Shown here: piece after piece, positions 1 to 64,000 of the stretch
Layout: every line of letters begins with the position of its first letter
How positions within the stretch are numbered: the stretch's first letter is position 1
NCBI RefSeq assembly: GCF_004010195.1
Contig: NC_057718.1
Location: 42,422,901 to 42,486,900 of the forward strand
Origin: Chiloscyllium plagiosum
Taxonomy: Eukaryota
Direction: 5' to 3'
DNA: 64,000 nt
The notes under the pieces: generated by a model
Database searches by the model: none
What the model saw: only the letters and a program-made list of their open reading frames with translations
Told to the model about the DNA's origin: nothing
Position numbers and translations under genes: made by a program

Positions 1-1116
1 TGTTGCTATGCCCACCATTCTCATCATACTTCTGTTTTCAAAGAATGGATATCATAGGCATTGTCAAAACCTACATTCTACAGATTTGGGATCCTGGCAT
101 TATATCAGCATATTGGATGATGTTACATCAGGATAGTATAAAATTAACACATGTAGGTGCATGGAGAGGACATACCTGCACGAACCCATAGCCTTGGCAA
201 ATGCTACACAGGTAGCAGCTGACAAAGCATCCTGACCCAGAAAAGCCAGATAGGCCTTGAATCAGTATGATTCATCATGTGCATCAGGAGATAAAAGACT
301 TTATTGAAGATCAAATCAATGAATGTATTTTGCTTCTGAATTTTGGACACAAATGTGAACACACAGCACATATATCTTATTAAAACACTGAAAAGATTAG
401 CCTTTGGATTCTTAACAAGGTGTATGTGCTGTGTTCAAATTTAAGTCCAAAGTTCACATACAAAGATTAGCTTTTGAGCTGCTTCACTGGCACTTTGTCA
501 TAATCTTTAAAAATGCAAAGTTCGTTACTATGTTCATTTGAACAAGTTTTGTGTAAATTACTATAATTGTTTCATGCATGCATAACTACATTAAACAATT
601 GAATTGAAGATGATTGCTTATTACCTTTCATCTTAAAATCTGTTATTTTTTTGACCACATTCTGCTCGTACAACCAAAAGGAAAGCAAATGATTTCCAAG
701 CTTCCACCAATTATACTCTTCAGTTAAACTCCACTTGTTAGACAAAATGACTTCATTTCTAACTTACCTTCTGTCCTGGTTTTAACTATTATCTATGCTT
801 AAACCCAGTCATTTCAGGTTACACCAAAGCCTCACTAAATTAGGAAATGAGAGTCAAAACCGGCATTTTAACATTCAGCTATACTGTATACTATGTTAGG
901 ATGCTAATATGTTGTTTCATAATCAAGATTCCCAAGTATTGCATTTCACTTTAGACACCAATTACTGTATCCGAGCTGATTTTTTGAAACTCATTTAATA
1001 TTTTTCTGACAAGTCTCAGTAGTGCCATATTTCAGAGTAAATACTAATGTTCACGTCAATCTGGTTTTATCTCCTGATGCACATGATGATAATGCTGTAA
1101 GTGGTCTAATAATAAT

Positions 1117-1210
1117 AGAATCAGAGTTATACAGCACGGAAACAGATCCTTCAGTCCAAGTTGTCCGCATCAACCAGATATCCTAAACTAGTCTAACCCC
1201 TTTTGCCAGC
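1117..1210 (-). mobile_element. CR1 LINE 3' tail fragment
   Basis: Similar to the CR1 3' ends at 21000-21060 and 50594-50700 (…TACAGCACGGAAACAGATCCTTC…ACCAGATATCC). Confidence 0.7.
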
Positions 1211-1592
1211 AATAAACGGTATATATTTTCCTAAAATTGCAAAATGCAAACCAATATCTACTGTTTTTGGCACCCACAAGATGGCATAATGGTGACAAAG
1301 AAATGCATCAATAATTAACATATACCAGTACATTATTAAAACTCAACCATACACTTTGTTAAATTCTGTTACATTTATAAACCATCTTGCTATATAGAAA
1401 TATACTTCTAAGAACAATTTATATTATAAATTGAATTCCTTTGTCTGAACTATATTAAAAGAAAGAAGTTGGCACTTTTCCAAATGGATACTCACTTTGC
1501 TTCTGATTTAGATTAGCAAATATAGCATAAAAGCATATTTAGAGCACATTTTGATGCCATCATTTGTTGAATAATGAGGGAGATTTATTTAC

Positions 1593-1643
1593 CCTGACAG
1601 CCATTTCATTGTAGAAATTCATCTTCATAATAAAATATGCTCT
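1593..1643 (-). CDS. SPATA17: SPATA17 coding exon 4 (RAYFIMKMNFYNEMAVR), 51 nt; gene continues beyond the left edge
   Basis: Acceptor TTCACAG|, donor AGG|GTAAAT. Matches the recalled human VAYYTMMMNLYNAMAVR. Phase 0/0. Confidence 0.92.
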
Positions 1644-2584
1644 CTGTGAATTAAAGAAGATAGCACAGACTGTAGTTACAGGAAGATATAGCTCAAAGTT
1701 GACATATAAAAGTTAAAAATCTTTATAAATAATACATAATAAGAATTGCAGTGACAGACAGAAAAAACTCCAATTGTGCATTCAAAAGACAGCTATCGTT
1801 TTATGTATAATGCAAACGTAACCATTAAAACATACTATATTCAAATTACATGCTGTTGGAGATAAATTATGATGAAAAGATCTGCATTGAGTTTTATGAT
1901 CAATGTTACTCTACCAAGACCAGAATTACAAAAGACAAAATATCCACAAGTGCTGATGGCAATCTGTATTGTAGAGTTTGAGCCATAGGTCTTTTAAAGA
2001 GAGAGTTGCACTGTAGCATAAAATTTACATTTCACAATGTCTGGTTGAATTAAAATTTCAAAGAAACAATGCTTTTTACCTTCCACCCTTAAAGACTATC
2101 TGTACCTAAGAATGAAAATTATGCCTTCTAACCATCTGTGCAAAATGCCATAAACTTAGCCTCTTGACGACAATTTGAGGGTCCTATGAATTCATATCAT
2201 TTGACGCAATGTTTTTGTATTCTAAATTTACAACAATTCAACTGCTCAGCCTACATTAACACATCATTTGGAAAGTAGCAAGACAATGTTTAAATAATTG
2301 AATATAGTGTTGGTAAATACATTAGTATTTGATATGATAAATTAAAGATGCAGAAAATTTGTATTTTGACTTGAATTAAGCATCATTCTTTCTTCCTTTT
2401 TCATCTTTGAGGTGACTTATGGAAATAATGTTGCATCTTAGAATAATATCACTTATGTTTATTTCTAATGTCTTTTCTGTATATATTCTGTTCCTCGTTA
2501 TCCGATTGTTCTAATAGTTAGAATCTGAGTGTTCATTTTTTTCCAAATGCAGGGGTTAATTCGTTTAATGCTATTTGAGGGATT

Positions 2585-2955
2585 TTGGGAGATGGTGGAA
2601 GAGTTGTTATGTGACTAAATTTGTAATCCAAAAGGACCAAGCCAATGCCCAGCAGACAGGAGTTGAAATCCCCACCGTGGCAGCTAGTGAAATTTAAATG
2701 CTATCAATAAACCTGGATTATAAAGCTAGTCTTGGTATCCATGAGAACTACCATTGATTGTTTTTTTTAAAAAAAACACCCATCTGATTCACTAATGCCC
2801 TTTGCTTGGTCCTGCCTGCACTTGATTCCAAACTCACAATACTGCCTTTTAAAATTATTTAGCAAGCCAATTAGTTCAAGGACAGTTTGGGATGGGCTAC
2901 AAATGCTGACCTTTGCCAGCAATCCCCACTATCCCATGAAAGAAGAAAAAAAGAA
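2585..2955 (+). mobile_element. Degenerate tRNA-derived SINE
   Basis: Degraded tRNA-like head (GTTGAAATCCC B-box-like), body, and a tail GGGATGGGC…AAATGCTG…CCCATGAA followed by an A-rich end. Confidence 0.55.
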
Positions 2956-3769
2956 AATTTCAAGCTCATTATTTTTTTTTTAATGAATGTGTGCTTTGTT
3001 TGCCATGTTTTCCTGTGTAAAAGTTCAAATTAAGATGCATTCATAGCACTGTCTGTTTCACTTAAGTTTTATAAAATGTTAATCCAAACATGCTAGCTGA
3101 GAAAGTATTTTGAAAATAAATAATCAAAATGATTTCAAGACTTTTGCAATGGAACATATTGTCACCCTGTTGTTACTTATTTTCGGCACTCCAGTTTTTG
3201 ATACTGAATAAACCAAATACAAGTTAGGAGAAAACTGCCAACTAAACTATTTAATTAGAGAATTAGAATTAGAGAAATCATTAACAGGACTTCTGCAGAA
3301 ATTGTCAGGATATTGTCTGGAGCTGGGACATTGGTGCAAATTTGAGTTTGGGTTTGTTGAAGCAGTGTACTATGATTCTACCTCGTATTACCCATGTTCT
3401 AACACTGATATCCTTTTATTCGGGCTGTTCAACAAAATAAAACTATTTGCCTTTGGCACGATGTGCTTTATGATATCCAGAGATTCCTACTTTAATTATT
3501 GAGGCTGAATTCAGAAAAAGCTTCACAAGATAGCAGGGAATTAATTTGGCAAATGCCCTTGAATAGGCCAGAGAATCATACTGCATGATTTGTTACAGCA
3601 CCTTGATATGGCCTCCTCATTTTGTGTTATGTTTGCAATCCAGGCAAAAAATCCTGTTGATTAGTTGCATGCATTAGCAGATGGTCAAAACTGGTAAGTC
3701 ACTGACATTATTTGAAACTAGCCGAGAATTCTAAAAAGGATGTATATTGTTGCTGCATAGGTGCTGAAT

Positions 3770-3845
3770 CTAGTGATTATAAATTCCCTGATTGGCGCTG
3801 TTAACATGGTGCAGTCAGGGACCCCTGACTGACAGATATAGACAC
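3770..3845 (+). mobile_element. Probable 5' part of a Gypsy LTR (ATTGG box, palindrome, TATA-like GATATA), interrupted by the Tx1-like array
   Basis: Promoter-like motifs directly upstream of the array, which is followed by Gypsy pol. The LTR assignment rests on recalled similarity to a shark LTR family and is unverified. Confidence 0.5.
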
Positions 3846-5828
3846 CCTGAGAGTTCGGGTGTCCTTGGAGAAGGAGCATGCGGTGTCCACCAACACCCTG
3901 GAGTTGTTCAGGGAGAGGTGGGCGCAGCAGGGAGTGGAGTGCATTATTTCCCCCTCCAACTCTATTTAGATTTAATCCCTGCCCTCCCCTTCACTGTTTG
4001 ATCACACAGCATCGTCCTTTTGATGTGAAGGGCACTGCTTGTCACTGCCACTCGGGTGTTTCCTTTCTTCCTGCTGGTGGAAATTTGAATAAAGATTCGT
4101 GCACCTTGTGTCTTTCACTGTGTCTCACACTTGCACACACACAACATGGGTGTGGTGGAGAAATATAAGCACTACCACGGTTAGGCAGTAGTGTGGGGGT
4201 TTAATAATAAAAAAACCAGGAGTGTCAGAAGTTCTGTAAGAAAAAAAAGGATAGACACCCTGGATCGTTAGGGCTGACTGCCTGTCCATCTTCCGCGGTT
4301 ACGTTAGAGCCCCAGTGTCCTTGGAGAAGGAGCACGCGGTCTCCACCAACACCCTGGAGTTGTTTAGGGAGAAGTGGGTGCCGCAGGGAGTGGAGTGCAT
4401 TATTTCCCCCTCCAATTCTATCTTGATTTAATCCCTGCCCTCCCCTTCACTGTTTGATCACACAGCATTGCCCTTTGATGTGAAGGGCACTGCTTGTCAC
4501 TGGCCACTCAGGTGTTTCCTTTCTTCCTGGTGGTGGAAATTGAATAAAGATTCATACACCTTGCGTCTCACACCTGCACACACACATGGGTGCTGGGGAA
4601 AAAATAAGCACTACTGCAGTTAGGCGGTAGTGTGGAGGTTAAAACAAAACAAAAAAGAAAAATAAATAGACAGCAGTGGATGTTAGAGCCCAGGTATCCT
4701 TGGAGATGGAGCACGCAGTCTCCACCAACACCCTGGAGTTATTCAGGAAGAGGTGGGTGCCACAGGGAATGGAGTGCATTATCTCCCCCTCCAACTCTAT
4801 TTTGATTTAATCCCTGCCCTCCCCTTCACTCTTTGGTCACACAGCATTGCCCTTTGTGAAGGGCACTGCTTGTCACTAGCCACTTGGGTTTTTCCGTTCT
4901 TCCTGGTGGTGGAAATTGAATAAAGATTCGTACATCTTGTGTCTCTCACTGTGTCTCACACCTGCACACACACAACATGGGTACTGGTAAGAATAAGCAC
5001 TACCGCAGTTAGGCAGTAGTGTGGGGGTTTAAAAGAAAAAAAAAAGACACCCTGGATCGCTAGGGCCGACTGCCTGCCCCTCTTCCGTGGTTACGTTAGA
5101 GCCTGGGTGTCTCTGGGGAAAGAGCACGCAGTGTCCACCAACATCCTGGAGTTGTTCTGGGAGAGGTGGGCTCCGCAGGGAGTGGAGTGCATTATTTCCC
5201 CCTCCAACTCTATTTTGATTTAATCCCTGCCCTCCCCTTCACTGTTTGATCACGATGCATTGCCCTTTGATGTGAAGGGCACTGCTTGTCACTGGCCACT
5301 CGGGTGTTTTCTTTCTTCCCGCTGGTGGAAATTTGAATAAACATTCGTGCACCTTGTGCCTTTCACTGTGTCTCTCACCTGCACACACACAACATGGGTG
5401 CTGGGGAAAAAAGAAAAAAAAAGAAAAGAAAATAAATAAACAGGACAGTCAGAGGTTCTGTTCACAAAAAAGAAAAATAGACAGGAGTGTCTACGTTAGA
5501 GCCCGGGTGTGTCTGGAAAAGGAGCACACGGTGTCCACCAATACCCTGGAGTTGTTCAGGGAGAAATGGGTGCCACAGGGAGTGGAGTGCATTATTTCCC
5601 CCTCTAACTCTATTTTGATTTATTTCCTGCCCTCCCCAACACTGTTTGATCACACAGCACTGCCCTTTGATGTGAAGGGCACTGCTTGTCACAGGCCATT
5701 TGAGTGTTTCCTTTCTTCCTGGTGGTGGAAATTTGAATAAAGATTCGTGCACCATGTGTCTTTCACTGTGTCTCACACCTGCATACACACAGCATGGGTG
5801 CTGGGGAAAAATAAGCACTACCACAGTT
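3841..5828 (+). mobile_element. Five tandem 5'-truncated copies (about 340-410 bp each) of a Tx1-like non-LTR retrotransposon 3' end
   Basis: Each unit encodes an ORF2-like C-terminus (…ADCLPLFRGYVRARVSLEKEHAVSTNTLELFRERWAPQGVECIISPSNSILI*), then a 3' UTR with AATAAA and hairpins. Units 1-4 end in an A-rich tail. Units start near 3841, 4254, 4681, 5046 and 5492. Confidence 0.75.
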
Positions 5829-8400
5829 GACCAGGAAGCAATTCCACCATTTTGCCTGCCCTGCCCTGTGCCATTTGCCTTGCAATGTTAAAGTAGGAAC
5901 AGAAATCAAGAGACTGGAAAATGAAGGAATCATCAAACCAGTACAGTTTGCAAAATTATCAGCACCAGTTGTACCAACTGGTCGTTTTACCTTTGTGGGG
6001 ATTTTAATTAGTAAACCATTTCTTGCAGCTGGATAAATATCCAATCCTGGGCATAGAGGAATTGTATGCAAAACTGGGTGGGTGGGTGGGTGTTTCCTTC
6101 ATGAAACTGGATATGAGCCATGCGTACGTGCAATTGCGGTTAGATGAGGATTCCCAAAAGGTATGTTACAATTAATACCCATAAAAGGTTCATAACAATA
6201 TGCGACTGCCATTTGGCGTAGTCAGCCTGTGCCATTTTTAGCAGACGATGGAGAACATTTTACAAGGTCTACCGCAGGTTGGCCTTTATCTGGATGAAAT
6301 GTAAATAATTGCCATGTTGTGGCAGCGCCGGTGTCGGACAAAGTCAGAAGTCTCATGACACCAGGTTATAGTCCAACAGGTTTATCTGAAATCACCTGAA
6401 GGAGCAGCTCTCCAAATCTTGTGATTTCAAGTAAACCTGTTCGATTATAACCTGGTGTCGTGTGACTTCTGACTTTGCTAATAATAGGAAAGACTAATAA
6501 AGAGCATTTAGAGAATTTGGAAATAGTCCTTAGATGTTTCTCCAAAATGGGTGTATGCCTTAGGAGGGAAAAATGTGTTCCGGACACCCTCAAGTGACCC
6601 ACTTGAGCTACAGAGCCGACAAGAGCAAGTTACACCCATTGAAAGATAAAGTGAGGATGACCAAAGATGCTGTGGCTTACTACTTTCTTGGGCTGGTGAA
6701 CTATTACAGAAAGTTCACATGTAAACTGATCTCCATCCTGGCACCTTTCCATCTGCTATTGATAAAGGGTCAGTCTTGGGAATGGTTTCACAGCCAAGAC
6801 ATAGTCTTTAGGGAAGTGAAGAAGCAGCTATCATCATCTAAGATGGTGACACCCAAAGAGCAGGATCTGGTAGTGACATGCAATGTCTCTCCTTATGATA
6901 TTGGATAGTGTTGGCTCACAGATGGCCCAATGGAGAGGAACGCCCAACAGCAGGACTTTGGCTGATTCAGAGCTCAAGTATGCCCACATAGAGCAGTCAT
7001 CTTTGGTGAGAGAATGTTTTACGGATGTAACTTTGTAATAGTAAACAGACCACAAACCTCTGCTATGGCTACTCAAAGAAGACAAGGCCCATAGCTTCAG
7101 GTCAAATTCAGGGATGGGCTCTCATTCTACGTGCATACTATTACAAATTACAACATTGTCCAGGAGGCAAAGTAGCAAATTCGGGTGTCTTGAACTGCCT
7201 CCCACCGCAGACACATCACTGGTGGTGCTGCCACTAGAAGAGTCAGTTCTGGTTTTAAACCTTCCAGTCACCACTGAGAGTATCATACTGTAGACATAAA
7301 AAGATCCAGTCCTGGCAAAACAAAAACAAATGGTAATGGGGGAAACAAATGAGTCATCACAACCAGAATTGAAATCTTTCAGGAGCCAGCAAGAATAGAT
7401 CGCTGCAGAGGATGGCATTTTATTATGGGGAGGAAGAGTGATTGCCCCGAGCAAAGGTCACTAACCGATACTGGCTGAACTCCACTAAGGGTCACCCAGA
7501 AGTGTCCAAAATGAAGATATTGGTGAGACGTTATGTCTGGTGGCCAGGATTGGATGCAGACATAGCTATGTTGGTGGGACAGTGGGCAGAATGCCAACAA
7601 GGACAAATATTATTGCCTGCAGAACCAGTCCCCACCCCATTCATGGGAACTGCCAGGCAAATCATGGACTCGGTTACATGTTGATTGGGCCGGCTCTTTC
7701 ATGGGATCAATCTTCTGAGGCATTGTGGACACCCAATCAGTGTGCAGGGCTTATTAGTCAAACATGAGGACAAAGATAGAAAAGCAGTGAATACCTTTTG
7801 CAATGATCTGACTCCAGGAAGTGTCACAGCCAACAGGCCTTCATTTACCATGAAGGAATTCATATATTGCCTAAATGACATTTGGCATACAAGGACAGCT
7901 CCATATTATCCATCATCTAACGGTCTGGTGTAAAGCGCAGTCCAAACTTTGAAGCCAGACTTAAAGAAATAGCTCACAGCTTCACTTGATACCAAACAAT
8001 CCTGATTGTCAAATCACCCTTCATGCAACTACAGGGACAGCTCCAGGAGAGTTACCAATGTGCAAATACTCTGCACCAGATTAAATCTGATCTCTCCAGA
8101 ACCCCAATGGGGAAGGGGGGGGGGGGCGAGGTGGAGCATCAATGCTGGAAACAAGATTCCTCTCAGCAAGAGAGACAGTTTACTTCAGGGGACAAAGCTT
8201 GGCATTGCAACCTCAGGGATGATCCTGCATGGTAAAGAGGCATGGTCGATGTGAGGATGGGTTCCATGACGTACAAAGTTGGGTAGGTGAGGCAGTTATT
8301 GAATAAGCACATCAACCACAGGAAAGCGGCAAACTCATGAATGAGGTAGGAGCAAAATATACCCGGCCCTCAGAACAGTTGGAGGCTGTCAGAAAGTGTG
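5826..8400 (+). mobile_element. Decayed Ty3/Gypsy LTR retrotransposon pol (RT-RNaseH-integrase); gag and protease absent
   Basis: Frameshifted motifs PVPFAL…EIKRLENEGIIKPV…APVVP, YLDE (RT), FLGLVNYYRKF, integrase zinc finger GHPEVSKMK…YVWWPGLD…C, and integrase core RTAPYYPSSNGL. Confidence 0.9.
6310..6477. mobile_element. Penelope-type terminal-repeat fold-back inserted in the Gypsy RT
   Basis: 57-bp inverted repeat (6339-6395 vs 6421-6477). Same family as 37340-37510 and 61880-62010. Confidence 0.75.
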
Positions 8401-8442
8401 GGTTCTCTCCCTCCACCTAACATTAAAGAAACCTTGGACTGA

Positions 8443-8630
8443 GATTTAGCATGGCCAATTCACCTAACCTGCACATTTTTGGACTGTGGGAGGAAACCGG
8501 AGCACCTGGAGGAAACCCACGCAGACACGGGGAGAATGTGCAAACTCCACACAGAGAGTCTCCAGAGGCGGGAATTGAACCTGGGTCTCTGGCACTGTGA
8601 GGCAGCAGTGCTAACCACTGTGCCGCCCAC
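8443..8630 (-). mobile_element. HE1-type shark SINE (5' portion)
   Basis: Reverse complement of the 17866 copy; tRNA-like A/B boxes and V-SINE-like core. Confidence 0.85.
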
Positions 8631-10311
8631 TATAAACTATCAGGGTTATAAGCTTTAAGTGACTTTTGAAAAAGAGAACAGGTGAACATAGGAGTGGATG
8701 GGAACTGATGTTTTCCAATGTTACATTGGTGGTGGAAAGGAGAAGTGTCTACCTTTTCCAGAGGGAGTCAAGACAGCATACAATCACAGATTTGGAAGGG
8801 AGTGGGAACAGACAGATATGGAAGTCAATGCAATGAACGCAGAGTTGCAAGATGTTTAATGATCTTACATGAGCAGGCAAGCTCAGTGAATGCCCCCTCA
8901 AATACCATATCTTCCAACTAAATCAGACTCAGTCACTGCTCAAATCACGTCAAATCATGCTCAATGACACAGTTCTTTCTTCCTTGCCAAGAGCAGGTTA
9001 TACACAAGAGCAGCGGGCATTAACCAGATGGAGAGAGGTAGCCTTTTATCCTGTAATTCACAGGGGGCAACACAGGAAACATTACCAACTGCAAAGTAGT
9101 CTTGGCTGAATCCAATCAAAACAATGGTATCCTTCTCCTCATATCCTACTTTTCCTCATCTCAGAATTTCTTCTGCCTACAAGTTGCAGATGGCATAAGC
9201 ATATTCCTCTTACTTTAATCCCTACTTCCTCATCACAACCTTTCCCCGTGACTTTTTACTTATCCAATACCCAAGAATCACAACCTCACTAGGCATTGGG
9301 ACAAGAGCATAATGTTGTACTTCACATTTAATACTTGTAAACACAGCTCAACTTTGCACATATTATCAAGAGGATAGCTTAGAAGCAGGGTCTGCATCTG
9401 ATGCGACACCAGCCACAAATGGATTGCATCTGTCAAGACATACAAAGCCTAATGATAGTGTAAGAAACTAGAGATCAATCTTTTTCCTTAATTCTAGATT
9501 TATGCAGAATGTAGCCTTTCTACCTTCTCCCTAAACAATTCCCAGTGTCCCACAAATGTGCTCAGGGCTGGGGATTGGAATAAGGCAGAGGTGAGCTCAC
9601 CAAGGTGTTGAGATCTTAACATTGTGCTCTGAAATACTGCAATGGGCAAGGATATAGAAAAAAGCTGATGTGTACACACAATGAAACACTTGAAGCATGG
9701 AACGCCTGCCAGAAAGCAGTCAAGGGAATGGAAGGTTCCGGTACCAACTTGGCACAATACTTTGAGCAGAACTGGAACTCCATCCTTTCTAGCATGATCA
9801 AATCCTTTTGTCCACTTGGTGGTCCCAAACATGACAAAGCAGATCATGGTGGATGCCACTAGAAGTCTTGCTACAAAAGTTGAGATTCCTTGCGTGTCAG
9901 GTCAACTAAACTTGATGCAAGCTCAAACTGTTATGCAAGGTCCAACAACTGCCAATATGGTTGTGAATGCTGCAGACTGTCTTGTTCACCATCAGATTAC
10001 CATGATGGCATGAGGCTGAGGCATCACCCTGATTGAGTGGCACTGGTACATTAACAGAAACTTGTCTTGTTCTCTCAGCATTACTGATTTTCGTCTCTTA
10101 GCCCTAGTCATTCTAGTTGTGAAAGTTAGTAGCCTTCCAACAACCATCCTGCAGTTTGCAGAAGTACATTGGAGCAGGAAGACAGAGAAAGGCAGTCAGA
10201 ATGGATGTAAAGGAAACCAATCAGTTTGCTACTGCCCAATCCACTGCACATTATTCTGTAATAGTATGGAATCTCAAAGGTTTGAGCAACAGGTGAATAG
10301 CAGCTACACAG

Positions 10312-10414
10312 AAGAGTCAAGATTAGGGTGGTGCTGTAAAAGCACAGCAGGTCAGGCAACATCTGAGGAGCAGGAAAATCAACATTTCGGGCAAAAGCCC
10401 TTCATCAAGAATGA
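10312..10414 (-). mobile_element. PLE family A terminal-repeat fragment with a degenerate hammerhead motif
   Basis: Reverse complement of 12320-12420. Confidence 0.75.
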
Positions 10415-10439
10415 GCAGGCAGCTACACGTAAGCTATAG

Positions 10440-10860
10440 CAGGCACGTGAATGGTGTCTGCCACTAACAGGATGCTGATGACAAACCAAAAAGACATTCT
10501 ACCTGCAGACAAGTGAGTAATGTGGTGTATGAATTTCAGTGTTGGTATGATACCAAGTATCTAGACTGAACATCCCCAATATTGGAGGATCCTAACAAAC
10601 AGCACATACCTTTGGCTGTTCAGAACAAGCAATGTACTGATCAAAGTACATTGCAAAGTTTGCAACACAATGTCCAAAATGAGATGTTAATCCACAATCT
10701 TACAACATTTGATGTATAATATAGACTGTGCAAAGAATTACATTAACTGATTTAGGATTGTCAACTGGGCTTGCAGTTGAATGCACTTGTGTATTAATGA
10801 ACAAGGTCTTTTTTTTTGCAGACAGAAGTTACTGCACCTATTTCAACTCAACATAGCAGG
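10440..10860 (+). mobile_element. Old GIY-YIG-encoding (Penelope-like) 3' fragment, resuming after 12455
   Basis: Degenerate SNVVYEFQC…Y motif near 10515-10570. Confidence 0.5.
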
Positions 10861-10864
10861 TGAC

Positions 10865-12445
10865 ATCCAATCCCTCTACACCTCCATCCGCTATGACCAG
10901 GGCCTCCAAGCCCTCAGTTTCTTCCTCTCCTGACGTCCCTACCAGTACCCTTCCACTGACATTCTCATTAGTTTGGCTGAACTGGTCCTCACCCTTAGCA
11001 ATTTCTCCTTCGAATCCTCCCACTTCCGCCAGACCAAAGGGGTAGCCATGGGTACCCGCATGGGCCCCAGCTAAGCCTGTCTCTTTGTTAGCTACGTAGA
11101 ACAGTCCATCTTCCGTAATTACACTGGCAACACTCCCCACCTCTTCCTCCACTACACTGATGAGCCACCTCATCCTCCCGTGAAGACGTTGAGCAGTTCA
11201 TCAACCTCGCCAGCACATTCCACCCTGACGTTAAATTCACCTGAACCATCTCTGACACCTCCCTCCCCTTCCTGAACCTCTCCATCTCCATCAATGATGA
11301 CTGACTCAATACTGATATTTTTTACAAACCCACCGACACCCACAGCTACCTGGATTACATCTGTTCCCACTTTACCTCCTGTAAAAATGCTATCCTGTAT
11401 TCCCAATTCCTCCGCCTCTGCCATATCTGCTTCCAGGAGGACCAGTTCCACTACAGAACACACCAGATGGCCTCTTTCTTTAAATACCATAATTTCCCTC
11501 CCATGTGGTTGAAGATGCCCTCCAAAGCATCTCATCCACATCCCGCACTTCTGCCCTCAAACCCCACCCCGCCAATTGCAACAAGGACAGAACACCCCTG
11601 GTCCTCACCTTCCACCCACCAACCTCCACATAAACTGCATCATCCGTTGTCATTTCCGCCACCTACAAATGGACCTCACCACCAGCAATACATATCCCTC
11701 CCCACTCATATCCATTTTCCGCAAAGACCGTTCCCTTTGTGACTACCTGGTTAGGTCCACGCGCCCCCCCCCAACAACCCACTCTCCCCTCCTGGCACCT
11801 TCCCCAGCCACCTCAGGAATTGCAAAACATGTGCCCACACCTCCCCATCACCTCCATCCAAGGCCCCAAAGGAGCCTTCCGCATCCAAAGTTTCATTTGC
11901 GCATCCACCAATGACATTTATTATATCTGTTGTTCCCAACGTGGTCTCCTTTACATTGGGGAGACCAGACGCCTTCTCGCAGAGGGCTTTAGGGACCATC
12001 TCCGGGACACCCGCACCAATCAAACCCAACGTCCCATGGCTGAACATTTCAACTCCCCCTCCTGCTCTGCCAAGAACATGCAGGTCCTGGGCCTCCTTCA
12101 CCGCCACTCCCCCACCGCCAGACACCTGGAGGAAGAACGCCTCATCTTCCGCCTCAGAACACTTCAACTCCAGCCGATCTTCTTTCCCACCTATCTGCTT
12201 CACCCTCCTCTCCAACCTATCACTTTCATCCCCACCTCCATCCACCTATTGCACTCTTACCTACCTTCTCCCCAGCCCCACCCCCTCCCATTTATCTCTC
12301 CACCCTGGAGGCTCCCAGCCTCTTTCCTGATGAAGGGCTTTTGCCCAAAGCGTTGATTTTCCTGCTCCTCGGATGCTGCCTGACCTGCTGTGCTTTTCCA
12401 GTCCACTCTAATCTTGACTCTGATCTGCAGTCCTCACTTTCGCCA
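10865..12445 (+). mobile_element. 5'-truncated Penelope-like element (family A): RT, GIY-YIG endonuclease and terminal repeat
   Basis: RT motifs DIQSLYTSI and QTKGVAMGTRMGPS. GIY-YIG motif IYYICCSQRGLLYIGETRR…AEHFN. Flanked by the direct repeat AGCAGGTGAC (10855-10864 and 12446-12455). Confidence 0.9.
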
Positions 12446-13359
12446 AGCAGGTGACTGCCAATCACTGGTTCATTAGTAAAGGCATCTTGAGAAATCACAT
12501 CAAAACTGTCAATCATCATTAATTGATATATCCTTCATGGCATCACCTCCCTCAATCTGTGTCCACTTGCCAGCCAATCACCAGTCTCCTCTCAAACAGT
12601 CTAAATATCGGCTCTCTCTTTAATTGCTGTTGGAAATAGAAAGTTTTGCGGATGGAATTAAATAAGGAAGAAGGGGTGGAGATTCAGTTGAAACATAAAA
12701 TGTTAGACTGGGTGTAATTGCTTTTTGGATTGAATTGCCTGTTTATGTGCTGTATACTCCATGTAATTTAGATAAGAAAACATCTTATAATAAAACTGTA
12801 AATACTTGACAGTTCTATTAAATTAGGCAGTGGGGACGAGGTGTTGGGAAGAAAGGTGAAGAGAAGTGGGATTCTGCTTGGTGCTTAACATGTTCACCTC
12901 TACAAGCTTAAGAGTGTTGGCTGGAGCACGGAGCTCCATAAATTACAGCTATGTCATCAAATGAGTCTTGCACACTGAAGGCTGGCACAATCTGCCTGCT
13001 CTGCATCCTTCCAGTAGATACTAACTGCACAAATGATACTATTTTAAAACTAGGATAGCATCAATAGCACTATTTCTCACAAATACATATGCATGGCTCA
13101 AACAATTCTGGATCAGAATGTGTCCATGAAAATTGGGCACTACCAAACCTAGAGGTATGTTAGCTTGGCTAAATATCCAAATATTTGTATTTAAAATTCC
13201 AGTAGGTTGTAATAAATCCAGATTTTGTCCATAAAATTAAAATTAATTAACATGAAGATTGAAGTTCTTTAAATGAAAATAAAACATCATTCCATTTTTA
13301 ATGCATCTTTGTCAAGAGCTAAGTTAATTAGAATTGCCTAATAGAATCAAGGTCTTTAC

Positions 13360-13441
13360 CTGAACCATGCTTCTGAATTCCATTCTGCTACGATAACCTC
13401 TCCATGTTTTCTGAATGATGATTGCAATTTTCTGCACGTAT
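13360..13441 (-). CDS. SPATA17: SPATA17 coding exon 3 (YVQKIAIIIQKTWRGYRSRMEFRSMVQ), second IQ motif, 82 nt
   Basis: Acceptor TTCTTCAAAAG|, donor CAG|GTAAAG. IQKTWRGY motif similar to the recalled human IIQKWWRSF...TVQ. Phase 2 to 0. Confidence 0.92.
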
Positions 13442-15029
13442 CTTTTGAAGAAAATAGTTTTAACGTTATTAATTTTCTGATAAATTTTATAATCTGAAAA
13501 TTTTCAATTAAAAGTAGCTTTCTTCAAAGGTACCTACCTTACATGATATAGGGCAGCAACATCATATCAGAACAGAAGTTCCCTACAAGAATTCAATAAG
13601 GTGCTACGCTCAATTGCATGCCTTTCTTTGTTGGCACTGTGGTAGGACTTCTGACCGCAGATGAGAACACTACAGAGATAGGTGGGTATGAACATTTATG
13701 CCACTAGCGAGCATGTAAATTTACTATCACCATTGCTTCTTGGCATTATTTTTTGGAGACAGGATCAGCAGCTGAAGAGCCACTTCTGCAAGCAGCGGGA
13801 ATCCATTAAAGGGATTAGAAGTCCCTTTACAGCTGATTGTCAGAAGTAGGTAGAATTTTCTATTTGTCCTACAGGCCCACTGATATGTCTGGGTCTAGGC
13901 CAGAAGACATTGGGGGATGGGGTGGTTGAATTCATAAAATTTGCATGGGTTAAGTTGAGGGTCTCTATTTGCCTGGATTCAACTACATGTCATCACTGGT
14001 GGTGGGGGTTTTCTTTTCACAGCAATGGCCTGGCAGCTAAGCTCTTTCTTTCAATTTCTAAGTTTTAAAATATGCAGAGACAGCACCTCAAAACAGAAGT
14101 GTTCTGTCTCCATCTTTCTAAACTGCAGGCTTAACCTTCTTCCGAGATAAAGAGCAACCTCTTGGCTCTCCAGTTGAAAGCCAACCTGCTTAATTGGATG
14201 GTGAGTCTGCCCTGTGGCTACTAATTGGCCCATTTTTAGGAAAATCAATGCCAAGTGACTGTTACCCCCACAGCGCAGGTTATGACCCCTATTTGACACT
14301 GACATCTGGGTCCTACATCACAGGGGAAAATCCTGTTCGACTCTGTCAATGATGCAGTTTTCCAAGATGCCATGTTACCTCTACTATAACAAGACTGCAA
14401 ACTTAGGGAGAGAAATTTATCCATCAGACATGGAAGCTCTTTTAAAAACAGTGTAAAATTAAACTGAACTCAAGACTGCTGATCCTTTAAAGGAGCACTC
14501 CAACAAATCATTCAAAATGAAAATATTTCATTTTGGATATTTATAATAATAATGCAACCCCTGAAGTAACAACTAGCCCATTCATGTCCTCAAGTGTGCC
14601 CATGGATACTGCAAGCCTCTCCAAGGACGACTGGGAATGTACACAACCACAAATGAAGGGCAGGCAGTCAGACTAACCATACTCCTCAGTTGCCCGCTAC
14701 CAGGATCTGTTTGTCGCCACCTTGACTAGGCCTGGAGCAGATTAGTGAGGAGGTCCCAGTTAATTGTGGAAAGATTGCTAATGTAATTGTCATGAATTGA
14801 TGCCATTTTGTAGATTGATATATTGTGTTTTAAGTTTATAACCAGTAAAGTGTTTCTTTTCAGTTTGGTAAACACTTCATTTAAACTACTATTTTCTTCC
14901 CCAGTTTTACTCCTTGTATTCTTTTCGTACTGCACGTCCTTCTTGGCTAAAAGGATAGGTTAGAGAACAACCACTTGTCATTTTGGTCTCTAGGTCCCAA
15001 CCACTGGCAGTTTGTGATTGGACCCACCA

Positions 15030-15790
15030 ACTTTACCATGCTAGGTAACATCATCACTGAGCCTCCAATGAAGTGTTGGTGTTCTGCCGTGCTTGCTATT
15101 TCTCTATCTGTCTTGGTTTGTTGTGGTATTTGATATCAATTGCGGTTCTGTTTCTGAGAGGTTGGTAAATATGTTTGTGAATGGAGTTCTAGTTTGGACG
15201 CTAGGAATTCCCTTGTGTGTCTTTGTTTAGTTGTCCCAGGATCATTGTCCCAGTTGAACTAGTGTCCCTCTTTGTCTGTGTGTATGGATAGCAGTGACAG
15301 TTGGTGGCTTTTGATGGCTAGTGGGTGTTCATGTATCCTGGTGGTTTCCTGCCCGTTTGTCCAACGTAATGTTTGTTGTAGTCCTTGTAGGGTATTTTGT
15401 ATATGACGTTCATTCCGCTGGTTGTTGGTGTGGGGACCGGAGTAGTCTGGTCATCATCTCAGAGAGGTCTTTGATGTATGGCAGGGTGGATAAACTGTCT
15501 GGGCGTGTTATGTCTTCTTGTTTGGGTCTGTTGTGCAGGAATCGGTGGACTGTGCTTATCGGTTGTTGTTCCTGAATACGATGTTTATCAATAAACATCA
15601 CCCTAGTCAAAGAAACACTGGCCTCACTGCTAGATGAACCAAGGACACAAACACCTGACAGCACCAACTCCATCAGCAAGGACAGAATCCTCAAACTAGT
15701 AGACCTGTGCCTCACAACCAACTTCACCTTCAATGACAAGATCTGTAAACAAATCAATGGGACACCTATGGGATCACCAATATCAGGACC
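15030..15790. mobile_element. PLE family B remnant: GIY-YIG/3' part on minus, joined to an RT fragment on plus
   Basis: Minus strand NVIYKIP…HYVGQTGRK. Plus strand LKLVDLCLTTNFTFNDKICKQINGTPMGSPISG (15690-15790). Confidence 0.8.
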
Positions 15791-15894
15791 TTATAGAAGA
15801 TAGAGAGTTGGGATAAGGAATCATTTTTACGTCTGCAACCTGCAAATAGTACAGTGCCACAGGAATTAGTGCTGAGGCCACAATTATTTGTAAC

Positions 15895-16360
15895 AATGAC
15901 TTGGGTAAAGAAAGTGAGTGCACTCGAGCCAAGTTTGGGGAGGAACAAAATAGGTGGGATGACAAGTAATGAGGATGACATAAAGAGTCTGCAGAGGGAT
16001 AAAGACAGGTTAAGTGAGTAGTAACAAACTAGTCAGATGAATATAAAGGGAAAATGTGAGGTTTTGCATTTTAGCAGGAAAACTAGATGACCAGTAAACA
16101 GCTTAAAATTGAGAAGGAATGCAGTAAGTCACAAAACAGAAGGGTTTCAGAGTGCTCATTCATGAATCAAAAAAAACTTGCCTCTAAATTCAGCAGGAAA
16201 TAAGGAAGACAAATGGAATGTTACCCTGTATTTCAAAGGGAATGGAATATAAATGTTGGAAGGTTTTGCTAAAAATATGCAAGGCTCCAGTCAAACTAGA
16301 GCTGGCATACCATGAACGGTTTCAGGCCCCTTATCTAAGGAAAGAAATATTGGCATGTAG
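15895..16360 (+). mobile_element. Degenerate CR1 RT fragment
   Basis: SLQRDKDRLS and GMEYKCWKVLL…P…RK motifs resembling CR1 ORF2. Confidence 0.6.
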
Positions 16361-17865
16361 AAGAGCTGTTGAAGAGCTTATGCTCAAACTGTCAATTCTC
16401 TAGCTCCTCGGATGCTGCCTGACTGGCTGTGCTTTTCCAGCACCACACTCAACTCTCCCCATATTCCCAACTTTACCAATACCATCAAGGTAAGGAAGCA
16501 ACTTTGTACAGTGAACAAGATAGGATATGCCAGAAACAGAAATAGCCAGACATAAAAATGAGCTATCAACTTCGAAGCGACAACATATCTGTGTGCCAAA
16601 TATCATATGCAGCAAGTAATAGACAGATCTAAGCGATTCCACAGCACATGGGCCAGATCTAAGTTCTACAGTCCTGCCACATTGGGCAGGAAAGTTTGTG
16701 GACAACTAAACAACTCAAGTATTGCCAACTTCAATAATGGGACAGCTTAGCACATCGGTGCAAAAAGTAAAGCTGGAGCATTTGCTACAATCTTCATCTA
16801 GAAGTTCCGCCTGGATGACCTATCTTGACCTTCTCCAGAGCACCCTGGCATCACAGATGCCAGGTTTCAGCCAATTCAGTTCACTTCATTTTGAATCAAG
16901 AAACTGCTGGATACACTCGATACTATAAAGACTTTATGCCCTGACAATATTCTGGCAATAGTACTAGGTGGATTAGCACTAGGAAATACAGGGTTACAGG
17001 GATAGGTTAGGGGTTGGGTCCAGGTGGGATGCTCTTCAGAGGATCATTGTGGACTTGATAGGCTTGAATGGCCTGTTCCCACAGCGTAGGGATTTTATGA
17101 TTCTATGAATTGTGTAGCAGTTAAAATCAGGGATGCGCAAAATGAGTGCTTAGCAGTGCTGGAAGAAAAAAGAAAAAGGAGGCTGTGGAGGAATTTGAAA
17201 ATAAGGTGATGGGGTGCTGATTAAGGGATGACATGAGGCTGAGGCTATCTAAAACTCCACTGCATAAGTTTGGAGAGAGCAAAATGTGAGACGCCAGCCA
17301 AAAGTATATTGGAATAGACAAATCTTGAGGCAACAAGAAAGATAAGTTGGGACAAACATGACGTCAGGTGATGTTACAAAAGGTCTTAATGATGGTATGA
17401 ACATATGGCCAGAAGCTCATCTTGGGTCAAACATGGCTTGAGCAAGGTTGCAAATAGACTGGTTTAGCCTCAGACTCTTGCCAGGAACAGAGACGGACTT
17501 AGTACTTTGGAAATAGAGCTTTATTGGGGACTGAAAACAATGGTTACAATCTTCCCACTATTTAATAAAGAAAAGTTTTGGTCATTCCGTTGCGGATGTC
17601 AGATAAGCAGTCTGATAACTTAGCAACATTAGAGGTGGAAGTGATGGTGATGAGATAGAACTAGGTGCCATCACTGCATTTGGGAAAACTAAGGCCTTTT
17701 GGATTTTGTTGCCAAGGGGCAACTTGTAGATGAGGAATAAGAGGTGGTGAAGGATAGATCATTGAGGGCACACAAAATAATTTTGTGGGAACAGTAAGGA
17801 GAAGATATTGCAAACAAAACTTTGGCTGTTTATTAGATTAAAAAGCATGGAAGCTGATGAGAAAC

Positions 17866-18190
17866 TGGGCGGCACGGTGGCAACGTGGTTAGCACTGCTG
17901 TCTCACAGTGTCAGAGACACGGGTTCAATTCCCGCCTCAGGCGACTGACTGTGTGGAATTTGCACATTCTCCCAGTGTCTGCGTGGGTTTCCTCCGGGTA
18001 CTCCCGTTTCCTCCCACAGTCCAAAAATGTGCAGGTTAGGTGAATTGGCCAAGCTAAATTGTCCGTAGTGTTAGGAGAAGGGGTAAATATAGGGGAATGG
18101 GTGTGGGTGGATTGCGCTTTGGCGGGTCGGTGTGGACTTGTTGGGCCAAAGGGCCTGTTTCCACACTAAGTAATCTAATCTAATCTAAAA
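17866..18190 (+). mobile_element. Full-length HE1-type shark SINE
   Basis: Head GGCGGCACGGTGGC…TGGTTAGCAC, B box GGTTCAATTCC, core TTTGCACATTCTCCC…GGGTTTCCTCC, CR1-like tail ending (TAATC)n. Confidence 0.9.
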
Positions 18191-20741
18191 AAAAACAGTC
18201 TCTCCAAGCTGGACAACAATGTCGAGTTTTTGAAGAAGATGGTGAGATCAATAATGTTGAAAGCTGCAAAACAGGAGGCCAAGCAGGCTTTTTTATTTAA
18301 CTATTAAGAAGGGCTTGATGAAGTGAACAGGGAAGAACAATTTCCTTTGATTGTGGAGTGTAATCAATTTAAAATTGTGAGTATGACAGGGAAAAGAATG
18401 CTTTGAAAAATTCTCTTTACACTGCAGGTTGGTTTTACAAGAACAAACATTTATGTCAGAGACCATCATATCTTTTAAAAGAAAATAATAAATATTTGAA
18501 GTGGATATGAATGCAGGGAAATTTGGAAAAAAACTAATGAGATTAGTTCTGGATTGCACCAAAAATTCAAAAATGACAAACTTCTGTGATTCTACACTGC
18601 AAGTTATTTTCATGATCTTTCAATTTAAGGACAGTAAGTGTTGGAAATATCCAACAGGTCACCTGTGAGGAGGTACAATCTTAACATTTCAAATTTGTGA
18701 CCTTTTATTATAATTGAGGAAAGTGAACAAAGTAGTAGTTTTTGATTAATTGAAAGGTGGGGTGGGTGAGAAGAACAACAAAACAGAAGGTCTGCCATAG
18801 GTTAGAGGGCAGGAGAGATTAAATGACAAAAGGTCATATTGTACAAAAGCCAAAGAAATTGGAATAGCAAGTAAATTTAAAGGGTCAAAAGTGTATGGAT
18901 GAGACATGAGTGGCTGAATAACAGCCTGCAGAATGCAAAGTAAAGGAACAAAGAAACAAGAGAAAATAAAATGCAGCATTAAGGTAGACGTAATGATTAA
19001 GAATTGCTGAACTCAATATTAAGTGCAAAAGACAGAGTGAAAAATGTGATGCTGTCCTCAACCTTAAGCTGAGCTTCTGTAGAACACTGTGCAGGTCAAG
19101 GACTGAAATAGAGTTGGTGCAAAGTGGAGAATTTAACTGTTAACAGGCAGGAAGCTGGGGGTCATGCTTGCAAAAAGTTTGATTTCACCAAAATAAAGCA
19201 GACCGCCAAACAGATAGCGAATATTCCATGCTAGTTGAAAGGATTATGTAAATTGTTGTTTCACTTGGAAGAAGCATTTCGCTTGGAAGAAGCATTACTG
19301 CATCAAATGTTGCAGTAGAAAATAAACTATACATGCCAGAAATGGTCAGAAGGTTAGATAGCATCGGTGAAAAGAAACTATTTCACGTTTAAGTTATGGA
19401 ATCATTCATTGGAACTGACGAAAGTTAGAAATATGACAAATGATGTCTGGCTGGGTGGGAGGAGAAGAGAAAATAAAAAAGAAGCTCTGTAATAGTGTGG
19501 ATAACCTTTATGAGTTTTGAGACGTGGTATTATGTCTGTATTTTACCCTTGTAGATGCTAATCAATCCTGCTTATCTTTCCATTGTTTTATTAGACCCCG
19601 GGCATGAATTCAAAGTATTAAAAAATCTGAACATCAAGATTTGAAAGGAAAGTAACTCCTTAGGACAGTGTGCAAATGCACCAGACTATCATGGTTTTCC
19701 AAAAAGTGATAATCAGTGTTAAACCACTTCTACTTATCGTTTTTTTATACCAATTAAATTCACATTAAATTTTAGGACAAATGTTCAAAATACACAATTT
19801 AATCAATACCCTGCTCAAGAAAAGACACTCAATTCTTTCTTCCACATTAATTAATTATATAAATCAGATGCAAAAGTCACAAACTGGATTTGAACAAAAG
19901 GTAGAGATGACCAAGTATAACTGCAAATTCTAAAATTTTAAATTTTCAAAATTAATATCTGGTCCAAATTTAGTCCTAAATCTTTTATAGTTTAGGATAT
20001 CTGTCGATCTCATTTATTTGTATATGAATCAGATCATTAATGATGAGACATCTCCATAACATGAACTCTAAGCATCAAATCGCTATATGTATACTTGAAA
20101 GGGCTGTACAGAAGCATTGCTCTCTTTATTTAAATTCTTGTTGGTAAAACTACTTTTGCTGCATCTTTTTTAGCAGCACACAGTACCAGTGTCATTTTTG
20201 CCTTGTTGGTCTACATGATGGCTCTTCACGTGTCTGTTTATACTGATGCATTTGTTAATAATCTAATTTATATGCAGCTATGATTGCCTTGAATTCCAGG
20301 GTCTGCAAAGCAAAGATCAGAGGTGATAGATTTGTACATTTGCACCTTAGAAATTCCATTCAAACCAGCCTTCTATACTTTGCCTGTATATATGAAATTC
20401 CAGAGGATGCCACAACAATGTTACTGACGTTCCTGCAGCTAGACTGGGCAAAGCAATTCCAAAATATAGATGGCTCTGTCATAGGTTGAGGAGCTTTTAA
20501 GTGAGCTTTATGCACTAGAATCCTTTTCAGATAAATGTGAGGCAGCTATAGTCACATCATATGGCATAGATGTGCAGTGTTTATAATTAATGTAGCTGCG
20601 GAGATTTATATTAGAAAAATGTTAAAATGAAGTGTGACAAAAGCTTGATAAACATGAAGCAAGGTATTGGATACGGTAAAGGTACATTAATAGATTATGA
20701 TTGTTGAAATACTGATTTAGGTTTAATTAGGTTGACTGTAC

Positions 20742-20831
20742 CTGATATGTGCTCGAATCTTAAACCCTCTGAAACAGCTTTGGATTTTCACAGCAGCGCA
20801 ATGTTCTCGTAATCGGTTTTCTTCTGCAATG
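20742..20831 (-). CDS. SPATA17: SPATA17 coding exon 2 (IAEENRLREHCAAVKIQSCFRGFKIRAHI), first IQ motif, 90 nt
   Basis: Acceptor TTTTTTAG|, donor AG|GTACAG. IQxxxRG motif matching the recalled human AAVKIQSWFRGCQVRAYIR. Phases 2/2 are consistent. Confidence 0.93.
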
Positions 20832-21060
20832 CTAAAAAATAATATTGGTTATGGATACATTATAGCAAGATGGAAGAACCAAATTGCTTTGCTTATATAA
20901 TAAAAAAATAATTTTTTTTTAGAAAATCTCCCAAAATAACAAAAGAAACATTATTTTAAAGCTAGAAATTGCTGGAAACTCTTAGCGGGTGTTGGTATTG
21001 AGTCATAGAGCTAAACAGCATGGAAACACATTCTACAGTTCAATTTGTCCATGTCAACCA

Positions 21061-21564
21061 TAAGTAAGCACGTAGCCTTCTATGTGACACATTTGCTGCA
21101 GAGAATGCGAGAAAGTGCTTGTTCAAAAGAACCAGTGACATGTATTCTTAGTGTCAATGGATCGGTGTAAATCAGTTGATAACATTTATTCACTTGTGGA
21201 ATGTGTGGCAGTACTTCCTTCTCACACCAGAGGCTGGAGGTGTGCATATTTCACAGTAGAGTGTCGGATAACTAAATTGCTGGTTTATATCAAAGACTCT
21301 TAACAAAACACATACTCAGAAGGAAAAGAATTTATAATTTAATAAGCTGAGTGGAATATGTACGTAATAGAACAATCCTGATACATTTTCATGTATACCA
21401 CACTGAACTGACTGCTCTGGGAAGTGAATGTCTCATCACCCTTACAGGCTAGGAGAACACAAAGGCTGAAAATTGGAAGATGTTCATGTGTGAGTGAGAG
21501 AGAAAACAGTTTTATGTAAATGACATTCACTGACTGAAGGGTTCAAGGGACACAGAGACACAAA

Positions 21565-21595
<31 letters not shown>

Positions 21596-22343
21596 TCATG
21601 ACGAAAGCTGGTGGAAAGTTTAACTAGTTATAGTCTGATTTGAGTAAACACTGGCTTGTAATGGATTGAATGTTGTGTGTTGTTCCCTGGACCCCGAGAT
21701 CCGGGAATGTTATGAATTTAATTTGCATTCTGGGAATCTAAGATGATTGTAAAAGAAAAAGCCATTTTGTAGGACAATGAAACTGGACATGTTAACTGAG
21801 CAAGATTACCTCATGACCATTTCCGCATAATTTAGACTAGTCTCTCGTTATAATGTACTAGCCAAAATTGACCATCTGGCCTGACTTGGTCCAGGGTTCC
21901 CACTTTGATGTGCATGTAGCTTAATTAGTCAAGCGTACTCAGACCTGTCAATGAGTTTCTCTTCCTCTGCAAACTTTTGCCATTTTATTGCTGCTTATCT
22001 GATTAATGACATGTGTTTTTGTAATTTTAATACCAACTTCTGTATAAAAATAGCTCGTTGGCAACAATAAGGGGAGTAGCCGGAGAGAGCTCTTAGGGAT
22101 AAGGGATGTGCTGCTACTCTACAAAGGATTTAGAACCTTAGCTCAAGCCTGGCTTGTAGGTATCTTTATTACAGTGTAACATTGATGCCATTGGTAAATA
22201 AAGGTAATAATTTAAACTAAATGGTCTGGAAGAGTTTTACATTCCAGATTACCACAGAGTACGATCTCTGGGACGAATCAAGAGAGGATACCGATAGAGT
22301 CCATCAGGGATTCCCTGAGCCATCTCGAATAGGTACTTTAACA
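21061..22343 (+). mobile_element. About 1.28 kb solo-LTR-like insertion splitting a CR1 tail
   Basis: CR1 sequence …CCATGTCAACCA stops at 21060 and resumes ACCAGATATCC at 22344 (4-bp ACCA duplication). Internal TATAAAA near 22043 and AATAAA near 22197. Ends …TTAACA. Contains a (GA)n/(CA)n tract at about 21555-21595. Confidence 0.6.
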
Positions 22344-23520
22344 ACCAGATATCCTAAATCATCTTGTTCCATTTTCTAGCAATTGGTCCATATCTCTCTA
22401 AACCCCTCTTATTCATATATCCACTCAGATGCCTTTTAAATGTCATAACTGTACCAGCCTCCACCACTTCCTCTTGCAGCCTATTCCATACATGCACCAC
22501 CCTCTGCATGAAAAAGTTGCCCTTTAGGTCCTGTTTAAATCTTTCCTCTCTCATCTTAAACCTATGTCCTCCAGTTTAGGACACCCCCGCCCCAGGGAAA
22601 AGACTTTGGCTATTCACCGTCTCCATGCCCCTCATGATTTTATAATCTCCATAAGATCACCCCTCAGCTTCCGACACTCCAGGGGAAATAGCCCCAGCAC
22701 ATTCAGCCATTCTCTATAGTTCAACCCCTTCAACCTCTGACAACATCCTTGTAAATTTTTTCAGAACCTTTGAAGTTTCACAACATCCTTTTGATAGGAG
22801 GGAGACCAGAATTACACATACTATTCCAAAGGTGGCCTAACTAATGTCCTGAAGTTGCAGCAAGACCGCCTAACTCCTATACTCAATGCACTGACCAAGA
22901 AAGGCAAACATGCCTAATGCCTTCTTCACTATCCCGTCTACTTGGAACTTCACTTTCAAGGAATTATGAATCTGCACTCCAAAGTCTCCTTGTTCAGCAC
23001 CACTGACAAGGCCCTTACTATGTGTTGGAGGAGTTGAGCTATAGGGAGAGGTTGAACAGGCTGGGGCTGTTTTCCCTGGAGCATCGGAGGCTGAGGGGTG
23101 ACCTTATAGAGGTTTATAAAATCATGAGGGGCATTGATAGGATAAATAGACAAAGTCTTTTCCCTGGGGGTGGGGGAGCATAGGTTTAGGGTGAGAGGGG
23201 AAAGATATAAAAGAGATCTAAGGGGCAACTTTTTCATGCAGAGGATGGTATGTGTAAGGAATGAGCTGCCAAAGGTAGTGGAGGCTGGTACAATTGCAAC
23301 ATTTAAAAGGCATCTGGATGGGTATATGAATAGGAAGGGTTTGGAGGGATATGGAGGGATAGGTGTTGGCAGGTGGGATTAGATTGGGTTGGGATTCTGG
23401 TTGGCATGGACAAGTTGGACAGAAGGGTCTGTTCCAGGCTGTGCACCTCTATGACTATGACTATGACTCCATGTAAGTCCTGCCCTGATATGCTTTTCCA
23501 AAATGCAACACCTCACATTT
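22344..23520 (-). mobile_element. CR1 LINE 3' region (tail at 20998-21060) with a second, plus-strand CR1 3' end nested at about 23025-23470
   Basis: ORF-track peptides GNFFMQRVVHVWNRL (minus) and GNFFMQRMVCVRNEL (plus). Tail (CTATGA)n at 23448-23468. Confidence 0.85.
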
Positions 23521-23521
23521 A

Positions 23522-24500
23522 TGATTTTTGAGAAGATTTGTTGCTCAGGTTGAGGTTCAGGTTTTATGTTTGTTCACTAAGCTGGCAGGTTTATTTTCAG
23601 GCATTTTGTCACCATGCTACGTAACGTCATCAGTGAGCCTCTGGTGAAGCGCTGGTGTTCTGTCCCACTTTCTGTTTGCATCATGATCTCTTAAGGTGGG
23701 TGGTATCATCTCCGGTTCTTTTTCTCAGAGGTTGATAAATGGGGTCCAAATCTATTTGTTTGGAGTTCTGATTTGAATACCAGGTCTCAAGAAATTCCTG
23801 TGCGTGTCTTTGTTTAGCCTGTCCCAGATGGATGTATTGCCCCATTCGAACTGGTGTCTCTCTCTTTGTCTGTGTGTATGGATACTAGTGATAGTTGGTT
23901 ATGATATTTGGTGGCTAGTTGGTGCTCATGTATCCTGGTGGCTAGTTTTCTGCCTGTCTGTCCGATTGTAACATTTGCTACAGTCCTTGTCTGGTATTTT
24001 GTAAATGACGTATGTTTTGTTGGTTTGGTATATAGTCCTTTAGGTTAATCAGTAGCTGTTTCAAAATGGTGGTAGGTTTGTGGGCTACCATGATGCCTAG
24101 GGGTCAGAGCAGTCTGGTAATCATCGCCGAGATGTCTTTGTATGGTAGTGTGACTAGAGTTTCTGGGCATGTTGTCTACTTGTTTCATTTGTTATTCAAG
24201 TATCGGTGGACTGTGGTTCTTGGGTGCTGCAGTGTGTTGTGACCCATTTAAATAATGTCCTGATGCAGCTCCATTTGTGGGTGTTGGGATGATTGCTTCT
24301 GTAGTTAAGTATTTGATGTGTGTGTTGTCTTCCTGTAGACACTGGTCTGCAATTCCCCATTAACTGTTCATTCCACTCTGACATCTAATCTGTTGTTGTT
24401 CTCCTCCTATTTTGTGAAATTTATGCCAGTAAGGATGTTGTTGATGATGTTGTCAGTTTTCTCAAACTTGTTTTGTTTTGTGATGACAAAGGTGTATTCA
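23522..24500 (-). mobile_element. PLE family B, 5'-truncated (RT C-terminus, GIY-YIG, terminal repeat)
   Basis: QILNYRSNHPNTHKWSCIRTLF. Homologous to 15030-15580 and 35320-35650. Confidence 0.8.
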
Positions 24501-24504
24501 GATA

Positions 24505-27500
24505 CCTAGGCCATTGGGATACCTTCTAGGGAAGGTGGGACCTGTACGTGAAGGACCAGTTGCACCTGAACTGGAGGGGCACAAATGTCCTTGTGGGAGA
24601 TTTGCTCATGTGATTCATGAGGGTTTAAACTAGTTTGGCAGGGGGGTGGGAATCAGAGCCACATGTCTGAGAGGAGGTCAGTTGCAGACCGGGCAGCAAC
24701 AGGATATATTGAACCTATCAGGAAGGTTTCTCACGTGATGAAACAAAGGTATCGGTTAAAGTGTGTCTGCTTTAATGCAAGGAGTGTCCAAAATAAGACT
24801 GACAAACTTAGAGCATGGATCAGTACTTGGGGCTACGATGTTGTGGCCATAACGGAGATGTGGGTTTCATAGGGGCAGGAATGGTTGCTTGATGTTCCAA
24901 CGTTTAAAAAGAACAGGGAGGGTGGAAAAGATGAGGGGGTGTAGCATTGCTAATCAGAGAGTGCATCACAGCTACAGAAACAAAGGTTGTTGAGGAAGGT
25001 TTGTCTACTGAGTCAGTATGGGCGGAAGCTAGGAACAGCAAGGGAACAGCCACCACATTGAGGGTTTTCTACAGACCACCTAATAGCAGTACAGAGATTG
25101 AAGATTTCATAAGCGGGCAGATTCTGGAAAAATGCAGAAGTAGCAAGGTTGTTGTTATGGGTGATTTCAACTTGCCCAATATCAACTGGAACCTCCTAAG
25201 TGCAGATGGTTTGGATGGAGCCGTTTTTTGTCAGGTGTGTTCAGGAGGGTTTCCTTACTCAGTACGTAGACAGACCAACGAGGGGAGAGGCCATTTTGGA
25301 TTTGGTGCTTGGCAACAAGCCGAGACAGGTGTCAGATCTCGCGTTGGTAGAGCACTTTGGTGAGTGATCACAACTGCCTCACATTTAGCATAGCCTTAGA
25401 GAGTGAAAGGAGCAGTTACCGAGGGAAGATATTTAATTGGGGAAAAGCAAATTATGACGCTATCAGACAGGAGTTGCGAAGTACAGACTGGGAGCAATTG
25501 TTCCACAGAAAGGGCACAGCAGACACGTGGAGACTATTTAAGGAGCAGTTGTTGCAAGTGATGTACGCATTTGTTTCTCTAAGACAGGTAAGAAGGGGTA
25601 AGATTAAGGAACCTTGGAGGATAAGAACAGAGGAACTTCTCGTCAAAAGGAAAAAGGCAGCTTACGCAAGGTGGAGGAAGCAAGGATCTGGCACAGCTTT
25701 AGAGGATTACAGGCTTGCTAGAAAAGAGCTCAGAAATGGATGAGGAGAGCCAGGAGGGGGCAAGAATAAAGCTTGACAAGAAGGATTAGGGAGAGCCCAA
25801 AGGTATTTTACTCATACGTGAGGAATAAGAGAATGATCAGAGAGAAGGTAGGGCCGATCAGGGATAGTGGAGGGAACTTGTGCATGGAGTCCAAGCAGAT
25901 AGGGGAAGCCCTAAATTAGTTTTTTGCTTCGGTTTTCACCAAGGAAAGGGAACTTGTTATAAATGAAAACTTGGAGGAGCTGGGATACAGTCTCGACCAG
26001 ATCAAGATTGATGAAGTTGATGTACTAGAAATTTTGGAAAACATTAAGATTGATAAGTCCCCAGGGCCAGACCAGATTTATCCTAGGCTGCTCCGGGAAG
26101 CGAGAAAGGAGGTTGCTAAGCTGCTGACGAGGATATTTGCCTCCTCACTCTCCACAGGAGTCGTACCGGAGGATTGGAAGGAGAAAAATGTTGTTCCTCT
26201 TTTCAAGAAGGGAAATAGGGAAATCCCTGGCAATTACAGACCAGTCAGTCTTATGTCTGTGGTCAGCAAAGTTTTGGAAAGAATTCTGAGGGATAGGATT
26301 TATGACTATTTGGCAAAGCATAGTGTGATTAAAGGGTCATGCCTCACAAATCTTATTGAGTTCTGAGGTGGTGTCAAGACAGGTCGATGACTGTCGAGCA
26401 GTGGATGTGGTGTATATGGACTTCAGCAAGGCATTTGATCAGGTTCCCATGGTAGGCTCATTCATAAGGAAGTATGGGATACAGGGAGATTTGGCTATCT
26501 GGATTCAGAATTGGTTGGCTGACAGAAGGCAGAGAGTGGTTGTAGATGGAACGTATTCTGCCTGGAGGTCAGTATGGACTGGGGTCCCGCAGGGTTCTGT
26601 TCTTGGGCCTCTGCTCTTTGTAGTTTTTATAAATGACTTGGATGAGGAGGTTGAGGGGTGGGTTAGTAAATTTGCAGATGACACAAAGGTTGGAGGCATC
26701 AGTAGTATAGAGGGCTACTGCAGGCTGCAGCACGACATAGACAGGATGCAGAGCTGCGCTGAGAAATGGCAGATGGAATTCAACCTGGATAAATGAAAAG
26801 TGATGCAGTTTGGAAGGTCAAACTCGAATGCTGAAAATGGGATTAAAGACAGGATTCTTGGCAGTGTGGAGGAACAGAGGGATCTGGGTGTGCAAGTACA
26901 TAGATCCCTCAAAGTTGCCACCCAAGTGGCTAGGGTTGTTAAGAAAGCATATGGTGTTTTGGCTTTCATTAACAGGAGGATTGAGTTTAAGAGCCGCGAG
27001 GTTTTGCTGCAGCTCTACAAGTCCCTGGTGAGACCACACTTGGAATATTGTATCCAGTTCTGGTTGCCCTACTATAGGAAAGATACAGAGGCTTTGGACA
27101 GGGTGCAAAGAAGGTTTACCAGGATGCTGCCTGGACTGGAGGGCTTGCCTTATGAAGAAAGGTTAAATAAGCTCGGAATTTTCTCTCTGGAGAGAAGGAG
27201 GAAGAGAGGAGACTGGATCGAGGTGTACAAAATAATGAGTGGAATAGATAGAGTCAATAGCCAGAGACTTTTCCCCAGGGCAGGATTGACTGGTACGAGG
27301 AGTCATATGAGGAGTCATATTAGGAGGAAGGTATAAAGGAGATGTCAGAGGCAGGTTCTTTACGCAGCGAGTTGTGAATGCATGGAATGCATTGCCAGAG
27401 TGGAAGCAGTTGCCAGTGGAAGCAGAGTCACTGGGGACATTGAAGTGACTGCTGGACATGCATATGGATAGCAGTGAGTTGAGGGGTGCGTAGGTTAAGT

Positions 27501-27586
27501 TACTATATTTTACATTAGGATTAAATCTCAGCACAACATCGTGGGCCAAAGGGCCTGCTCTGTGCTGTACTTTTCTATGTTCTATT
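24505..27586 (+). mobile_element. Near full-length CR1 LINE ORF2 (APE + RT) with the end of ORF1; inactivated by stops and frameshifts
   Basis: ORF1 esterase-like LHLNWRGTNVL. APE motifs FNARS…VAITEMW and VVMGDFN. RT motifs YMDFSKAFD, GVPQGSVLGPLLF and KFADDTK. Tail TTCTATGTTCTAT. Confidence 0.95.
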
Positions 27587-27614
27587 CCACATAGTGGATC
27601 CAGTTACTGTAGCT

Positions 27615-27835
27615 AATCCACCTAACCTGCACACCCCTTGACACTAAAGATTATTTAGAATGGCCAATACACCTTACCTGCAGATTTTTGTAATGTGGGA
27701 ATGAAATCAGAGCACGCAGAAACTCACACAGACACCAGGAGAACACACAAACTCCACACAGCCACTCAAGGCTGGAATTGAACCAGGGTCCCTGGCTGTG
27801 AGGCAACTGTGCTAACTACTGACCAACCATGTCGC
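27615..27835 (-). mobile_element. Degenerate HE1-type SINE
   Basis: Similar to 8443-8630. Confidence 0.7.
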
Positions 27836-29049
27836 CTAGTACTGTTGGGACTGCAATCAGTCCCAGGGTGAAGGTCTCAATTGTTTCCAGATTCAGGTAA
27901 GTCAGATTTATTACGTTGGCTGGATTTCAAGGTCTCTAAAGATGGAAGGCTGAGGGTTACTCATGATATGGAAAGGGAACAGCCTGGAGATAGTAGTCAA
28001 TTTCCTTCCCAGACTTCCAAAAACCTGCAAAAAAATTTAGGCAAGCCTAAATGTATTATGACAAAAACTATCTCCACTTCAATGACATTAGCATTGTTGA
28101 ATCCTTGATTACCAACTTCCATTAACAAGAAACTAAAGTGGACAATCCATATTAATAACATGGATAAAACAGCAGATCAGTGACTTGGAATTCAGAGGTA
28201 AGTAACTTGCCTTCCATCTTTAACACCTACACACCATTTACAAGTACAATTCAGGAGTATGATGAAATACACTCCAATTGCCTGGAGTAGTGGATCTCCA
28301 ATGTTATCCAGGAAAAGGCAAACTGTTATATCGGCACCCCGTACTCTATGTTAAACATTCACTCCCTTCACCATTAATGCATAATTGCAACACCGTATGC
28401 CATATGCAAGATGGGTGACCTCTAGCACCAGAGAAGAACAAAAACAGCAGCCATATGGGTACAGCAAATAACATGCAAGTTCCCTTCGAAACTACACACC
28501 ATCCTGACTTGCAACTAAATTACCATTGCTTCACCGTCACTGGATCAAAATCCTGGAACACTGTTCCTAACAGCATTGTAGGTGTACTTGAATCATTCAT
28601 AACAACAGCGTCATTCCGTGAAACAAGAAGAAAAAAAGTTAAATCTCTTTGAACTTTTAGTTTGCGTAGTTGCAGAGCGAAGCTGACGAAGGAACAGTAC
28701 TCGGAAAGCTTGTGATTTCAAATAAACTTGCTAGGCTACAATCTGATGTCTCGTGACTTCCGACAGAAAGAAAAGGGCAAAGAATACTGGATCAAACCCA
28801 TTTAGTTTTGTGTTTTTAATTAATCTATTTTGTCTAATTCATCTATTCACATATTCAGATATCTTTATCTTTGAATGTTACTTTTTTGTCAGATGCTAGT
28901 TAGTCTCTAATGAATCATAGGATAGGCAAAATCAACGTTTCGGGCATGAGCCCTTCATCAGGAATGTAGGGGATGGGGGAAAGGGGGTTGAGAGATAAAT
29001 GGGGGGGGGGTGGGGGTGGGGGGGGGGAGTGGGACTGGAGGGAAGGTAG

Positions 29050-29326
29050 NNNNNNNNNNNNNNNNNNNNNNNNNNNNNNNNNNNNNNNNNNNNNNNNNNN
29101 NNNNNNNNNNNNNNNNNNNNNNNNNNNNNNNNNNNNNNNNNNNNNNNNNNNNNNNNNNNNNNNNNNNNNNNNNNNNNNNNNNNNNNNNNNNNNNNNNNNN
29201 NNNNNNNNNNNNNNNNNNNNNNNNNNNNNNNNNNNNNNNNNNNNNNNNNNNNNNNNNNNNNNNNNNNNNNNNNNNNNNNNNNNNNNNNNNNNNNNNNNNN
29301 NNNNNNNNNNNNNNNNNNNNNNNNNN
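29050..29326. other. Assembly gap (N run)
   Basis: Run of N characters. Confidence 1.
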
Positions 29327-29354
29327 CTCAACCCCCTTTTCCCCCATCCCCTAC

Positions 29355-29390
29355 ATTCCTGATGAAGGGCTCATGCCCGAAACGTTGATT
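29355..29390 (+). ncRNA. Minimal hammerhead ribozyme motif (PLE family A); mirror copy on minus at about 28931-28966
   Basis: CTGATGA-A-GGGC TCAT GCCC-GAA-ACGT-T-GA. Conserved core, stem II and palindromic ACGT stem III; very short stem I. Confidence 0.65.
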
Positions 29391-30348
29391 TTGCCTGTCC
29401 TCGGATGCTGCCTGAATTGCTGTGCTCTTCCAGCACCACTGATCCAGAATCTGGTTTCCAGCATCTGCAGTCATTGTTTTTACCTCGTGTTTTTACCCTA
29501 TCTAATGAATCATAGCCTTGTTCAGCTCGGTGTCTCCATTTCATACTGCTTATTTTAACGAAATTGTTATATTTATCTATTGCCTTTATAGGTTTCCTTA
29601 TTCTATTATAATTTACGTTTTATTAAATCCTCCCACCTCAGTTCCTACTCCTATACATTTTCTTTAGGTTACTAAAGCTCGATGTACCACAAGTTTTTCT
29701 AGTCATCAGGGCACTGGTCTCAACTCACTTAGAGTTTCACCCAAACAAAAACACAGAAATCGCTGGAAAAAAAACTCAGCTGATCTGGCAGTATCTGTGG
29801 AGAGAAAGCAGACTTAGCGTCTTGGGTTCAGTGACCCACTGGAGTTTCTGTTTTTGTTTCAGATTTCCAGCATCCGTAGTTCGTATTTGTCCACCCATTA
29901 CTAAGGAACAGCTCCGTATCTCTACAGTACTCGAATTAATGTTTCCCGAATCAAAACCCATAGATCTCACACCACTCCCTCATCCACATATTTCACTATC
30001 TAATCTGATCTGCCTGCATGTAACAAAATATATTAACTGTGAGGTACTGTATGTTAATTCCAATTCAGCAATAACTCTTCCCACTCAAGTTCCAGTGTCA
30101 AAGCCGAGCAGCCTTCAGGTGCAGCATACGAAAGTATAACATTAATGTCATTCTCGACTATCTTTACTAAGACATTAGCCACATTTTACATAAAGTAGAA
30201 CACAGGACACCAGTTAATCTCTCACGCACACTACTTTTGAAACCATCTTGAGTTGACAGGGGAAGGGGTGCAACTGTAAATAATTCCTCAACGGCAGTGA
30301 AGGTCTTTCTTCTACCCTTTTTTGCATAGTGCTTTCTCCTTTCCTTAC

Positions 30349-30416
30349 CTGTTTCTGCGGAAAAATTCCTCTTCCAGTCCCTGCAGCTGCATCTTCAGCG
30401 TCAACGCAGTCGCCAT
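30349..30416 (-). CDS. SPATA17: SPATA17 coding exon 1 (MATALTLKMQLQGLEEEFFRRN+AG), 68 nt, phase-2 end
   Basis: ATG in AAGATGG context at 30416; donor AG|GTAAGG at 30348. Resembles the human SPATA17 N-terminus as recalled (MATLARLQ...YYFRNS). Splices in frame to the next three exons. Lies head-to-head with GPATCH2, as in human. Confidence 0.9.
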
Positions 30417-31030
30417 CTTTAGTTGTGGCTGTTGCTATGGTTACAGGGCGAGTCCACTGCACCCGCGCAACTCCGAGCAGCGGCTGCAACGAGCAGGCAA
30501 GACACTGAAATCTGATCGTCGTGTTCGTTTTGTTTCGGAATAGCGACAGACACTTTTTAATCTGCCGTCCGGGTTGTCTGGAAACGTGAGGAAAGGCCGA
30601 CGTGGGCCCAGTCGAATGGTTTGGGCCTCCTGCCTCCTTCCGGACGTTGGCTTTTCTCTTCCCGTCGTCCCTCGGGCTGGACATGGTGGCTCCTGGAGTT
30701 CGTTAGGGCCAATGTCTGACAGTTGTGTATTATCGCAGTTGCAGTAGCTAGACTCCTCTTTGAAACACCGTGGATGTTCGCTGCGACGAGCCAACAAGCT
30801 TTGCGTAATCCGGCTCGTGGCTGGTGAGTACCCGACTCCTCAAGCGTCCGTTTCTATCCTACGCGGTGCTTTGGCTCACATGAGTCTGCAGAGCCGGGGC
30901 AAGCGGGGAGGCCCCTGCTACCTGCTTTGCTGCATCTCGTAAGTAACTTCGATCCTTCACATGATCTGGAAGGGATTTTGTTGAAAGTAATATTGCACTT
31001 CTGCATCACCTGCCCCGCCCCCATTTCACT
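30400..31030. promoter_or_regulatory. CpG-rich bidirectional promoter shared by SPATA17 and GPATCH2 (357 bp between the ATGs)
   Basis: Visibly higher CpG density than the AT-rich flanks. RFX X-box-like GTTGCTATGGTTAC (30431-30444) and GTTGTCTGGAAAC (30573-30585). YY1-like CGCCATCTT (30411-30419), ETS-like CTTCCGG (30637-30643), CCAAT (30709-30713), GC box near 31013. Confidence 0.8.
30774..30823 (+). CDS. GPATCH2: GPATCH2 coding exon 1 (MFAATSQQALRNPARG+TG), 50 nt
   Basis: ATG at 30774; canonical donor TG|GTGAGT at 30824. Resembles the recalled human MFGAAGRQ...NSW with a split Trp codon. In frame with the exon at 46184. Confidence 0.85.
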
Positions 31031-31611
31031 ATCTTTGGAGGCCTTGTAGCGTGATCACCAGTTAGGGTGGATTTGGATAAACACACAATTTGCAAGCGCT
31101 GTGCGCCCAACCTCAGGAAGTTGGGTAAAATAGAAGTAAGATGCCGCGGATATTTGAAAAGAAATAGGGATCAGTTAATCCTCTTCCCGAAGTGACTTTA
31201 CGGTTATCGAATTATGTTTATTAATTAAAACTCAAGAGGTGGGAGCTATTTCTGAGCAGTTATAGATTTTGAACCTTTGGAATGTAATCAGTAATGTGTA
31301 TGAAAACAGGATAAAAATGATTAAACAAACTAGTTTTTCATCATATTCATGTGTCAATCAGGGAAAGAAAGTGTTTTCATTTGGGGAGTGTCGGCTATTC
31401 AGATTTTGATGAGCCTGAATCAAGATTACGTTTTTCTTGATTTCGTTTTGATATCAATCTTTATTTGAAGTTAAATTCTGGGCAAGCATGAAGATATAAC
31501 TATGTGCACTTTGGAGTGTAGGGTTAAAAAATTGGTTGAGTAAGATCTTTGCGAGAGCACTAACATTCATTAAAGGAAATGCACACTGTGTGTAATGTTT
31601 TCAAAAGTTAT

Positions 31612-32760
31612 AATAGACAATAGATGCAGGAGTAGGCCATTCTGCCTTTCAAGCCTGCACCACCATTCAATATGATCATGGCTGATCATCCTTAATCAGT
31701 ATCCTGTTCCTGCCTTATCTCCATAACTCTTGATTCCACCATCCTTGAGAGCTCTATCCAACTCTTTCTTAAATGAATCCAGAGACTGGGCCTCCACTGC
31801 CCTCTGGGGCAGAGCATTCCACACAGCCACCACTCTCTGGGTGACCAAGGTTCTCCTCATCTCTGTCCTATATGGTCTACCCCGTATTTTTAAGCTGTGT
31901 CCTCTGGTTCGGCACTCACCCATCAGCGGAAACATGTTTCCTGCCTCCAGAGTGTCCAATCCTTTAATAATCTTATATGTCTCAATCAGATCCCCTTTCA
32001 GTCGTCTAAACTCAACGATATACAAGCCCAGTCGCTCCAGTCTTTCAGCGTAAGGTAGTCCCGCCATTCCAGGAATTGACCTCGTGAACCGACGCTGCAC
32101 TCCCTCAATAGCCAGAGTGTCTTTCCTCAAATTTGGAGACCAGAACTGGACACAATACTGCAGGTATGGTCTCACCAGGGCCCTGTACAGCTGCAGAAGA
32201 ACCTCTTTGCTTCTATACTCAATCCGTCTTGTTATGAAGGCCAGCATGCTATTAGCCGCCTTCACTACCTGCTGTACCTGCATGCTTACCTTCATTGACT
32301 GGTGTAGCTGAATTCCAGAAGATTAGTCAAGCACGATTTTCCCTTCATAAGTCCAGGCTGACTCTGATCTATCCTGTTACTACTATCCAGATGTGTCGTA
32401 ATTTCATCCTTTATAATAGACTCCAGCATCTTTCCCACAACTGAAGTCAGACTAACTGGTCTATAATTTCCTGCTTTCTCTCTCCCATCTTTCTTAAAAA
32501 GTGGTACAACAATAGCCACCTTCCAATTCGCAGGAACTGATCCCGAATCTATTGAACTCTGGAAAATAATCACCAATGCATCCACGATTTCTCGAGCCAC
32601 CTCCTTCAGTACCCTGGGATGTAGACCATCAGGCCCCGGGGACTTATCAACCTTCGGACCTAACAGTCTCTCCAACACCAATTCCTGGCAAATATAAATT
32701 CCCTTAAGTTCAGGTTCTTCAGCCACTGTTACCTCAGGGAGATTGCTTGTGTCTTCCCCA
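31612..32760 (-). mobile_element. CR1 LINE 3' portion with an internal deletion of the RT core near 32305
   Basis: ORFs 32292-32840 (KSPGPDGLHPRVLKE…CLTNLLEF) and 31696-32295 (LQLYRALVRP…QRVVAVWNALP). Tail (CTATTGT)n. Confidence 0.92.
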
Positions 32761-32859
32761 GTTGGAGTGTGGTCATTTTGTTCCTCATGCAATTTTGTTG
32801 CTTTAAACTGGTAATAAAAAAATGTTGGAAGTATCAACATCTGTGGAGAGAGAAACAGA

Positions 32860-33390
32860 ATTAGTGTTTTCTGGTACCTAAAGAAAGGATATACATTGGT
32901 GGCAGTTCAAAAGAAATTTACTGGGCTCATACCTGGGAAGAAGGAGTTGAATTTATCTTGAATGGCTAAGCAGATTTGATATTAGAATTTAGAAGAATAA
33001 GGGGTGATCTTATTGGAACATATGACCTGTCAAACCCGTCAGAACCTGGTTTGTGGAGAAGATGTTTCCACAAATGGGGAAATCTCAAACTGAGCAACAT
33101 AGAGAATAACAGGAAATTCATTTAATACTTAAACACAAAGGAGTTTCTTCTTCTAAAGGGTAGTGATGTCTGGAATTCTTTACTGCAGACACCTGTGGAG
33201 TCTACCACAGAAAGTATTTATAGGGAAGGTCGATAGCTCTCAATTCCTTAATATTTCATGAATCTTTTGGGAGCTGGTGCAAAAGAGGAGTTAGTCCTGG
33301 AGCAGGTCAGCTATAATCTTTTGGAATGGCTGCAAAGACATGAGGGATTGAATGATGTATTACTGCTCCCATTGCTTATGTTATCTTTTC
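32860..33390 (+). mobile_element. Old CR1 3' fragment
   Basis: Degenerate AVQKKFT…GDL…WNSL pattern. Confidence 0.55.
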
Positions 33391-35319
33391 GTCAGAATCT
33401 GTAATGTTAGTTCTGTTCTCTCTTTAGATAAACTTGTATATTTTTTGTATTTCTATTATAAATTTTTGTATCCAAACTTACAGCATATGTAAACATTCAT
33501 GTTGTCACTACATCTTTCTGCAGCTGGCCTTGCTGAGGTATTATTGGAATATAATTCAAGAATTGCCTTTTCTTCTGAAGTCCTGAGAACATGATATCAG
33601 AACATCTAATGACTTTGTTTTTATAGTTGAAAGGCTTGTTAAACCACCTGATGATAGAAAGACATCATAGCTGTATTTATTATGACTACTGTGATAGCGC
33701 ACTCTAAATTGAGCCCTGCTGAATCTGGAGTCATAACAATTGTTTCTTATAATAAAAATGTACATGGTACCCAATTGGCTAGTTTCCTGACCAAGGTCAA
33801 TTGTCAGCATTTATCAGGTTTTTGTAGTGACCAAGAATTAATATTAATTAGAAGTAATTAGACAATAGCTACAGGTAAAGAGATATAAGCCATTGCCATA
33901 TAATATTACTAACTGAAACTCTAATTGCCTTAAACATCCCATTACACACAAACACAGACAAATAGATAGGGGAAATAGATTATTATTGGAGGTAGAAAGT
34001 CAGTTCAGGGATCTTTGCTTCCTGTTTCTGATGTTGGGGCGAGATAGGCTATTGTTTTTTTTCGAATGAACTGGTTTGTCAGAAGCTCAGAATGGATAGT
34101 CCACTAGTAGAATGCATCTTATTTATTAATTTGAAAGTCACAGCTCACAGCAACTTCTGCAGGAAAAGTCACTGGTTGACTTCAAGTTTAACCACCATTA
34201 TTTACTGCAGAGAACAGGTGACTTTGATTAAAGAGAATAGTTGCATGCATGATTTTCTGTGCGGTTCCACCCTTCTCAGCTGAAAACCAATCAGCTGCAC
34301 ATCGCAGGAATCCACAACTCTAAAAACAGTTCACAACATATATCAAATTCCTTGCCATTAAATTATGCAGCTATCCTGATAAATACCTATTTTTAAAAAC
34401 AGTTATTTCTCATTGCAGTCCACAATTTTTTAGACACACAGAAATAACAAAAGTCAATCCTTATATTTGACACTGACAAATAGGCTCGATAACTGTATGG
34501 CAGAATTTCTAAGAGAGTATTGAATGATTTGATAATAATAACGATGATGTTAGCCTGCATACTGTTATCATAATTGAAAGCCATGACAACATTCCACGAT
34601 AGAGTTTGAACTCACATGCGCATGCATACATACTCATCAAGTTACTAGTTCAGTTCTAAAACCGTAATGCGAACCAGAGCACTAATTCAGTCGTATAGTT
34701 TGATTGATGTTTGAAGTTAATTGCACTCTGGCTGCTAGGAATTGTCTCATTCGGAAACAGCATGTGAGAAGAAAGGTGTTGAACTGCTGGTACCTTAGAA
34801 AGTCTTTAAACTTTGGGAACCAGTTAATTGTTTGTGTGTGCATGGAAGTCCAAATGCATTCTAACACCGGGGAACTGGTCAATGTATGTCAGGAATTTTT
34901 GACAAGAGATGTTGTTTGTATGAATAGAAATTGATAAGCAATTGGTGCAAAGCATAGTGAGAGTTTAAGACATTCAGAAGCCCCTTTTATGGATTGTATT
35001 ATTCATGGTTTTGGGTGACACTGTTAGGAGTAAGTTTATTTTGTGTGTGTGTGTGTTCTACAGTCAGTGCACTTTCATGTGTCTCGGTATGAGTGGGTAT
35101 CAGTGTGTTGTGAAAATGTTTAATGTAATTTGTTACAGGACTAAAACATATCAGGTGGGGGATTATAATGTTAATGCAGATGAATGAGTTGGGGGAAAGA
35201 ATTTTGAATTTGAGAGACTGATAAGCACTTTTATTGCAATTATCATCCAAAAGATGATCCATGTTTATGTATAGGGGTTAAACTTCAAGGTATGAAAGCA
35301 ATAAACAATAGATGGATTT

Positions 35320-36002
35320 GGATGTAGGTTTGCTATCTGAGCTGGAAGTTTCATTTTCAGACGTTTCGTCACCATACTAGGTGAAGTCTTCACTGACCTC
35401 CAGACGAAGCATTGCTGATGATTCCTGTTTTCTATTTATATGTTTAGGTTTCTTTGGGTTGGTGATGTCATTTCCTGTTCTTTTTCTCAGGTGGTGGTAA
35501 ATTGGGTCGAAGTCAATGTGTTTGATGATATTTCCGGTTGGAATGCCATGCTTCTAGGAATTCTCGTGCGTGTCTCTGTTTGGCTTATCCTAGGATGGAT
35601 GTGTTGTCCCAGTTGAAGTGGTGTCCTTCCTCATCTGTATGTAAGGATATTAATGAGAGAGAGAGAGAGAGAGAGAGACGAGAATTCCTAGAAGCATGGC
35701 ATTCCAACTGGAACTCTACCAACAAACACATTGACTTGGACCTGATTTACCACACCCTGAGGAAAAAAAACAGTAAATGACACCACCACACGAAATGACA
35801 CCATCACAGGAAATGACATCATCAACCCAAAGAAACCCAAACATATAAATAGAAAGCAGGAATCATCAGCAATGCTTCATCCGGAGGTCACTGAAGATGT
35901 TACCTAGTACGGTGACGAAATGTCTAAAATGAACCTTCCAGATCAGCGAGCAAACCTACTTCCAGAACATCAGCTTGAGCTACAAATCTTCTCAAAACTC
36001 GC
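35320..36002. mobile_element. Head-to-head PLE family B fold-back around a (GA)n spacer
   Basis: Left arm minus, right arm plus (REFLEAWHSNWNSTNKHIDLD). 14-bp TSD CAATAGATGGATTT (35306-35319 and 36003-36016). Confidence 0.85.
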
Positions 36003-37321
36003 CAATAGATGGATTTTTCTTAGCTTTGTAATGGAGTCAAGGAGTCTGATAAGGTAGCAGTTATCCACATTACAGCTTTAAATTATTTATGTAATTGCCC
36101 AGATCAAAGAAAAGTTGGAAAACAATAAGTAAACAAGAAGTATCCATGTATTTTTCAGAACAAAGGATGGATTTAGGATTTGTACTCAGGGAGTTGAAAT
36201 CTTTATCCGTAACATCACAAATGTGCCAGATAATCGGGGGACAGGTTGTAGGGGTTGTCCTCTTTTGATTTTGTTTATTTGTGTGAATTTTCACTGCTAT
36301 AGGCAGGCTTGGAGCTGGAGCAGTTTGGAAATCAGCAGAGAATTAAAAAGATACCAAGAACTGTTGACCACTAGCAAGAAGGCAATGAGCCCCATGCTTG
36401 TATTTGTACGTTCTCAATTATGAAATGTTTAAGGAGAGTTAGAACATCATCTGACCAAGTGTTTGTGGAAGAACCCCAACAAGTCTCAAACCTTGGACAC
36501 TGCAAACTCAAACGTGGATTCCTAAAAGCTACAAGCACACTTTTGGTTTGGTCTGAGGAAGAGCAAAGGAATGTTCAAGATCTTAGCAAGTATAGGGAGC
36601 ACTTGGGTGAAATGAAAATAGAAAGGTGAATGACCAATTTATATTTTCAGATTAAAAAAAATAAGGGTTTACAAAATATGATAGTTTAGTATTCATGCTT
36701 TTTGAAAACAATTCTTCTACGCTTAAAATTTGTTTAAAATCCAAAACCTTGAAGTGTCATCCTTTCAGTTGATAACTGAGTTCAGTTTTGTTTTTAGAAG
36801 TAAATGTTTTTACTCAAGATTGTAAGAAATTGTTTTCTGGGTGACAATTTTGTAGATTTTTTTGTTGAATAAAATTGGAGATAAAGTTTTAAAATAGCAC
36901 AATTTGTACTTGAATCATTCTTCTAATTGTAAAGGAGTAAAACAGATTTAAACTGTTAAGTATCATGAGAGGCATCAATGAATGACTACAACTGCTGCAA
37001 GGATTGAACCTATGCCGTTTGTGCTCCACACTATAGCTATTAACCAATTGAGTTAACCAATTCTCATCACAACTATGAAACAGGATGCAGGCAAAATATC
37101 TGTAGAAATGTAAATTACAGATGGAGTGAAAATTGATAAATAGGTTATACTGTAAAAGCTGGCTTTGTTTAGACCAGTTAAGTTGCCAGACTTGGATGGC
37201 TTGCATCCAATATTGATAAAGAAAGTGTGTTGTAAATTGCAGAAAACCTTGCCACAACTTTCCTTGTCGTTACAGAGGTGCCATAGGGTTGGAAAGTAGC
37301 GAATATGACATCCTTTTTCAG

Positions 37322-37510
37322 GATTTGGAGAAGCTGGCAGTGGACTGGGGTGTACAGAGTTAAAAATCACACAACACCAGGTTATAGTCCAACAGGTTTA
37401 ATTAGAAGCACTGGCTTTCGGAGTGCTGCTCCTTCATCAGGTGGTTGTGGAGTAAGACACTTTGTGAAGGAGCAGCGCTCCGAAAGCTAGTGCTTCCAAT
37501 TACACCTGTC
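37322..37510. mobile_element. PLE family C terminal repeat (minus) with a short inverted plus copy
   Basis: Reverse complement of 61880-62010. 37464-37510 is inverted relative to 37390-37437. Confidence 0.8.
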
Positions 37511-37679
37511 GAACTTCCAAGTTGATGATCTATCTCAACCTTCTCCTGAGGCCCCAGCATCACCAATGCCAAAATTCAGCCATGGCATTGGACACTGCAA
37601 GGGCTATGGCCCCCGACAACAGAGAGTAAAAGAAGTGAAGACTTGTGCTCTATAACTACCTGCACCCTAGGACAAGTTT

Positions 37680-37975
37680 AGATTAGACTAGATTACTTAC
37701 AATGTTGAAACAGGCCTTCAACCCAACAAGTTCACACCAACCCTCCGAAGAGCAACCCACCCAGACCCATTCCCCTACATTTACCCCTTCACCTAATTCT
37801 ACAGGCAGTTTAGCATGGCCAATTCACCTGACCTGCACATTTTGGACTGTGGGAGGAAACCGGAGCACCCGGAGGAAACCCGTACAGACACGGGAAGAAT
37901 GTGCAAACTCCACACAGACAGTCGCCTGAGACAGGAATTGAACCCAGGTCTCTGGCATTGTGCTACCGTGTCGCC
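37680..37975 (-). mobile_element. HE1-type SINE
   Basis: (GATTA)n tail and core matching the reverse complement of the 17866 copy. Confidence 0.88.
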
Positions 37976-38029
37976 TGTTATTCCGATACAGATACAACAC
38001 TGGTACCCTCTTGGCAATATGGAAAATTC

Positions 38030-38291
38030 AGAGAAAGTGAGGACTGCAGATGCTGTAGATCGGTTCAAGAGTGTGGTGCTGGAAAAGCACAGCAGGTCAG
38101 GCAGCATGTGAGGAGCAGGAGAATCAATGTTTCTGGTATAAGACCTTCATCAGGAATGGGCTTTTATCTGATGAAATTATCTGATTTCGGGCATAAGGCT
38201 TCCTGATGAAGGGCTTATGCCTGAAATGTTGATTCTCCTGCTCCTCGGGTGCTGTCTGACCTGCTGTGCTTTTCCAGCACCACACTCATAC
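38030..38291. mobile_element. Head-to-head PLE family A terminal-repeat fold-back
   Basis: 38069-38154 inverted against 38200-38287. TSD CAATATGGAAAA (38015-38026 and 38292-38303). Confidence 0.85.
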
Positions 38292-41200
38292 CAATATGGA
38301 AAACTCCCCAGGTACTTCCTGTCCACAAAAGACAAGACAAATCCAGCTAAAACATTTGCTGACTCATTGTCTATTCTCAATCATGAGCAAAATGATGGAT
38401 TGTGCTATCAAATGGCACTTGTGCAACTATAATCTGCTCCACGATGTTTGGTTTGATTTCCCCCTGGCCAACGAGCTCCTTGGTCCAAACGTAAACAAAA
38501 GAGCTGAGCTCAGGAGAGGAAGTGAGGGTGAATTCTTTTGACATCAAGGCAACTTTTGACAGTGTGTTGCGTCAAGGAGCCTAGCAAAATTGATGAATGG
38601 GAATCGGAGGTAAACCTCTGTGCAGGTTGACTTCATACCTAGCACTATTGACCAGACGTTTAACAGGATTGACCACTAAATATGGCAGCCATAAGAGGAG
38701 TGCAGGCACTGGATATTCTGTGGTGAATGACTCACTTCTTAAATCCCCAGTACCTTTCCACCATCCACAAGGCATTGTATAGAGTTTGAAGGAATACCCT
38801 CCATTTGCCAGAATGATCGCAACTCCAAGAACTCTCAATAAGCTGGATGCCATTCAGAAAAAAAGCAGTCTGCTTCTCCATTTTCCATTTTAAATGTTCT
38901 TTCCTTCTACAAGATAGCTATAGTGTGTGCCATTTGTAAGTTGTACTGCTTGACACACCAAATGCTTCTTTGGTAGCATTTCCCACCAGTAAACTCAAAC
39001 TCTCCAGTGACAAGAGTAACAATATATGGGAGTACGATTATGTACAAACTCTACTCCAAGTCTCTCACAACCTTAACTTGGAAATATATTGTTGTTCCGA
39101 ATGCTTGGAGTCACCTACCTGACAGTACTGAGGTAGGTGATTTGTATGAATTGGAGGGGATCCAGAAGGGTCTTGCCGACATCTTGCATGGGCAATTCCA
39201 GATGACCATGCTGTGAATGACTAAGTTGAACCACCTTTTTAAAAGACTATATGAGAAATTCTTGGAAAAGATTTTTTTCTTTTCTTCATTCACGATTTTT
39301 CAACAAAGATATATAAGTAAGCAAACCTCATACCTAACATTGATTAGAAAGGAAACATTTTCCACAGCTCTTGCTCCTAACTCTCCCCTTGCCCACTACT
39401 CTTCCAGGGCAAACTGGATAGTGCACAAGCAACAGGAACTCTGCTGGGTTTTAAACTTACTCTTACCATTGCCACGACAATGTCTCGGCAATATTATTTT
39501 CCTACTCGCTTTTCTTACTAAATCTGTCATTTATCTCTGTTACCTCATGATTTAACTATTTTAAGTAGAATACCTTCCTTGTTGACCTCCAACTTCCCCT
39601 CTATACAAACACCAGCTTGTGGAAAACTCTTCCATCTGCATTCTGCCCTGCATTAAATCTCATTCATTCATCGTCTTTCTCCTCACTGACCTCTACTGGC
39701 CATTACCAAATTCAGAATTCTTGTCCTTGTTTGCAACTTCCTTTGTGGTTTCATCTGACCTAACTCTGCAGGCTTCCTTCAGCCTTTTGGCTAAACCATC
39801 ATTTAATAATTTTCTAAGACTTATTTGGGTCCTACAGGCTGTAATTCATTTCCTGAATGTCTCTGCCTACTATACTTTTAAAGAACATACAAACCTATCC
39901 TAACTCAGTATAAACTGAGTCTTTTAAATCTTGGACCTGTAGTCAGCCTCTTATGTGAAACACCATAAAATATCTAATCATGTTGATAATATGATACAAT
40001 CTTTTAGTTTTTAATTTATCTTGCATTGATAACGCATTTGAAATATTGTTCAAAATTAGCTAATATACTCATTAATTTATATTGTTCTTCTCAATTTAGA
40101 TTGTGATTTTTTTTCTCCTATTTTATAATCTATTTTTCTTTAGTTTCATTTCATATTCCCTACTTCTACTAATTGGCTATGAAGAGATTATCTAATGCCT
40201 TAATTATTCCTTGAACAAGGTGTGGAAAGTGATTGAAGAGGGAACTAATTGACTAACCTTATTGTTTTCTTTGCCACTTTTTTTCTGTCATTAGTGTAAT
40301 TTGCCTTGGATTAAGCACGTACTTTATAGGAAATCTGCAAAATCAGCTTGGGATGCCATTGTCTGTTGGAGCATTTCACCCCACTTTTCCACTTTCTAGT
40401 TGTCAATTTACACCTACTTTTCCTGCAAATCTCATAATTGTGTTGTGGGATCTTTGAGGTTTTCCTGAGAAGCCAAACAAGGACTTTTGTGGATTAAAGA
40501 TTTTAAAGGAGCTATGGCAGAGAGCAGCAACTATGTTTGAAAATGTATGAAAATCCCAGTATCAGAGTTTTTATAAAAGAGTGATTGCAAAAAACAGCAG
40601 CTGCTACTAAGAAAAACGTAAAAAGTGTCATCAGAACTCAAAATGTGACATTATATTGTAAGTGAGGAACAGAGTCCTGTGTTTAATTTACTATTTTTCT
40701 ATTTAGTACGAGCATAATTCAGATATTCCAATGACCTGACAGTCATTTTTCCAGTGTAAGTGGGAGTTGGGCCGAGGGATCCCGTGGAATGCCTGTTGTA
40801 ACATATTGTGAAGGAATTGGCCAAAAATTTCAAGCAAGTTTCTATATGCCTGGACCCACCCCACCCTGAAAGCCTCCATTTAAGTCAAAAAACTCTGGGG
40901 GTTCTGATGCAACTAAACAAATAGTTACTCAGGAAAAGTCTGAGTGTTAAGTACATCATCTAACTTCATATCCCCAACTACACCTCTCCCCAAATCACTT
41001 GGACCACTGGATCTTATCCAACAATGCACAAGACCTGACACCCATTTCTCTTACCACTGGACATGCCCCCTGCTTCCCCCATTCTTCAGTTGACTCCCCT
41101 TCTACTGCTGGACATGCTTCCCACTTGAACCCATCACCCACCCTCCATGCGGAATGCAATTTCTCCCACTCAGTCTGTCGTATCCTAAGCATCTCGCCAC

Positions 41201-43234
41201 CTACCTGGCAACCTATGTTATGCCATTTGATAGCTTATCCCTTGGCACTCTATCTAGCTGGCACCCTACCACCTCTACCCATCTAACACCCTATACTTCC
41301 AGCACCCTAACAACATAGCTTTTTAGCTTGCCTCTTGACAGCAGCTGTCAAAGTGGCTGCCTGGACCTCATATTTCAGAGTACTACAGCTGACTGCTGTG
41401 AAATATAAGCTTCTGCATCATAAGAGAACTGTTGTAATGGAAGTACCGCTTTACATTTTTAAAGGACCTCTGATCAAAATCTAATCACAGAAATGCTTAG
41501 TTCTCTGCTCTCTCAAAAAAAAATGAAGTGGCAATCTGCATGAGATAGTCATGCTTTGGAAAATCTTTCAGGTTAACAAGTAGATAAAACGCCTTCAGTT
41601 TTAATTTGGGATATTTTCTGTATTCTGGAAGCCAAGACCGAACACAAGTACCTGCAGCAAATGTTCCAGGAATGCAAATAGCAGAAAACTTGGAGGCCAC
41701 GATGGCCAATAATAAGAAACTGTAGCTTAAAGTGAAATAAGTTTTAGTTATTTCCCAAAGTATTTACTGTCTTGTAACTGGTAGAATTTTCTTTCCTTTG
41801 GATATTAATGAAAACACAAATACAAATGTCAAAGCATTTAATCCTATCCAGACTAAGTGTGAAAAAAGTGATATGTATCTTGTTGGTTTTACTTGAGATC
41901 TGCCGAAAATGTTGCAGAAGCTTGTCTACCCAATTGTTTACCTTTTGCTATTATACACTTTGGTATTGTGTCCCTCTTAATATAGCTTTGTAGAATCATA
42001 AAGACCACACTGCCCTTTACTAAATACTTGACTATGGTTGACCAGTAACAGATCAGCTCATTCTACCAGCATATGTTTCTGAGGCATCCCATTTAAATTG
42101 TTTTAAATTGGTATATCCTCCAGTCACCTGAAGAATGAAGTTAATTCATTTTATTATTACTGGCTTATATAAGTGCAGGTATGTTTCACCTCCCAGGCCT
42201 TTTGAACCCTCCGATTGCATCCCACCGACCTTCTCATCTTGACACCAGATTTACCTCTAAGCTCCCTATGTGGTGGAATTACTTGTAGTCCCAGCAGTAG
42301 CAGCCGCTCCTGGCTAGGACTGCTGGAGCTAGAGAGCTGCAAGCCAATTAGATTGGTTAGCAACCTTCTAAGGCAGAATTTTCTCCAAAGATAAAGACAG
42401 AAGCCTTAGCTTAAAGCACTTAGTGATACTCCCAGCTTTAAATTGCTTTGGGGCCACTGTCGTGATCATGGGTGGGCGGCCCACTGACATTTTAGATGTG
42501 AAGATTGGGAAACAGGAACTGTGGCCATTGACTTAATAGTATAACATAGCTCATTTATTTGACTGCCAAAATTATAAGTTTTTTTAGCATTAGAAACTTT
42601 TCTTACGTTGTATTTAGGAATACTACCGTTGCTTCATGTGAATAAGTCTTGCTACATTGTCTTTTAATGTCTGTAAATGTGCAGTCAAATTGTAGACTGG
42701 GTTGATGGTAAAATTCTATAATGATTTTTTTCTGATATTGCGTGCATATATAAAATAAATATGTGCACAGACAGATCTGTGCTACTCATCTTGATTCAAA
42801 AGAAACCATCACATAAACATATTTTCTCTAAACAATATATTTTGAATATCAAAATAGAATTGTACCTATAATGGCTTCCCTACTCAATTGCTTTCAACCG
42901 CTGATAAAACAAAAGATTGCTCCTACCATTTAACAAAAGGAATCTTGGCAATGTTTAACAGTCCTGAACATTATGCAAACCTGTCGTTGTACTTGAGTTT
43001 AAACTATGAAGTTGATTAGATCTGACACGTGGATTCAATAGTGTCTGTTTTAATCAACAGTTGTGACTCTGTTTTGAAGGTGACCTCTTAAAGAAGTGTG
43101 TTGTTAGAATTATCAGGAGTCAATCTACAGAGACGTGGAAAAGTTAGATCTTAGAAAGAGGCCATTCAGTCCACTATCTACACTGGCAGAATAAAGAAAC
43201 TACCAGTGTAATTCGATTTCCAGTACCTGCTCTA

Positions 43235-43550
43235 TAGTTTTATAAATTCACTTGCTGGCCAGCGTTTTTTGCCCTGGAGAAACTGGTGGTGAGCTGCCGC
43301 CTTTGACCACTGCTGTGCTGTTGGTAGACCCACAATGCACTTAGAGAGGGAATCCTGGCATTTTGACCCAGCGACAATGCAGGAACAAAAATATATTTCC
43401 AAGTCAGGATGGGAGTGGCTTGGAGGGTAACTTGCAAGTTGTGATATTCCCTTGCAGCTGCTGCTGTTGTCCTTCTTGATGGAAATAGTTATCAGTTTGG
43501 ATGGTGCTGCCCAAGGATCTTTGGTGAATTTTTGACTCCAGCATTTCAAC
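43235..43550 (-). mobile_element. Old LINE/SINE 3' tail fragment (CR1/L2-type tail)
   Basis: Minus-strand …TILTWKYI…LGQN… tail, similar to 28490-28590 and 39050-39210. Confidence 0.55.
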
Positions 43551-46183
43551 TGCAGATTTTGATTCCTTTTAAAAGAGTTAAGGATTTTGGTCAATATATA
43601 TACACACTACCAAATTCCTTAAGAGTTAGTTCTGTCTGTCTTGTATGAAATGTAGTTAAACAAATTTACGGTAAGATACAAGTCAGCTAATCTTAGGCAT
43701 AACATTAAGCTTTGTCATAAGTCATTATCTTAGAGGGTGAGGGGAAGAAATTAAGTCCTATTTAATGTATTTTGATATACCCAAGTCGACTGTAGTATAA
43801 TGATCCATATTGGTCGAGTACAGCAGATTAAGAGGACACAGAAGATTTGCTGTTGATACATGAGAGTATAACCACAATAATATATAAATGTTCGCAAGTG
43901 GTTAAATAAGGAGGGCACTTTAATTGCCAATAATGTGTTTAGTTAGAGGTTTAATACTTGATTAAAATTGTTATGTTTAATCAATTGCATATGCTTAATT
44001 TAACTGCAGTTATTTACTATCAGCAAAGCTAAAATATCAGTTACATTATGGAAGTGTAAACAGGACAAATTATAAAAATGTTTCACCTGTTTTCAGACAA
44101 CATGGTTAAAATTTATAACACCCGGTTTCTTGTAAATTATGGCTGTGTGGAGCCATTTGATTTAGTTTGTCTGCAGTGATGAGAATATATGAAATTTTGA
44201 ATTAGTATTGATGCCAAAAAAGAAAGCTTGTAAATTAGTTGAGGCCAGTTTTAAGTACCAAAAGACAATGATTGGATTGAAGAATTCCATTTCAGACGAC
44301 ACTAACTGCCACACCAAGAGCAGTCTTCGGGTAGATCAAGTGAGGTGGAAGGACAGCAAAAAGTTAGCAACTCTCAACAACTGTCAGGATTGCTGTGGAG
44401 CTTGGGGATGCAATTCAGTTCTTGGTGGAAGCAGCAACCGCATGGAAGCCTGATGCCTGCTCCAATGAAAACTGTCCAGTTTGTTAGAGGGGTCCTCAAA
44501 TTATTTTTAATCCCTTCATTATTAAATGTAAGGAGCTCTAATTTAGTTTTGGTTAGAATCCTTAGCAAAGGATGCAATACTCTGTAAGAGGTATCTCAAG
44601 GCCTAACAGCCATGGACAATAGGATACACAGTTTTGGACACCAGGAAAACATGTTTTTTTTCCAAAAAAAGGGAAATTTTAATTTTCACGTGTTTTGGGA
44701 GTTCGTTTACTGTTAGTGGATTTAGGCAGAAAGTGACTTCAGATTAAATGGCTGTTAAGATCGACTGAACTTCGGACTTAGCAGTTTATTCACTTGCTTT
44801 GAAACCTGCACGCATCATACTCATTAGGTGCAATGTGGTTTGAATAAGCTATACCATATTTCATAATGAGCAATATTTAGTCAATAATTACGGCGCATCT
44901 TGCAAACAGTGACCATAAACTGATGTTAAACTCTATCACATTATGAAAAGTTACAAAAGCTAGAGTTCAATCCTAAGTAAGGTTTACTTCGGAAGAAGGA
45001 GACAAAAGTTTAACAAGTTGAATTGAACTGAGCTGTTAACAGATAAACATGTTAACATCAAAAACACAGTGGGAGAAACTCTAGGAAGTATTTAAGATAA
45101 TATTTATTAGGACAGTATTCATAAGAACAATTCATATCCTTGTCTAACATTTGGTAGGCATCCTTGGAGCACAGGGCATTAATAATGTACATTATTATGC
45201 TAATTTTATGGGCATAAAATAGCAATGAGACCCAATTTCTACCTGAGGTGTTTGACGTTGTAAATTGATCACAGGGTGAGTAAGAATTAAAAATTTGCTA
45301 GGACTGGGCGTAAGAATTGGATTCATTTTCCTAGTCTAGGATGGGATAGAACAGCACAACTGGTTACCATTCCACTATCCATCAATCGCACCAAAAAGTT
45401 AATGTTTGTAACTTTGTGTCAGAATAGATTTCTTCCACAGTCAGGTAACGCTGTATTTAAATAAGGCCAATAAGAGAAGGCATTGATACTGTGGAGCCTC
45501 AGGATAAACTGCAATGCCAAATACCTAGCAGGAAATCTGTACTTCAAGGCTTCAGGTGCGACTTGCCACATGATAATCCCCTTTCTCTAACCAACATTCT
45601 TTCTGAATGTGGTTAGGCAGGGAATTTTGAAATTTATTCTTTTGTCTTTAGAAAGATATGGCAGAGATAGATGGGGTGAAAGGAGCATTAACACTGGCAT
45701 AGGTCTATGGACTGAATGTTTCTGAAAAGAAAGACATTTAGGGGGGACTTTTCTGTGAAAGAGAATTGTAAGTATGGTGGCCTTTAGTCGAAATCAAAGC
45801 TCTGCAGATTAGCAACTCCCTGGTATAATGCTTCCTCTGGGAGCAATACCAAAACTGTTATAGTGAAATGTGCTTTGTAACAAGCGTTTTACAACTTTAT
45901 TAATCAGATAGACAGAACAGCTTTGTTTCTATCTCGTGTGTTTTCAGCAAGATTTTTTTTGGTTTTAGACTGGCAGAGCAACATACCGAAATGGTTTGCT
46001 GTCCTTATAGTGCAAAGAAATGCAGTTCATCCACTGTTCTTGTTCATGTTTTATGTAAAAAAATTCATCTTCTAGTCCATACTTGTAATTTTTTCATTTG
46101 TAATTAAAGCAGTGATACTAAGTAACATTTCTCCATTTAATCGCTGATCAATTTATTTGTTTTTTGTTTCTATTTATTTTAAG

Positions 46184-46888
46184 GCCCTGCAGAGCAATGG
46201 AGGAGCTGGTTCATGATCTGGTCTCTGCTTTGGAAGAAACCTCTGAACACATGAGGGGATGTCCAGAGTTTGGCGATGAAGCATCCCGGAATTCAGCTGC
46301 ATCCCTTCTAAAGCGCCAGGCTAGGAAAAGGAGAGGCAAAAAGAGGAGGTCAGAAAGTGGACATCACATTTGGGAGCATGGCCACTGCATGAGTGAAGGC
46401 TCCGAATCTAGCTTTGATGAGGCAATCCGGGACTACAAAGAAAATAACACTTACAGTGACTCAGATGACCACTTGATAGTTGCCAAACGTCTGTCATCCC
46501 TGAACGTAACAGCCATTAGGGGAAAGCGGCATTCATGGCACGAGTCTGATTCTGTCACCGACAGTAACTTAGGTGGTAGATCTTTGCGAAGGAGAAGGAA
46601 GGTCAAACGTATGGCTGTAGATCCACCAGCAGAGGTCAGTAATGTACTTCACCCACTGCCCCAGGGCAAAGCTCCAGTCTTGGACTTGAACAGACACCAG
46701 GCACAACCAAACCAACTCTGCTTCCAACTCCAAGTCCAGGAGATCAGTAAGGACAAGATCATCAAGAGAAAACGGCTAGAAGTCCCAGATGATGGAGTTG
46801 TTGTGGAAAGTGAAGAAATGTGCAATACAAATAAGAACAAAATGGAGTATGAGGAACAGAAAGGCTCAGATGATAACATGAGTGACAG
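46184..46888 (+). CDS. GPATCH2: GPATCH2 (G-patch domain-containing protein 2) coding exon 2, 705 nt
   Basis: Polypyrimidine tract plus AAG| acceptor; donor AG|GTTATT. Translation includes MEELVHDLVSALEE, KRQARKRRGKKRRS, SDSDD, WHESD, LRRRRKVKRMAVD and KMEYEEQKGSDDNMSD, all matching vertebrate GPATCH2. Confidence 0.96.
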
Positions 46889-49566
46889 GTTATTAAGATT
46901 AAGTTGCAGGTTATCTATGCTGAGACAAGTTTTGTATTTAAATATAACTGCAGGGTTTGAAATACTTTCAGCAGAAGTGCTAGTACTTGTTCACATTAAA
47001 TTTCAAATCTGCACACCAGGGAGCACTCAAGTTGCAACAAAATTGTGGAGTTACAAATAATTTCTGACCACTACTCTTGAATAATCATTTTATTTATTTT
47101 GGCGTTTGGATATAGTGATTTAGATATTAATGTGTATTTGTCAGATATACTTAATCTACTTGGCAATAAATATACATAAACATTCACTACTTCTGTATGC
47201 AGTGATGTAACTGCATGGCTAAAGTATTTCAATCCCTGTACATAACATTTTGTGTACTAATACAAAACTACTGGAGCTGCCATTCAATACCTGTACTAAT
47301 TACAATGATTTCTTTTTAGTGATAATAGGAGAATTCTTTGCAGAATTGTCTTAGTCATTTCAAATGATAGAGTTTTTGGTAAATATTTATCAATAGAAGT
47401 ATTGTTTTTGGTTTTGATTTTCAGGAGGGAAATACATTGTGCTGGGCTGTGGAATAATTACAATCTTTCATGGCTGATCTACTATGTTAAAAACTAAACA
47501 ACAAATTTACCATTGTAATTATCTCATTTATGAAATAGAATTAAGATTAACAAATTAAAGATTTAAAGTTAGGTCCACCATCCACAATGCCAGCATGGTA
47601 ACCAATCATATAGAAAGTGATGATCAGTCTTTGTCAGCTGCTGTGGCCCAACTAATCTTACAATTGTTCAAAGTTATTTATGCTCCATTATTGTGGTGCA
47701 TTGAAGGGCTGTAACAAAACAGGATATTGAAAAGATATTAATGTTTTGTGGAACAATTTTTAAAGTGTTAAAACATGATACCACAACAGCTATGCATTAC
47801 AGTTGTCTAAGTACAACTTACATTCAAGTGAGAGAAGATCTGCTGTCCTATGAGTGATTTATACAGACTCATTTCCCGGCCATATGGAGTAAATAAGCCA
47901 TTGTTTTTATTCTTGCAGGAGGCGAATATAATTGGTTATTTGGGGCAAGGAGGGATTATAATTCTGTTGCATGATTGAATGGCCCATATTTTGCAGTTGT
48001 AATGATAGTAAACCTCTGTGATCACCATCATTACTGCTCTGAAGTTAATTTAATCATTTGGAATCCTCATTTGTATAGCTAAATCCAGAAGTTGCAGAAA
48101 GTGATTCCCCAGAGCGTACACTGTTGAAAGAGCTTTCCCTCGACTTCAATCATATAGAAATCACAAAGTTAATGATAAGTTGCCCTTTTATGCTATTAGT
48201 TTTACTGGAGAAATATTTGAAAATCTTCCGCCACCATATTGAATGATGTAATTGACCTTCTAACAGTTTTTTCATTGATAATTGCTACTAAATAATCTCA
48301 TTCATCCTAAAAGATAGCAGCTTCATATTTATGTCATAGCAAATTTATCCAATTTATTTTAAAATTCATATTTCACAGTAAACAAATGTTTTATTTTATG
48401 TCAACTTCACCCTTAACACCATATGTATGTCCCAACTATTATTTCACTCTCTGTAAAATCTTAATTAAAATTCAGTCCATTTTACTTCCTGATTTGCTGT
48501 TTGAGAATACTTCAATATAATTGGCTGCTTGCCGTGTTTGGTGGCATCTCACTGCTGCTGAAGGCCTGGGGATTCCCTTGAAAATGACCCCAAATTCAGA
48601 ATGATGTTATGAAAGACTTCATGCCCAAATGGCCACTAGATTTTTATAGACAATTATCTTTGAAGTCAGGGCTGAGCATGAAGTCTGGGCCAATGTAATT
48701 ACATTGGATTGTAAATAAGTTTTTTTTCTTTCATTGACTCCTCACACATTGTTCACTACATACTATTTATTGACTAAGAAATTTACCAGTAGTGCTTTGT
48801 AACTTGCTGATTGAAAATCTCAGAGTTGGTGGGTTCGTACTACTTTTTTTCAACTTTAATGAGAACCAACTTTACTATATTTTGCGCTTGCCACAGATCT
48901 ATGTTGGCATCATGACCATGAAGGAAATGTAGCTATTTGGTGATTGCAATTCCATTTTAAAGCATTACCATCTGGCAGTGTCTTCTATTATTCAATTCAA
49001 GCTGATGGAATTGCAGTGTGGTGGCCTTTATCACTAATCTTATCCTATCTGATTCCATACTCCTCTGGCACTTCTTTGAGCTATCAGCTTGTTCCACCTC
49101 TCCCAGTTCTGAGTTGAAGTCTTTATTTTCTCATTGCTCCCCTCAGCTCCATGCTATGTTTTTTCAGCGTAAGCTATTTTCCTTCCTCAGATACTTGAAC
49201 AAGTGACTTCACTCCATTTCAACTCCTGTTTTTCTCTCTTCTGAGTTTACTAAATCTCTCCCATATAAATTCTCCTCCTCCTATTCATAACAATCCCTTG
49301 ATCTGATATGGTTTTGCTAAACCAATATTTTCTTGTGTATTCCCATTGCTTCAATGCTATATAAAATCATCTCTGATAATGCCTTGTGAACTCACAGCCA
49401 TTTTCTGCTTCCTTCAGTGGTGGCCTTAGGGAAGAACTCTTTGTCCAAGTCACCTTTGCAACAATGATTTAAAATTGTTTACTTCCTAACTATTTGCTCT
49501 TCATTCACCATTCTTCCATGCAGTTACTGGTCTGCTCAATCTTACCCTCACCTCAATCTTTTAATG

Positions 49567-49782
49567 GAGAAAGTGAGGTCTGCAGATGCTGGAGATCAGA
49601 GCTGAAAATGTGTTGCTGGAAGAACGCAGCAGGTCAGGCAGCATCCAGGGAACAGGAGAATCGACGTTTTGGGCACAAGCCCTTCTTTAGGCCATTCCTG
49701 AAGAAGGGCTTGTGCCCGAAACGTTGATTCTCCTGTTCCCTGGATGCTGCCTGACCTGCTGCGCTCTTCCAGCAACACATTT
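49567..49782. mobile_element. Head-to-head PLE family A terminal-repeat fold-back
   Basis: About 90-bp arms (49604-49691 vs 49697-49785). Direct repeat TCACCTCAATCTTTTAATG (49548-49566 and 49783-49801). Confidence 0.9.
49694..49730 (+). ncRNA. Minimal hammerhead ribozyme motif (PLE family A)
   Basis: CTGAAGA-A-GGGC TTGT GCCC-GAA-ACGT-T-GATTC. The opposite arm keeps ACGTC but has a mutated core. Confidence 0.65.
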
Positions 49783-50593
49783 TCACCTCAATCTTTTAAT
49801 GCTCTTAACTATGGTAAAACATATACTGTTCCACATTGGTTGTTCACTTTAGCACAACCCCATCATTGCTACCTTAAGTCAAAGAGACACCAATTTGAAA
49901 GTAATAACACATCTATTACCAAACGCCTTTGGACCATGTCTAGTATAATTCTCTGCCAAAGTTCTTTGTTACTGCTCCTCGTTTCTTATTGCTTCAACTT
50001 GGAATAATAAGAACTCATCCAACTACTTCGTTGCCTCCAGCACTCTCTTTAAATCACTTTTGCTTCCCTGTTCGTGTTTCAGCCCTAACACTAAGAATGA
50101 GAAGCTTATAGACTTTGTCACTGAGGTGGAAACCATGCATTCAGCCGCCTATGCTGCACCTGTATTTTCCTCTGGCTCACCAAGCCGCACCCCACCTCTC
50201 CTCATCTTAGCGTTGAAATTGCCTTTATCTCGTTTCTCTCTCATTTAGTCTAAGCTTTTATTCATCTTAGGAGACATGCCTCCTCCTCTCTCAATCCATT
50301 AAATAGCTGGACCATCTTTTCTTCTGTAATCCCATCAGATGCCTTAAATATCTGTCTCATCTGATGTATCTGTCTTGCTTTTGTATTGACCATCTTTGCC
50401 TGTCTCCTCAAATAATCCACCCAGGTGCCATTCATCATTGCTAACTATTGCTCTGTCTCCAACATTCACTTTCTCAGTATCTTGGGAAATAATTCTAAAA
50501 TAGAATATGGAGCTCTGTGTATACTGACAACACCAAGATTTACCTCAGCATCTCATTTGAGCCTTTTAGTGCTATTATATTGTCAGACTATCT

Positions 50594-51098
50594 CATAGAG
50601 TCATGGAGATGTACAGCATGGAAACAGATCCTTCGGTCCAACCCATCCATGCCGACCAGATATCCCAACCCAATCTAGTCCCACCTGCCAGCACCCAGCC
50701 TATATCCCTCCAAACCCTTCCAATTCATATACCCATCCAAATGCATCTTAAATGTTGCAGTTGTACCAGCCTCCTCTGGCAGCTCATTCCATAGCCGTAC
50801 CACACTCTGTGTGAAAAAGTTGCCCCTTAGGTCTCTCTTATATCTTTCCCCTCTCGCCCTAAACTTATGCCCTCTAGTTCTGGACTCCCTGACCCCAGGG
50901 AAAAGACTTTGCCTATCTACCCTATCCATACCCCTCATAATTTTGTAAACCTCTATAAGGTCACACCTCAGCCTCTGACGCTCCAGGGAAAACAGCCCCA
51001 GCCTGTTCAGCCTCTCCCTATAGCTCAAATCCTCCAACCCTGGCAACATCCTTGTAAATCTTTTCTGAACCCTTTCAAGTTTCACAACATCTTTCCTA
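50594..51098 (-). mobile_element. CR1 LINE 3' end
   Basis: ORF 50675-51112 (LERVQKRFTRMLPGL…NFFTQSVVRLWNELP) and a (CTATGA)-type tail. Confidence 0.92.
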
Positions 51099-51418
51099 TT
51101 TCTGATCTCCATAGCTATCTAACGGGCTGTTGCTCTGCTCTAAGCTTGCGCTAGCTGCTGTTCACCTAGTCCACAAATTCCTGAATGCCTCTTATTTATC
51201 ACATCCTGCCTTACGTGGTCAGATATCATGTTTGTCAGATATCATTTAGACAATTAACTGTGGTCATCTGATGTGCATATGCATATATTTCTTAGCAGGC
51301 GATACTAGATGATAATTTGGAGTATTTGCTGTATTTTCCTCCATTCTGCAACTCAGAAGTAATGGCATCCATTATTGCATCCTTGTTACAGTGTCAACTG
51401 AGATGCAACCCAATATTC

Positions 51419-51563
51419 TTAGATTAGATTAGATTAGATTAGATTACTTACAGTGTGGAAACAGGCCCTTCAGCCCAACAAGTCCACACCGACCTGCCGA
51501 AGCGCAACCCACCTAGACCCATTCCCCTACATTTACACCTTCACCTAACACTACCGGCAATTT
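51419..51563 (-). mobile_element. HE1 SINE 3' fragment with an (AGATT)5 tail
   Basis: Reverse complement of 18055-18187. Confidence 0.85.
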
Positions 51564-54409
51564 GATCATGAACACTCCTGTTCTCTATGTCCACATTGGT
51601 TGTGAATTTAATAATCCACACAAATTGGGGGCTATCAATTTTTTAAATCATGAATGTAGTGTGCATCTGACCTCTGACAGTCTTTTAATTTAAAAATCTC
51701 AAAAACTTGTTAGTCTTCTGTTTTATTATAGTGAATTTACGTATATCAATCCAGTTTATGGTGTGACAGAACTGCCTTTTTAACTCACTTATTCCACGTA
51801 TCCTAAAGATGAACTTGGCAAAGAGATTTGGAGCTTTATTATTTCATCTTCATGAAAAAAAACAGAATGCAGTTAGTTTGTTTTTAATTGCAATGGTTAA
51901 TTTAAAGTATAACCATTCTACAATAGATGTAATCCCTAAACAGGACAGTGATCTTTTTTGAATTGGACTCAATTTTACCAGGTCTCTCAAAAATGCACGT
52001 TAAATTTAAGCTATTTATAAAAACAAGACTAATGAAGGGTATTGTGTCTGAAAGTATAAGCTGTCATGAATACGATTGGCAGATTTGACCTATTCACAGA
52101 AACATGTAGAGCTAACATACTTAGAAATTGATTCGTTACCACTCAGTAACTTGCAGTTTGTAATGTTTACTGGTTATCGCTCTTCATCAAAAAGTTATCA
52201 GCCTTTCTATGCAGCAGTCAAATATTCTGTGTGTGGTATGGCAGAAGATGGCTGGAGGTTGCTTGGAATACAGATAACATGTTGACATGTTTGGACCAAT
52301 TTACAGTGTTGAAACACCTGAGCTTGTGGTTAGAAATATGGGGGAATAGTGACCCTTTGGCAGCAGGCCTCATCCATCCAGCCCAGGCAGGAGGCACACC
52401 ACAATGGTAATTACTTCAGAAGTACTATTTTGACAACACAGAAATGTGTAAGTAATCATTTTCCCCCTGCACAGATGAGATGTCACCTGGAGAGCTGAGG
52501 AGTATGATCGTGTTTATGGTTCAGCATGTGACCTAATTCTAGTTTGATTTAGAACACAGAAGTCAGCAGGATTTTTCATTAACTTTTAGGCAAGAAAACA
52601 ACATTTCAAAAGTAGATGGACAACATTTAAGCTATGTTAGATGTGATAGTTGGGGGAAATACGGAAACATATCAAATACTTGGCCCAATTCTTAGCCTTT
52701 TCACAGACGTACCAGTACTTTGGAATGTACCTTAGTTTAGTTTTATATATTTTACTTCCTTGACATTTGTACAAATGAAATGAAACCTCAGTCCTATGCA
52801 GTCCAATTAACACTAAACTATTCCAGACTTGTATGAGAAATATAGTTTAAAAGTGTCTGAGATACAATTACTTACAGGTACTTCAGGAGTAAAAAATAAA
52901 TCCACATTCTAAGGGTTGAACCATTAGAAACTTTTATTCTCTTTTGGTTTTTAGTAAAATGATGCTCTGAAAATGTAATTTATTTTAATTTAATCTTTTA
53001 TGTCACTGGATATTTTGAAAATTGATATTCAAAGTTAAATAAGTTAATTTTGTAATAAAGTCTTCAAAAAAATCCCATCAGGAAATTGCTATCCTCCCAT
53101 TTTAAATTGCTGCAGGATAAGGCTGCAAGTTGATATGATTCCATGGGTACGATTATGGATTACAATGAATGCTGAAGTAGAACTAGATCAGTTCCTGTCA
53201 AAGTATTAAGAATTAGGATACTCATCATTTGGAGATATTTTGCACTAGATACATTTTTTTTCTGTATTTTGAATATTTATCTTCATATTCCAGTGGCCTA
53301 CACATTCCCTGACTAAAAGCCAACAATCATAGCTACCTCTGAATCATTTTGACTTTTGGATAGTTGGTGGGCTGGGGTCGGTTTAGCTCAGTTAGCTGGG
53401 CAACTTGTTCGTGAAGCAGTATGATGCCAACAGTTTGTGTTCAACATGTAGGTCTAACACGTGCTAATGCTCTTCGGCTGAAATAATGCCTGGTGATTTA
53501 GACATTTTATGAAACACAATGTCATTGCTGCAGGTCTAAATTACACATGAATGAACTTTGGTGATAGTGGGAGCTCTATTACTGGATGCAAGCATTTAGA
53601 GACATTCATTTGAATGTATATCTTAAATATGTAATTAAAAATTGAGGTGCCCACAATCCATGTTCTACAATGTTGGTGTTGTTTAAGTTGATTACAATGA
53701 TAAAGTATACATCAAGTTTCCTCTATAACAATATAACATTAGAGAACTGCTAACTTGTTAAGGTACAGAAGAAGGCTCTTTTGGTTGATTATGTCTGCTC
53801 TGGCATATCCTTAATTGTCTTTTTGCCTTACAAGTGGACACAAAATAAAGGTACTTTGTGTGAATACCTAAAGGTAATTTTAAAGAGACGGTTGACAATG
53901 TTTTGTAAAACTTGAGTTGAGGAAACTTTAAGTTTTCTGCAATGAAATTGATTTCCTTTGCCTATGTGTGCTACCAAAAGTAATGACATTTAAGAGATAA
54001 TTATATTTCTTGAAGAAACGTTTACTTTTGAGAATTTGCATTTAGTTTTTGTCTGATTTTGAGTAACATTCTACCTGGATCAAGCTGAATAGCACAGCGG
54101 AAGGTAAAAGAGAGAAACGTTTGGTGGAAGCAAAAGATGAAATGCATCAATTGTGTCAGCACTTTGCTGCAGCCACATCTTGCTTACTGTCAAGTCTCCC
54201 ATTAGATTCCTGTGGTTTTATGTGGCAAAAATAATACGCTGTGTAATTAATGCAATCATGTTATTTGCAGTTTGGTTTTAACAAGAAGTCTTATTTTGCT
54301 TAGATCTTTGTCAGGCTTAACTTCCATCTGACTGCTGCCTTGTCTGTTTAAAATTTTACGATTCAGAGATCAATTGTTTTGTTTTGATCTATTCTTTTTC
54401 TTATTACAG

Positions 54410-54471
54410 TGAATCCAGCAGCCTCAGCAGTAGTGATGCTGGCTTGTTTACTAATGATGAAGGAAGACAAG
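54410..54471 (+). CDS. GPATCH2: GPATCH2 coding exon 3 ([20 protein letters not shown]), 62 nt; later exons including the G-patch lie beyond the window
   Basis: Acceptor TTTTTCTTATTACAG|, donor G|GTACTG. Near-identical to the recalled human [22 protein letters not shown]. Confidence 0.95.
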
Positions 54472-54770
54472 GTACTGATACTTTTATTTCCCTCTTCAAT
54501 GCAATAGCATTAAATTGCAATTTTGCCTTTAGTAATATGATATCCAGTCTTAGAACTGACCTTTTCTTTTTAAGCCTACCTGTTAAAATAATCTGGGATT
54601 AAATAATTTTCCTCAAATTTTGGCTAGGAGAGAAAAAGAGCATGAAGTGGTCGGATTCAAATTGGTGTAATGTTAAATGTGTGGGTGTTGCTTGTTTTAT
54701 TTGTTTTTCAGTTCCTTGTTTTCCACTGGGAGAGAAGTTTACAAATAAATACCTTTCTAAAAAAAAGAGA

Positions 54771-54880
54771 AGTTGTTGGAAAAGCTCAGCAGGTCTGACA
54801 GCATCTGTGAAAGCAGACCTGCTGGGCTTTTCCAGCAACTTTTGTTTTTATTTCTGATTTACAGCATCTGCAGTTCTTTG
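54771..54880. repeat. Old PLE-derived inverted repeat
   Basis: 27-bp arms at 54771-54797 and 54814-54840. Related fragments at 29740-29885 and 63400-63470. Confidence 0.65.
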
Positions 54881-56969
54881 GGTGTTTACCTTTGAAGTGT
54901 ATCTTTTGATTGTCCAACGTTCTCAACAGTGACCAGCAATAGCTAATTTAATAAAGATTCAAGTCTTGGGCATAGAATATCTTATTATTAGATTTTTTTT
55001 CTCCCACTCCTCCCTCCCTCCCTCCACTTTTTTTTCCTTCCATGAAGTTGGCACTGTGACACTGTCTTCCATCTTTTCCAAATTCAGAATCATTTTGCCA
55101 GGTAATATATTTATCTACTGACATGGATGCACACTGATGCAATGAAATATTCTGCTAGATGTTACACAAGCAAGATATTTAGATCTAATGACTCAGCCCA
55201 AAAAGGTTTCTGCATCTAATACCAAGCTGCTGTATAATGTAAGATGCAACATTTTACAGTGTGTTTGCTCCCCTCCCTTTATTTCACAATTGTGAAAAAA
55301 TGTTGGTAAATACTTTAAGGCTGGTTTTTGAATGACTTCTATATAAACATTATGAGAAAGGGCAGGGTAGTCATGGAGGAAAGCTGGACTAATTGAAGTC
55401 CACTGTTTTCTAGGAGAGGGGAAATCGGAGGGCCAGCCGCCCAGGCCACTCTTGGCACACCTCATCACCGTTTGGCAGCATTGACTGGGGTAGGTGCTTA
55501 GTGTGAAGAGACTCCCTAAGAGGAAATAGATGAGACAAATGCCCCTTTCTCTTTGTAAAACAAAAGGACTGCATAGAAGATAAATAGCAAGTCACCAAGA
55601 AAGATCATGCCTACTTTGTGATGATTTTCTCATGTACCTGTAACCATAGGATAAATTGTGGAATCCTGTTTGCACAAAATGGAAAACTGCTTCTGGACAA
55701 AATGTATCTTTCGTATGTAATGACCACACTAATTGCAATCCTCTCACCCCATAGTTTCTTTGTGTGGTTGGCTGCTTTAGAAGGATATGTGTGAGGTGAA
55801 GTAATGTGGGAGGGGGGGGTGCTTACATAAAGCTAGTCTTGCTTCACTGAATGGACTGTTTCTGTGATGCAAACAATGAAATTCTATGTATCCTATAATT
55901 GCATCATATATTTCCAAGGTTACATACCACGTATTAGAAGACAGATGAGATTTTAAAGCACTTTCACCTTTGTACCATTATGCAGGTGCTGTTTCTGTAA
56001 TATCATGAGGACTCTTTGCTGTAAATTGATCCACTATGTCATAGTTGCAATGGACCAATATTAGGTTCAAATTACAGATCAATCATATTGTTGAACTCTG
56101 TGATTGTGAGGCCTACTTACTGCCTCATACCCTCCCAATTTAATGCCTGGGTAGATCTTTCTGTAAGATGGTTTGTCTTGTGAAGATGATAATCCTTCAT
56201 CACCTTGTAAAGTTTTGATGTAAAAATATTAATTAGCTGTTTTCATATGGCATCATATTAATTGTGTTGAATGGATAGTTCAAAATCTCTATTTTTATGC
56301 TCAATATATTGATACCTGCTGGATAATCTAATGCCTTCCTCGCAGACATTTCAGATACATATCATGTGCAAGTATTTACTGTCAGTTTTTCCAATGAAAT
56401 TCTTATATTTCCACATTTCATATGGAAAATGATTTTTTTAAATGTCACATCATAATTATTACCCTGCTACCAGTTTTTCATCTCCCAGTCAACCCAGTTT
56501 ACAAAATAACTCCTGTTTTGAACAACGCTACTTCTTTGCTTTCCAAATTGGCAGTTTGCTATTTAATTGTACATCTAATCAAAGCATTATATGAAATGAA
56601 AATCGAAGTCCATTTCTTCAATATTAAATACATCTGTTTACCTTAATTGTATTTTCTTCATCCTCTATATATTCATTTCACCTGAAAAATACTGGACTCC
56701 CTGTGTACAACAACACAGGATATTAAAAGTTTTGAATACACTCCACTATATCTTGAATATTGCATTCATGCCCCACAACCTGTGTACCATCTATACTTTT
56801 ATGTGTAATGTTTACACATTGTGACACTCTTGCATATATACAAATTAAGATACAGGTAGAGACTATATTCAAGCATGATGTACAATAGAGAGCACAAGCC
56901 TGTGACTGTATTACTTTTATGTTTGAACTGAAAACAACTATGAGCAAACATGGAAGTTGAGATATAGGA

Positions 56970-57757
56970 TGTATGAGTGTTACATATATATTTGAGTTTG
57001 GATATTGAACTAGTGGCTTGTGAATTTGGTCTGTGTGTATGAGTGTGTTTAATGAATAGTTTGTTAATAATGATGCCTTTTTTAAAAAAAGCAGTATGGG
57101 AGAGAAAATTCCTGGGGTGATGGAAATTTATTTGTATTGGAAGAGTTATACGAGTAAACCCAAGTAAACATTGAGGAGTATTAACTTACTTCACTTTAAG
57201 AAGATTGGAATTTCTTTTTGCTTAGGAGAGGAGAAAAAAACATAGCTCTTGGCTTCAGTTCAGAAGCTGTTGTTGAAGTTAGATGCATAATGTAATGAGT
57301 TAGTTGGAACTTTTAAGAAATAAGTAAATTAGTGTAAGGGTTTTATTGTGAAGGTTCCTGACCAGAAGTGTTTGGTTAGAACTCTTAAGAAGTTATTTAA
57401 AGCTGAGAATGTCTAAGCTCAGTTATGTAACTAGTCAAGGAAGTGGCTATCAAACTTTCAAGACAGGAATTGAAGTTGGTTGTTTGATGTTATTTGGATA
57501 GATCAGATTGTATTTTTTATGGTGTGCTTTGGAATCTTTGAAAATGTGCAGTATGTAAATATCTTAGTTTATTTTATCTTCTGTTCCTTTGCGTAATAAA
57601 TTTCTCTGTTATTCTTACAGCCAACTCCACAGTATTGTGTGCTTGTGTTTCAGTAAAAGCCCATCTCTCTCAATGCTTAAAAAAAGCAAAATATTGTCCA
57701 TCAAACTAGATTTCAGTGCAGGATTAGGCTTGATCTTATATCAGCTGGGATCATACA
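56970..57757 (+). mobile_element. Possible solo LTR (about 790 bp)
   Basis: Termini TGTATGA…TCATACA (7-bp inverted repeat) and AATAAA at 57595. No convincing TSD. Confidence 0.35.
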
Positions 57758-57857
57758 AAGTGCTGGAAATAGAAGCAACCTTTTGTCAGAGGTAGGAAAT
57801 TAGTTTGAAGATGGTACTCACAAGAGAAGTGATAATGTGCATGTGGTGGCATGTGAC

Positions 57858-58195
57858 TAGAATTGTAGAATCCCTACAGTGTGGAAACAGGCCTTTCAGC
57901 CCAAGAAGTCCACAGCGACCCTCCAAAGAGTAACCTACCCAGACCCATTCCCCTACATTTACCTCAGATTAACGCACCTAACCTATACATACTGAACAGA
58001 TGGGCAATTTAGCATGGCCAATTCACCTAACCTGCACATTTTTCGATAGTGGGAGGAAACCGGAGCACCTGGAGGAAACTGATGCAAACACGGAGAGGAT
58101 GTGCAAACTCCACACCAGCAGTCGCCCGAGGCACGAATTAAACCCGAGTCCCTCGTGCTGAGGCAACAGTGCTAACCACTGGGCTATCATGCCAC
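57858..58195 (-). mobile_element. HE1-type SINE
   Basis: Core and head match 8443-8630; CR1-like tail. Confidence 0.85.
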
Positions 58196-59539
58196 TACAT
58201 CATTAGTTAAATGTACCAAAGATCTGTATTCAACTTTTCACTATCTTTATTAGTGACTTTAAGAGAGTCTATATCCAAGTTTTTATTGGCATTAAATGAC
58301 ATTTGAAGATATACAAATGGAAGGAGAAAGTTGCAAAGGGATACTGATAGATTTAATGAATGGGCAAAATCAGCATAAGGAACAATATGGGACAAGATGT
58401 TACCATTTGAGTCTAAGGAAGATGTATCAGGGTATTTTATTTATTAGAAGGGTTGAAGATTTTAGAAGAGCAGTTGGAATTCAGGGAGTCCTTTTATAGA
58501 AGTTACAAAAATTATTGGGCAGGTGTAATAAATTAATGAAAAGACTTGATTTTAGGGGTTTGTGATCATGGTTACTTATATAGGCCATCGATTTGCAATT
58601 AATTTTCTGATAGTTTATTGAGTTTGTTAAGAAACAGCAGTTTAGTTATGATCTTAGTTAGTTAGACAAAGAAAGTATACAACCATGACAACTGGGGGTG
58701 GTTCACTGATACTAATGGGCAAACAGGCTGTCAGTACAAAATATTTTGGTCTTGTTAAATTTGTGGGGACAATTAGGGAATTCTTTCTGAGGTCTTCCTC
58801 CTGTCCTTCTGGTCCATCTTCCATCTGTCTGTTGAGGATTGCTCAATGAAGATTGTTTAAAAAAAACTTCCCTTTGCTATGGCATGGTTACTTCAGCCTG
58901 GAAGTGGCCTGCTGTATTCTTGGTCCCTGTGCAGATCCTCCAGCACAGATCTGACCTAACTCTGGCATGTTTACTCCAGCAGGGAATGTAGTTCGTGACT
59001 TCTCTTCACCCTTCTGTGGCTTTATCAACGCAGATTTGGCGTCCCTAACTTCCTGGCTCCAGCACAGCTATTTCAGCATGGAATTGGCCTAACCCCTAGA
59101 AGCTTCTCCCAGTGCTCCCTGTCCTATGTACTCTGCTCTGAACCTGGCACTTATTTTTATATCATATTTGACATGGCGCAGTTTACCTGCCCCTGTAATC
59201 AGTTGTTTGACCTTTTGGCCATAGGCAATTGACAGCCATTCACGGTGATGGATAGTCATCATTCTCTTGCCTGCCTTCATATGAGGGTTAGTTCTCATTC
59301 TTCTGAAAAGAAATAACTCTTATTTTCAGAAACAGTGTACTGTTAATATGGTACATTTGGCACTAAATAAATTGTTGCTTTTTTAATGTGCATTGTGACC
59401 TCTGTTTCTCATAATGCTTCCCTTTACTTTAATATGCTAAAATTTTGCTCAGCTGTGTACTGCTGTAATAGCTCTTAAATGAAATATCATGATACACAGT
59501 AAATAGAAGGAAAAATTCAGTATTTAAAGCACCCCAATG

Positions 59540-59895
59540 ATCACCAAGGTCTAACGAACATTGACCTTACCCCGAAGCAGATAGAATACAGAAGGATGGA
59601 AGTTTCACTGTAGTTGTATAAAGCTTTGGCTCAACTATATCATGAGTGCTTCAATTCTAGGCACTGCAGTTGAGAAAAGAATATAAGCATTTGAACGGAG
59701 CACAGATTCACAAGAATAATGCCAAGGTTAAATATTTAATTATGAGGACAGGTTACCTAAACTCGTCTTGTATTCTCTCGAGCATACAAGATTTAGTGGT
59801 GATTTAATTGAGGCATTTAAGATGATGAATGGAGTTAGAGATGAAGACACACTATTTTCTCTGGTAGAGAATTGAGAACAAGGAGACATAAAATT
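59540..59895 (+). mobile_element. Old CR1 3' fragment
   Basis: Degenerate IEYR…LYKAL…RFTR…GDLIE pattern. Confidence 0.55.
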
Positions 59896-60314
59896 ACATC
59901 TGCCAGGAAGCACTCTTTACCACTGCCAATGGTATTAATCCAACTATGTGAGAGTGGCTGCTATGTGGTAAGCATGACAATAAAACCTAAGCAGAGTTGT
60001 TTGCTAAGTTTCTGGAATGAGTCCCTTATTCAATGGCGCTTAGTACCTGATTAAGGGTACAACATCAGGGAGGGAGAGACTGCTGAGAGGTACCTCTGTA
60101 ATGACTCATTGAATGACTGCTAGAAATCGAGCCCAATTATTCTACAAGGTGGATTAAAAATCCTATTCAATCACATGGTAAATGGTAAATTTGTTTGTCT
60201 TTATTACTGAAAACTAAAACAGAAGAGACGTTCACCCGGCCTTCTAATAAACTCATAAGTGACATGTTTATTATAGGCAAACTTGTTCTAAAGCGAGTGA
60301 TGCAAATTAAACTA

Positions 60315-61088
60315 CACCTTTGGTGCTATGTCCAGTATTGTTTTTCATTTACATCAATGATTTAGATGAGAATTTAGGAGGCATGTTGGCAACTGAAGTT
60401 TCTGGATGATGCCAAAATTAGTGCTATAGTTGACCGTGAAGAAAGCTATCTTACTTAACAAAGGGATCTTGGATCAATTAGGCCAATGTGTTGAGGAGTG
60501 GCAAGTTGAGTTTAATTTAGATAAATGCAATTTTGCATTTTGGTAAAATGAACAAAGACAGGACTTATACAGTTAATGGTAGGGCCCTGAGTAGCATTGT
60601 CGAGCAGAGGCACCAAGGGGGTCAGGTACATAGTTCTTAACAAATTACATCACAGGTAGACAGGGTAGTTAAGAAGGCATTTAGCATGCTTGTCTTTGTT
60701 GCTCAGACCATTGAGTACAGGAGTTGGGATTTTATGTTGAGATTGTAGAAGACGTTGGTGAGGCCTCTTCTGGATTATTGTGTGCAGTTCTGGTCGTCCT
60801 TCTATAGGAAGCGTGTAGTTAGGTTGGGGAAGGTGCAGAAAAGATTTACCAGGATGTCGCTGGGACTGGAGGGTTTGAGTTGTAGGATGAGGCTGGATAG
60901 GCTGTGACATTTTTCACTGGAACGTAGGAGATTGAGGGGTGGCAGTATAGAGGTTTATAAAATCATGAGGGGCATAGATAAGGTGAATAGAAAGGTCTTT
61001 TCCCTAGTTTGGGGGACTTAAAAAGTATTGTTAAGATGAGAGGAGAAAGATTTAAAAGAGACTTGTGGGACAACTTTTCATACAGGAT
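60315..61088 (+). mobile_element. CR1 RT/3' fragment
   Basis: YINDLDE, DDAK, YCVQFWS…RK…VQKRFTRM motifs. Confidence 0.8.
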
Positions 61089-61091
61089 GCT

Positions 61092-61385
61092 TTGTCCATT
61101 GCACCCTGTGTGGTCTCTTCTACATCGGGGAGACAGGGCGCCTTCTTGCGATCGTTTCAGAGAACATCTCTGGGACACCTGCACCCGCCAACCCCACCGC
61201 CCTGTGGCTGAACACTTTAGCTCCCCCTCCCACTCCATCAAGGACATGCAGGTCCTGGGCTGCCTCCACTGCCAAACCATTACCATCTGACGCCTGGAGG
61301 AGGAACGCCTCATATTCCACCTTGGGACCCTGCAACCACACTGAATAAAAGTGGATTTCATCAGCTTCCTTTTTTCCCTTCATCC
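61092..61385 (+). mobile_element. PLE family A GIY-YIG fragment fused to the preceding CR1
   Basis: CGLFYIGETGR…FREHLWD…VAEHFSSPSH, homologous to 11930-12170. Confidence 0.85.
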
Positions 61386-61879
61386 ACATTAGACCAATCC
61401 TAAGCCTCCAACTAAATCCCCCATAAACAGTCATCAGTAAATACCACACTGCTACAGCACTTTCTTAGCTAAATTCACGGTGTTCTTAATAGTGCAGATG
61501 CCAAGGAGATTCATTTATTTGATTCCTTTAATAAACCTTATTAAATGCTGTGGCCGGCTCTGGCAGATAGTCATAGAATTGTCCAATTCACCGTCACTGT
61601 TCGAATCCTACCTTCAACATTTTAGCCCGGTTTTATTAATGCTCTTGCATGCACCTAGCTCCTTGTGAATTTGTTTTTCCTGTTCTTCTCTCAACCATCC
61701 CCCGATACATCTTTCCTTTATACCTCCATTTTGTCTGCAGACTATGTGCCCTTTGTATGGTAACTTCCTTCTAGTTGGTACTGCTTCCAAGGTTATCGTG
61801 GCGCAGCAATTGTTATTCGAGAAAATAACAATTTCTCCCTTTTCAGTTGATGCAAATTCTTAAGAGTCCTTTTTACTTA

Positions 61880-62012
61880 TACTCCACAACCACCTGATGA
61901 AGGAGCAGCGCTCCGAAAGCTAGTGCTTCCAAATAAATCTGTTGGAGTTTAACCTGGTGTTGTGATTTTTAACTTTATACACCCCAGTCCAACACTGGCA
62001 TCTTCAAATCAT
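61880..62012 (+). mobile_element. PLE family C terminal repeat
   Basis: Homologous to 37322-37452, 6339-6477 and 28683-28765. Confidence 0.8.
61891..61925 (+). ncRNA. Apparently intact minimal type-I hammerhead ribozyme motif
   Basis: CAC-CTGATGA-A-GGAGC AGC GCTCC-GAA-AGCT-A-GTG. Stem I CAC/GTG, complete core, 5-bp stem II, palindromic AGCT stem III, UA cleavage site. Confidence 0.75.
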
Positions 62013-64000
62013 AAATTTGCAATAGTTAATTTTTAATTTTTTCAATTATTTTCTATTTAATATATCTATTTAGGAGTTAATAACTAACATTCAAGTTTTG
62101 ATAACCAAATCAGTAATAATTGATACATTGTCTTAAACTGAAAGACAGTAATACTGTTGAACAGTTCTAGTTCATAATTTGCCAATGGTAATATCCAAAC
62201 TAGTTCTGTTTGTCTACATTGGGTTAATTTGCTTGTTTGATCATTCTTCAAAATAACATTTAAACATATTTTTAAAGGCATAAATTATTTGTAGATCTTT
62301 TACTGAAAAGAAATGCATTTTATCAAAGCTTTTCATCTTGCGCTCATCAAGACAATTTGCAAGAATACAAATTTAAGGGGTAAACCAACCTTTATGTTGC
62401 ATGAAAACATGAGTGCTGATTGGTTGGCAGGTCAACTCTGCTAGAGGAATTGTCGTGGAGGATACACCCATTAATGTTGATTTGACCGTTAACTGCAAGC
62501 TATGATGTCAACAATGAGTCTTGGATTCAACTAGATACGAAGACTTCATATGTGATGTAATTGTAAAATATCAACAATGCAATGAAAATCCCCAATTCAG
62601 CATAATATAACACACTAACTCGAGATTATAAGAAATGGAAAAAATTCGATAGGTGTAGCTCATAATGTCCTGAGGTTGTCATTAAAACTCGTCTTTGGGA
62701 AAGTACAAAGCCAGCTTCGTTATACATATAAATACCATATAAACTTATACCTTAAGCAACATAAAATTCTGATTAAATCAGGTAAATTGACTCTGATTAG
62801 TCATGCCATTGTGGTGAGAAATGAATCAGAGTGGCTATCACCTGTTTTGTTGAGTTAAAGCAGGCTCAACGTGAGTACCTGCTCTTACTGTCTGCATATA
62901 AAGTCTATTTACCAGTCTTTGAGATGTGCAGTCAATATCCTTGATATTACCCTGTCACTGAATTTCATATATCCTGTTACCCATTTGAATTACAGGTGGA
63001 ATGTCTTTTTGGCTTGACAGTACTATTCTTTTACTGGACAGTAGGAACTTGAAATGGCTAGTTTCACCTGTTGTCCAAATATTTGTAATTTATTAACCTT
63101 CCACTGTAATATAAAGCAGATGATTTTTGAGGCTAAGAGTGGCCACCTTAGTACTTTTTAGGATAAGATGTTTCCCTTGTACCAAGCAAAGTACTAAGCA
63201 CACCCAACCAGCCCATGCTTGCGCAACTTGCAATGCAGGGCCCAATTCTGCAATCAGACAGTTTTTGCTGGATAATTCTGAATCTGTGTGTGAGGAATTA
63301 TGCTGATAATCAATTTTAAGATTGTCAGTCAAACTCGCAATGTGATACCTTTGGATGCACTTAAAGTGACCCATATTAATACACAGGACCCAGAACATTA
63401 ACTTTTCTTTCTCTCCACATGCTTCCAGACCCTAATGAGTTTTTCCAGCATTTTCTGTTTTTCTTTGTGTTTGTACATGTGGTGTGTCTCTTTCAGCTTG
63501 TTCATTTGAGAATCATGCCCGGTATTATCAAGAGTCAACATGCCTGATTTAAATTTTAAACAAACCTTGTCAGTTAACAATCAATTGCATTAACGGGTGC
63601 ATTTTTCCTGGCATTGCCTCGAGCAGTCAGCACTCCTGACATGCACTGTTGCTTTCCCTTGAATTGGCATTCTTGTGAATTGTCCTGATGAGTGAAAAAT
63701 GAAAAAGTAAAATGAAAAAAAAAACTCAAGTTTTGTACTACCAAACAGGTACTTGTCTAACTCTCTAAAAGTTTAATTTACTATTCTAATGCTGTAGTTG
63801 TGTAGCTATTTCCAAACATCATATAAATTTTGACCTTAAGCAATATTAAGTTCTGATGTGGGATTCAAAACTTCACTGATTTTTATGATATGGAACATGT
63901 AGAACAGCTTACAGCTAATTAATGAGTGACCTTACGCTTGGGTTGTTGCCTTCAAGGCATGCTTCCACCTAGTTTAGTTTTTATGCACTTTCTTTAGTAA

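Follow-up and report, generated by a model that had tools for sequence, protein, structure and literature searches.

Five LINE 3' ends in the same orientation, 340–385 bp each, were identified by repeat-family detection and alignment at one locus of the shark Chiloscyllium plagiosum, in a window of 64 kb (that is, the whole stretch of DNA analyzed here). This locus is probably an old hot spot for insertion of a highly abundant LINE of the Tx1 clade, situated within a dispersed repeat that is itself probably an LTR of the Gypsy type; the site appears to be preferred by the element, with exclusivity unproven. The same nick was re-used, with target duplications of varied length and poly(A) tails, and the preference is derived from this locus and from two inferred donors.

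Layout of the array and identity of the element

All features of the array lie on the forward strand. It begins with the left part of the target repeat (3775–3844), probably an LTR promoter region, which ends in the nicked motif ATAGACA and whose start is approximate (depth bin 3770–3814). Unit 1 (u1; 3845–4202, by alignment) consists of a Tx1-like ORF2 C-terminus and 3' UTR, and is followed by its A-rich tail (4203–4216, with AATAAA at 4206) and by a piece of the downstream target with an A-tract on each side, interpreted as a 3' transduction (T1; 4217–4237). A 7-bp target duplication, ATAGACA (4251–4257), precedes unit 2 (u2; 4258–4640), which has the same derived head as unit 4 and whose 3' end is complete, with a terminal hairpin. 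Unit 3 (u3; 4679–5030, by alignment), with a second head type and a complete 3' end, is preceded by a 13-bp duplication (4666–4678), and unit 4 (u4; 5050–5406, by alignment), with the head of u2 and an ORF2 end open to a stop at ~5221, by a worn duplication, AGACA (5045–5049). The tail of u4 is short and ends at an internal A-run, as some other copies of the element may do. A second downstream-target piece between two A-tracts, again read as a 3' transduction (T2; 5436–5465), and a 15-bp duplication (5477–5491) then lead to unit 5 (u5; 5492–5828, by alignment), which carries the second head type and whose 3' end is cut, presumably by a deletion, at 5828, where pol-like sequence begins. This sequence (5826–8418) is a broken Gypsy-like pol remnant with many stops and frame changes.

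Pairwise identity between the units was 87.2–93.8% across 274–293 alignment columns. Each of them closes an open reading frame and continues into a 3' UTR of ~200 nt with hairpins (hairpin z of −4.2 in u2, −2.7 in u3 and −1.1 in u1), and neither the unit nor the left flank was found a further time in the 64-kb window. The five spacer pieces named in the original prediction were all found where it had placed them; its inventory had overlooked two more target pieces, at 4251–4257 and 5045–5049. Several tests indicated that the spacers are not a chance resemblance. The pieces at 4217 and 5441 match at 18 of 21 bases, a level reached by 2 of 2,000,000 random pairs of 21-mers from the window; AGACA precedes all five unit starts, with a chance of ~4e-7 for the four units after the first (from the frequency of AGACA in the window); and a 15-mer search gave six matches, equaled in none of 100 shuffles. 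A 13-mer search by itself was not above chance (two matches, 55 of 100 shuffles). Neither the long spacers nor the left flank could be aligned to the unit body (best local scores 12/42, 12/50 and 14/140).

An initial protein search with the 53-aa ORF end gave no match, and the same peptide used as a HMMER query retrieved 16 relatives among 1.84 billion representative proteins, from which P0005 and P0007 were discarded as repetitive false matches. Of the 10 matches looked up, four are assigned to Rhincodon typus and one to Chiloscyllium punctatum, in keeping with a shark host. P0019 (622 aa) showed 57% identity with the ORF-end peptide of the units and, over 99% of its own length, 41% identity with the Xenopus Tx1L ORF2 (P0021; E 1.5e-138), whereas its match to human L1 ORF2p reached only ~30 bits. 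When the unit peptide was compared directly with the Tx1L C-terminus, 17 of 42 residues were identical (40%, E 8e-7). On this protein similarity the element family is classed as Tx1-like, because the chain through P0019 leads to the ORF2 of Tx1L and the C-terminal match links the units to it directly; the kinship proposed for the tails in the original prediction is thus upheld by both routes. ORF2 is nearer to Tx1L than to L1 directly for the C-terminal 42–58 aa, and via P0019 for the C-terminal half. It should be noted that P0019 is a 57% relative and not the family itself, that its RVT_1 and zf-RVT matches were weak and below the cut-off, and that the APE region was covered by no window-linked relative except Tx1L. 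Only the ORF2 end is present in the window, which contains no RT or endonuclease of the Tx1-like family. A poly(A) tail, 5' truncation and target-site duplication are all present in the units. The Pfam search with the unit peptide returned no family, Rfam returned two matches far under the gathering scores and no snRNA head on the units, and neither Tx1 nor pol relatives were detected in viral or prokaryote contigs. As a separate observation, the CutA domain of a Chiloscyllium punctatum CutA isoform model (P0008, XP_072422303.1) contains, midway along, ~34 aa of the ORF2 end of this Tx1 element, which is either an exonization or an annotation artefact.

The target repeat and the adjoining pol remnant

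The target carries the promoter-like motifs ATTGG (at 3791) and a TATA-like GATATA (at 3835) and is, by read depth, a dispersed multi-copy repeat. Read evidence was taken from 4 of the 24 listed runs (runs with small shares were left out) over 2960–4304, which comprises the left flank, u1, T1 and the u2 head; u3–u5 and the pol junction lie outside this stretch. Raw-read depth was 0–1 up to 3769 (0.33 on the flank), rose to 155 at 3770–3814 and reached ~4,300 on the unit. With a single-copy depth of 0.33–0.6, of which 0.33 is measured and the rest assumed, these values correspond to ~260–470 detectable target copies and ~7,000–13,000 unit (tail) copies; summed contig depths were not taken as copy numbers. 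Within u1, depth was halved between bins 4130–4174 and 4175–4219, and in the same part (4152–4200) contig loose ends at 4152 were A-richer than the raw-read consensus and the indels of u1 itself likewise break read alignments. Indels at 3996 and 4058 serve as subfamily markers.

A joint from 3839 to 4213, corresponding to an empty site, was present in one contig of organism C (run X10) and absent from the other three of the four runs; its shorter side is 26 nt, and contig joints of this type often derive from repeats. The original prediction that the spacers are pieces of one foreign target is supported; this target has many copies, and its uninterrupted form was observed a single time (one contig, one of four runs). 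Another organism C contig is orthologous to the locus, aligning over 2969–3850 (46 differences, 35 gaps), and spans the u1 junction, so that the start of the array is older than the split between organisms A and C. A contig of organism B (run X7) has three different letters at the u1 junction (3845–3847) and ends ~32 nt further on; its junction may be paralogous, or the site may be empty, and this contig was set aside. The target motif was not found in viral contigs, and four metagenome matches, which had only the 18-mer in common with the window, were taken as chance.

We consider it probable that the target repeat is an LTR, and it is likely the LTR of the adjoining Gypsy-like pol (5826–8418). 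The domain search of the remnant yielded two relevant matches from 12 fragments, RVT_1 at 6466–6594 (E 0.008, below the cut-off) and Integrase_H2C2 at 7442–7681 (E 1.8e-8, above the cut-off), which bear out the earlier claim that a Gypsy-like pol follows the array in the same orientation. The order is reverse transcriptase and then integrase, also in the orientation of the array, and such an order rules out Copia, not BEL/Pao. A similar promoter sequence occurs, as we presume, in Gypsy-type LTRs of sharks. No 3' LTR or second copy of the left flank was found within the 64-kb window, and this locus has lost the right half of the target; the joining of pol to the cut u5 would be the expected result of one deletion that removed the rest of the LTR and gag. 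Alternatively, a longer deletion could have brought an unrelated pol alongside the target.

Some further features of this region were also observed. The Gypsy-like RT region is broken at 6339–6477 by a 139-bp insert with inverted arms of 57 nt (89%), the halves of which match a dispersed repeat at 28688–28764, 37354–37509 and 61898–61976, and the pol remnant is followed at ~8420–8627 by what we take to be an HE1-like SINE. A perfect inverted pair of 25 nt (272–296 and 1065–1089, 768 nt apart) may mark the termini of a non-autonomous DNA transposon of some age. A 277-base assembly gap (29050–29326) is located between inverted copies of one repeat end (28919–28992 and 29327–29401, 97%). The window also contains a GC-rich promoter-like island (30400–30900) and a coding exon (46184–46888), which we take to belong to GPATCH2, a gene presumably arranged head-to-head with SPATA17 in mammals; if this label is right, the array would lie antisense in an intron of a minus-strand gene.

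Origin of the spacers and relations among the units

Two kinds of spacer could be distinguished: pieces of 5–15 bp preceding every unit, and two downstream-target pieces of 21–25 bp between A-tracts. The pre-unit pieces (7, 7, 13, 5 and 15 bp for u1–u5) all start at one motif, and the G at the position of 3841 is present in all five; these are target duplications. T1 and T2 correspond to the downstream half of the target with A-tracts on either side. The first 10 bases of T1 are identical to 5482–5491, T2 reads ATAAAC where the local target reads ATAGAC, and the G of 3841 is missing in T1, in T2 and in the empty-site contig. T1 ends 26 nt past the AATAAA of the first A-tract, and T2 ends 29 nt past the AATAAA at 5431. 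On these features T1 and T2 are best read as putative 3' transductions from donors at the same site of another target copy and, if so, they constitute evidence of targeting beyond this locus; the allele argument depends on one base and one contig. Long duplications around inserts consisting of A only were considered for T1 and T2 and rejected, the local G being missing, a decision that depends on the same base. The idea that the spacer is the normal 3' end of the element itself was also rejected, as at most ~0.7% of tail depth continued into a target piece; a minor donor may carry the spacer as part of its 3' end. Thus, the original view that the target is regenerated as a duplication applies to the short pre-unit pieces and not to the two long spacers, which with A-tracts on both sides resemble transductions.

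The heads of the units suggested a somewhat more complex history. In total, 731 reads diverged before 4265, passing into upstream ORF2 sequence unlike the opening 7 nt of u2, and the u2 head was rare, being carried by at most ~32 of a depth of 1,113. u4 has both the head and the junction of u2, u1 has its first bases and then lacks ~45 nt, and the starts of u3 and u5 lie only a few bases apart. Because u1, u2 and u4 share this rare derived head, the five units were not each truncated independently, although five 5'-truncated tails, as first described, are indeed present. These heads may be explained either by re-mobilized short donors or by a very early local duplication, and both explanations need at least two insertions at one nick. 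Late tandem duplication of the DNA was rejected on the basis of the star-like unit bodies, in which each pair has 0–2 substitutions in common (none in u2/u4, two of CpG type in u3/u5). Other similarities cut across the head groups, with two substitutions and a gap shared by u2/u3, and two substitutions and a transduced piece by u1/u4. Divergence from the majority sequence was 2.7, 3.2, 6.6, 6.1 and 7.5% for u1–u5, and a test of equal unit age gave a chi-square p of 0.043; a post-hoc split of u1+u2 against u3–u5 (p 0.002) was chosen after viewing the data and was not used. The duplication lengths demand only that u3 was inserted before u4, with which the divergence ranks (u5, u3, u4, u2, u1) agree weakly.

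Several of these features would be accounted for if one or two insertions had been multiplied early on by DNA duplication at the locus (of a dimer u2–u3/u4–u5, for instance), together with small deletions between A-tracts and gene conversion, and with little or no targeting: all five 5' ends fall within ~45 nt, though most genomic copies reach further upstream (the 731 reads above), u2 and u4 have an identical junction and head, the heads alternate as A', A, B, A, B, and the substitutions and gap common to u2/u3 would also be expected. The A-tracts at 4640–4667 and 5462–5478 have 15 nt in common, but an unrelated A-tract pair has 14, so that this likeness is weak. No two complete junctions are alike, however, u2/u4 have no substitution in common and u3/u5 only the two of CpG type, and unit ages appeared unequal in the above test. 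On such a scheme a minimum of three additional deletions would be needed, two insertions at one nick would be required all the same, and T1 and T2 would have to be added; we regard it as unlikely.

Repeated insertion at a preferred site could proceed as follows, by analogy with established target-primed reverse transcription. Within the A/T-rich TATA-like motif, the ORF2 endonuclease would nick the bottom strand, and the T-rich 3' end at the nick would prime on the poly(A) tail. A second-strand cut 7–15 nt downstream would then duplicate the site, leaving it open to further insertion. T1 and T2 would have arisen by read-through from donors that occupied the corresponding site in a different copy of the target, and the five units, of at least two head types, would include some re-mobilized short donors or early local duplicates. 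A more speculative idea, to which we give a rather low chance, is that short Tx1 tails embedded in the LTR-like repeat are transcribed together with target sequence on either side and act as non-autonomous mini-donors, the target sequence in their RNA (the duplication at the 5' end and the read-through at the 3' end) helping to return new copies precisely to the same site. If this is true, targeting belongs to the target-embedded donors and not to the enzyme, and RNA-borne homology would be separated from endonuclease specificity as a cause of target choice, a distinction that could be counted in a genome with ~10,000 copies. It would also explain why the heads recur, why target pieces were transduced, and why arrays are dense in a family whose insertions are mostly at other places.

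Specificity of the family and comparison with known Tx1 elements

The original prediction also held that the family is dedicated to this LTR, which now appears doubtful, since tail depth (~4,300) exceeded target depth (~155) by ~28-fold. A Tx1 family with strict sequence specificity and this Gypsy LTR as its sole target would agree with the position of all five copies of the 64-kb window at the target and with the two transduced pieces, both of which indicate donors in the same target; in addition, the number of target copies may be much under-counted, given the age and shortness of the local one. On the other hand, ~7,000–13,000 tail copies stand against ~260–470 detected target copies, and at most ~21 of a depth of ~2,850 at the tail end (~0.7%) continued from the tails into T1, a weak test in view of the variable A-tracts and the 21-nt side. 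Strict dedication is therefore improbable in our judgment, and a preference or subfamily effect fits the data better, bearing in mind that the depth figures are biased against the target by its old and short local copy and by the variable A-tracts.

The opposite explanation, in which the enzyme has no specificity and L1-like nicking at T-run/A junctions, poly(A) tails and an open promoter create a self-reinforcing hot spot, is compatible with a nick in an A/T-rich TATA-like motif, with the A-rich DNA that every new tail adds alongside, and with the fact that most copies showed no visible continuation into the target. We consider it very unlikely: all events re-used one nick despite the many T/A junctions in A-tracts and 3' UTRs, T1 and T2 indicate the same site in the donor loci, and the clade is known for sequence preference (PMC4494074). 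Site preference without dedication is thus the reading favored here.

With this array, a case from cartilaginous fish joins the few Tx1 families that land in other transposons; the landing site here is a TATA-like motif, and an insertion there would be expected to silence the host repeat as well. Insertion order and the relationships of sharks could be traced with the nested duplications and the orthologous junctions. No published account of a shark Tx1 element aimed at an LTR was found in a search that did not extend to Repbase, Dfam and most subscription papers. The LTR-preferring habit of Tx1 elements is already in print for crocodilians, and the shark array is a further example of described behavior.

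According to PMC4494074 (Kojima, 2015), the crocodilian families Tx1-8_Crp and Tx1-4_AMi prefer groups of LTR retrotransposons, and a family is considered target-specific when >20% of its copies are flanked by the target. These two families resemble the shark family in belonging to Tx1 and in having, as the shark family probably does, LTR retrotransposon targets; they are found in another host lineage, and the comparison is by description only, as the text of the paper gives no LTR group or position. In the same source, sequential insertion is said to have stacked SINEU-3 copies in tandem at a single target duplication, and it was proposed that they may be transcribed together with the target. 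Like the shark array, SINEU-3/Tx1-Mar in Mariner-N4_AMi comprises short non-autonomous copies stacked at one target duplication, but SINEU-3 is reported there as 90% target-bound, whereas the shark family seems much less so and its units are plain LINE tails. Finally, Tx1L of Xenopus laevis is inserted in the DNA transposon Tx1D (PMC4494074 and PMC6719617), and Tx1 targeting of Tx1D and the Tx group is named in PMC6719617 and PMC3747384. Tx1L is the closest named protein to the shark family and likewise has another transposon as its target; its target is a DNA transposon, whereas that of the shark family, of which only the ORF2 end is present, is an LTR-like promoter.

Follow-up and report, generated by a model that had tools for sequence, protein, structure and literature searches.

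A complete minimal hammerhead, predicted to be inert, in a likely Penelope-like repeat of GPATCH2 intron 3, and a used poly(A) site just past the predicted hammerhead cut in RNAs of the same repeat family

Intron 3 of GPATCH2 carries a complete minimal hammerhead motif. Very probably it is part of a truncated, very abundant repeat, likely the 3' end of a Penelope-like element (PLE), and it is predicted to be inert in the GPATCH2 pre-mRNA. This kind of hammerhead has been known since 2014 (PMC4209133, Cervera and De la Pena 2014; all papers are cited from their accessible parts). New here is a used poly(A) site in the terminal repeat of the same family (family C), just past the predicted hammerhead cut: family-C RNAs, which may be transcripts of the element or of host genes alike, are polyadenylated 28-30 nt past the predicted cut. 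By the window we mean the whole stretch of DNA analysed, 64 kb long; the coordinates of the features are collected in Table 1.

The motif, read from the sequence, is a 35-nt minimal type-I hammerhead on the + strand at 61891-61925, and its letters are those written in the initial annotation. Both this copy and the family-C majority contain the complete core set of the minimal hammerheads or min-HHR (C3 U4 G5 A6 N7 G8 A9; G12 A13 A14 A15.1 ... U16.1 H17), and the extra nucleotide, the G10.1-C11.1 pair, the palindrome at 15.1-16.1 and the short helix I are all present. The proposed assignment to the minimal type-I hammerheads of the PLE kind agrees with the published consensus, NNN CUGANGAH GNNNNN...C GAAAN-palindrome-NUH NNN, for min-HHRs in pLTRs of metazoan PLEs (PMC4209133). 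The likeness covers type I, CUGANGA with the extra nucleotide, G10.1-C11.1, GAAA-palindrome-UH and the short helix I, as well as the occurrence of mostly single truncated copies with some close opposite-strand pairs. Fig. S3 of that paper shows rows whose helix I is of 3 bp, with a GC palindrome and an extra A, and a viroid precedent for the extra nucleotide is cited there as well; the difference is that no shark is among the 56 rows, the names shark, Callorhinchus, Chiloscyllium and Leucoraja all being absent from supplement file 2.

The hammerhead is sense to GPATCH2 and lies 7.4 kb inside intron 3, hence its initial placement is borne out by exon mapping, provided that the gene has no non-coding first exon. 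The exons were mapped with protein P0001, the G patch domain-containing protein 2 of Chiloscyllium punctatum, which is 100% identical to the window at 46200-46889; its genus is safer than its species, because the proteins are clustered at 90% identity.

When the window was compared with itself by BLAST, the hammerhead position was found in 18 copies, nine in family A, four in family B and five in family C, which agrees with the initial report of at least three hammerhead-bearing families. Nine copies are sense and nine antisense to host genes, five of the nine within GPATCH2 being sense. The intact layout that had been ascribed to the other copies holds in part: the core is kept in eight of the 18, but only four (28961-, 29359+, 49698+ and 61894+, the last being the copy under study) keep stem II and the palindrome as well, and 61894 is the only one (1/18) with three contiguous stem I pairs in addition. 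A palindromic tetramer is not common to all of them, contrary to what had been claimed, as family-A copy 12327 has lost G12 and A15.1, and copies 38203 and 35891 read AUGU, which is no palindrome.

Table 1. Features of the hammerhead, of its repeat family, of the related copies and of the host gene (positions in the window).
Feature	Position	Strand	Basis
Stem I, 3 bp	61891-61893 with 61923-61925	+	Sequence
Core C3-A9, CUGAUGA	61894-61900	+	Sequence
Extra A between A9 and G10.1	61901	+	Sequence
Stem II, 5 bp with 3-nt loop; G10.1-C11.1 = G61902-C61914	61902-61914	+	Sequence
G12-A15.1, GAAA	61915-61918	+	Sequence
Palindrome AGCU in place of helix III	61918-61921	+	Sequence
H17 = A61922, predicted cut site	61922	+	Sequence
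Predicted competing hairpin, which sequesters the palindrome and the stem I 3' strand and whose loop holds the cut site	61917-61928	+	Folding prediction
AAUAAA poly(A) signal, 9 nt past the predicted cut	61932-61937	+	Sequence
Passage into poly(A) in RNAs of other family-C copies	61950-61952	+	X8 reads
GU/U-rich stretch, placed like a downstream polyadenylation element (putative)	61953-61970	+	Sequence
Family-C copy, 136 bp, 5'-truncated 3' end, likely pLTR and tail of a PLE	61876-62011	+	Read and contig depth, loose ends
AC-rich end of about 35 bp, likely the PLE 'tail', in some copies only	61977-62011	+	Alignment
Back-to-back family-C pair, core broken in both	37322-37454, 37465-37509	-, +	BLAST, descriptor
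Back-to-back pair of a family-C-related subfamily, core broken	6340-6476	both	BLAST, descriptor
Family-C-related copy, core kept, stems broken, AAUAAA at equal offset	28683-28760	+	Sequence
Family-A copy, broken RT and GIY-YIG ORF, then hammerhead position 12327	10862-12401	+	
Back-to-back family-A pair, GPATCH2 intron 2; + copy 49698 keeps core, stem II and palindrome	49580-49778		
Back-to-back family-B pair, GPATCH2 intron 1; 35891 keeps the core, without palindrome or stem I	35319-36000		
Further back-to-back copies	38042-38283		BLAST
GPATCH2 coding exon 1	30774-30823	+	tblastn of P0001; donor site
GPATCH2 coding exon 2	46184-46888	+	100% to P0001
GPATCH2 coding exon 3	54410-54471	+	tblastn of P0001
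GPATCH2 intron 3	from 54472, beyond the window end	+	Exon 4 outside the window

Four of 18 listed sequencing runs were aligned to 61590-62310 at a likeness threshold of 84%, which favours intact family-C copies. The library type of run X4 is unrecorded, run X2 bears another organism label, and run X8 consists of raw RNA reads. The alignments comprise 28,104 contigs from X4, 5,662 from X1 and 5,830 from X2, and 2,766 raw reads from X8. The aligned depth is restricted to 61865-62014, with nearly all of it within 61876-62011; in X4 the summed depth, which is not a copy number, reaches 4.0e6 across the motif vs 6.7-13.9 in the flanks. The loose ends before 61876-61882 continue into a common upstream sequence (agreement 0.5-0.92), and thus the copy is 5'-truncated, while those after 62010-62012 have no sequence in common (agreement 0.37-0.44), and thus the element ends there, 88-90 nt past the predicted cut. 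One X4 contig crosses the left junction of the copy with zero differences. The copy is 86% identical to that at 37322-37454; no clear target-site duplication was seen around it, its flanks having only the word TTTTTA in common. The AC-rich end is optional: copy 6394+ stops before it, and copies 37454- and 6395- continue through it. Five copies in 64 kb correspond to 78,000 per Gb, and from this density and a shark genome size that we take to be several Gb, alongside the depth, the family-C copy number would be of the order of 100,000. This appears to be far above the 4,000 and 9,000 copies given for coelacanth and Xenopus in PMC4209133.

Family C is likely a PLE family by its structure, rather than by an ORF, the features of PLE insertions present in it being 5' truncation, inverted partial copies and an optional 30-40 bp tail. 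PLE insertions are described with 5' truncation, an inverted pLTR and a 30-40 bp tail (PMC8557442, PMC3846280), and the family resembles them in its truncated ends, back-to-back pairs and optional tail, although the copy at 61876-62011 differs in having neither an inverted partner nor a clear target-site duplication. Against the preferred explanation, no RT or GIY-YIG piece lies beside any family-C copy in the window, and this motif is the sole intact one of 18. A search of the window for the upstream family-C motif gave no matches, with 0.86 expected. Pattern scans for family C found none in viral contigs and none in metagenomes; a shorter pattern matched two metagenome loci (L001 6001-6023; L002 437-456), which have only 20-23 nt in common with it, and these were discarded as chance.

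Evidence of a coding part comes from family A and, more weakly, from family B. Family A has an ORF with RT and GIY-YIG upstream of the hammerhead, where 10862-12167 aligns to proteins P0121 (tblastn E 4e-131) and P0123, the Pfam matches being below the cut-off both for the copy at 10862-12401 (GIY-YIG, E 0.003) and for P0121 itself (GIY-YIG, E 2.5e-4; RVT_1, E 0.008). In family B, 15669-15794 matches the RT part of P0123 (E 4e-5) with no Pfam match, and the translation upstream of 23633(-) is, by eye, presumably GIY-YIG-like. A GIY-YIG fragment at 61058-61359, 500 bp from the family-C copy, is 76% like family A; it has no hammerhead end and directly follows a LINE-like fragment at about 60500-61070.

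Instead of being the end of an autonomous PLE, family C could be a retrozyme- or SINE-like element that is non-autonomous and depends on PLE proteins for its movement, in which case the hammerhead and its inertness would read alike. The lack of a linked ORF in the window and the very high copy number would suit such an element, and animal retrozymes are reported to derive from PLEs and to occur in one chondrichthyan (bioRxiv 10.64898/2026.07.22.740005). Retrozymes, however, form head-to-tail arrays, whereas only one of the 15 family-C joints listed (there are 22 further joints) is head-to-tail, stepping back by a unit length, and 11 of these 15 link opposite strands. Also, BLAST of the window on itself gave no head-to-tail tandem copies of the family, and the motif is a minimal, not a canonical, type I hammerhead. 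Hence we consider a non-autonomous element unlikely.

If, as we prefer, the parent of family C was a Penelope-like element, the start of reverse transcription would have been some 90 nt 3' of the hammerhead, like that of the anole element. Synthesis would have halted after 136 nt, leaving a stump in the AT-rich intron DNA. Selection on the parent element would have kept the ribozyme, two copies and probably the protein of the element making up the active dimer; any activity of the ribozyme would then be that of a dimer, assisted by protein, in the tandem transcript of the parent. The copy at 61876-62011 would have been drifting since its insertion and would be intact by chance. The poly(A) signal would have ended the parent mRNA, and dispersed sense copies could end transcripts running through them.

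A close system for comparison is PAc, the Poseidon element of Anolis carolinensis, which was cleaved only with the protein of the element (PMC11167929, Frangieh et al. 2024). Counted from the beginning of its ORF, the cut is at 26 nt and RT starts at 111-118 nt, by our computation about 85-92 nt apart, vs 88-90 nt from the cut to the element end in family C. The two also are alike in having the hammerhead in the pLTR, an AT-rich target and no cut-end reads, since none of the PAc RNA-seq reads began or ended at its cut either (PMC11167929). They differ in that PAc is of full length, with the ORF start inside the hammerhead, while the family-C copy is a stump in which the AUG inside the hammerhead core opens a frame that stops after eight codons. 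Besides, cleavage of PAc, with protein only, has been demonstrated (PMC11167929).

The family-C majority, which keeps the core whose lack from the family consensus the initial annotation had made part of its refutation test, is identical to the present copy at all 35 motif positions. Inside the motif, the places where the family varies in at least 8% of depth are 61891, loop II, 61910-61911 and the CpG 61914-61915. G12 is changed to A in 12.5-16.5% of depth, and the guanine of the loop CpG is changed in 11.8-16.1%; with about 13-17% vs about 12-16% lost, the dispersed family-C copies lose G12 at the background CpG rate. The copy at 61876-62011 has seven differences from the family majority, all of them 3' of the motif, the chance of none falling inside being 0.11, and zero changes in 61882-61937. 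This unchanged stretch mildly counts against mere drift of the copy, and a domestication reading could use it, but the copy had been picked for being intact.

Conserved hammerheads are known from the amniote introns of RECK, CTCL and DTNB, and another from the Clec2 3' UTR (PMC6155905, PMC6765202). Domesticated intronic hammerheads of the RECK type have canonical helices with tertiary contacts and act as monomers. The present motif resembles the RECK type in its position on the sense strand of a host intron, and the Clec2 hammerhead, as that of family C, is cut upstream of a poly(A) signal. These are, however, self-sufficient motifs of canonical or discontinuous form, each confined to one locus and shared between species (PMC6155905, PMC6765202), whereas the family-C motif is minimal, belongs to a repeat of high copy number and shows no sign of being under selection at this locus; it has no helix III, and its helix I is of 3 bp and its loop II of 3 nt.

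The initial annotation had described the motif as unpaired and, for this reason, as the best candidate for activity in a host pre-mRNA. The former is correct, since neither strand of the visible intron (54473-64000) contains a second family-C copy. The latter is not supported, since helix III requires a second copy and, by prediction, the cut site is hidden in a competing hairpin once flanks are present. In the isolated 35-mer, the predicted probability of stem I is 0.85-0.89; with at least 26 nt of the 3' flank it falls to 0.014-0.017, with the active fold at about 1.5%. The competing hairpin has pair probabilities of 0.48-0.87 in four contexts, and the A15.1-U16.1 pair in the monomer has a predicted probability of 0. 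The double hammerhead lies above the best inactive dimer by 9.2 and 10.2 kcal/mol in two short constructs and by 23 kcal/mol in the 76-mer, in a nearest-neighbour energy model that leaves out Mg2+ and proteins. Based on these predictions, the hammerhead at 61891-61925 would be inert in the GPATCH2 pre-mRNA. As possible partners, the family-A copy 49698 was rejected, since ACGU and AGCU cannot pair, and so was copy 37465, which is without the 5' core and lies 24 kb off in intron 1, opposite an inverted copy. A distal helix, 61881-61886 with 61943-61948, was likewise dropped as a family feature, since it depends partly on the letter at 61947, which is unlike the family majority.

The RNA reads of run X8 stem from other loci: 99% of them continue into unlike flanks, and the flank depth is 0. 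Two in 100 of the run were read, yielding the 2,766 family-C reads among 12.96 million records, and a few loci may dominate. About 1,700 main-direction reads cover the core and run uncut through the cut site, where X8 reads neither begin nor end in any accumulation. The missing cut ends are weak evidence, because a 3' cleavage product of 30 nt would drop out of a library that is primed on poly(A) and selected by size. The share of copies with a dead G12 is 12.5% in X8 RNA vs 16.5% in X4, i.e. there is no enrichment among the uncut RNA. These reads are a family-wide in-vivo hint that minimal hammerheads stay uncut when transcribed outside the element, which bears on the function of PLE hammerheads.

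A latent ribozyme that cuts the GPATCH2 pre-mRNA, alone or in trans with family-C RNA, would be in keeping with this being the only copy of 18 with the core, both stems and the palindrome, with its sense orientation in GPATCH2, and with the commonness of the family RNA (2,766 of 12.96 million X8 records), so that partners exist. The published results speak otherwise, single min-HHR motifs showing no cleavage and dimers little (PMC4209133), and PAc needing its protein (PMC11167929). The same holds for the disfavoured predicted fold with no partner in 54473-64000, for the reads uncut across the site with no enrichment of G12-dead copies, and for the sense copies, which are not depleted in GPATCH2. 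We regard such cutting as very improbable. Of the initial suggestion that the introns are seeded with latent ribozymes, the many copies stand, while activity in the host is unsupported by the fold and the uncut reads.

What the RNA reads do contain is a poly(A) site. In 779 of the 2,766 X8 reads the loose end behind 61946 has a consensus (agreement 0.83) of four letters of the family followed by an A-run, hence poly(A) begins about 14 nt after AAUAAA. This position is 28-30 nt from the predicted cut, with about 60 nt still to go to the element end. The A-run loose ends have a median of 72 letters, which presumably fits the poly(A) tail plus the cell barcode of such libraries. In 486 further X8 reads, of a subfamily with AUUAAA, the 30-letter consensus ends in AAA vs AAC in the X4 and X2 contigs, which is weaker evidence, with just three As visible. 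The DNA-type contigs proceed with family sequence at 61950-61952 and have no A-run; therefore internal priming is unlikely, the check covering the loose-end rows listed (there are 667 further), so that some copies with a genomic A-run are possible. The depth agrees with the end position: X8 main-direction depth at 61965-61989 is 0.17 of that in the core, vs 0.60 in X4 and 0.65 in the other direction, the core coverage in X8 being 4.8 to 1 for the main vs the other direction. The only common variant of the hexamer is AUUAAA (A>T at 61933; 19-28% of depth in each of the four runs), and its other positions have no change in at least 8% of depth. Metazoan poly(A) sites have a downstream element, and the GU/U-rich stretch listed in Table 1 is placed like one.

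The present copy keeps AAUAAA intact, but two of its differences from the majority of the family, 61947 and 61949, directly precede the poly(A) position, and its GU-rich stretch has lost 2 nt. The host might have taken up this insertion as a poly(A) site inside the intron, so that some of the GPATCH2 transcripts would stop past exon 3, with the hammerhead as a bystander; the predicted product would comprise residues 1-273 of 468, without the G-patch end. Such use would draw on the intact AAUAAA and GU-rich stretch, on the use of the same site in RNA of other copies, and on the transposon-derived poly(A) sites known in mammals (PMC2553571, Lee, Ji and Tian 2008). Against it, no X8 reads cover the flanks of the copy (2 in 100 of the run read), the letters before the poly(A) position and in the GU-rich stretch have changed as described, nine other AAUAAA words precede 61932 in intron 3, and the distance of 7.4 kb from exon 3 would call for a long read-through last exon. 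Hence we hold use of the site by the host for highly improbable. The use of the site in the family makes premature polyadenylation a likelier effect of the copy on GPATCH2, if there is any, than self-cleavage, the reads from the locus being zero for either.

The pairing of a hammerhead with a poly(A) signal varies among families. In family B, AAUAAA is present in one and AAUGAA in two of the three copies checked, and in family A none of the eight copies has a hexamer near the cut, which counts against a universal pairing. In Fig. S3 of PMC4209133, AAUAAA or AUUAAA occurs, by eye, at most 15 nt past the cut in 11 of 56 rows and in none of the 56 in the 15 nt before the core, the two flanks differing in composition; in the turtle row AAUAAA directly follows helix I, as in family C. 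The accessible text of that paper calls the 3' flank 'AU-rich' without naming a poly(A) site. A literature search for a PLE poly(A) site, blind to the bracketed spelling and to subscription journals, found no passage; the algal Chlamys element has polyadenylated transcripts with a presumed terminator, as far as the accessible account goes. As in the mammalian cases of PMC2553571, a transposon end is here the source of AAUAAA and of a putative downstream element, which RNA of the host cell makes use of; the section titles of that paper name DNA, LTR, L1, L2/MIR and Alu elements, PLEs being absent from them.

We tentatively suggest, with considerable doubt, that the terminal repeat of PLEs works as a 3'-end module with two switches, in which a working poly(A) site lies 28-30 nt behind a dimer-gated hammerhead, and that this pairing may be widespread in animal PLEs. 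If so, polyadenylation would end the element mRNA, cleavage would strip the tail or free the ends for circularisation, and only read-through transcripts would contain the RT start, which lies about 60 nt beyond. The shark copies, on the order of 100,000, would then act as portable poly(A) sites, reshaping the 3' ends of transcripts and causing selection against those copies that are sense in introns. As the poly(A) site lies upstream of the 3' end of the element, polyadenylated RNA cannot template tail-bearing copies, and hence the poly(A) position is a testable constraint on PLE replication.

It remains to consider a chance match. The strict descriptor has a single match in the 64-kb window, at 61891-61925, which is weak alone, because at least one match was reached in 14 of 300 block-wise dinucleotide shuffles; the fold z-score of the motif is only -1.14, and an Rfam covariance search of the 64 kb gave no hammerhead family up to E = 5. 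The descriptor without stem I, on the other hand, has six matches in the window vs a mean of 0.024 and a maximum of 1 in 500 shuffles, and the layout is common to three unrelated families with different stems; this excess and the core of the family-C majority refute a chance origin, the probability of which is negligible.

Several of the remaining copies deserve mention. The + copy 49698 of family A is intact and sense in GPATCH2, and the pair at 49580-49778, to which it belongs, would make a long hairpin. The letters of 49548-49565 recur at 49783-49800, which may be a target-site duplication of 18 bp around this pair. At 28919-29401, two 97% identical family-A ends, both keeping the core and the palindrome, face apart across a 277-base N gap (29050-29326), and may be either a young inverted pair or an assembly artefact. 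Palindromic repeats without a hammerhead, related to the 3' part of family A, occur at 54759-54900, 29747-29882 and 63416-63477; a MIR408 match at the first of them (E 0.065, weak) was set aside, as the likeness is that of a hairpin only.

Regarding the other genes, a scan of the window for bacterial promoters and terminators gave nothing exceeding chance and is irrelevant to shark DNA. Two exons with IQ motifs on the - strand (13327-13491 and 20726-20848) have SPATA17 as their best match (E 4e-4 and 6e-3), thus the left half of the window likely lies inside a divergent gene, the SPATA17-like exons being head to head with GPATCH2 around 30200-30800. Broken LTR-retrotransposon-like RT and integrase pieces are seen by eye at 6564-8254, and long broken LINE-like frames with RT and endonuclease, which we take to be CR1/L2-like, lie in introns at 24621-27336 and 31696-32906.
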